A stretch of 62,752 nucleotides of DNA, filler included, from Dimorphilus gyrociliatus (taxonomy: Eukaryota; Animalia; Annelida), in NCBI GenBank assembly GCA_904063045.1. It is 5 parts of 5 records of this genome, joined end to end, with 100 filler letters (N's around TTAATTAATTAA, not from the genome) between each part and the next. Parts side by side here need not be neighbours in the genome. Positions count along the whole stretch, not along the records: positions 22,160 to 31,193 come from CAJFCJ010000005.1; 4 more parts are not named here. One strand, 5' to 3'. Below are positions 1 to 62,752 of this stretch, in pieces. Every line of letters begins with the position of its first letter. Position 1 is the stretch's first letter. A model generated the notes under the pieces. It worked only from the letters and a program-made list of their open reading frames with translations. It did not search any database and was not told where the DNA came from. A program made the position numbers and the translations under genes.

Positions 1-2
1 AT

Positions 3-284
3 TTTGAAATTGAAATTTTAGGACACAATTTCAAAAAGTGTATTGATAGATCAGACATTTTACAACCAGCTGGAATTTCTGTCTATGTTCCAGTAGATAT
101 TCAAGTTGATCCAATGTTTTATGGATCATTTTTGGGTTGTTCATTAGTATCTGGTGACAATAACTTGATCTGTAAATATCGGTGTAGCTGTGGATCAAAA
201 TATTGTCAGGCGGTGTATATTAAAGCATTCGACGATATTGACGAAAATATGAGAGTTTGTCATTATAAGATAACATATGTTTGA
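3..284 (+). CDS. 3' end of a Cys-rich, probably extracellular protein (last exon, 5' truncated by the window edge)
   Basis: Frame is open from nt 3 to TGA at 282-284 (FEIEILGHNFKKC...CKYRCSCGSKYCQAVYIKAF...VCHYKITYV*). That is 93 sense codons in AT-rich DNA. Family not recognised. Confidence 0.5.
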   Translation, partial: FEIEILGHNFKKCIDRSDILQPAGISVYVPVDIQVDPMFYGSFLGCSLVSGDNNLICKYRCSCGSKYCQAVYIKAFDDIDENMRVCHYKITYV

Positions 285-1779
285 AAAGTATTTTTAAAAA
301 TTCTATTTTTTCTCCATTCAACGATTCTGATTTTTCAACGGATTGCAAGACATTCTAGTTAAGGATTAACTAGGATTAACTAGTTAATCCTTATGGTGTT
401 GTTACTCTTTTCTCACAAAATAATATAGTTTTCTTTTAAAAAATTGCAAAACATTGGGAAAACTCTGTTTTTGTCTCTCTCTCTCTCTCTCTATCTCTCT
501 CTTTCTTTCTTTCTCTCACATTCAGACATCTTTTGAACAGTTGATTATGTTTGTTTGAGAAAACTGGTAAAAAAAAATACATACTAGTTATATAAACATG
601 AAATATGAATTATGGAAATCCTCTAATCCGACTGACCTTTGTCAGTCAACATTTTCTTTCTCTTTTTATCTTTTTAAAAAAAATGAGATAGTAATTAAAA
701 AATTAGGTCAATTTTGAATTGAGGATAAAACACCCAAAAATATTTTTGGTGATCTTTAACCTTTTATTTTCAATTTTTTATCTTTGAAAGTCCAGTTATA
801 ATCTTGGCGTCACACCATTAACTTATTGGTTGGAATAGATACCAGTTTTCTTTGAAAGTCATTGGTCACGCACAACCGTATTAAAATTTTCCCATTTTAA
901 TGGCAACAGAGAATTCTATTATAGCAAGAAAGATAAAGAAAGAAATGCTTCATCCTTGTAAAACATATCACTCATAACAATTTGGGAAATTCTGTTAGAT
1001 CAATTAAGGTCCTCTCTTCCATTACTAGACAAAAAGTGCAGTGTATATTTTCTCCTCTTTTTTACCCGAACCTTCTCAGTCTGTTCATTAAAATTTCTCC
1101 TAGTTCCGCCCCCCCTCCCAACACTGATAAAATCTACCTAGAGAACACTTGGTCTCTATCATTTCCATTTATTCTTCTCCCACCTAAAAAATTCAACATT
1201 TGTCTAGACAATATAAAAAAATAATGTATACTTATTTATTTAAATTGAAATAGTCTGAATTTTAATTGGAGGTCACAAAAATAAAATATTTTTCCAAGAA
1301 ATTTCTCATTCAAACAAAACCTTAAATTTCTTTTTATGATTTCTAGGAATAATCATAAACCTTATTGTTCTACATTCACTCAAGCAAAGAGGGCAAAATT
1401 CCAAAAAGTATATAAACAGCTTAGACAATCAAAAAATAATGATTGCAAGATGATTTCTTGTATTGGTATATTGTTTTTATCTTTTGAAATTGGTAAGAAA
1501 AAAAAAATATGTTTTCTAGGGTTTATGTTTGTTTTTAGTATAAAAAAATAATCTTTAATTAACTACTCTCAGGTATTGTTCTATTAAGAAAACCTTACCT
1601 TTTCACTGATTTTGAAACAATTCTATTATTTGATTGGTATAATTCTACAAAAGTAATTTCAATACCGAAAAATTCAATCACATACAATCAAAGTGGAATA
1701 AGCAAATATGGTCAAATTGTTGGAAGCACTGCAAAATATTTACCAGATGGTTCAATTTTTTTTAATAAACCAGACCATT

Positions 1780-2316
1780 TGTACTTTGTTGTATTGTAAT
1801 TGTAGGAATTTCTGCTTCTTCAGAACAGTATTCGTCCTTTCCAATCATTTATCAATTTACCAAAGTACTGGTCCAATTAGAACCTTTCAAGTTCGTCCAC
1901 AAATAGTCTTAACAAATGTAATTTCGGTAGAAATAATTCAAGAAAATACCAGTATTTCGTCCAAAGAATATGTATTGAGTAAATGAGTTTCTAGTTCTAA
2001 ACAAGTAAGTTTAAACAACCAGTTAATCGTTAAAGAACTGAACTGACAAGCTGAGGAAATGCATTTCCTTTTATACATTTTCCAAAGCTTGGGTTCAAGT
2101 GGTCAAAGGATTACAAAGTTGAAATCTAACAGTCTCATAATTCTCATGTAACAAAAATATGAAAAACTGTTATATCACACATATAAAATATAATCCTAAG
2201 ATTAGGGCCATATGTCAAACATGTGCCGCAGTAAACAGGCCTGCCTCATCAGCATCTGGTGTTTGACCTGCATCTTTTCCATGTTCTTTGTTCCTTTGTT
2301 AATTCCCTATTAGCCA
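1780..2316 (-). mobile_element. Solo LTR, family A (related to the LTR of the env-bearing gypsy element at 26692-27635)
   Basis: Starts TG and ends CA, flanked by CCATT on both sides (1775-1779, 2317-2321). The reverse complement of ~1780-2090 aligns by eye with ~27330-27635 (shared cttgtttagaactagaaactcatttactc, gtggacgaacttgaaaggttcta, cctacaattacaatacaacaaagtaca). Confidence 0.75.
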
Positions 2317-2321
2317 CCATT

Positions 2322-2546
2322 TGTTACAGTCAAGAGTCTATTTCTTATGAAATAGAGCTCTTTCTAAACTACTAAAAGCTAACACTATGAAATAAAAGTC
2401 TTTCTAAAGTTCCACCACTATAATTCCTACGACATATAAGTATTTCTATAGTTACACCAGTCTAATTCTTATAAAATAGAAGTCTTTCTAATGTACCCTT
2501 ATATCTAAAGTCTAAGTATTGATATATCATTATATCTAAGTGCACA
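2322..2546 (+). mobile_element. Solo LTR, family B (225 bp)
   Basis: TGTTACA...GTGCACA termini with a perfect 5-bp TSD CCATT (2317-2321, 2547-2551). A second diverged copy lies inverted at 4722-4915. Orientation is arbitrary. Confidence 0.75.
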
Positions 2547-4721
2547 CCATTTCAAAGTATTTTTGCCTCTTTTTGTCTCTCTTATTGATGCTAATTAATT
2601 AATATTTCTCTTAGATTCTTAATGATAGCGATTTTGGATCTCCATTGAGGAGTTTCACTTGTGAAGTGATATTTAGACTGACTAAAGATTTGACAAAACA
2701 AATTTACATTTTTCATAAACTTAGGCATGTTATATTAAAAATTTCAATAAAAGGTTCTGGCCTAACTCATACTGGAGATCGTTTTCAAAACTTCAATATA
2801 GCTTCTTTTGATGGACATATGCAACTTTAGTTTATAAAGCTTCTTTACCAGAACTTTCAGTATTCATTAATGGGAAACAAGGTTCATATTTCCACAGAGA
2901 GTCAGATAATGTCAACAAAGAATATTTATTTGGCAGCCTGTTTTAACAGTTGTTATAAAGAAGACTTTAGTGGACAAATATATGCTTTTAAATGGGCTCA
3001 TAATATAAAATCCAAAAATGATATACTTTCTACATGGCTATCAAGTAAGTTCAAAGGTGCTATTGTTACAATAACAACTCAACATCATTATGATCATCAG
3101 GATTAAAAAAAAAACAGGATTAATTACTTAAAAACACATTAACCTTAAAAACTTGTTGTTTCTTTTTTATTATTATATTTTGAAATATTAATTAGACAAA
3201 AAATATTTATGTTGGAGAAAAATAATTCAATAGAGAAGACTTTTTTTTTCTACAGTAAAATTTTGCAGTAGATTTTCTTCGAAACTATACTAAAATAATT
3301 TCTGTAGTTTTTCTCTGTTATATTATTTTTAACCAATTTTCATAGTCTATGACTAATTTGAAAAATTAACAATCTGAAAATCCATAATGTTTTAGATTTG
3401 TCTCCCAGAAAACTGAACATAGCAGTTTCTCAACTTTTTTTTTGAATATTTTTCCATGTTTTGAAATAAATATTCTATTTTTCTATCAATTCAAGGGCTA
3501 ATCAAGCTAAGATCTAATTGTATCTTATCACATTTCCTGCTATATTTATCTAAAATATGGTGTTGCCCTGGACTGGTTCATCCCATTTTTTTTTTGAAAC
3601 ATCAAAGTTTTTATGTGTCTCCAATTGAATAAGGATGATGATTGTTTAGCAAGAAATCCTTGAATGTTCAGAAGATGCCGATGGTGAAAGAAAATCTAAT
3701 AAATTTTGCCATGTAAAATCTTTTGATAGTGAAGGTGGTCAATACGGAACATTGAAAAATGAAAGCAATTGTAGGCAATGTTATCATTGTTATGATAAAG
3801 TTGCCTGGCCTGAGCAGTGTCCCCTGGGTTATTTCTTTAGCGTATCAATTGAGAATCATGGTTACACCACAGTAACGTGTGCTAAATCCAAAAAGGAGGA
3901 TGGTGGGAATGGTCTGAATGGTATGGATGTCATCCATCCTGTGAGAACGGCTTAAAAACTTGTAGAAGAACTTGTACAAATCCTACACCTTTAAATGAAG
4001 GAGATAAATGTTTAGGAAATTTAGTTGAAACAGAAGCTTTCTTTGCAGTTCAAACAGAAATGAGCAGAGCAGGATTATTAAATTGACACCAATAGCACTA
4101 ATGTATATTTCACCTTTTTAAAACTGGTATATTGCAACTATTCTATTTCTATTATTCTGTCACGTGATCAAAGAAATACAATCATTCGTCAAATACTATT
4201 TGAAAATAAGTTAATAATTTCATTCACTTTTAACCTTGGAACAAATTACAGATTATTGTGTCGATGTATTTTAAATTCTAAACAACTTTATTATCTTTGG
4301 AATTAATAATACAATTTTTGGGCTGAATTGAATCATTAGCTGATTTGCATACGAAAATATTTCAAAAGTTTCACACAGTCATTTCTTCGATCTTGGTAAA
4401 GAAAGATAGGTTAGAAGATTTTTATAAAATATTTAAAAGTGAAAAATTGCAATGCAGCGTTTATCGCATTCAAAAAAATCAAGTTGGATATGACCAGTTT
4501 ACATTATTTTTCATATTACAATTCACCTATGGAAGAAAAAAAAAACAATAACATTTGGCCAAATATGAACTTGGTTAGTCATCTTAAATTGATGAAAATC
4601 TCTACCATCTTATAAATTTGAAAAAATGAGAAACCAGTCTAGAAAATCTTTTGAATCAATTAGTTAAATTTGCTTTAGTTCATTTTGTATTTTTTATATT
4701 ATCATTATTTGTTAAAATTAT

Positions 4722-4915
4722 TGTGCACTTAGATATAAGGGTACATTGGAAAGACTTCAATTTTATAGGAATTAGACTGGTGCAACTATAGAAATACTTA
4801 TATTTCGTAGGAATTATAATGGTGGAACGTTAGAAAGACTTTTATTTCGTAGAGTTAGCTTTTAGTACTTTAGAAAGAACTCTATTTCGTAAGAAATAGA
4901 CTCTTTGACTGTAAC
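4722..4915 (-). mobile_element. Second copy of LTR family B (inverted; end abuts telomere-like repeats)
   Basis: Reverse complement aligns with 2323-2546, lacking a ~30-bp internal segment and carrying scattered substitutions. Confidence 0.75.
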
Positions 4916-4950
4916 CTAACCCTAACCTAACCTAACCCTAACCCTAACCC
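4912..4950. repeat. Interstitial telomere-like tract, mixed (TAACC)/(TAACCC) x7
   Basis: Read directly: taacc taaccc taacc taacc taaccc taaccc taaccc. Confidence 0.85.
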
Positions 4951-5025
4951 TGATAAATGATTGGAAAGGACGAATACTGTTCTGAAGAAGCAGAAATTCC
5001 TACAATTACAATACAACAAAGTACA
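4951..5025 (+). mobile_element. 3' fragment of LTR family A
   Basis: tgataaatgattggaaaggacg...caatacaacaaagtaca closely matches the reverse complement of ~1780-1855 and ends at the same AAAGTACA terminus. Confidence 0.8.
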
Positions 5026-5192
5026 AATATTTCCAATAAATATTTAGTGCGGTCTGAATATTTATAAAAAATACAAATCAAATGTCCTTGACAGTAAGAC
5101 AGCAATTGACAAGGCAAAAGGTGATAAATAATTTATTATTGTTTCTATAAAAAGTTTACTATACTTTACCAATTAAGACGTTTTAATAGAAA

Positions 5193-5399
5193 ATGGTCGA
5201 TTCAATTTTATTTGAAGAGTTAAAGTGCAAAATTTGTTCTAAAGAGTTTGCAAATGTTGTACTCATACCTTGTAGACACGCTGCTTTATGCCAGGAATGC
5301 CTACAAAAAATTGAGAAGAGAGAGTGTCCCCGTTGTTGGGAAGCCTTTACCCACTATGAGATAATTATATATGACCCATATATTTATTACTTTTCCTAA
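5193..5399 (+). CDS. Small C3HC4 RING-finger protein (IAP/MDM2-type RING)
   Basis: CKIC...VVLIPCRHAALCQEC...RECPRC matches the C-x2-C...PCxH...CxxC...CPxC pattern. Confidence 0.7.
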   Translation: MVDSILFEELKCKICSKEFANVVLIPCRHAALCQECLQKIEKRECPRCWEAFTHYEIIIYDPYIYYFS

Positions 5400-5889
5400 T
5401 GTGGGCAACCTTTTAACATCCTGTTACTAAACATAAATATGAACTACACAGTTCGACAACTATAAAATGATGATAGGATATCAGAGGCAAACCTCAAAGT
5501 ATGTAAATCCTCACTATTTTCATTCTAAGAATTCCTATCTGGACCCAAGGACCTGGAAGGATAATCTGGAAACAACTTCCAATGGAATGGGGTAATGGAA
5601 AAGGTTAGGCACAGCTAAGGGCTGGGTTAGGGTTAGGGTAAAAGCACTCATTTGTGGACATTTTCTGTTGCATCCGAACTATCTTACTCTGCTATTGAAC
5701 TATCATATTTGCTACTTGCTTAAGTATTATTATTTTGAATAAAGCGTTTTAATTTAAACATTTGTTTAAAGGTTCGAGTAGAACCAGTATTGTTATAACT
5801 TGCAAACACATAAATTTGCCAAGCAAGAGCTGTACACCAGTTATGTGAGTACTTTCGTGAATTGGTAAATGATGGGAAAGGACAAATTA

Positions 5890-5975
5890 AATTTTCTTTT
5901 TCTTTTCCTTGTTCTAAGACTGTGCCAACTGCATAATTGAAAATATTTGTTGTTAAATAGAATACAATGCCATTT
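5890..5975 (-). pseudogene. Degenerate Ty3/gypsy RNase H fragment
   Basis: FYLTTNIFNYAVGTVLEQ is recognisably homologous, in DNA and protein, to FYLTTDASNYAVGAVLEQ at ~22350-22405. The catalytic Asp has been lost. Confidence 0.7.
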
Positions 5976-6478
5976 ATTGTCAAGATTCAAATGGCCATAA
6001 TAATAAAGAATTCCCTAAATAATATCATGAAGAATTGGCAACAGCAAATTAAACTCTACAAGGATGATAAACAAATTTATGGTGTCTTTATGGCCTTTGA
6101 AAATAAGAATTGTGATTAATTAGTATAGTATTAGTATCATAATCTGCAAACTTTAGGTTAAGATGTACTGACAAATTCATAGCAAAAAACCTTATGAAGA
6201 GTTTTATTTCTTAGAAAGAAGAATAATTATTAAAACAGATGGAGCCACTGTACAATTGGTCGTATAGCTTTAAATTTTTTAGGATTATATTTGCTTTCTT
6301 TTAATAAAATCATGGAAAGTTTTTATTGTTCAAAGTCAATTTCTTTTTAAATTTTTTAAAAATAAAAACTGGAAGAAAAGTTGACATTTAAATCATTGAG
6401 CATTCTTTTTTATAAATTCAAATTCAAATTATGTCTGAAATATAACAATACATTTATCATTTTATCAACATTGCTGAT

Positions 6479-6868
6479 ATGTCAATGAATTCGAGCTGTA
6501 ACAGTGAATTCACAAAAGAGATATATAATTCATTTAACTTTGAATGCAAAAATGTTCTCTATCCAACTTGGGTGAAATTGGATTCTTGGTTTCTAGATTG
6601 TGGATCTGAATGCTCTTCTCAAAGGATTACAGTAACTTTTAGAAAGAAAAATGATATATCTGAACTTTGTGTATCTCAATCATATCTAAGTTTGAAACAC
6701 AAAGCAAACTTTATTCTATTTATATTTAACAATACAGAAAACATCAAAGTCAGATTGGATAAAAATTCAAGTATAAAGTGTTTTCTACCAAAATTAAAGA
6801 ATGGAAAACAACTACAAAAACTGGACATGGTTGTTTATAATTTCCATAGTGAGAGAGTGTATGGTTAA
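6479..6868 (+). CDS. Possible exon or pseudo-exon of an unidentified extracellular protein
   Basis: 129-codon ORF with Cys/Trp and beta-strand-like composition. No family recognised. Confidence 0.3.
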   Translation: MSMNSSCNSEFTKEIYNSFNFECKNVLYPTWVKLDSWFLDCGSECSSQRITVTFRKKNDISELCVSQSYLSLKHKANFILFIFNNTENIKVRLDKNSSIKCFLPKLKNGKQLQKLDMVVYNFHSERVYG

Positions 6869-7066
6869 GTTAACTAACATATAAATTTTTATATAAAATG
6901 AAAGAAGACAAATCATCAGTTTATTTTTAGGAAAAATACAATGAAAGAGTTAGCTAATCATTAATCTCTCTTTTTTTGTTCACACAAGTTAATTTCTGTA
7001 GAACTATTCTAAAGATTAGATAAAAGACAGCATTATCAAAGTGCAAAAAAAGTGAATGTTTCATTA

Positions 7067-8015
7067 TTAATAATTTTCATCTGCTGAAGTGATGGTTTGT
7101 AAGTCAGTAGTTTCTATCTTGATGAATTTATGGTCCATTAGCATGATTTCTTTTTCTGCAATAAAGGACATAAGGGCTCCTGTATCAAATAAGGTAATGA
7201 CTTCTCTTCCATTATAGTGCTTTATTCGAAATTGAAAATCTTCTCTCCCTTTTACTTGAGAGGTGCAATTACTTGAAACATGCAATTTTGTCCTCTTTAA
7301 GGTTAAAGATTCCCATTGTTCCTTTAGAAATTTCTCATTTATTGGATTCCTTGGGTGCCTCTTTCCATAGGTGTGTTTCCCATTCTTTGATGTGATGGAA
7401 ATTTATTTTGGGTAAAATTTATGTTTGGATTAATTGGGTTGTTGTCAAATCATCTTTTAAATTGTTTGAATTCCTTTTCATCTTCTTTCCTTGTATTGTT
7501 CAAAAATAGCTCTGCTCTTTTTGCCAGTTTAATATATTGATTCACTGAGCTGCCCTTCCCATCTTTTTCTACATGATTAACAATATTTCCTTTAAGACCA
7601 TTCCTGAATACAGTTATCAGTTGAAGCTCTCTAACCCTTTCTGTAACACAAGCCATTTCTGTATTATTGAATGGTAGGAATTTTTCCACAAGTTCTTTAC
7701 TTCTTCTAATAAAACTTTGAACAGTTTCATCATTAAACTGTCTCAATCTATCAATATCTTTTTTAAAAGCCATAGGATCTCAATTGAATTATTCATCCAA
7801 TGAATCCAAAATTTCATTTTCATTTGATATAGAGCGTAAGCTTTCAAAAACATCTCTGGCTCTTCCAGTAATATATTTTCTCAGCAATTGAATTATTTTC
7901 TCCTCTGTCTTTCTAAGGTTTAATTCACAAGCTGTTTGAAAGTTCCTCTTAAAGGCCAGGGTTAGTATCTCTGCTACCAGAAAAGGGTCTCAGCAAAGTT
8001 ATATTAGGTTTTTCA
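7067..8015 (-). pseudogene. Ty3/gypsy gag-protease remnant, interrupted upstream by a MULE
   Basis: Capsid-like text (RPFSGSRD; ETVQSFIRRSKEL...LITVFRNGLK) with stops and frameshifts, plus the aspartic protease motif LFDTGALMSFI at 7067-7285. Confidence 0.7.
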
Positions 8016-8018
8016 TTA

Positions 8019-9770
8019 GAGTATGAGAAAAGCATCCTTGGGAAAAAACGTCCCAAGATTGGGAAAAAACATCCCAAGGTTGGGAAAAACAAGTAGTGAG
8101 AAAAGATATTTGAATTTTAAAAAAGATTGCTCTATTTTGGGAACCAATGGCAATATACTGAGAATATAATAATTAATAATGAATATATGTTTATTAAAAT
8201 GTATTAAAAATGAAAAAAGCTAAGAATGTTATACAAAGTTTAAAAGTTACTAGAATAAAGTAAAAAGTATGTTAACACACTGAGAATTATTTTGAATAGA
8301 TTAATGCAATCTTCTGCAAGAGGACAGCAGATGTAATCATTCCCAATTTGTATTCATCCTAAACAGCAAATACTTGATTCTGCTTCTGGATGACACTTCT
8401 CTTCTGATACTCTTTAGCCTTTTTTCTGATAGAAGTTTCTCTACAAACTGGAATAAGACTTGATTCCTGTTTTAAAATATCTATGAGCATATAAAATGAC
8501 CCTTTTGCAGGAGCCTTTTCATTTATTCTTCTGTGCCATCCTTCAACATCATTGTTGGTCCTGATGGCAAGACCAAATACAGACCAACAATTTGGTGTCC
8601 AAATTGAATGCTTAATCCAAGTACTTTCAATGTATTGGAAAAAATCCAAAAATTCATTTCTCTCAAAGGCCTCATCTTTTAGCATGTAGAAACTGTTTAG
8701 AATGGCTTCATCTGGAAGAAAAGGTAATGCCAAAACTTGTTTCAGCAGTCCTGCCTTCTTCTTTTCCCTATTATATTGTTGTGTGTATCCCAAATTCAAC
8801 AATAATTTAATAATAAGGCCAAGCACTGAATTTAAATATAAGCTTACTTGAATTTTTCTGTAGACAGCTTGTGTCCAATGGAAGACAGAACCTTGAAATA
8901 GGAATATTAGGGTAAACTGAGTTAAGAGCACTCCATATACCTAATTCAAAATCAACTACAAATTTGTCAGGTTGAAAACCATTTGTCAATTTTTGAATCT
9001 CCTTTTGATAAGATGAAGTTAATGAAACAGAATTAAATAACCAAATCATACTTACTTTAAGAATCATTTTGTACACTATTTTTTTCTTTGATGTTAAAAA
9101 AGCAAATGCTAATGGAATTTGTTTTGCTTCTCCATCATTTTTAATAAAAGAATGAACAGAAAAAAGCTGTACAAATGGATCCTTCACAGCCTTGAAAGTG
9201 CCATCTAAATACCATACTTTACTTTAACATAATAAAGACAGCTGGTGCTTAGAAGCAAATAGTAAAACTCTTTGATTTCTTACAACAATATCACTTTGAA
9301 GAAAATCATCTGGTATAAATGTTGTATTAAGTTCAAAATCAATTTCGTTTGGTTCTTTAGGCCTTGATTTTTGCCTATTGATATTGGCTAATCTCCTCAG
9401 ATTTTCCAGTTTTGGTAGGTTATTTTCACTTTTATTGATGTCTGACCTGATGTCTGCATTACAGATTGCTCTCAATTCTTTTCTAGCAGAAATATTCACA
9501 ATAAGGCTTTTCCTTTTGTTATGATTGTGTTCATGTTTACTCTTTATGAAAATATTTCCTTTTTGTTGAATAATAACTGGACATTGAATATTCTTATTTC
9601 TAACAGAACATCTCCAGATGGTTCTCTTGTCACTTCTAGACTTTATATTAAAAGCATAGCCATTGTTGGTCAAAATATCTTTCCCTTTTCGACTTCCACC
9701 AATAATAATATGAAATTTGTCTGAGCTTTCAGTATTCTCATTATTTTCAGTTTCATTTTCATGCAATAAA
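8019..9770 (-). mobile_element. Mutator-like (FLYWCH-MULE) DNA transposon, intron-containing, defective, right end cut by the contig edge
   Basis: FLYWCH-like GYAF...IWRCSVR...C...HEHNH; MULE core YLDGTFK, VVDFE, VFHWTQA, RTNNDVEGWHRR. In-frame TAA at 9224-9226 and a frameshift near 8900. GTAAG donor sites with ~55-nt intron-like segments. Left terminus has tandem palindromic ttgggaaaaaac(g/a)tcccaag repeats at 8037-8090. Confidence 0.8.
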
Positions 9771-9870
9771 NNNNNNNNNNNNNNNNNNNNNNNNNNNNNN
9801 NNNNNNNNNNNNNNTTAATTAATTAANNNNNNNNNNNNNNNNNNNNNNNNNNNNNNNNNNNNNNNNNNNN
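9771..9870. other. Artificial contig spacer (44 N + TTAATTAATTAA + 44 N)
   Basis: Exactly 100 bp with a six-frame stop linker. The same structure occurs four times. Confidence 0.97.
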
Positions 9871-12800
9871 AAAATTTATCTCCAATATTTGGTTTTCTAG
9901 GTAGTCTTATTTCAATTATTATTAAATTTCTTTTATTCTCTTTTTCAGTAACTCTTAATTTATTAATAAAACCTTTTTCATAACTTTTATATTTTACGTT
10001 AAGAATACCAGAATCATCAACTATACTATAAAATAAATCATTATAGTTAAGAGTATCACCAATGTTAGGTATTTTTAATATACTTTTACATTCAACTGTA
10101 ATAGTTCTATAGACAAAACCATCAAACATACCTCTTTCTACAGCAGATTTATTAATTATCATAGCATCTTCCATGTCATAACCAGTATAACTAATAACAG
10201 CTACTATTGAATTAATACCAATTGGATAGTCATCAAAAGAATACAAGTCATGAATTTTAGTCTTAACTAAAGGTTTTTGTAGATAAGACATAGAAAAATA
10301 CTTATCATTTCTAAATAAATCAGTGTTAATACCCATCGATTGTTTAGCCATCTGACATTGATACATGTTTCTAGGACTTTGATTAAGATCAGCGAAAGGA
10401 ATAGAACCAGCTAAAGAACTAAAAATATTAGTATTAGAGATTTCAGAGAAACCTTTCTTCTGATTTTATTTTTATTTTCTATTGTATTAGTATTTTTATT
10501 ATCTATATTATTATCTACTGTATTTTTTATTGTATTATTCTTATCTTTTGTATTATCTATACTATCTATATTATTTATTGTATTATTTATTCTATTATCT
10601 ATTCTATTATTATCTATTGTATTATCTATTGTATTATCTATTCTATTATCTATTGTATTATCAATTCTATTATCTATTCTATTATTATCTATTGTATTTT
10701 CTATACCATCTATATTATCTATTGTATTATCAATTCTATTATTTATTCTATTATTATCTACTGTATTATTATCAATTCTACTTGTACTATCTATTCTATT
10801 ATCTAATGTATTATTATCTATTGTATTATCTATTCTATTATCTATTCTATTATCTATTCTATTATCTAATGTATTATTATCTATTGTATTATCAATTCTA
10901 TTATCTATTCTATTATTATCTATTGTATTTTCTATACCATCTATATTATCAATTCTATTATTTATTCTATTATTATCTACTGTATTATTATCAATTCTAC
11001 TTGTACTATCTATTCTATTATCTATTGTATTATCTATTGTATTATCTATTCTATTATCTATACTATCTATACTATTTATTGTACTATCAATTCTATTTTC
11101 TATTCTATTATTATCTATTGTATTATCTATTGTATTATCTATATTTTCTACTGTATTATCTACTCTACTTGTGCTATTGTCTATTTCTAAATAAACTTGT
11201 TCTAAAACTCCAATATATTCTATTCTTCTACTAATTCTACTAATACTATAATAAACTGGTCTCATAAGTCTTCCTGGTGTTGTAAAAATATAAAAATTAT
11301 TTTTAATTTTAACAATTTCAATTAAAAGTTTATATTTAAATCTTAAATCTCTAACTGAAATATCAAAATCATTAGGAGCAGTTCCTACTAATTTACCATC
11401 TAATATAACAATTTGATTAGGAGTAATTATAGGAATTAAACCAATACCAATCAACAGTTGTAGCAGATCTATATTATCTATATTACTATAAATATTATCT
11501 ATATCTTTTATATTATCTATAGATTTATCTATATCTTTTTTAACATCTTTTATATGATTATCTATAGATTTATTCATATCTTTTTTAACATCTTTTTTAA
11601 TATCACTATAAATACTATAAATACTATAAATATTAATATCTTTTATATTATCACTTATTATATTATTTTGGTACTCTTTGTATCACTTTTACTAATAACT
11701 GTTGTATGACTTAAATGTGTTAAAAGTCCACATGGTTCTCCATCTGGTGTATGTACTGGACATATAAATCCATAACTTTCATTTCTAAGTCTTCTTACAC
11801 TTGTAACTTTTATTGTAGAAAAAAAGCACCTCTATTTAAAACTGATAGATATGAAATAAATCTATAATAATTAATTTTTTCTATAGTAATTGATAAACCA
11901 GTTGTTTGTTGTAAATCACTAGTTGAATTATTTATATTACCAGTTGATAAGAAATTTATAAATTTATTACTAATTTTTATATCTTTTTTTAAAATTGATT
12001 CTTTTATTTTACTTTTGAAAATTGGAGAAGTTGGATTTATTTTTATTTTTAAAATTGATGTTTTTAAAGTACTTAAAATTTCTTCTATTTTGTCTTTTAA
12101 AATAACTGAAAAAAATTGATTTGTTGATAAAATTTCATGATTTGAAGGAGAGTCTGGATCATCGAATTCTCCATTTAATAATTTTTTTATTGAAAATAAA
12201 ATAAAATAATATTTATCAATACAATTATTTAAATGAGGAAGAATTACTTTTTTTAAATCATTAAAACTTAAATTTAAAGAACTGAATTGTTGTTCTAAAT
12301 ATTTTCTACATTCATTTTTATTATAAATTTTAAAATCAAATATATTTTTTATTCTATCATCTAAAATAAAATTATAGATTTCTTCATCAGTTGTACTTTT
12401 AAAAGCTCTTAGTAAAAGAATAGTTGGTATTAAAAATTCTGATTTTTTATAAAATATTCTACAATAAATAGAATTATTCTTTAAGAGATGAAGAAAAAAC
12501 ATTTCTCCTAATTCATTATAAACACTTCTAACAAGAATAGCAGAATCTGTAAATAATTTATGTTTATCTATAAAATTAGATCTTTTTATTTTTAAAGGAT
12601 AATTTCTTCTATAAGTTATCATAAATCTAACAATTCTTTCAATACCATTAACAATAAAATAACCACCTATTTCATTATTAATACTATTATTATTATTTTC
12701 TAAATTATTACTATTTTTACTATCTCCTTCTCTTATATTACTATTTTTACTATCTCTTTCTTTGTTATTAATAGAATAACATAAATCACTTCCTACCATC

Positions 12801-13138
12801 ACTGGTATTCCATCAATTGTTCTATTCTCTTTATATAATTCTTTTTCATCTAAACTTATAAATATTTCATAAGAAACGTTACCTTTGTAAGTTAAAAGTC
12901 TTTCTCTACACATATTTGGTGTTAATTTTTTATCAAAATCCATCTCTTCATCAGGTGTTGTTGGTTTACTTACATGTAAATTTGATATCATTATATTAAT
13001 TTTATATTTTTTATCTTTTGTATCAAAAATAAATGATTTATTAATATTTAATAGAATATTAGGAATGTTATTAATAAAATCATTAAATGAAGTTGTATGA
13101 AATATTGAATGATTATAATTATTATTATTATTAGACAT
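9871..13138 (-). CDS. RPA2: RNA polymerase I second-largest subunit (Rpa135/RPA2), microsporidian-like, 3' truncated, split by probable sequencing frameshifts
   Basis: [14 protein letters not shown]; [29 protein letters not shown]; after a homopolymer slip at ~11815, [26 protein letters not shown]; [24 protein letters not shown]; [15 protein letters not shown]; PNIGDKF. The DLQQ..G.T...EKIN.YRF and [12 protein letters not shown] motifs fit RPA2 better than RPB2/RPC2. No introns seen. Confidence 0.9.
10500..11190 (-). repeat. In-frame Asn/Asp/Ile tandem-repeat insertion in RPA2
   Basis: Over 200 codons built mainly from 12-nt IDNT/IDNR units, with a higher-order duplication ([22 protein letters not shown]...[23 protein letters not shown] twice). 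Confidence 0.9.
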
Positions 13139-13142
13139 GGGG
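13139..13142 (-). promoter_or_regulatory. CCC-type microsporidian transcription-start motif directly upstream of the RPA2 ATG
   Basis: Minus strand reads ...aatcttaCCCC ATG. Equivalent motifs occur at 13380-13384, 18804-18806(-), 19189-19192, 19801-19803 and 45217-45220(-), each within ~15 nt of an ATG and preceded by an AT-rich tract. Confidence 0.7.
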
Positions 13143-13391
13143 TAAGATTTAATATTTTTCTTTTTTAAAATTTTTAAAATTATTCTTTTTTTTATTTTTC
13201 AATTATAGATTAATTTTTTAACTTTTATAAATGATTATTTTTATAAATTTTTAAAATGATTCTTTTTTTTTATAAATGATTATTTTTCATTTATAAATTA
13301 TTTTCTTAAATTAATATTCTGAAACTGTTTTGTTTTACTTCTCCTTTTTTTTTACAAATATAAAAACTTAAGTTAAATACCCCCAAAAAGA

Positions 13392-14636
13392 ATGTTATCA
13401 AAACCAAATAGAAAACTAAACGATTTTTGGGCTGCTGCTCTTCATATTATAACAGTATCAGTTGTTTTAACAATTTATATTTTAAAGTCAGAATCTTCTA
13501 AAAATGCAACTAAAATATTTGATCACATTCAAAATCCATCAATTGGTTTATTTTTATTTACAATACTTGAAATTATTTCTATTAGTGTAGGGTTGTTGTT
13601 TATTCCTAAACAATTATTACATATTTCATTCTTTGTTTTACCATTTATTAGTATTGGAATTAGTATTTATTTTTACAATAAAAAAAGAGTATAAATTACA
13701 AATAATAATTAAAAATTATGAGCTTTTTACAAATGATGGATTCTCAATAGCATTAGAAAATACAACTGATTGGTTATTAGATGAATAAAATTTAATTTTT
13801 TAATTTTTTTAATTTAATTTTTAAAATTTTTAAAATTTTTTCCCTTCTTATTCTACCAACTCGCCATGTGGCGAGTTGGTGCATTTTAACCCCTAAGGAG
13901 AGCTGTGGCGATTGCATATCGATTGCAGTTGATGCTTCGAAATGACTTTATCTTACGTGTTTATATTTTATATTTGCTTGGTCAGTGTTATTTACATTAT
14001 ATGTTAAGAGTTTATACTTCTTCAGTTATTTCTATTCTTTACTTAATGTTAATGAAAATATCCTTAAGTTATTTTAGTTCAATTTATAATTTATTCTTTA
14101 GCTTTGGTAGTATTTGTTTTGCTTCTTTGTTAGTAGCAATTGTTTTATTACTTAGGTATTTAGTTAATGATGAAAATAATAGAATAGAAGACAACCTGCT
14201 CTTTTAGCTATTATAGCTGATTTCTTATTATCAGTTTTAGAATCTTTTATTAGATATTCTAATGAATGGTTCTAATTTATGTAGCTTTGTATGGTAAATC
14301 TTTTGTTTCATCTACTAAAGAATCCTGGAAGTTGTTATTTGAAGGTAGTGGAAAAATGATTTTGAATGATTATATCTTAGGTATTACATTATCTAACTTC
14401 TTTATACTACATATAATATTTTGTATTAGTTATTATTTTGCTACTTCTAATATATTCTATGCTCTCAATTTTTCTTTGAATTTGCTTTTCATACTATTTT
14501 ATTAGGTTGTTTTATAGATACAATAGAAACAGTAGCTAAAACTTTATTGTTTTTATATTGTGAAGATCCTGATTCTATTAAAGAAAAAGATGAAGAATTG
14601 TATGAAGCATTAGTAAATCAAGAGCATAAGCATTAA
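13392..14636 (+). CDS. PNS1: PNS1/choline transporter-like (CTL/SLC44) membrane protein, fragmented, central part apparently replaced
   Basis: N-terminal PNRKLNDFWA; SFGSICFASLLVAIV; IYVALYGKSFVSSTKESWKLL; C-terminal CEDPDSIKEKDEELYEAL* ending at 14636. Several frame breaks. Confidence 0.7.
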
Positions 14637-14659
14637 TTAAAAGCTTTTCTGATTAAATA

Positions 14660-15120
14660 ATTTTTTTTATATTCTTTTTATTATTATATATTCATAATAG
14701 ATATATTCTTTTATTATATTCTTTTTTATATTCATAATAGATATATTCTTTTATTATATTCTTTTTTATATTCATAAATTTTTTATATTATTTTTATATC
14801 TTTTTTATATTCATAATAGATATTTTCTTTTTTATATTCTTTTTATTATTATATATTCATAATAGATATATTCTTTTTTTATATTCTTTTTATTATTATA
14901 TATTCATAATAGATATATTCTTTTTTTATATTCTTTTTTATATTCATAATAGATATGTTCTTTTTTTATACTTTTTATATTCATAAATTTATTATATTAT
15001 TTTTTATATTCTTTTTTATATTCATAATAGATATGTTCTTTTATTATATTCTTTTTATTATTTTATTATATTTATTTTTGTACTTTTTATATTCATAAAT
15101 TTATTATATTATTTTTATAT
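14660..15120. repeat. Intergenic AT-rich imperfect tandem repeat
   Basis: About 8-10 variants of ttttatattcataatagatatattc between the convergent PNS1 and cullin genes. Confidence 0.8.
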
Positions 15121-15128
15121 CTTGTTTA

Positions 15129-18100
15129 CTAACTAATATATTCTATTAATCCATTCTTTTCTTTTATAAATTCTTTATTTTTTAATAATTTAATTATATC
15201 TAAAATATAATCATTATTTATTAAATTATCATTGAAATAATTAATTATTTTATCAATTAATTCTTGTTTTTTAATTTTTTTATTTTTTTTTAAAATTACC
15301 ATCAATTTAGATTGTACTTTATAATTATAAGAATCTATATCTATAGTATAAGAAGCTCTAGGAATATAATTAGAAATATCAAATATTATGTTTTTTATAT
15401 TTAAATTATTATTATTTAAATTATTATCATCTGATGATACACAATCACAAGAATCACTGTTATTACAATCTTTTATATTATCTAAATTAATTGTATTTTT
15501 ATTATCTTTTATATATTTATCTTTTTTTGTATCTATATTGATTGTATTTTTATTATCTATATTAGTTGTATTTTTATTATCTATATTAGTTGTATTTTTA
15601 TTATCTATATTAGTTGTATTGTTATTATCTTTTATATCATTATACATGTTTTCTTTATTGATTGTATTGTTTATATACATTCTATATTTATTATCTAAAT
15701 ATAATACACTTCCTATTAATAATTCTAAATTATTATTATATTCTATACTTTCTAATTCATTTAATTCAATAATTGATTTGTATTGTTTATAATTTAATCT
15801 TAGTTTTATTTTATTTATTTCTACATCAAATTTAGTTAAATTAGTATATTTTATTTTTCTTCTAGGTTTTTTTTTTAATTCATTAAAAATTGAATTTAAT
15901 TTACATTTATCATCAGAAATATAATCATTAGAATTATTATCATTAGAATTATTATCAATAGAATTATTATTAATAGAATTGTTATTAATAGAATTATTAT
16001 CATTAGAATTATTATTAATAGAATTATTATCAATAGAATTATCTAAAATATTTATATTTTCTATTTCTATACTTTCTAACTCCCAAATATCAAGTACATA
16101 TGAATTATTTAAAATATTTAAAATAGACTCTTTACATTTTTCTAATGCTTTTGTTATTTCAATATTGTTTATAGATAATTGAAAAATTCCTAAAATTAAT
16201 ATTTCAGTTTTTAAATTAGTTTTATAGCTTAATAATCTATTTTTTAATAGTCTATGGTATTCTTCAATATCTTCTAAAGTAAAATAAAGAAACTCTTGTA
16301 GGATATTTAAATAATTAATTATATTATTATTCTTTTTTATAAGTAAATTATTAATAAAATTAAATAAATGATTATTAAATGATATTATATATTTATAATT
16401 AGAAGAAAAACTATGTCTATAAAACCTAACTATTATATTATTATCATCATTAAAATTATTGTTATTGTTATTGTTAAAATTATTATTATTCTTATCATTC
16501 TTATTAGAATTATTATATCTATTTTTAATACAATTACTACATTCACAATCACAATCAAATTCTACTCTTAATAAATCATCACCTACTAAACTATTTTCTA
16601 AATTGTAAATACTTTTAAATTCTTTATAATTTCTTTGGTCTAAATTAAAATCCCATTCTATTCTTTTGATAAAATCTACAAAAACTGTTTTAAAAACATT
16701 ACTTTTCATTTTACGTATTGTACTATTTTCATTTAAATTAAAAAAATTTTTAGAATCATGTTTGAATATATAATAAATCAATTCATAAATTATCATTTCA
16801 CTACTAATTGGTAATTTTATTTCTTTAAATAAATTTTTATAATAAATTAATAACGTATTATTAATTATTTCTTTATAATCATATTTTAACAATAAATCAA
16901 TCAATTCATGCTTTTCACTTTTTATATCTTTTAGTAAATTATAAATAATTGTATTATTTGTTATCAAATTTTCTATTTTTTTAATATTTTTTTATTTTTT
17001 AGATAAAAATTACATTTCTCTGTTGATGATTTTAAAATTGATTCTAATTTGTTTAAATTTATTTTTATAGAATATTCATTAATAAAGACTTTTTTATACA
17101 TATTATAACTACTATACAAGTTGTTGTCTTCTTTATTAAATAAAATATTATCTTGTTTATTAAATGAATTATCATCTTCTTTATTAAATGAACTATTATC
17201 TTCTTTATTGAATAAAATATTATCTTGTTTATTGAATAAATTATTATCTTCTTTATTGAATAAAATATTATCTTGTTTATTGAATAAATTATTATCTTGT
17301 TTATTGAATAAATTATTATCTTGTTTATTGAATAAAATATTATCTTTTTATTAAATGAATTATTATCTTTGTTATTGAATAAAATATTGTCGTCTTTTTT
17401 ATTAAATGAATTATTATCTTCTTTATTGGAACTGAATAAATCGTTTTTTTGGCTTATTTTGAGGTATTGATTATTATTTTGTAAATTTGCTTTTTTTATT
17501 ATTTCTATTAGTTTATTTAGTTTATATTTTGAATAAATGTTGTTCTCTTCTGTATTTTTATATTTATTGGGCTGAAAAGCATTGATTATATTATTTACTT
17601 TACTAAGGTCAAAGTCAAACATGTTGCTATTTGTTAAATTGTATCTGTTATTGATTAGATTCGCTCTCAGTTGATCTTCCTGTTGTTCATCTTTGTTTAT
17701 GCTAATATTTTTTTTATTTAAGTTTTTATTTTGGTAATTTTCGTTTCCATTAATGGTATTTTTTATTTCTGAATTCTGATTTTCATAAATTTCACTTTTT
17801 ATAATAGGAATATTTCCTAAACAGAAGCCGTCCACAGAAAACACATAATTATTATCTATCAACTCTGTATTATTGTTTAATATAGCTTCTACTTCTTCTA
17901 TAAAATTAATTATCACATTAGGCTTAATTTTATCTAAAATGCTACAAATTAAGAAAAAGAACTCCTTTTTGGTGTAGTTCCCTGTCTTTCTATAGTATTT
18001 TATAATACTTAATAGACAAGTCTTAATATCTAAATCTATCTTATCACTAATATTTATATTCTTGAGTTTATCATCGACCAAATTCAATCTCTTCTTATTA

Positions 18101-18792
18101 GGAAGATTTTCAAAATCAGTTGTTTTTCTACTTTTACTAGACATGGAAATATTAATATCCGATATCTCTTTATTGTTAATTTTAGAGTTTTCTATTTTAT
18201 TATTAAGAATAAATTCATTGTTTGCTTCTATTTCATTATATATTATAAAATTTAAGAGTAATTCTTCAAATTCATTATAAAAATCACAAGAAAATGTTTC
18301 TAAAACTCTCCTCAGGTTGTATTTACCATCTTTTTTTATAAACAACCATTCTATTATAGAACCATTTGTATCCTCTTCAGTTATATTTAAGTTATAATAA
18401 TGATCAAAATGTGAAATACTATTCATAATCACACTAATTATATTATACTTCTTATTTATTAATTTAAATAAACCTTCAAATAGACACTTTCTACTAACTT
18501 TTACTATATCTAATTCCTCGTAACAGAGCTCATTCAATACACTCAATTTATCTTCAAATGCTTTGCTTATCTCTAAGTAGAGTTTCAGTGCGTTATTGTT
18601 TTTTTCATTGCTCTCATTATCGTTTGTAAACTTGACTGAGAATTTTTCTCTTATTATTCTCTTTATTATATTTTCTAGTATAGATTCATCTTCATGTTTA
18701 AGTGAATGAAGAAGTGTCATTAATATGAATGCATTTCCTCTCTCTAGTAAAAACTGTTGTAAGTGGAAGTGTAGATGAGTAACTGGAATCAT
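15129..18792 (-). CDS. Cullin-family protein with Asn-rich inserts (two ORFs probably one gene, joined across two homopolymer slips)
   Basis: Cullin-domain-like EDIEEYHRLLKNRLL. C-terminal winged-helix/Nedd8-like YKVQSKLMVILKKNKKIKKQEL...LLKNKEFIKEKNGLIEYIS*. Adding one A at ~17345 and one at ~16978 makes the frame continuous from 18792 to 15129. Confidence 0.65.
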
Positions 18793-19198
18793 TTGTTTGT
18801 GAAGGGTTATACCTTATATAGTTTTATTCATTGAGATTTAATTAGACAACAAATATAGCTTTATTCATTGGAATTTATTAAGACGATAAAGTTAGCCTTA
18901 TTTACTGAAACTCAATTAGATAATAAATAGATTAAAAAACAATCTGACTTTTTAAAGTCATTTATTTATTTTATCTTGAAAGATATTAAATAATTCAAAA
19001 GGATGATTTGTTATTTAAAAAATATGAATTTGAAATTAAATAAGTTATAGAAATGTATACAAACTAACTAAACTATTATATATTAATAAAAATTTATATA
19101 GGAACTAATAGATTGAACTAAATTAGCATTGTTTTATAGAATTTAAAAGATAAAACTAAATAATGTAAACTAAAATTTTCTAGAAGAACCCCTAAAAA

Positions 19199-19753
19199 AT
19201 GTCAAATGAAAATTTAACAGAAGAACAAAAACAAGAACTAATTCAAAAAGTATTAAATCCTCAACATTTTGGGATAAAAGCTACTCTAAAAAATATTCTC
19301 AGAGATATAAAACATCTTGAGGAGATAGAAAACACAAAAAATAGCAAAGATGATACTAATATAGAACATAATAAACTTTTAGAATCACTCAAGTCTTCTA
19401 TCAGAACACTTAATAATTATTTAATAGATTCGAATACCAGTCTAAATAAGTCTAATCTACCATACTATAAAGTAATAGTAGAACTATTAAAGCATAAATT
19501 AATATATAAAGAAGTATGTATATTACTAGGTGACATCTGCCAGAATGAACTTAAACTACAAAATTTATTTTATACTTTAAATATATTTGAATACTTACTA
19601 TTTGATTTCGAATATAAATATACTATTTATTTGGTCTTTAGTTTATGTGTTGGTAATAAGGATAATACAGATATGTTTTTTAATAAATATTATGTTGAAG
19701 AGAGAGATAATAATGAGGATGTGAATCGGCTCAGAACTCAATTTACAGAATAA
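19199..19753 (+). CDS. Fes1/HspBP1-like ARM-repeat Hsp70 nucleotide exchange factor (putative)
   Basis: Intact 184-aa ORF with a CCCC motif upstream. CILLGDICQNELKLQ resembles the Fes1 A..lG...QNN...Q motif. Confidence 0.5.
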   Translation: MSNENLTEEQKQELIQKVLNPQHFGIKATLKNILRDIKHLEEIENTKNSKDDTNIEHNKLLESLKSSIRTLNNYLIDSNTSLNKSNLPYYKVIVELLKHKLIYKEVCILLGDICQNELKLQNLFYTLNIFEYLLFDFEYKYTIYLVFSLCVGNKDNTDMFFNKYYVEERDNNEDVNRLRTQFTE

Positions 19754-19808
19754 ATCACTTAATTTATATAATTTTTATTTTTAAAAAATTGTTGTTTTAA
19801 CCCTCCAA

Positions 19809-20189
19809 ATGATAACAGATCTAACTAATTTACTAGTTATATCTAATAAAGATGAAGATGAGATAATATCAAGCATTAAAGAATTAATAAAAGAACAACC
19901 TATTACATTTAGCAACGGTGAAAATTATTATGATTTGACAACAAATTATCTAAAAAAAGCTATTAAAATACAAACAATAAAAGAATACAATTGTAAAACC
20001 AATAATGATAATGTAATTACTCGAGTTAAACTTATACTACCTAAACAAAAAATAAAGAAAAAAACAAGATGGTCGGAATTTGCATTAAAAAATAAAATTA
20101 GAAAGAAAAGTAAATACGTAAGGAAAGGTGAAGATGTAATACATAGGTTTATGGTTAGCAAGAGAGGGAAAAACAGTAAAAAAACATAA
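19809..20189 (+). CDS. RRS1: Rrs1-like ribosome biogenesis protein (short)
   Basis: TRVKLILPKQKIKKKTRWSEFALKNKIRKK resembles the Rrs1 T.LPREKPLP..K..TKWE.FA..KGI.K motif. CCC motif upstream. Confidence 0.6.
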   Translation: MITDLTNLLVISNKDEDEIISSIKELIKEQPITFSNGENYYDLTTNYLKKAIKIQTIKEYNCKTNNDNVITRVKLILPKQKIKKKTRWSEFALKNKIRKKSKYVRKGEDVIHRFMVSKRGKNSKKT

Positions 20190-20357
20190 GCTATTAAATT
20201 ATATAAAACATTTAATATATGCTACTGTGTTGGTTTCTATATTCAAAAATAAATTCTCATCATTACTAAATTTTGTTCATTTATTTACTTTGAAACTTAT
20301 TTATTGATTGAGTTTTAAACCATTCTTATTATTTTATTCTAAAACAATTGGTATTAG

Positions 20358-21395
20358 ATGTATATCCAACTAATAGAACTATTCATAAAATCATCTTCTT
20401 TTAATAATGAATTTAGCGAAGTTGAAAGTAGTGAAGTAGAGCTAAGCAGTGAACTATCAGAGAATTTATTAAAGGTGAATAAAAGTATATCAAAATGCAA
20501 ACCAAAGTCAATTGGTATAATCGATATAGGAACGACCGGAACTAGATTGAATATTTATAATTTTATATCAACTGAGAACTGTAAATATAAACTATCAAAT
20601 CTTAACAAATTTGAGAAGTTAAAGGGAATCACTGAATATCCCCCATCTAAAGTAAAAAACTACTTTGAATACTTTACAAAAGCTATAACTAAAAATAAAT
20701 TGGATAAACTTGTATTTTTGGCGACTGCTGGACTAAGAATGCAGAGTAAAAAAGAGCGTAATAGTTATTTAGTAGGTATTAAAGATTACATAGATCAAAT
20801 TAACAGTATAGATGAGGTAGAAGTGAGAGTTCTAACAGGACAAGAGGAAGCAAAGTATGCTTGGAAGGCTATATCATATTTAAAAAAGTTAAACAGTCAA
20901 AATAAAATACAGTTTGGAATGATTGAAATGGGAGGTGGTTCATTTCAAGTAGCTTTACCAGAAGATAATAAACTTTTGGTAAGGTCTTACAATGGATATG
21001 GTGTAGTTAAAGGCATAGCACATTCTGAAATGTTTAGTAAAGACAAATTTATTGAAGATGTTGATTTCCGTTTAAAAAACAAGTTGAAAAGGCTTAAATT
21101 TCAAAAAAGAGATAAAAAACTAAGTAAAAAAACCGTGGAAATATCAAAAGGAAGTGATATTAAATTTTATTTACTCTCTTTTTTCTATAATATTTTTGGT
21201 GATAGAAAAACAACTGTAGATCAGCTTTACTTAGAAAATAGAAATTGCGATTACTCAAATATAGATTGTAGGAAAATTTTATACGTTTTAGAAGTTTTAA
21301 AGTTAAATAAAATAAAAAATGTAAGAATATTAAAAAAAATTCAAGGATTTGACGTTAATTGGACCTTAGGATATGCAATAAGTCTTCTTAGATGA
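20358..21395 (+). CDS. GDA1/CD39 family nucleoside phosphatase (apyrase)
   Basis: All five apyrase conserved regions: IDIGTTGTR, ATAGLR, GQEEAKYAW, IEMGGGSFQ, NWTLG. No obvious N-terminal anchor in this ORF, so the true start may lie upstream. Confidence 0.88.
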   Translation: MYIQLIELFIKSSSFNNEFSEVESSEVELSSELSENLLKVNKSISKCKPKSIGIIDIGTTGTRLNIYNFISTENCKYKLSNLNKFEKLKGITEYPPSKVKNYFEYFTKAITKNKLDKLVFLATAGLRMQSKKERNSYLVGIKDYIDQINSIDEVEVRVLTGQEEAKYAWKAISYLKKLNSQNKIQFGMIEMGGGSFQVALPEDNKLLVRSYNGYGVVKGIAHSEMFSKDKFIEDVDFRLKNKLKRLKFQKRDKKLSKKTVEISKGSDIKFYLLSFFYNIFGDRKTTVDQLYLENRNCDYSNIDCRKILYVLEVLKLNKIKNVRILKKIQGFDVNWTLGYAISLLR

Positions 21396-22059
21396 ATTAA
21401 ATCATTTTATTATTAAAGTTTAAAATAGAAAGTTTTTATTGCTAAAGAAAGAGTTTTCCCTTTTTAAATTGGTCTTTTACTTTAAAAAAGTTAATAATAA
21501 ATCTTTTCGTCGTTTTAACTTCAAATGTTTGGTGTTAGATTAATGTAACTATCAATTGATAAATTAAAAAAAAGCCTTTTTAGTCACTTAGTTTGGCTTT
21601 TAACATATACATTAACTAATTTTTAGTACCTAACCTAAATAGCATATTTTACTTTTGGTATTCAAAAAATTTTTATAATAGAAATTTAGTATATGTATTT
21701 GAAATAGAAGTAGAATAAATTAAAACTTTATATTATTGTAAGTTCTTTAGTTTATTTACTTTGCTATGTTTACAAAGAGTGTATTTGCAGAATAAATTCG
21801 GCTTATAACATCATATAGTAAAGTTATACTCGCTTAATGAAATATCCTATTCACATACAGTCTGTAAAAAAAAGGTAAACAAAAAAAATTTAATAAAAAA
21901 CTTATGAAAACAACAATTTTATATTTACATAATATTTTAAAAGAATGAGCAATAATCATGATACCAACAAGTATGGTTTTGAAAAATTGTATGATCAGCT
22001 TAAATACTTTTTATCTCAACAAAACTTTTTCGACTGTAGAAAAAAAGTGAGCAAGAAAA

Positions 22060-22159
22060 NNNNNNNNNNNNNNNNNNNNNNNNNNNNNNNNNNNNNNNNN
22101 NNNTTAATTAATTAANNNNNNNNNNNNNNNNNNNNNNNNNNNNNNNNNNNNNNNNNNNN
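22060..22159. other. Artificial contig spacer
   Basis: 44 N + TTAATTAATTAA + 44 N. Confidence 0.97.
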
Positions 22160-22160
22160 C

Positions 22161-23594
22161 ATTTTGTGGTTATTATAGAAGATTTATCAAGGACTTTGCA
22201 AAATTACAAAACCATTGAGAGAATTATTAAAACTACATCAGAAGACTGAAAGACTAAAATGGACTACAGAAGCAGAGAAAGCGTATCAGACACTAAAGAA
22301 ATCAATGACAGAACCACCAATATACTTCAACTACCTGATTTTAGTAAACCATTCTATCTAACAACAGATGCCTCCAATTATGCAGTTGGTGCAGTTTTAG
22401 AACAGAATGGGAAGAGATGGAAAGAAATAAGAAAGCCAATTCTTTTGCTTCCAAAACTCCTAATCAATACACAACTAAGTATGCAGCTTATCAAAAAGAA
22501 GCTTTTGCAGTCTATTGGGCAGTACAAAAATTCTCCCATTACTTGCAGTATAAGAAATTTTTTCTTTACACTGATCACAAAATTTGGTACAAACATTTGT
22601 ACAAAACAAATTAAATTCAAGTACTGTTAAATGGGTTATGGCACTTATGGATATGGACTTTGAAATAATTTACATACCTGGAAGAACCAACAGAGCAGAC
22701 TGGATATCAGAATTGGAGAAACTGATGAAGTTATTGATTTCCGAAATTTACTAAAGGAAAGACTAAATGAAGAAAAACAAAATGGCAATACAATTCCACA
22801 ATTAGCAGAAAGAAAGGATATGCTTAAATGCTTTTATATTGATACAGAAGATTTAGAAGACTTAGCTGATTGTTTGGATGACATTTTAGACAATAATGAT
22901 GGTTATGATGAAGAAGCAGATGACAAAAAATTACAGGTCATGAAATTAAAAAATAAACCTGTTGAGATAAACTTCTACACTGAACAAGTTTTGGATGACA
23001 CGCTAATGAAAATTGTAGAAAAATTGGAAGGAGCAAATATTGATGTTGAAATGTTCAAGGAATACAAAATTTTATTGAACATATGTTTGTCAAAGATGAT
23101 TTAGTATGGTATCTGAATGGTTGTCAACCATTACTGGTAATTCCACTACTAACTTTAACAAACCTACTGAACCAAATACATCAACATCAAATATTTGAAC
23201 ACTATGGTGTAGACATAACAATTCATACTTTGGAAAAGCTTTCTGGCATCCACAACTTAAGAAAACAATTAAAGACCATATAAAGAATTGCAAATTCTGT
23301 GAACAATTAAGAGCACCTGGAAACAAACATCTATTGGTTGAAACACCCCATCCAACTCTACCAATGCAAAGAATTGCAATGGACATAATGGACCACTAAC
23401 AGGACATGAATCTTACAAATACATACTTGTCATTATAGATCACATGTCAAGATTTACAAATCTATTCCATTAAAAACTCAGACAGCTGAAGAAATATCAA
23501 AACACTTGTTTTTTAACTACTTTCCAATATTTGGTATTCCAGAAGAAATTCTCACAGACCAAGGACGGAATTTTCTGGGGAAATATTTACAGAG
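22161..23594 (+). pseudogene. pol: pol segment (RT connection, RNase H, acidic linker, integrase HHCC and first core residues) with multiple frameshifts
   Basis: Motifs are recovered by switching among ORFs 22259-22630, 22417-22614, 22820-23104 and 23083-23283. Most breaks are 1-nt losses in A/T runs. Confidence 0.8.
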
Positions 23595-26500
23595 ATGGTT
23601 ACATCAATGGGAATAAGGAAAATAAAAACAACAGCATTCCATAGCCAAAGTAATGGAATGGTAGAAAGAAAGAATTTGGAAATTCGCAGAGCACTACATA
23701 AACATGTAGTTATGGAACAATTAACAGATTGGACAAGACAATTACCAATAATTCAAACATGCTTAAACCAAATTCCAGTGGGAAGCACAGGCAAAACTCC
23801 ACATGAAATATTATTTGGATTGAAGAATAGGAATGTCTTAGATTTGTTAATGGAAGTTCCAAGATTAGAACCAACAACAAAATTTCTATTTGATAGAAAG
23901 CATGAAATGGAAGAAATAAGAGCAACTGCATTGTGCAAATCTGTCATGAAAAAGAAGGCATATAGAGATAGAGTAAACAAAACTATCACAAGAAAACCCC
24001 CAACTTACCAAATTGGTGAATGGGTACACATAAAAAATGAACACATTGGTCAAGGAATGAATAGAATAAATACAAGCAAATGGAGTGGACCATACATTGT
24101 AACTGCTACTGATACTACAAAATGTCTTTATGAATTGGAAATATTAAATGGCAAAAGAAAATTCTACCATGCTAGTAGACTAAGATTGGCTAACAAACAA
24201 CCAACTAGAGTTAACACACTCAAGGTAGAGAAACAAGAAAGGAAAGTTGGAACACTTCCTATAAGAGGATCCATTGTTTACACTCTGCTAGTGCTATGCT
24301 TATTAAACTTGGTTCAGGGAAATGTATCAATAACAAAAGCAAACATAACTGTGAGAATGCTTCCTTCAGTACAATTCTGTCAAGGGCAACAAGTACATCA
24401 GTCATTTGATCTGGCTGATGAACCAATTTGCACATTCAAAACTAAACAAATGACCAAAATAATGGCAAATATTTATGAAATTAAAGCTGATAATTTGGCA
24501 ATACAAGCTGTTAAGTGTTTGGTAAAGAGAAGAATCAACTTTTACACTCATTACTTCTTTGGAGCAAAGAAACACAGAGTTGAAAAACAAACATTTACCT
24601 TAAGTGACAAACAATGCAGAAAAATGTTATTGTCAAAAAAGACCTTAAATGGACAAAAACTCATTGAAAAAGGAAACCTTCTAATGTACAATGAAAACAA
24701 AGGATCAAACTACAAATGGCCAAGAACAACAGTGGTTGAAGAATTTACAACAATTCTCCAAATTGGCAAAGCTTATTGGCACCCAAGTCAGGATAAGATA
24801 ACAACCAACTTGGAATATTTAGAGGACTGTTCTATCAAACATAAATTTTGTAGAACTCTGGATTCCATTATCATTTTCAATCCTCAGAAAGGACAAAATC
24901 TCCTTGGTCATGAATCCCCATGGAAAGCAGTATCCTACAATGTAGAGTGCATTAAGCTTGGAGGATATTTTTCATGTCCCAACTATGCAATAATGGATTT
25001 ACCTTATCAAGATAGATATATCAAAGGATATGGTGGTCCTGGAACAAGAATTTTAGTACCCCAGAAGGAATACAACTTATTAAGAACTGATCTTACAAAT
25101 TCAAATTATGCTGATAACAGAATGATGGCAGATATCAAATATAAAATCATTTCAAACAAAGAAGTTGCAAGATTGCAGAATTATGATGGAAAGATATCAA
25201 CTTTGAGAAAAGCAAATAATACAGAAATACAAAATATACTAACCTATAATGATTGGTATAGAGATGGTGACAAAACTTATCATATGCTGATCAAAAATCA
25301 TGTAACACCACTGGTTAGGACCTGGATGGTCAGAGAAATAATCTCACCTGATATATGGGATATTAACAACAAATACATACTCAAAATGTTGAAAACAACC
25401 AAAATGGAACCTGCTAGAATGGCAAAAGCAGAAGATTTTGAACTCAACAAGAAGAAAATTAGTTTCAATCCCTTACCAAGACTGGACACTTGGTACCAAA
25501 GTCCAAAAGATAAACAATTTCAAACACATCAAGCAAATGGAAAATTTACACTTTTGCAAAGAACACCAAAGAAGCATGAATGGAGGAGAAGAGTATCAGA
25601 AAGCATACAGATGCCAAAATTTCACAAAATAGACATAGCAGATGCTATTCGAACATCTGCTTTATTAAATAACATTGATAAAAATTTCCAAAATTTACAA
25701 ACAGTTTTCAAACAAGTATCACAACTTCTATGCAAAGAATTCATTATGAGAAACAAGATGGTAGCATTACTCACACCATTGGCACCTCAACTACCAACAA
25801 TACTTGGATCTAAGCATGGAATGCACAGTACATGGCTTGGTGATCTAACAACCTTAAATACTTGTACAGAATTAAAATCAGTTCAAGTAGTGTGTGATAC
25901 AACAATTATCACCAAAAATGGATTATGCTCCAAAGAATTTCTCATCAAGTATAAAGATCTCTTATTCTCAGTTGATCCAATACTCCATCATGCTTACCAC
26001 ATAACAAAAGAAGATATAAGATATGGAGATTGTGACCAAACACAACACCTGTTCAAAATTAAGAAAAACCCACTGGACATTGAACACAATCAACATGCAA
26101 TGTATTCTGGAAAGAAAACATTCATCTATTACACAAAGAAAGGATGCAGATTTCAGACTGCAGCAGCACAATCAATCAGAATGAAAATAAGCAATGAAAT
26201 TGAAGAACCAAAATTAGAGGTTGCTAGACTTACTGAGTTAATACAGCTTGGTATAAAAGAGGATGTTGGTAAGAAGCAACAACAAGTTCAACAAGTTTTA
26301 GAATACATTCAAGACACTTTAACAAGACATAAAGAGCACATAAACTTTGCTAATGATTTGGGCATTGATGCTGCTTTGTCTAAAACTGAACATATATTCT
26401 CATCATGGGCCAGGACACCTTACAAAACACTCATCAACATACTTCTTCCAATAACAATAATCATTGGAATTGGGATTCTGATTTGGTTTCTTTGGAAGAA

Positions 26501-26681
26501 AGACTGGAAAAGAGTACACTTCACCAAGCTAGCTAAGCTTTTAGCTAGAAAAGAAAAGTTACCTACAGCCCCAACAGCTGAACCAGAAGAAATACCACTA
26601 CAAACTTATCCAACATTCAAAAAGGATGGTGACACACTGATTGTTTCAAGCCCAAGACCTTTCGTGGAAGCAAGGTCTTAA
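23595..26681 (+). CDS. env: Integrase C-terminal half fused in frame to an envelope-like type I membrane glycoprotein (class III fusogen-like)
   Basis: Single 1028-codon frame: IN core E-motif and GPY (aa 1-~200), hydrophobic signal-like IVYTLLVLCLLNLVQG (aa 227-242), sequons NVS/NIT, Cys-rich ectodomain, TM TLINILLPITIIIGIGILIWFLW (aa ~945-967), ~60-aa cytoplasmic tail. Confidence 0.85.
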   Translation: MVTSMGIRKIKTTAFHSQSNGMVERKNLEIRRALHKHVVMEQLTDWTRQLPIIQTCLNQIPVGSTGKTPHEILFGLKNRNVLDLLMEVPRLEPTTKFLFDRKHEMEEIRATALCKSVMKKKAYRDRVNKTITRKPPTYQIGEWVHIKNEHIGQGMNRINTSKWSGPYIVTATDTTKCLYELEILNGKRKFYHASRLRLANKQPTRVNTLKVEKQERKVGTLPIRGSIVYTLLVLCLLNLVQGNVSITKANITVRMLPSVQFCQGQQVHQSFDLADEPICTFKTKQMTKIMANIYEIKADNLAIQAVKCLVKRRINFYTHYFFGAKKHRVEKQTFTLSDKQCRKMLLSKKTLNGQKLIEKGNLLMYNENKGSNYKWPRTTVVEEFTTILQIGKAYWHPSQDKITTNLEYLEDCSIKHKFCRTLDSIIIFNPQKGQNLLGHESPWKAVSYNVECIKLGGYFSCPNYAIMDLPYQDRYIKGYGGPGTRILVPQKEYNLLRTDLTNSNYADNRMMADIKYKIISNKEVARLQNYDGKISTLRKANNTEIQNILTYNDWYRDGDKTYHMLIKNHVTPLVRTWMVREIISPDIWDINNKYILKMLKTTKMEPARMAKAEDFELNKKKISFNPLPRLDTWYQSPKDKQFQTHQANGKFTLLQRTPKKHEWRRRVSESIQMPKFHKIDIADAIRTSALLNNIDKNFQNLQTVFKQVSQLLCKEFIMRNKMVALLTPLAPQLPTILGSKHGMHSTWLGDLTTLNTCTELKSVQVVCDTTIITKNGLCSKEFLIKYKDLLFSVDPILHHAYHITKEDIRYGDCDQTQHLFKIKKNPLDIEHNQHAMYSGKKTFIYYTKKGCRFQTAAAQSIRMKISNEIEEPKLEVARLTELIQLGIKEDVGKKQQQVQQVLEYIQDTLTRHKEHINFANDLGIDAALSKTEHIFSSWARTPYKTLINILLPITIIIGIGILIWFLWKKDWKRVHFTKLAKLLARKEKLPTAPTAEPEEIPLQTYPTFKKDGDTLIVSSPRPFVEARS

Positions 26682-26691
26682 AGGAGTGGGA
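26680..26691 (+). other. Polypurine tract
   Basis: AAAGGAGTGGGA overlapping the env stop and directly followed by TGT. Confidence 0.8.
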
Positions 26692-27635
26692 TGTTTGTAC
26701 ACATTTAGGCAGTTTGTAGGTACTAAACACATAAGCTCGTAACCAGGCTCACAAACTCACACAATACACCCAAATTGTTACATTTCATTCATCAATGGAA
26801 AGCAATATTGAAAGAGTATTATAGAGTACTTTACACACCTAAAACTACAACATACACTATTTAAACTAAGTTTAAACTTAGATGTTAACCCTAATTATTA
26901 TACACATCATATTTAATGAATATTAATTATATCTTCCACTATTCTATTTATATTTGGAGCTTTTAGATTATTGTCACTTTTCAACAGTATTGTATGCACA
27001 ATACTATATTGAATGATTAAGTTTAATACTTTTATCCTACCAGTCCTTTACACAGAAACATATTATCTTACACAAACAATTATTATTAATAATTTGTTGT
27101 ATATTAAAACGGCATCAAGTTGACCTTTTCCTATTTTTGTGTTTTGGAATCAATCCAACTTCTATTAATAATTGTTACATCTTAGGCAACTTTCTGACCT
27201 ACTAAAATAGGGAGCAAAAGTTCTCCAAGATAAAGAAAAAGTAACAAACATGGAAGTATATTTGAACTTTCCCTTTATCCAAATTGTTACATTTGTTTGT
27301 GTGAATATTTTTATCCGTGAACTGTGAACTATTGGAAAAGTATATAAACCCTACGAATTTAACAGTAGTCAGTTCAGTTTTCTAACCATCAGCTGGTTGT
27401 TCAAACTTGCTTGTTTAGAACTAGAAACTCATTTACTCAAATACATATTCTTTGAATGAAATACTGGTGTTTGTTGGTTAATTTTTACTGGAATTACATT
27501 TATTAAGACTACTTGTGGACGAACTTGAAAGGTTCTATTTGGACCAGTACTTTGGCAAATTGGTAAATGATTGGAGAGGACGAATTTGATAGTGACGAGC
27601 TAGGACTTCCTACAATTACAATACAACAAAGTACA
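26692..27635 (+). repeat. 3' LTR (~940 bp; start set by the PPT, end set by the common AAAGTACA terminus of three copies)
   Basis: TGT...ACA, TATATAAA at ~27341, and homology of the last ~300 bp with 1780-2090(-) and 4951-5025(+). The 5' LTR is not in the window, so the 5' boundary is unconfirmed. Confidence 0.7.
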
Positions 27636-27673
27636 ATGTTCATGTATATTTTTTCAATAAAGATAACATTCAA

Positions 27674-28813
27674 TTAATCTTTTGCTACAAGAATGTCTGA
27701 AATTGTTGTTGGGAGATAAGTTAGTGGAATTATAACATATTTCTCAAATAATCCAACTGTATAACGATTTTTAGGCCATATTGATAAGATTGCATTCTCA
27801 TATGCATCAATTACTTCGTGAGTATTGCTTTTCAATCTATGTATCGCTGTTAAATGGTATTCCATAACTAATTTTGAAAATCAAAACCTTCCGTAAAAAA
27901 AATATTTAAAAATTTTAAAAATATTTTCTTACATTTTTCAACATAGTTCTCTCTAGTTTTGAATGTATCCTTTGTAAATTTCGAAGCTCTATCGTAACTG
28001 TCAAAAACCCGTTTTCTAGTATCATCAGCACTTAATAGACTAGTCCTATACATTCCTGGTTCAATTACATGAACAGAAATATTCCAGCCATGAGTTTTCA
28101 ATATAAGCCTTTTTGGGTTGAAAATTTAGTTAAAACTGGTATTGGAAAAATTGAAATATTTACCCTAAACAACTTGATAGGCCTGATAGACAAAATTTCG
28201 ACATTGCATATAAAAGAATCTTATTTTGTATCCGTCCAGCAAGGGATGACATGTTAATAATTCTACCATTCGCCATATGTAACAAATGGAGAAATTTAAA
28301 TGACATTATTGCTGGAGCAACCGCATTAACGTTTAAAACTTCCCTAACTTTATGCGGTAGAATCGTCTCCGGCGAACCAAGATTGTGTCCAATAATTCCA
28401 GCATTATTCACTAAAGCGTATAGACCATTTTCACCAACTTTTTGACTAACAAATTCCCTAAGTTGTTCAATTTCATCGTCATTCGTTACATTCAGAATGA
28501 AAGTTGTCAATCTATTTGAAGAGGATAACGATAAATCTTTAGCTCCTTTTTCAGTTAGGCAAGTAGCTATAACATTCATTCCTTTATTGTCAAGACGTTT
28601 CGCCAATAGATTTCCAAATCCTGAAATTTTTTTTTTTTGTCTGTTCATTACGAAGGAAATAAACAATTTCAACTTACCAGTATCACATCCGGTTATTAAA
28701 ACGTATCTATTTTTAATATTCCTTATATAAATAGATCTTATAAAATGTTCAATACACCTTAATAGTATTATTAGTAGTAAAATACTTGTTAAAAATCCTA
28801 AAGTTGTAAGCAT
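27674..28813 (-). CDS. Short-chain dehydrogenase/reductase, retinol/3-alpha-HSD (RDH/SDR9C-like), 4 exons
   Basis: Exons 28813-28678, 28620-28164, 28108-27934, 27867-27674 with GT-AG introns of 57, 55 and 66 nt. Motifs TGCDTGFG, LVNNAG, YAMSK (YxxxK), VIEPG. Confidence 0.88.
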
Positions 28814-29414
28814 TTTGCTGTGTTAATAATTTAAAATCCCAATTTTGAATCTTCCACACAAACTCAAACCATTAATATAAAATATATATTGTATTTGTAT
28901 AAAAAAATTTCTTATCTATAAATCAGTTATTTATGTAATGAATTGCTCATAATGGGTGAGATAAGAGAGTGAGGTAGAAAAAGGGGAGGGGAGGCAGGAG
29001 GCAGAGGCAACAGTTGTTTCTAATGCGCAGACAACATATGATGCTCATTTTATAAATTATAAATCAACAAAATCAATTTATAACGTCACCTAGTGATCTA
29101 GTTTTAGTACAAATAAAACAACCCCTCCAATTGCCATAAGCAACTTGGATCAATACTAAAAAAACAAAATGGCGTCCAATATTGAATTATCTACACGTAG
29201 CGTTCGTAAAAAAATTGAAAATAATGATTTTAACGGATACTCAAAGTTATTTAAACAGTTTGAAAATTCATCAAATACAATAACGACATTTAAATTTCAA
29301 GGTTATAATTTAAATTATAAAAATTATTTATCAATTGATAAACTCTCTGAGTTTATAAAAACAATATTAAATGATCGTCAAAGAAAAAGAATAAAAAAAA
29401 AGGAGTAAATTTAC

Positions 29415-30800
29415 CACAAAACTCCTCATCGGATTTATCTGGACAATCATCAATAAAATCACAAACATGCACTAAACTGATGTCTGTGTTTGATGTGTGA
29501 CATGTGAAAGTTTGAAAGTTATTACAATTCTCTTCATCTTCATTTGAAAAACAATCAGAAATACCATCACAATGATATGCAATATTGATAAAAATACTAC
29601 CATTTTTGCATAGAAAACCATTTGCGATTGATTGATTTTTAGAAATTTGTGGAAAATACAATTTAAAATCAGGAGTAATTTCTGAAATGAGGATATTAAT
29701 TTTTTATTGTTTTTTAAATTCAAATGCTGACTTTGCATTTTTTGACATATGAACCAATTTGTAACTCTTCGAGAACAATCAAAAAGAGTAGAGTCAAGTG
29801 TGAATAAATCCTTTAGAAAAAATATTCAAAAAGAAAGAAAATAGTTTTGTTTTATTAGAAAATCTAAGTTTTTACTTGAAAATATATTTTATAACACTTT
29901 TTGTTATTAATATCCAATTCTAATTTTGTCAATTCATTCAAAGCATTATAATTATTTGACTTTTTCTGATTTGAAGGAAAAAGGTCTATTATAAAAAAAG
30001 GCCTATAAATAAAATTTTTCAAAAATCCTTACTTCAGAATATAAAAACAGGGGTAATTTTAGAGAAAAACCACTCTTTGTTGTAAATATTTTAACACCTA
30101 CAGAGTTCTTTCTTTGTTCTAATACTTAATGAATTTCAAGTAATAAACATTAACATTCAGCTTAATTTTAATATTTTTGCTATTTTTCATATTTTTTTCT
30201 ATCTTACCACTAAATCCAAGGTCAAATGAACTATAAGACACGTCTACTGTTATATTCGATATTATACTTTCAATATATTGAAAAATATTCATTTTATCAA
30301 GAGTTGGATAATCAGCTATTGTTAAATTTTTTAAAATGCAAAGCTTTTCAATTTCAAATATAGCTAATGTCCTTTTAGTTCCGAAAAGATGGTAGCAGAC
30401 ATCATTAATAATTACAGTAAATTCACCAGAACAATCTAAATGGAAAAAAACAAATTTTTTGGGAACAAAATCTTTTTTTTTAATATTCAACAAAAAAAAA
30501 ACCTATTGACAACTGATTTCTACATTCAATTGCAGAAATTTTCCATAAGTTTTCACTGAAATAATCACAATCTATCTGTCTAATATTTATGTAAAAACGA
30601 TGCCTACATTTCTTCAATGATAGTACAATTTTCCAAAGACACTGCCGCAGTTGAACAGGAAAGTGTTTCTATCAAATCTTCACGGGTTGGTGAGCGATAT
30701 AGAAAATCAATTTAATCAAGGAATGTTACTGTTCCATAATTGTATCCAAACAATAAGCATATTTTTTGAATTTCTGCGTGCATTAAAAACCTGACATGAA
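29415..30800 (-). pseudogene. Exons of an SRCR-like / C-type lectin / LDLa-repeat extracellular or receptor protein (partial, contains stops)
   Basis: Two LDLa repeats (CDGISDCFSNEDEENC; CDFIDDCPDKSDEEFC) in exon 29681-29415. CTL-like CYHLFGTKR...EKLC (30119-30440) and DCSRRVTNWFICQK. An SRCR-like stretch at ~30560-30780 has in-frame stops. Confidence 0.6.
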
Positions 30801-31193
30801 ACCATCTCTTTCTATTGAATATTTGAAATATTCCTTCAATTTTCTGGGAATTTGACAATTGGCTATCATATTCTATTTTTCCCTTTGGATTGTATAATCT
30901 ATATTCTAAAAATAGATTATTTCAGAAAAGCAAAATTTGGGCTTTTGAATTTATTTTTTATTCTTACTTGGATTCTTTACATTTCCACAACTTGGACTTA
31001 TAATTATTCTGTAAAAGAAGATGAAAGTAAACAGAGAGAGAGAGAGAGGTTTTGTTGTCCTTACCCTTCTCTATTATCTATTTTACGTCTAAAACTACAA
31101 TTCTTTAAACTGTCGTCATTTATTTTGCAATAATGAAAAGCTATCTTGTTAGACTAATGGTATGTTTTTTTAAATTTAAAAAATAAGCATTTT

Positions 31194-31293
31194 NNNNNNN
31201 NNNNNNNNNNNNNNNNNNNNNNNNNNNNNNNNNNNNNTTAATTAATTAANNNNNNNNNNNNNNNNNNNNNNNNNNNNNNNNNNNNNNNNNNNN
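31194..31293. other. Artificial contig spacer
   Basis: 44 N + TTAATTAATTAA + 44 N. Confidence 0.97.
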
Positions 31294-31702
31294 TAATAGC
31301 AAGTTGAGAAGTAGAAGCCTTGCTCCAGTGGAACTTGTTTCCAGATGATCTTCTCAGTGATTAGATCAAGATAAGATGATTGGAATAAAGAAGCGAGTGT
31401 TCACATACTTTGAGCTTTGCCTCTGATATCCTAATCATATCTGTACAGTTGCCAAACTGTCTAGTTCATTATTTATGCTTAGTAAGAGGATTTTGCAAGG
31501 TTGAATATTAAAAAAGGCTAATTGAATTATAAATTGGCCAAGACTTAACTGATAATTAAAGGTGAACTTTGTGGTTGACTAATTAAGATCTATGTTTGGC
31601 CAAATGTTATTGTTAATGTCTCCTGTGATGTGATATCAGGTTAAGCTGAAAGACACTGTGGTAGGTCTTGTAAATGGAAATGAAAACTTAAATCATATAA
31701 TA

Positions 31703-34700
31703 TTAAATCTTTTCTAAAATGGATAAATATGGCCAAGTAGACTCATAGTTATCATCATCATGGTTAATTTGGAAATTGAGATTCATTTGGCCTTCATCGA
31801 AATATCTTTTCATATAAATTTTATCTAAATTTGTAAAAAAGCCTGGGAGAAATCTGATACTCTTCCCCTGACCAATAAAGATATCAATCATATTCTTCGG
31901 TTTTTTATGCTCTCCAGTTACATCTATTACAATAGAATTTAAATTAAGATATTCCAAGAATTTGGAATGGCAGAGTATATTGCCAAATAATTCTGCGTCT
32001 TCCTTATTAAAGACGCATTCAGAAACGTCTATTCTCTTGATTGTAGCTGTTAATTTTTCGAGTCCTTTTAAAATGTATTTCATTCCCATTCCACCTATAA
32101 CACAACTACTCAAACTGACATCTTCAATAAGTTTACACTGGCCAAGTATATCACCAATTATCTTTGCATTATCTTCACTTATATCACACATGTAAAGATT
32201 AATTTTTTTTAACGTCTTAGATGATTTTTCAAGTACTTTTAAATTGTTCTTCTTTCCAATCCCCATACACCGGATCCCGTTTAAATCAAAGAATTCAATG
32301 AGTTTACATTGGCTGAGTAAATTTCTCAATTCTATCATATGGCTTTCAAATCGCATGTGATTAAACCTTAATATTTTTAATGTTTTAGAAGAATTTTGCA
32401 ATCCTTTGAGAATGTCATCAACAACATCATAGCTAATTTCTCTTAAATCAAAGCACTCAATGAATTTAAATTGTTTTAATATATTCTTAATTATCTCTCC
32501 ATGGCATTGTTGTATTTGACAATGGCTTAAACATATGGTTTTTAATGTTTTATTAGATTTTTCCAGTCCTTGTAAAATGTTTATCATACCTTCTTCTATT
32601 CCAGATCTATTCAAATTAATACATTCTATAAATTGACATAGTTTCAGCAAATTACCCAATACTATAACATCATAGTTGTCTAATGAACAATTACTCAAAG
32701 ATATGGATTTTAATGTATTTAATGATTTTTCCAACCCTTTAAAAATACTTCTCAATCCCTGTCCCATTTTTCTATTACCACTCAAATTAATGATTTCTAC
32801 GAATTGACATGATTTCAAAAACTGACCAAGTGTATCTGCATCATCTTCACTTAGATTGAAATATTTCAAATTTATTTCTCTAATTACATCTGATGATGTT
32901 AATATCGTATGGAAAAAACTTTCCTTCTTACTTCTCATTTCCAAATAAAAATCTGTTTGTTTTTTTTCAATAAATCTACAAATGTTGAGTAAATTACTAT
33001 AGGATTTAATGTCATCTTCACTCAAATTACAACAAATCATTGTTATCCTTCTTAATGAATATAATGATTTTTCTAGTCCATTCAAAATTCTTCTCTTCCC
33101 ACTTTTCATTTTATCATTCATGTCCAAATTTAGATATTGTATGAATTTACATTGGTAGAGTAAATTGCCCAATAGTATTGCATCATTCTCAGTTAGATCA
33201 CAATCTTCAAATTCTATGATATTTAGGGTAGCTGACGAATTTTTCAGTCCATTTAAAATACTTTCTATTCCTTTTCCCATTTTACTATTAAAATTGAAAT
33301 TTACATTTTCTATAAATTGGCAATAGCCAAGTAAATTGCCAAATAATTCTGCAACATTTTCAGTTATGTTGCAGTCCTCAACATTTATCATTTTTAGTGC
33401 TTCAAATGACCCTACCAATCCTTTTATGATATTTATCATTCCTTCTCCAATTTGAGGATTATGACCCATATGAATTACCTCAATAAATTTGCATTGTCTG
33501 AGCAAGTCGCCAAATATTTCTCCATCTCTTTCAGTTAGATTACACTTCCCCATACAAATTCTTTTCAATGTATCTGACGATTTTCTTAAATCCTTTAAAA
33601 TATGCCTATTTCCATTTCTAATTATAGAACTATTATATAAATTTATATTTTCTATGAATTTACATTGATCAAGTAAATTTCCAATCATATCTACATCAAA
33701 ATTACTTTCAATCATATTCACTAATTCTATGTTTTTCAATTGGTCAGTCGAATTTTTAAGTCCGTCATAGAGATTTAATGACATTTCATGCGAAGATTCC
33801 CGAAAGCCACTTAAATTAATGTACTCTATGAATTTACATTGCTTGACTAAATTGTCAGATGTACAACTATGTTCTGCAGAAAAGGAACAATCACGCAAGT
33901 GAATTCTTTTTAATGTATTAGATGATTTTTCTAATGCTCTCAAAATGTCTGCTTTAAAATGGGTACCATTAAGGTTAATACATTCTATGAATTTACATTG
34001 ATTCAATAAATGACCCAATTGTAATTGATCTTTTTTACTAAATTCACAATTCTGAAATTCTATTGTATTTAATGTATTTGATGATGTTTCTAACCCTTCC
34101 AGAATATCTTTCATTCCTTCCGGAGTATCATCCATTCCCATAGAGAAATTATAACTCAAGTTAATGTTTTCAATATATTTACACTGTTTCAGTAAATTAC
34201 CAATAAACAGTACAGAATTGATATTGAAGCTACAATTTTCAAAATTTACACTTTTCAATGTGGCTGATGATTTTTCAAGTTCTTTGAAAATATTTTTTGT
34301 ACAGTTGAAAAAATTGAAATTTTCATTTTGCGTAAATCTACATTGTTTGATTAGATTACTTAAAATATCTGCTTGATCATTACTCATTCTGCTATTTGTT
34401 ATGTTCATTTCTTTTATCATATTGCATGAATTTTTCAAACTTTTGGCATACTTTTCTATTATCATCTTATTTTTAAAGTTGAAACATACTTCTTCTAAGA
34501 AATTAGACTGGCTGAGTAGTGTACTAAATGATTCTGCATCATCACATGTTGAATGGCAATATAATAAATTAATTCTTTTTAGCGAATAGGATGATTTTTC
34601 AAGTCCAATAAAGATTTTTCTCTTTCTGTTTCCCATTGTAATATTCCCTCTCAAATTTATGATTTCTATAAAATAACATTTGCTGAGTAAATCACCCAAT

Positions 34701-37700
34701 GTGTTGGCATCATCTTCACATAAGTTACAATTTGAAAGTTGTATTATTTTTAGTGTAGCAGATGATTTTTCTAATCCTTCAAATATGTCTTTCATTCCTC
34801 TTCCCATTCTTTTATTTTTATTTAAATTGACTTCAACTATGTATTTACATTTCCTAATTAAGCTGCCCAAGAGTTCTGCATCATCTTCAGTTAAATTGCA
34901 ACTCTCAAGATCTATTTTTTTTAAAGTTTTACAGGATGAATTTAATCCGGCAATAATACTTTTCTTTCCATTTCCCATGTTTTTGTTTCCTTGCAAATTA
35001 ATTGTTTCAATAAATATAAAATTGTCCAACAACTGTCCTATAACTTCAGCTTCAGATTCATTTAAACTGCAATGAGCAAGCTCTATAGATCTTAGAGTTT
35101 TATAAAATTTTTCCATCTTTACAAATACTTGAATTTTTCCTTTTCCCAAGTTTGCGTTTCCATTTAGATTGATACTTTCAATTATATTGCAACTACCCAG
35201 AAAATTGCTAAACAGGCATGAATGATCTTCAGATATGCTATGCCAACCAAAATTTACGAACAGAGTGTTTTCAATGATCTTTCCAATGCGTTCAGTATAT
35301 TTTCTATTACATTTTCATTTTTTGTATTTATGCTTATAGTTATATTTTCTAAACTATTTTTTCTGAGAAAACTGGTAAAAATCTCGACATTTTGTTCAGT
35401 AAATGAACACTGTTGAATATGAACAGATTTTAGAACTCTACTTGTTTTATGCTCGTTTATCTTGCAATTAGTATTGTTATCCTCAAAGTAAAAACCTTGA
35501 AAATGAAGATAGAGAAGTTTTGGAAATGATTCAAAAATACTCAACATTCCATAATTGCTGCATACAAAACCAGATTTAAAGGAAAATATCAGTTTTTTTA
35601 AAGAAAATTTGGCAGCATCCCTCAAAGCATTAAAAATTATATCAAAACCATTCATAAGAGTATTTACTGTTAATGAAAACTCCATTAAGTTATTGGTTAT
35701 AATCAAAAGATTACTAAGATCTTCTGCTTTGGTTACATTTAAAAATGTATATGACAAATCCAGATTTGTAAGCAAATCTAAAGGGGTTTCAAAAAATAGA
35801 AATGACTCTAGAAACTCATAATCTGGCATTTTAAATGCTTTCAAATAAAAATTTGATAAGAAATATTCAATGATTAAGGTTAAAATATCATTATTCAATG
35901 TTGATTGTTCATTGTGAAACTGATATTTTTCTTCCATATCAAAAAGAAAATTGATTGGTTCAGAATGAATTTTTTCCATGACCATTTTAAAAGTCTTATT
36001 ACTTGAAAAATTTATAGCTAACTCCACAATTTGTTTTTTATCATGACTTGTCATTATTTTGATGTGATAAATTCCAATTATGAAATATTTCAAATTGATT
36101 TTAAATACAAGATTGAATAAATCATGTATTTCATGTCTTTCAAAAAAGTATCTAAAGATATTGTGGTCATAACATTCAAAAATCTTTAAATTTGTTGAAT
36201 TTTCAGCCAAATTAATAAGTAATTTTGGGAAATTAATTTCAGTATTGATTAGAATAATTTCTTCTAAATATTCTAAACTTTTTTCTAAAAGTATTTCCAA
36301 TATGACGTCACTTACTTTTTCATTTTGCAGTTCTAATATTCTGCTATTTTCCAAATCATTTGTGAATAGCTTTTTTTCTAAATTTTTACTTAAATTATAC
36401 ATTTTCTTTAGAATGTCAATATTCTTTAAAAGATGTTCAAAAGTCTCTGTTGAAAATTGCCTTATGAACTCCATAGTATGGAAGATATTTAATAGATTTG
36501 TATTATTTAACGTAGTTTTAATAGAATTAATTGCTTGTGAAAAAATAGATCTTTTTTCAACTTTCGAAATAATATAGAATGAAGCAAGATATTCTTGAAT
36601 AGATAAATGATAAAATTGAATAGTTGTCATCAATGGATTTACTTTCTTGTGTGGAATTATTTGAATCAAATTTTCAATAATTCTATATTTATGTAAATTA
36701 ATTGTTGGAATTTCCAGCTTTGTTTTTGATAAATGTAAAAAACATATTTTACATATTTCATTAAAATCTTTGGACTCTTCTAATCTATTTAGAGTTTGAT
36801 TTGAATTATTAAGGAATATAACCAAATCTGAGTAAATTTCATACATTGTACTTTTCAATTTCTTATTATTTTTCTTCCAAACAAAAAATAGAATCATTGA
36901 GAGAAGTGGTACTCTACACATTTTCTTAAGATTTCTACCCTTATCTTTTATATAATTAACAAATTCATAAGAGTTATTGTTATCATTGAAACATTTTGAA
37001 AAAAATATAATTAGTTGATCATCATTGAGTCCAGTAAGTTCAAAGGTAATGCAACAACTACTAAATATCTCTTTTGCCTTCCACTTTCTAGTCCAAATAA
37101 CTGTTTGAACTGGACAATTTGTATTTACAATGTAATTATTCAAAGTATGTTGAGATAGGCCAAATTCATCAGCTCCATCAAGAAATAATATAATATGTTG
37201 AGATTGCTCTTTAAATAAGCCTACTATGATATCTTTTGCTACTGAGTTGTTTTCACTAAAATTTTGTTTAATAATTGTATCATAAATATCATCTGTCTCT
37301 AAGACATCTCTTAAAGTTATAACAAATATCATTTTATCATTACAACATTCCCATAAATTGTTAGCCCAACAATGAATAAGATATTTAACTTGAACAGTTT
37401 TACCCATTCCAGGTTCACCTTGAATTAAGATTTTATTGTAATTCAAACCAAAAATTTTATGAAAATTCTCGTAAATATAAATTGAATTTTCTGAGATTAA
37501 CTCCTCTAAATCTTTCTTTATAACACTACGTATTTCAATGGAAGTAACAATATCAATAATTTTTACAGTACTAACATCTTCCAAAGGCAATGGTTTAATA
37601 AGAGCATTTGTGGTTTTATGATGTTCTTTAACCATGTTTATAAAATCGTCCCATGGGTTATCGAAAGCAATTTTCAGCTCTGAATTAAAAAATGTAAGAC

Positions 37701-37962
37701 TTTCTAGTCCAAGTTTTAAATCTGTAAAAGATTTTTGCTGAAGACTATAGCTAAAGTTGTCCATTACTATTTTTCTCTTATTCTTTTTATATTCATTTTG
37801 CCAGTACTCTTTTTCATCCACAGACACTATTCCATTTGATTGTAATCTTACCAAATATTTTTCAAACGAAATTTCAGCTGGAAGAATATCATGAAAATTA
37901 TCCAAGATATCTCTATTATAAAAGATAAAAACAGTTTTGAGAGCCATTAAACTTTCTATCAC
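31703..37962 (-). CDS. NLR-type receptor: putative death-fold N-terminus, NACHT NTPase, very long RI-like LRR array (one frameshift at ~35256)
   Basis: Walker A GEPGMGKT, Walker B ILFLDGADE, CRVPLLSM, FYHLSIQEYLAS. A 1-nt shift at ~35256 links the 902-aa ORF to an open frame (VNFGWHSISED...NLNGNANLGKG) continuous with the 1148-aa LRR ORF. The 5' end is preceded by a splice acceptor (ttttctacag). Confidence 0.88.
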
Positions 37963-38151
37963 TGTAGAAAAAATTCAAATTTTAGTAAAAACGTAGATTT
38001 TGTAAGTATATTCTGCTGAAGAATTTTTCACAAAAGTATTGCACACTTCAGTTCCTTATGAATGTTTCTTTTAGAAAATGTGGCCTTATCTCAATACTTG
38101 GCAATTTGAATACTTAACAATAGCATTGTATATACCTGTTTCATAATACTA

Positions 38152-39373
38152 AAGTAAACGACAGGAGTATTGGAACACCTCAAATTTTTATAGGTCAAAT
38201 ATTAAAAATCTTTTTCATGATGAAAAAAGATAAATTTTTTTTATTTTTTCAGTATTTAATAATAGGTTAAACTTGCAATTTTATATAAATTTCTTTAAAA
38301 CAGCAGTTAGGTAAGTTTTTACATATTTTTTTTTTATAGAAATTACCATAGTTTTCTGATTTTTTTCTTATTTGACATGCTTATTGGAACAATATTAAAT
38401 TGTTAAATTTTTGGTCTATTTTTGTATGTGCCCACCCTCTCTTTCTATACATTTGCTTATTCTATGGCCCATTCCCTCATATAAACTTGGCAACAAGAGT
38501 GGATTTCTGTTGATAACCTCATACGAGCATTTCTTAATCTTTTCCCACAGTTCATCCTCTGTCTCGAACTGTGGACCATCATAGACCAATCTAGATTTTT
38601 GCTAATAACTTTGAGGCGGTATGCTTTTCTGCGTTTACAGTCTTTGGAGGTGAGATCAGTTCTTTGTCTGACTCTTTCATACTTGAAATTTTGTCTTTTC
38701 AGCTCCCTCTGTATTGTTCTTATGCTTACATCTACTGCTAATTCCTTTAATATCTTTGCTGCTGTCACTCTTTGCTTGTTATCTTTCAGTTTCTTTACAA
38801 TTCTTTTCATCCTCTCTATCTCTCTATCAGAAAGCTTCTTCAGACCTCCCCTATTGTCTTGTTCTGGCTGCTTGTACTTCAAGATGTTGCTAACTGATGA
38901 TGGTGCCATTCCTAAAACTCTTGCTGTTGCCCTTAATTTGCCTATTTCACTATATTTCTTGATTACCAAATCCCTTATATCTTGACTCCAAACCATAATT
39001 AAAAAAATTATGTACAGTAATTTTTAATATTCAATAACTAATTAACTTAACTTAAAACAGGAAAAACGTTGAAAAATTTTTTGTTTGAGATGTCTATTTG
39101 AATGTCAAACCGGATGTTAACTCAATGTTCCAATAAACATGTCTCGCTGCCAAATAAAGAAAAAACTTATGAAAATTATTAAAATTTTTGCTAATAATGT
39201 TCACAAAATATTATCATTTTCTTAAATTTTTTTCAATATTATGTCAATTTAACTCTTTTTCTATATAAATTTAGACAAAAACTACTAATTTGCAGAGGAC
39301 AAACAATTTTAACTGTTAATTAAAAGTTGGCCTATCAAAATTTACGGTGTCCATATACTCCTGTCGTCCACTT
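38152..39373 (-). mobile_element. Internally deleted Tc1/mariner element (1222 bp)
   Basis: Imperfect ~45-bp TIRs (aagtaaacgacaggagtattggaacacc / ggtgtccatatactcctgtcgtccactt) each flanked by TA. ORF 38457-38996 has paired-like HTH domains and ends at LDWS, with the DDE domain missing. Confidence 0.85.
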
Positions 39374-40461
39374 TATTATATATAAAATCATGATCTTAAA
39401 AACCAGACACTATGAATTCTGATAGGCCATACATTAACAATCTCTTTCCTTTTCTCAATACTATTATTTTTATACAAGGATCATCAAAATCCAGTGCAAA
39501 CATTTGAGCAAACAAAGATAAATATTGGCACAGCAAAATGGCTTGTGGCTTTACTGGATATGAAGATCTAATTCAAGGAAGAATTGATGAAAAAATGCAT
39601 CCAACATTAGTAAAATTAATGAGGATTGAAGAGAAGTTTAAGGAAATTATGAGGTATCATTTGAAACAACAAATTAATCAATATTACTTGGAGTCGGACA
39701 ATAGTTATATTCAAGAAATGCTTAAAAAAGTGAATTAGACAATAACAATAAAATAACACTAACCCTAATTTGACAATTGGTCTTGAGAAGAGAATAGAAA
39801 GAAATAGATTACCAATACTAGCCATTGGTGTCAATGACCAAAGACAAGAGAATGTAAGGTTAACCACATAATTTGTTCTACACATGAGTTTTGCCAAAAA
39901 GTGAATGAGAAAAAAAGCTATAATAGAATGTAAAAAAGTATAAATATGTCTGCTGTCTGCATTTTTTTGTATATCATCAGCAATTGTTACATATTTCTTT
40001 AATAAACTTGAAAAAATTTCATAAGATAAAGCAGGTTACTTTCATACAAAGTTTATGACACTTCAAATGTAGATTTCCAAGCTTTGTAGTAAAAATGTTT
40101 TTATTGTAGATGTCTTTCAAAGTTGCAAATTTAGCAACCCACTAATATTTACAAATCAAAATCTCATGATACAGATGATGCTGCTGATCTTTAATAACTT
40201 GTTCTTAGAGATTATTTACCAAAGAAAGAAAAGAGTGAGAGAATAGCATTTAATGTTTTCAAGCTTATAGAGGTTAATGGAAAAAATAAGATATTATTCT
40301 TTTTTTTCTTTGTCTTTTTTCATTTGTCTTTATAGGTAATCCAAAATACTCTTAGCATCATCAGTAATACTTTAAAAACACAGGTATTTAAACATAGATA
40401 AGTCTCCTAATGCTTGTAGCAGACTATAAAAGAATATTATTCCTTCTCTTATTCATTGATT

Positions 40462-41348
40462 ATGAACAGTTCAGCTATTTGGAATCCTACTTTAAATCAT
40501 CCAGTTTTAAATCCTATTAGATCAATTACAATTGGTATTCCTTCAATTTTATCATTGCTTTCAACAGTTGTGGCTTTAATATTTCTTCCATTTGTTGAAA
40601 AGATACCTCAAATATCAAAAATTCTTTTAATCAATGTATCCATTGCCGATTGTTTGATGAGTATTACTTCCGTTTTATCATCATTTATAACCTCAATATT
40701 TGAAGAGTATATACTTGGATATGTAGTTTGTCAAATTAGTGGAGTAATTACGGTTACAAGTGCTATGATGTCGCTATGGAGTGTAACAATAATTGCATTT
40801 GATAGATATGTTGCAGTACTACATTTCGATAAGTAAATATTTAATGTTAAAGATTTTCATTGCAAAGTTGGAGATGAAATTGTTTTTTAATTTCTGACAA
40901 AATCTCCTCTCTGAAATATTTAAGATAGATAGATTAAATAGGCCTATAATTTTACTTTTACTCCAGGTACAAAGGAATTATAACTGAAAGAAAAATAATG
41001 ATTGTCATAACTATTTCATGGCTATTTTTGTGTAGTTTTGCTTGTTTACCTTTTCTTAAAATTACTCAATTTCAAGTTTACATTTTGCTTGAGCCTGAAT
41101 TAGTATGCGCTCAAGATTTGGTATTAAGTATACATTCATCTTGGTATGTTTTTACTGGACCAATATTTACATCAACAATTTTATTCTTTTCAACATATAA
41201 AACAATAATTTATTTAAAAAGACAAAATTCCAGAATAAATACAGAAAGTCAATTGATTAGAAAATTTTCAAAAAGAAATTTAAGAATACTGAAAGTATTA
41301 ATTTTAACTATTTTATTATTTTATCTATTCTGGATTCCATTTAGTATT
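40462..41348 (+). CDS. Class A (rhodopsin-like) GPCR, 3' truncated at the contig end
   Basis: Exon 40462-40832, intron 40833-40966 (GT-AG), exon from 40967 in frame. TM2 LINVSIAD, TM3 IAFDRY, TM4 SW...LPF, TM6 FYLFWIP. Confidence 0.88.
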
Positions 41349-41448
41349 NNNNNNNNNNNNNNNNNNNNNNNNNNNNNNNNNNNNNNNNNNNNTTAATTAA
41401 TTAANNNNNNNNNNNNNNNNNNNNNNNNNNNNNNNNNNNNNNNNNNNN
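41349..41448. other. Artificial contig spacer
   Basis: 44 N + TTAATTAATTAA + 44 N. Confidence 0.97.
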
Positions 41449-43642
41449 CTAAGTTCCATCTTGCCAAAAAATGTCTTTAGAGCTAAAATAAAATGTCCTA
41501 GTGCTTCGTGGGCTAATACAGTTACCTTCGTTAATTGTAATTAAGAACCGTATACTCAACAAATGTCACAAAAGTATTCAATTTAGTTTATTTGTACAAA
41601 ATTGAAACTTTCTATAAAAAAATGAAAATAAATTTACAAGAAATAGAAATAGCAGTCATCCCTTTAAAAAGTATATATGTTAATCAACCAGATTATTGTA
41701 TTTATTTGGTACTAGAAAAAAAATATACGATAAAGAATTGCTAGAAGATATTTGTATGACATTTTTAAATTTATTCGATTTAAAAAAAAACAAAATTTCA
41801 AGTATTTTTCAAAGTTGTGATATCAATTAAGTATTCCAGATAACAATGGTTTGTATTCTTCCTTTAATAATAGTATATTAAAATATTGTGATAAGACTGA
41901 TGTCTGTATTAATAAATTGTACGTAAATTTAATATGTGAAGTTGTAGTTAACAAAGCAGGCGTAAATAAAAAAATCGAAAATTTTACTCATACTGAGGAA
42001 GAAAGTATTAAAAAAGACTCCTTTTCTACCAAAAGAAAATTTATTGTGGCTGATAAACCACATATATTGATTGTTTTTAGTTGTTTAACAAAGATATTTT
42101 TTCTTTTATTTCATAAATTTTTTATTTAATTTTTTTTGGAAACTTCTTTTTTGTATGGATTTTATAAAATATCTAAGAATTTTTATAACAGCAGATATTA
42201 ACTTTAGAAAGTCCAGTAAATATTGTTTAAAAAATTGTTGTTTTAATCGTATTGTAACTAGATAAACATTATTATCATTTATTGTTTTTTTATACATAAC
42301 AACTCTTATATATAGCATTTGCTTTATTAATACCAGATTTTTTCATAATAATACTTTTATCTTAGAAGAAATTCTTTGATTTTGTATATAAATTCCTAAA
42401 TCAATCAGTAGATAGGTATATTTCATAATCTCATAGTCTAATATAATGTTGTTTCATATTAAGCTCCTTCAGGAGAGGTTACATGCTTCCTATTTATCAT
42501 AATAACGTTAGTTCTTGGTAGTGATAAAATTCGAATACTTTCTTCACTATAGATTTTCTTGCGAATAAACTTATTTTAAAACAATTACTAGATGTTCTTT
42601 TCGTCCCTGCCCATATGATTTTTCCTCTAGTATTTTAATTCTAGTGTATTAACACTTAAAAAAGGTTTTAATTTATCTATTGTTATTGCCATCTCATTAT
42701 CATCTATTCTCTGTAGAATCTCACTATTTTCTGCACCAAGTTTTGTTTTTTATATGTCACAATTTGAATTAATAACTTTTCTATTTATTATTAAATTGTT
42801 CCGAATATTGATATTCCCAGTTCCATCTGTAACTTTGTATGGAATTTTACATTTTTAATCATTTAAATCTACTTCCATAGAAATAACTTAGGAATCTCAT
42901 ATTTAATTTATTCTCATATACGCATTTCAAATATACAGTGTAAAAAATCATATGTATTTTTATTAATCTTTTACAGTTGAAAGTTTAAATATAGGTAAAT
43001 TCGTATCAAAATTATTACAATTATGTATTTGAGTCTCTGTGATTTTCTAAAATTTTTCGTTAATGTTATTTTTAAGATTATAATCAAAAATATTTTTAAA
43101 AGTGTAAAAAAAACACTAATATAATGGATAATATCTTAACACTTTTATATAAAAACAAAATAACTTTATTTAATGTGACTTAACATTACTCCAATTTTAA
43201 GAAAGTCGAAATGTTAAATTCAAAAAATAGAAACTATTATAGATATTCCATTCTCTTTTGTACGGATGATTTTTATATAGACTATATTAAAAGTATCTAA
43301 ACGTCAAAGGCTTTTCCTTAAGAGCTTAGAATGTATATCGAAAGAAGTTGATAATTTCACATCCCATAACACAGAAAATCAATAAATTACAAGAAAAAAC
43401 AAGCTGTAAAGTTTTGATATAATATTGAGATTTTATTTCGATAAACTAAACCTAATATCAGTTTTATCGATAAAACTCAGTTTCTAAAACGCAAGTAAAT
43501 AATTATTTATTCTGAGGGAACTAAAATATGGATGAAAATAGTTGAAATTATAATAAACACAACCACTTTTAGTAATGAATCTAAATTTAGTATGTTTAAT
43601 TCAGATGGAAATATTAATATAAAAAAGATGAAAGGTTATACG

Positions 43643-43718
43643 TTAATCTCTTAAAATATACAAAATATATTTAATTTAAAATTAGAGTGATTTTAGTTTA
43701 TGTATGAAAATTTTATAT
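43643..43718 (+). repeat. Left copy of a 76-bp direct repeat flanking the MULE (right copy 45431-45508)
   Basis: The copies are identical except for two 1-nt homopolymer-type indels. Each directly abuts a TIR. Confidence 0.9.
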
Positions 43719-45430
43719 CGGTGTGTGACAACTCGTCCTGGACGAGTTGTCGCACAACTGATCCCACTGAAAAATGCGACAACTCGTCTCAAAAGTAAGA
43801 AATAAAAAACGAAAAATATAAAATAAAACGAATTTATTTGATTTAATGTCATGAGCTTGTCAATCAGTTTAAAAAAAGCCTCAATACTTAAATTTGAACA
43901 ATTTTCACATAAAATTTTTAGAGAATATTCTTTTTTGTAATCAACCTCTGTTATAGCCAAATGGTTCCCGTTTTTGAATTGCGTCAAGTTGAAATACATT
44001 CTTTGTTCTTCCCTCGTTAAAACATTTATAAAAATAGCTAGATTTGGATGAGCTCTGTTAAAAGAGCTGTTTAGTTCCCGTGCCAGCTTTCAAGTGTGTT
44101 TGTTGTTCTTGGACGGAATTGATTACACGACTATGACAACTCCAGAAACTAGTGTCGTATAATGGTTGGGTCTTTCTTTACTTCCAATAAAAGTTCTACG
44201 AAAATAAATTAAAAACTCTTTCATCTTTTCATCATCCTGGTTCATGAGAATATCATGTGAGATTTTTTCGAATTCATGTAAAACTTCTGATTCTTTTATA
44301 AATGCTAAGTGAAGCATTTCCTAATCAATTTTCGTTTCCAAGTTTTATCTTTGTAAATTATAGAAAGGCCAAGAGACTGTATTCTCCTCCAAATCATTTG
44401 TCCGAAATGGAAATTGCATCCATACACTTTCGTAGATGTAAAAGATATTCTAACAGAGTTAATCAATCCCTTTCAAAGTCAATTATAATAGCAGAAGGCT
44501 TGGCATTTGTTAAGTTTTTTACTTTTTTGAATAAATTTAGATAACTCAATTCAGTTTTTGAAACCATTATCGCATGTAAACAAGGCCAAAACTTCCCAAG
44601 ATACTTTCCTTGAATTGTAAGTAATTGTTCGAAATGGCCAGGAACACTTTTAAAAGTTCCATCTATAATCCAAATTTCAGACATTTTTAGTACATCTAAT
44701 TGGAAATCGGAGGCGAAAATGACAAAGCGACTTATATCCTCCATTCCTGAATCACAACGAAAAAATAATTCTCCACGATTATTGTTCCAAAGGCATTCAG
44801 GAATTTCGGGAATAGATGGAACAAAGTTGGGAATTCTAGTTAATCTCTCCCTTTGAACAATTCTATTTAAAGATCGTTCTTTCGGGAGATTTTGCATGGT
44901 GTCATCAGTGGCATTATGTAATTCCTTGATGACTACATTCATAGTTCTATCTGAAGAAGTTCTCGCCATTTCTTTTAACTTAGACTTTAACCTCATGGCG
45001 TTTAATTCTCCGTCTACAATTGGTTGATGGTTATGAAGGTTATTATCTTCAATATTCCCATTTTTATTTATCCGTACAGTAGTATTGCAGTGACGAATTC
45101 TGCATCGCCATATCGAATATTCTTCTTTGCTACTCTTTAGTGTAAACAGGTAATTTTGAAAAACTAAAATTTTCCCACTTCTTTGACCATTAATAAATTC
45201 ATATTGAGTCATATAAGGGGTAATAAACTGAATTTATGAAAAATTTTTAATAATAAAAATGTCAAAATATTTTCAAGAAATATAATATATATAATCAATC
45301 ATTTTTTAAAGAAAGTTAATTTAGGTTAGGTTTCATTTATTCAAAATCTTACTTTTGAGACGAGTTGTCGCATTTTTCAGTGGGATCAGTTGTGCGACAA
45401 CTCGTCCCAGGACGAGTTGTCGCAGGGCCG
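43719..45430 (-). mobile_element. Complete FLYWCH-MULE (Mutator-like) element with 82/84-bp TIRs; transposase has 1-nt frameshifts
   Basis: TIRs 43719-43800 and 45347-45430 are near-perfect inverted copies. The ORF from 45212 has FLYWCH (NYLF...IWRCRIRHC...HNH) and IIDGTFK, IIDFE, then GCNFHFGQ and RTTNTLESWHR in shifted frames. No introns. Confidence 0.9.
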
Positions 45431-48400
45431 TTAATCTCTTAAAATATACAAAATATATTTAATTTAAAATTAGGAGTGATTTTAGTTTATGTTATGAAAA
45501 TTTTATATTTATTGTTGTAAAAATAGATGCAGTAAAGTATTGAAATATTCTATCTTTTCTTTATTTAGCTTCTAAACGGGATTGATTGTACTTGTTTCCG
45601 TACAAATAACGATTATATCTATATAAATAATCCATTAAAGGTGTTTTTCCAAATAATAGAATTAAAATTAAAGCTCCATGGCTCATCCCCTCATTGCGTC
45701 TCTAAGAATAAATTTTGGTAGTAACAAAAACAAAAACAAGAAATAAAGTCTTCAAAACAACCAATAAATCAAAGTGTTATAAAAAAGAATATAACGCACT
45801 CTTGTAGGTCCTACCAAAAACCAACTTTATTATTCGAAGAAAAAATATCACTAATTCATCTGGCAAAAGAAGGAAGTTCTTTGGATTGAATGAGCCATAT
45901 ATTAGAAAAACCTTGTGGCGATTGCCATATCACCTACTAAAAAGTTATAACTATTTTATGAATTTAAACGATCTTTTATTTATTTTCATCTGAATCAAAA
46001 TTTTCAAACAAGAAACCTCCTATTTTATAAATAAATATTCTTCGATATAAGGCTTTATATTATGTCTTCTACTTTTAATAACTTATGAGTACAATTTTTC
46101 TTATTTTACGATCTACAAACATTTCTTTTTGTTTAACATTAAATTCCCCATATTAAAATGATTTTAAAGTATTATTTTTTGTAGTTCATTGTTACAAACA
46201 GCCTGTTACTCTCAAAAATTCTCAATGGTTATTTTAACAATGTTTTTTATCTTTTTTTGTAGGAGGTTCAAAAATATCATTATTTAATGACTTCATAAAA
46301 AAAAGATATTACTCATATTTCTTTTATTGCTATTTCCTTATTGCTTTTAATGATACCAATTCAATTAATCTCAACGATTGTTTCAGATACACCTCCATTT
46401 TACTATTTGAAAAACATCATGAATCTACAAACATTCTTTAAAGCATTGCTATATAATGTTTTTTGCTGTTATACTACCTATAAATATATGCTTGAATATT
46501 TCAATGTAACATCCATATATTATAAAAGTGAAAATTGCTTAATAACCGTTTAATATAATCAAAAAAAGTCTATTTATAAGTGCCTATATTATTGTATTTT
46601 TTATTTTAACCAACTAAATAAAACTATATACATTATGATTTGATGATAAAAATAGCTTTTTAACAAATTTTACATACAAATATTTTTTTAATGAAGCTAA
46701 ATCCATCATCCAGAACAAAAATATTCTCGAATAAAATCAAACATTTAATTATTCTTCTTTAAAGCACTATTAGAATTTAATACAAAGCAACTATGAATGT
46801 ACCACAACCCTCTTTATGCTTTACTATTTTTGTAAATATTCATTAAAGTGAAGTTTTTCCAAAATATCAATCAATCATGGAATTAGTATAATTTACTTTT
46901 AATAAAATATCAATACGCTAGAAAATCTATATGATATAACTTTAAACAATTAAAACAAAATCTTTAATGATTAATACGCAAATTATATTAAAATATTGGC
47001 ATTAACCCCAGTATTTCAGGTCGCTAATTATGAGGCTCATAGATGATCGAAATTTCGTTTTTTATGAAATAACACATATAAACCATTTTGCGGTGCAAGC
47101 TCAAAAAAGACATACTAAATGTATTTTTAACTTTTAAACTTGATAAAAAAGATTTTTAAAATAAATGGAACTTATTGTTATCTTTTTTAGTACTAAACAG
47201 CATAAATAAACTAACTATTCCTAAGAAAAATACCAAAACATTAAAGAATTTTAGTTTATATATATAAGAGGTGTTATAAAAATTATATATTGATGGGAAA
47301 TAATGTTCTAATTTAGACAATATAGACAAACTAACTAAACTATTCATCTAAAGTTGTATAAAAAACATAATATTTCATTAGATAAATATATCTTTTATAA
47401 TAAGTGGTCTATACTTAAAGACTTAAAATGAAACATTATTATGCCACATTAAAAATCAAGCGGCCTTCTTGAACAACTAGGAACAAAAAACAAAAATAAA
47501 TATTATAGAAAAATGAGACTAGTGTCTCTTTTGGTATTATTTAAATACCAGAGGGCCTTCTTGAACAACTAGGCTCAAAAAATATAAATGAGCGTTATTG
47601 GAAAGAATCCATAATATAGACAATATAAGTATCAAATACTTTAAGTGGTCTAAAAAACATTTTCATTTGAAAAAAATAATAACATATTTGTAACTCTCTA
47701 GAATATAAAATAATAAACAAATTCAGTATAAAAAATGTACTAGTTAATTAAATGGAATATTTATAAACCCATTTCAAAAATAAATCCAAGTTCAATCTCT
47801 GAAAAGTGGTGTTAATAGTAGTTACTCTTTAATATAGTTGTATATCTTCATATTCAAACTCCCAATTTTGCACTCATTTTATAAAAACTAAACTACGCCA
47901 TCTATAATAAATGATTAGATAGTGCCATTTAAAGCTTAGTTCTATTCTAAATGTAATGTTTATCTTATCATATCCAAAAATAAAACTCTTTCTCCGTAAT
48001 TCTAAATATTCAACCAATTTTATCATTAGAATACAAATTAGAACAGTTATAAGCTATGAATTGTGTATAAGAGTAAATAAATTTTGTGTTGTACGATTGA
48101 ATTTATTAACCCTTTTATTTTTTTATTTTTATTTAGAATTGATCAATATTGACACAAACAACTAATGCATCAGAATTCTTAAACTTTTTTGGATCACTCT
48201 ATTAATTCTAATATTATTACTCTTAAAAATTAGATTTTGGGTGTAATCTATCTTTTTTTATTAATAAATTATATTTTTTTTAATTTGATATCATATTAAA
48301 AAGTTATTATGTGACGTGTTGTTTCAATCAAACTTTATAAAAAACTTTAAATATGTAAATTTGAAAAAATAAATAATTAAAATTACATTTGTAAAAAAAT

Positions 48401-48600
48401 TTAAAATTTCTACTATTCTTTATAATTAAAAAAACTAGAGTAATTTGGAAAACTAGAAATATTTGAAAAGCTAAGAATTTAAAAAAATTTCAAAAACTAA
48501 AGGATTTGAAAAACTATTAAAATTCTATAAAATATAAAAAAAAAAAGAAAAAAAAATTAAAAATATAAAAAAGTATAAAATTCTATAAAATATAAAAAAG

Positions 48601-48603
<3 letters not shown>

Positions 48604-48683
<80 letters not shown>
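48604..48683 (+). repeat. 80-nt poly(A) run within A-rich low-complexity DNA
   Basis: Read directly. Confidence 0.9.
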
Positions 48684-48685
<2 letters not shown>

Positions 48686-48882
48686 CTAAAAATAAAAAAG
48701 TATAAAATGTCAAAAGCTAAAAAGTATAAATTCTATAAAATATAAAAACTAAAAAATAAAAAACTAAAAAAAACTGAAAATACAAAAAAACTGAAAATAC
48801 AAAAAAACCAAAAAAATATATAAAAATATATAAAAAATGTCAAAAGCTAAACATTAGTATTAAATTTGTAAAACAACAATAT

Positions 48883-49326
48883 TTAATTTGGTGATGTCAA
48901 AAATGAATGTTTTAACAACTCATCAACAGTAGGTCTCAACTGAAAGTCTTTCTGTAGACAAATTTCTATAAAATCATCCAAATCTTCATTTCCTGTTGAT
49001 ATATCATCAACATAGTCTTTTGGGCGTCTAATAAAACTTTTGTATTTTTCCATGTTCTTTTCTCCATTATATTTATAGAAAGGTGTTCTTCCTCTCGCTA
49101 GGAACCATGCAATCGCTCCCATATTCCAGATATCACTCTTCTTGCCATGAATGTTCTCCATAAATACTTCTGGAGGCTTATAAGGATAAGTTCCATAGGA
49201 TTTTCCTTTGATATAATATCCACCTCTTTTGACTTCATGTAATTCAAGATCTAAATCACGCGAATAACCAACGTCAATTAACTTCCAGATTATAGATCCT
49301 CTACTGTTTTCCTCTCCCATAATATT
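48883..49326 (-). CDS. Ser/Thr protein kinase C-lobe, 5' truncated at the N junction
   Basis: NIM...KLIDVG (DFG equivalent), GTYPYKPPE (APE equivalent), SDIWNMG, CLQKDFQLRPTVDELLKHSFL. No introns. Confidence 0.85.
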   Translation of the reverse strand, partial: NIMGEENSRGSIIWKLIDVGYSRDLDLELHEVKRGGYYIKGKSYGTYPYKPPEVFMENIHGKKSDIWNMGAIAWFLARGRTPFYKYNGEKNMEKYKSFIRRPKDYVDDISTGNEDLDDFIEICLQKDFQLRPTVDELLKHSFLTSPN

Positions 49327-49327
49327 N
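49327..49327. other. Single-N junction between unrelated sequences
   Basis: The kinase is cut on the left and filamin lacks its 5' exons on the right. Composition changes abruptly: CpG and microsatellites become common. Confidence 0.8.
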
Positions 49328-49455
49328 AACCTACATTAAAAAATAGCACATTTTTTATTTATTTTGCATGATTAGAAGAAATAAAAAACAAAACATTTAA
49401 AGAAAAAAAAAGAGACGCTTTTTTTTATTTTTTTTTATTTTTTAATTGGAAAAAG

Positions 49456-49890
49456 GAACCGGAAAACCATCGGACATCCGAGAAACGTCAGGTCTGTTTG
49501 TTGAAACTGTTGAAAAGAAGCCGGGGGCATCAGTCCAGAAGAGATTCAAAGGAGACGCTTCAAAAGTCGTTGCTAAAGGTAACGGCCTAAAGAAGACATT
49601 TGCTAACCGAATGTCCAATTTCACAGTAGACGTCAAGGACGCCGGTAAGAGTCAATTAATTTTTTCGTGTAAATGTTTTCTAGGTCGATTTTATTGCAGG
49701 TAACGCCCTTCTCATGGTCGGATTAATCACACCGACTGGTAATCCCGTTGAAGAATTGAATTATAAAAAGCTACGGGGAACAGTTTACCAGGTTAACTAC
49801 AAAACATGTGAACGCGGTGAACACACACTGACCCTTCGTTGGGGTTCGGATGATATTCCCGGATCTCCTTTCGCTATATCTGTTAATTGA
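49456..49890 (+). CDS. FLN: Filamin, last two coding exons (final Ig-like filamin repeat)
   Basis: Exon 49456-49644, 55-nt GT-AG intron 49645-49699, exon 49700-49890. Reads GDASKVVAKGNGLKK...DAG|NALLMVG...LRWGSDDIPGSPFAISVN*. Confidence 0.88.
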
Positions 49891-50867
49891 TAGTCACTTT
49901 ATGTTAGCCTAACCGATTTGCCGTGTGAGATCTTTGACAAACAACCAAGAAAGAACACATCTTTTTTCTTTTTTTGCAATATTTACTTTCATTTTCGAGA
50001 TAAAGGAACGAGAAGAGTTTTTCTTTCTCTTTCTCTTTTTATTTAGAAGTAAAAGAGTCTAACCGAAAATCCGTATAATTTCTAAGCAATAAAAAATTAC
50101 AGTTTGTCAGTTTGTTTGTTTGTATGTTTGTATTTTTTTTTAATTCCTTCGTCCTTTTTCATTTTTCTTCAATTTCTCATCAATTTATTTTGAAGAGAGA
50201 TTAAAAAAATACAAAACAAGATAAATAGACGAAATACGAACTTACCACCATTGCTTCGACCCCACCCCTTCCTCTATCAATCTCTCCACCCATCGCCACC
50301 CCTTCCGTCAAGTTCTTTACGTAGAAAAAACAAAAATTAACTAACGAGTAAAGCTTCCAAGTGTAATGAATATTCAATAGAGAAGAGAAATATATTAAGG
50401 GAAGAAGAAGGAGAAAGAGAGGAGGAGGAGAGGATAAGTTAAGAGCTTGTTTGTTGTGTGAGTGTGTGTATATGTATGTAGGTATGTATGTTTGTTTTAA
50501 TACGATTATACAAACATGTTCAAGTGGATGAATGTTGTATAATTGATAGGTTTTTATCATCTTTTCCTTTCTCTCTTCTCTATTTGGTACTTAATATTTT
50601 CTTATTAGTTAAGATGCAAAACTGTAGGTGTTCCAAGTTACTATGCTGCAAGTATCTTTCTTATTATCAATTAGTTCCTATATAGACTTTCCTATGATAC
50701 GACTCAATGTTGTTATTATTTTTGTTGCCGTCTCACTCGAGTGACCCTACTCTTTTACTATAAATAATGCAATTGTTTGTTATATCTCTATCCTTATCTC
50801 TAACACTATCAACAACAACAACAACAAAGCATAAGCATCATCGTCGTCATCATCTTCTTCCGCTTCT

Positions 50868-50900
50868 TCTTCTTCTTCTTCTTCTTCTTCTTCTTCTTCT
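50868..50900. repeat. (CTT)n microsatellite
   Basis: Read directly; boundaries approximate. Confidence 0.85.
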
Positions 50901-52367
50901 TCCTTCTCCTCTTGTGCTTCTTCCAATTGTCTGACTGTTTTGTGCTTTTTTCTATAATGCTAAAATAAACGTACAGCTTTGTTTCTTTTCTTGGTGTTTT
51001 TCTTTTGTTATTAGCTGCATTTGAAAGAGAATCTAAGATAACAGAATACTTTCTCTCCATCTTTGTATGTATCTCTCAAATATTTATCCTTTTCTCTCTT
51101 CCGACCTAGTCTTTCTTCTGTCTATCTATCTCGAATTGAATTGAAGGCAAATAACAAGGTGACTTAGCAAGGTTGCCCACTGTCTCACTATGGTTAGCAC
51201 CTGAAAAACTTACTAGGATTTTGTTCACACTCATTTGTAGGTGTATGTACGTATGTATAGTATTTTGCGGTGGCTTGTTTACAGCCTATATAAGAAATAC
51301 AATGAGTAGTATACAAGTATTGTTAAGGCTATTTTGCAATGTAAGAATTGTGCTATGCATGCTATTCCTTACTCTGTGACATAGAATGTTAATTCATATT
51401 TCTAAAGGCTCTTTGCAGGTTCTCTAATGGCTTTCAAACCACAATTACTCGGTAACATTTGAATCAGTGAATTAACGTAACAATACGGCAAAAGTATAAT
51501 GTAAACAAACGAGCAAAATGTACATTTATTCATTTACGCTTCCATTATTTACGCTAAAACGTTTTACATTCTGTTTGAATTAGGCCTAAATCAATATTAT
51601 CCGTCACCAACCTCATACTGTATATAATGCAGATATTGTAAATATGTATATATATTCTATTGGGGTTAATGCCCATCCTCGACTACAATTGCAAATTAAT
51701 CAAATCATCCCAGCCATCACCATCTCTCATCATCCCATCCACCCACGCGGATGCGACCAATGGAACAAATCAAGAATAACAACTCAATTGCCTTCCAGAT
51801 GTATTTTGGAAAAAGCGATTTTGCTGTTGATATTAAAGTATATTTAATAAAAAATAATAACAGCAGCAACTTGATAGATTTCTCTTGAAAAGAGAAAAAA
51901 AAGAAAACCTAACAGACAGCAACGCCGACTTTTTTTTTTCTTCTTCTTTTTATTCAATAAGACTGTAGCCAAAAAGCATCGTGCAGTAGCAAATAATCAA
52001 CAATTTACAGCAGTTTTTTTTATACATAGTTTTACAACTTTTCTCGGAATGCATAATTTTTTGTTTTTTTTTTCTTTCTTCCTTTCTTCCCTCCCTCTGC
52101 TCCCTCCCTCTGCTCCCTCCCTACGTCCCTCCCTCTCTTCTATCTTCTTTCCTCACTCACACACTCTCTCTCTATGCCCGTCCTTATTTTCTTAGAAAAA
52201 AACGACACTTGCACTTGATACTTTTTCAGAAAAACTACAAAAAAAGGTACAAACAGTTTGTCAAAAACAAACAAATTACTAAAGAAAGAAAACTGTCACT
52301 TTTTTTGCCATTTTGATGCAAGTTTTTGCTTCTTTTGCCGTCATCTTGAACACAAGAAAGAGAGAGA

Positions 52368-52370
<3 letters not shown>

Positions 52371-52410
<40 letters not shown>
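52371..52410. repeat. (AG)n microsatellite
   Basis: Read directly. Similar tracts at ~54778-54802 (CA), ~55425-55452 (AG) and ~59044-59078 (TC). Confidence 0.85.
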
Positions 52411-52414
<4 letters not shown>

Positions 52415-53405
52415 GAGAGGGGAAAGAGGGAGAGATATGAATGAACAGGTTGATAGCTTATACATAGATAGACATATACATAAATTATTAATATATTGTT
52501 GGATTTACATTATAATAATATAGATAGTAGAATAAGAGTTTGCAATAGGAGAAAATGTTCTCAAAAATCTTTTCCATTAATTATCGACTGTTAAAAACTT
52601 TTAAAAAAAGAAAAAAAAGTTTGTCAATGTTTGTCTTGTTTGCTTCCAGATCACAGATTCATTTTCTATTGTTCATTCACTTGAGGTAAAGGAGTCTCGC
52701 TAGAAATTTTCCTGTTGGAAAGGAAAAGAAAATTTATACTAAAGAAGATCGTTGAAGCAATTGTTTGCCAATTGCAAACGGGATTAATTTAATTAAAAAA
52801 AAGCGTAAAACTACCTTCATACTTACTCAGAGATGCTTGTTATTATTGTTATTATTATTGTTATCATTTCTTTTCTTGTTTTACGCTTCAATGTCATTTA
52901 CCGAGTAAAAGAAAGGCTTTTCCCAATATCAATATACATCATAAGCTATAGGCCTACTGGACGGGATAGTAGAATTCCTTCCATTCGACTAATTCGATTT
53001 TTTTCAGCTTTGTCTACTTTCTATGCTAGCCTTTGTTTAGGCAACAAATAAACTAGGTATATTGAAGATTATTACTCCTGCTTCAATGATTGTCGAATTT
53101 GAAACATTTGTTGGTGAAAAATAGACGCTTCACTTTAACAACCCAAATAAACAGAGCTAACAAAGTCTACGTACAAAATTATACTGTCGATTTATTTAAT
53201 TAGACGATTAAAATTTTGCTGATAACATCGAAATGATTGATTTTCTCTTTTTCTTTCTTTCTTTCTTTTTGTCTTGTTTTCTTTCCTAACCTCTCCCCCT
53301 CCCTTTCTCTATCAAAATTTTGTATCATTTTTTAATGATTCTTCCTCTTCTCATAGATGGTACTTAGAAATATTCATTTCTACACATCGTTCGCCTACCC
53401 TAACA

Positions 53406-61255
<7,850 letters not shown>

Positions 61256-62752
61256 CTGTTTTTGTATTTTTCAACAATTATAAGGATTCAATACGTAAAT
61301 CTATCCAAAATTTAGTCCTAAGTTTCTATATGACAAATATTATAAATAAACTAATAGACAAGGCAGGTGTGGTTAACCGAGTGGGATAGAGCATCTTCGT
61401 GTCAATTACCAAGCTGCAACTTCCTGAACACGATCTTTCTCCTAACCCTGAGCTTACAATCCATAATTCGGCCTTTGATCATTTATCGCTCATTGTCTTC
61501 CTCTCGAAACAGTTTATCTCTCTTCTTTTCAATGATCTCTGTTATTACAGTTTTTCGAAGAACATACAATTTTTCTTCCGGTTCTTTCTCTCCTTCTCCC
61601 CCTCCCTCCCCCCTCTCTCTCTCTCTCTGTCTCTCTCTTTTTCAGCCTTTTTTTTTCTTTTACTTTCTTCAGCACCTACTCCTTTACTGTTGAATAAACT
61701 AACCTTTCGCGTCGTCTACGGCGTCTATTTTGAGCTCTAACAAACCAAGTTCGCCACAAGATTAATAAACAAGTCCAACTCAATGTATTCGTTTCACTCA
61801 TGCCTAACACTCTCGCCATTCTCATCTAACTGTGGTGCCGTTTTCAAACTCTACTAGCGCCACCAGCAGTTAAACGTTTTCCAATACCCTTTTTTTTCTC
61901 TTTTTTCAAATTAATCTTTATAGACGCCCCTGAAGGCTGACTACTAAATAGTTTTCTATTTGAGCTAGGTAGAAGATATACGTAACGATTTGGCCCATAT
62001 TTCCCTTCTTTTCCGACTAATTGAACTATAAAGAAGCGTATTTTTCTCTTCTTCTTCTTGATTTATCGTTAATTATTAATAATTGAAGAAGCTGGTAAAT
62101 TAGTTATCCTTAATTATCTCATCATCTACTCTTTTCCTCAATACTTTATTTATTTGTCTCTCCTTCCTATTTAAATTCTCACATCCCTTTTTGCCTCCGT
62201 CCTTCCTAACCCCCTTCCATCAAAGACCAAATACGGATAGAAGAATATTGTTGCTGCCGTATCTATAGCTCTATTGACAAGTGTTCGACTTGTCCTTTTT
62301 TTTTGTTTCAGTTGCCTTTGCAAATACGTATAGAGAAAAAAACAGGGGTTGGACCTATTGAGTGTATTCTTTTATATTTAATTACGCACTCGATTAGGCC
62401 TACAGTTCGCCACAACTTGATTTTAATAAAAATCCCTTTATCCACTTCCTTTGTTTCGCCTTAGCAATGCAAAGGCATGAAAAAGCGTGTAGCGGTCGAG
62501 GATGGGCGACGAAACACTTCTTTTAGAATATGGAACAAAGTTCAAGAGAACTAGATAACAATGCTGTTTGTTCGAAAGGAGAAATAAGAGTTGAATGATT
62601 TTGTAGAGATTTTGTATGCTCAATACTCGGTCATATTAATTAGTATGATTAGAGTAACGATAACAAGATCTTTAAGGATTAGCCTATAGGATTGAAGGAG
62701 CGAGAGAACGAGAGAAAGAGGAAAATGATTGTTAAGATATAATATATTGCAT

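Follow-up and report, generated by a model that had tools for sequence, protein, structure and literature searches.

An annelid Ty3/gypsy element with a predicted gB-type class III envelope encoded in frame behind its integrase

How is an envelope protein made when no stop codon separates it from the integrase encoded upstream? The question is raised by a retroelement of the annelid Dimorphilus gyrociliatus (assembly GCA_904063045.1), found in a window, i.e. the whole stretch of DNA analysed, of 62,752 nucleotides, which consists of five contigs with artificial spacers between them (N44-TTAATTAATTAA-N44 at 9771, 22060, 31194 and 41349). The contig at 22160-31193 carries the retroelement, and its start falls inside the reverse transcriptase gene. 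Taken as one joint reading, 22160-27635 probably holds the 3' part of a single copy of a Ty3/gypsy element that exists in many copies and likely belongs to the Dingle group, with a predicted gB-type class III Env that is likely released by signal peptidase. Its pol region and its 3' end comprise the following features.

22160..22312, plus strand: C-terminal end of the putative reverse transcriptase (three-frame translation, motif; cut by the contig start, with frame jumps)
22313..22700, plus strand: Ty3/gypsy-type RNase H, distributed over three frames (Pfam RT_RNaseH_2 E 1e-11 and RT_RNaseH E 2e-13, above cut-off)
22709..23230, plus strand: RNase H-integrase bridge region (22709-23068 73% identical to the P0008 pol)
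23235..24185, plus strand: integrase with H2C2 finger, core, GPY module (24087-24095) and SH3-like end (Pfam pieces, structure matches)
26680..26691, plus strand: polypurine tract, overlapped by the stop codon TAA at 26679-81, as the first-pass annotation had noticed
26692..27635, plus strand: 3' LTR of 944 bp with TG..CA ends (loose ends at 26694, unique flank from 27636)

The order reverse transcriptase-RNase H-integrase with an RNase H of gypsy type, as claimed from the outset, a GPY/F module at the integrase C-terminus (GPY at aa 191 of the frame described below) and an LTR with TG..CA ends together with a polypurine tract are the features of Ty3/gypsy elements (Metaviridae). A BEL/Pao (Belpaoviridae) identity was rejected, as the RNase H pieces match the Pfam RT_RNaseH families and no Pao family; Peptidase_A17 is the Pfam family of the Pao-type RNase H region. 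Troyka, with CG..CG termini and no envelope, was likewise rejected for an element with TG..CA LTR ends and an env. The integrase is devoid of a chromodomain, and its pieces reach Integrase_H2C2 (E 1e-4) and rve (E 0.004) in Pfam, both below cut-off. The nearest solved integrases are those of the foamy virus PFV (E 1e-10) and of Ty3 Gag-Pol (E 6e-5, the alignment covering the GPY module), matches which provide no phylogenetic placement, while Atlas integrase clusters match at 0.92-0.96. The Dimorphilus gene model P0008, in which Pfam recognises RVT_1, H2C2 and rve, has a pol 73-74% identical to that of the element. A relative of the LTR, 87% alike, is located at 1779-2047 of the window, and the depth of single contigs in run X3, 2500-3300 on the element versus 72-224 on the flank, points to many copies, although depth gives no copy count.

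In the assembly, single-base frame jumps interrupt pol from 22199 to about 23576, with the pieces of the H2C2 finger and the integrase core scattered over three frames. These jumps are absent from other runs: compared with the window, X2 shows 11 gaps but not a single substitution over 22160-22778, and X1 shows 5 gaps and one substitution over 22819-23654. Since the indels come without substitutions, they look like sequencing error near the contig end and not like decay. In real copies, pol therefore likely reads through into env without a break, and the ATG at 23595, from which the first-pass annotation had let the coding region start, is no start but merely the first ATG, an internal Met of the integrase; the frame opens at 23517, with pol broken up to about 23576. 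From there, one frame continues into the envelope.

23517..26681, plus strand: continuous frame from the integrase to the envelope tail, 1054 aa from stop to stop (ORF calls; junction bridged in 5/5 runs)
24180..24266, plus strand: basic linker with 8 K/R in 29 aa, no stop and no in-frame ATG (sequence inspection)

The frame, which starts in the second half of the integrase, has a chance of about 2e-39 of being stop-free over 1054 codons at local composition, and it bears out the proposal of one frame from an integrase to an envelope with class III structural matches. It is equally open between the GPY region and the signal-like helix (aa 248-270), as had been stated: over 24150-24330, each of the two other forward frames holds five stops and the Pol-Env frame none. 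The envelope has no AUG of its own, the nearest in-frame ATG upstream of the signal helix being that at 24057 inside the integrase C-terminal domain, and no 2A-type motif was found. It follows from the sequence that any ribosome finishing Pol enters env. A linker of 27 codons is, however, stop-free by chance alone in 15% of cases, and other sequencing runs therefore matter as support.

Six runs from three studies contain at least half of the sampled words, and five of these (X1, X2, X3, X4 and X6) were compared; one of the three studies may be the source of the stretch itself, leaving two. Near-identical contigs bridge the junction in 5/5 runs compared, from all three studies, with no gaps and one to three other letters (X1 24066-25043; X2 23957-24476; X3 24066-24477; X4 24153-24384; X6 24156-24477), so that the suggested check of the frame across 24180-24320 in other copies came out in favour of the fusion. 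Among the differences listed, one in the junction is shared (24292) and cannot create a stop, and no indel occurs at 24090-24520 in any run. An X1 contig of a second subfamily, about 84% alike, covers 24065-24700 with no gaps; two X3 contigs, more distant still, span a diverged linker at unchanged length (127 and 180 bases). The reading register, which is what was compared, is therefore kept in subfamilies about 81-84% alike. Third codon positions account for 12 of 18 differences in env and for 10 of 15 in the integrase, among 35 of the 40 differences listed, an excess between subfamilies which suggests selection on both.

Two of the runs inform on transcription. Contigs of X1 and X6 from a neighbouring dehydrogenase gene skip three stretches of 55-66 bases which were taken for minus-strand GT..AG introns and are retained by one X3 contig. 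Because contigs of a neighbouring host gene skip introns, X1 and X6 look RNA-derived, though they carry no RNA label on record. Their contigs cover the element straight through the junction, which we take as signs of transcription, with DNA carry-over of a repeat being possible and contigs giving neither strand nor level. Among the joints and loose ends listed, none of splice type was specific to X1 or X6 at the junction, in contigs, which drop rare forms.

Downstream of the linker, the frame has the predicted anatomy of a type I membrane protein.

24258..24320, plus strand: internal signal-like helix, aa 248-270, with a predicted signal peptidase site after VQG (aa 268; hydropathy 1.8, -3/-1 rule)
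24321..26438, plus strand: envelope ectodomain of 706 aa with 14 Cys and 3 N-glycan sequons (sequence; class III matches)
24447..25067, plus strand: predicted fusion domain and PH-like domain, class III domains I-II (AlphaFold model blocks with pLDDT 51-87)
24552-24563 (YFFG) and 24711-24722 (YKWP), plus strand: predicted fusion loops (model)
25071..25442, plus strand: stretch of about 125 aa, common to P0001 and absent from more distant relatives (alignment A1; pLDDT < 50)
25635..25865, plus strand: long helix with LLC, then GDLTTLNTC (profile match to EBV gB 444-515, E 0.02; helix predicted at low confidence)
26439..26495, plus strand: transmembrane helix, aa 975-993 (hydropathy 2.6)
26496..26678, plus strand: cytoplasmic tail of 61 aa with one YxxF and one LL motif (sequence)

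The Cys-rich ectodomain of about 700 aa, the transmembrane helix and the tail of the first-pass annotation are thus all in place, as are its CSIKHKFC..LDSIIIF, LLC and GDLTTLNTC motifs; of its AVKC-x11-YFFG-x14-C pattern, AVKC-x11-YFFG is present, but the next Cys follows 17 residues on, not 14. At the predicted cleavage place, a Gly is found in all four relatives that reach it (alignment A1). A signal peptide and a C-terminal transmembrane anchor, as expected of a class III fusion protein, are indicated by hydropathy and the -3/-1 rule only. A strict furin site does not occur in the ectodomain.

A search among 1.84 billion proteins yielded 10 env relatives at E 0.001 or better, of which three are named, all three being Dimorphilus gyrociliatus gene models, a result that fits this species or close kin as the host. 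P0004 passes the cut-off of Pfam Rhabdo_glycop_FD, P0010 and P0001 touch Glycoprotein_B weakly, and the distant relatives P0004 and P0010 possess a Met of their own ahead of the signal. The Pfam search with the env of the element itself found no fusogen family and a single-sequence search of the PDB nothing; of the word-index protein searches, one gave no match and another two, both already known. A word-index search among longer proteins returned no fused relative, a weak test and no sign of absence. In the Atlas, the ectodomain falls next to the Monjiviricetes fusion, rhabdovirus G and gp64 clusters (0.91), and a profile search reached EBV gB at E 0.02 and, at E 0.06, a rhabdovirus-type glycoprotein.

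The AlphaFold model from a ten-sequence alignment is poor overall (pLDDT 49) but fair for residues 44-250. This part of the model displays an elongated fusion domain with two aromatic loops and a nested PH-like domain, with YFFG and YKWP at hairpin tips where the fusion loops of class III proteins lie. In the VIA search, all ten matches with Z of at least 5 (Z 5.3-9.5) are class III fusogens, namely gB, rhabdovirus G, thogotovirus GP and gp64, headed by HSV-1 gB (Z 9.5, rmsd 6.7, 199 aligned), HCMV gB (Z 9.2, rmsd 3.4, 135 aligned) and Chandipura G (Z 8.1, rmsd 8.0, 191 aligned). Foldseek likewise lists gB and glycoproteins of negative-strand viruses, at low whole-model TM-scores (0.15-0.22) because two thirds of the model are unreliable. 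The structure search proposed at first pass for a class III fold thus agrees with the annotation, and we predict the envelope to be a class III fusion protein of gB type. A separate model of the ectodomain's C-terminal half (pLDDT 44) gave no structural match at E 0.001 or better; the long helix at 25635..25865 would likely correspond to the core of gB domain III.

How, then, is Env released? We consider it fairly probable that the full-length RNA is translated into a Pol-Env polyprotein which is likely cut by signal peptidase. Ribosomes making Pol from the full-length RNA would run on into env, and the internal signal helix would feed the ectodomain into the ER, where signal peptidase, cutting after VQG, would free Env as a type I membrane protein. 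Pol would remain on the cytosolic side, tethered by the leftover helix up to its release by a protease, and Env would form trimers and use its two aromatic loops to fuse membranes, such that particles pass between cells. A model for the cut is, as described, the core-E1 junction of HCV, where the upstream protein stays helix-anchored until a second cut, and such a route would be the simplest for Env release. In retroviral particles, Env molecules are needed in far smaller number than Gag, and expression at Pol level could therefore suffice. Points for the polyprotein route are the open frame and the anatomy, the missing env AUG, the gap-free contigs and the precedents of Atlas virus and Burro; points against it are the spliced env RNA of Drosophila gypsy-type elements and the own Met of P0004 and P0010. 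A bolder version appears doubtful as a whole: a live infectious annelid retrovirus-like element would produce Env only from the Pol polyprotein, the signal helix would tie Pol to the ER membrane (compare the HCV core/E1 signal), enzyme and envelope would be made 1:1 and co-packaged, and the 125-aa insert would be a lineage-specific receptor-binding module of a self-sufficient gB.

Possible rather than probable is a production of Env chiefly from a spliced subgenomic RNA supplying a 5' AUG, as in Drosophila gypsy, ZAM and idefix, with the Env extension on Pol being trimmed off. Splicing is, as PMC12992720 describes, the usual route in insect gypsy-type elements; the missing env AUG fits a spliced RNA too, six YAG sites lie at 24064-24291 with candidate acceptors at 24175, 24178, 24208 and 24228 upstream of the signal, and the 5' end of the element with a possible donor lies outside the stretch. 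However, the RNA-like runs X1 and X6 yield single contigs through the junction, and splicing alone would not require a register which the diverged copies nevertheless keep. Quite improbable is a neutral accident, in which an ancestral pol stop was lost while Env is hardly made or stems from internal or leaky initiation, such as a start at Met 24057: the chance openness of the short linker, the own Met in the distant relatives and a catalogued D. gyrociliatus element whose GAG-POL label in PMC13524379 suggests a separate ENV would agree with it, but linker length is constant across copies about 81-84% alike despite diverged sequence, env shows third-position bias and Met 24057 sits within the integrase C-terminal domain. 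That the fusion stems from misassembly or is peculiar to one copy is hardly credible, for although single-base indels are many in pol upstream of 23577 and some occur in the LTR of the same contig, this reading is largely refuted by the gap-free bridging contigs and their indel-free junctions.

For the question of how retroelements with a fused env produce and dose Env, this family is a compact case: the linker is short, env lacks an AUG, copies are many, there are signs of transcription, and the likely host can be cultured in the laboratory. A gB-type fusogen that functions without herpesvirus helper proteins would also bear on the triggering of class III proteins.

The kind of element, the envelope class and probably the group are already in print, and the element is a good new example; the suspicion at first pass that gB-type envelopes in gypsy elements might be catalogued has been justified by PMC13524379 and, with Dingle, PMC7854359. 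The latter describes Dingle (Dinophilidae Gypsy-like elements), a Ty3/gypsy group, as the most abundant transposable element of D. gyrociliatus, with an env downstream of the integrase resembling gB of CMV and HSV-1. Gypsy pol and a gB-like env downstream of the integrase are shared, and the element likely belongs to this group, compared by description and not by sequence. A word search of the article text and supplements found no Dingle sequence, and the text contained no statement of a Pol-Env fusion, which the six-frame stops in its Extended Data Fig. 3d may show. Wider literature searches likewise turned up no printed account of the fusion in this family.

PMC13524379 (Chary and Hayashi) reports gB-type env in gypsy elements to be widespread across animals ('ancient errantiviruses'), and its tunicate C3-type ENVs resemble the element env by eye in domain I (C-x11-YFFG, Y.WP, C.I..G.C). 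In one of its sheets, 4 of 139 names carry POL-ENV or GAG-POL-ENV, three of the four with gB-type env, labels which seem to imply fused ORFs; its main text holds no wording on fusion, polyprotein, single ORF or splicing. Its D. gyrociliatus entry, with LTRs of about 630 bp, a chromodomain and a GAG-POL label, differs from the element, whose LTR measures 944 bp, whose integrase lacks a chromodomain and whose env is fused.

The in-frame fusion, which had been singled out as the unusual part, is real but, as far as the published descriptions go, has precedents in both gypsy (Burro) and BEL/Pao elements (Atlas virus). Cer1 of C. elegans was rejected as a further precedent, its 'env' being the export protein CERV. 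Atlas virus and other nematode Belpaoviridae (PMC9094657) encode one Gag-Pol-Env polyprotein with env after the integrase as here, but the pol is of BEL/Pao type and the phlebovirus-like Env belongs to class II. The planarian Burro/GYPSM1 (PMC6431247) is a gypsy element with a mononegavirus-like env inside a polyprotein, but a giant one with extra domains and with env between gag and pol. Anakin (PMC7642597), a Pao element with a chuvirus glycoprotein, likewise combines an LTR element with a gB-like glycoprotein of class III, but has a BEL/Pao backbone and occurs in mosquitoes. The Drosophila errantiviruses gypsy and ZAM (PMC12992720) share the gypsy pol followed by env, but, according to the same description, their env is of F type, made from a spliced RNA and equipped with a furin site.

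P0008 is a publicly available gene model from Dimorphilus that represents a related copy of the element. In it, the integrase is fused straight to the membrane-proximal region of the env, at a joint that corresponds to positions 24008 and 26307 of the window. This joint is probably a gene-prediction artefact; alternatively, it could represent a spliced, membrane-anchored integrase. A stretch of the env of approximately 125 amino acids (25071-25442) is common only to the related database protein P0001 and is absent in more distant relatives.

Adjoining the 3′ LTR of the element, and convergent with it, is a host gene:

27608-28822, minus strand: short-chain dehydrogenase gene with three introns of 55-66 bases each

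A contig of X1, a sequencing run that looks RNA-derived, lacks the dehydrogenase introns and extends 28 bases inside the 3′ LTR.

Remnants of the element's own group are located at 1779-2047, 4951-5026 and 5848-5963, with the following features assigned:

1779-2047: LTR piece, 87% alike
4951-5026: LTR ends, a relic of the group
5848-5963: RNase H scrap, a relic of the group

Compared with each other, the LTR ends form perfect inverted copies (1777-1854 against 4951-5028). Another inverted repeat of 177 bases (2332-2508 versus 4729-4905, 93% alike, separated by 2.2 kb) resembles the terminal inverted repeats of a DNA transposon. Further features in the window are:

43641-45503: MULE/FLYWCH transposase, enclosed by inverted repeats of 100 bases and by a direct repeat of 45 bases without mismatches
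38457-39023: Tc1-type HTH
9224-9814: second FLYWCH ORF

The contig at 9871-22059 has a GC content of 20%, versus 28-32% in the other contigs of the window, and low-complexity stretches within its long ORFs. It encodes:

within 9871-22059: Pol I second-largest subunit, broken across three ORFs
within 9871-22059: GDA1/CD39 gene

This contig may be DNA of a co-sequenced parasite, our impression being 'microsporidian-like'.

A further gene is broken into its two ORFs by a single frame jump:

31703-37974, minus strand: two overlapping long ORFs with a NACHT domain, then repeats of approximately 171 bases

In its likeness, this is an NLR-like immune gene.
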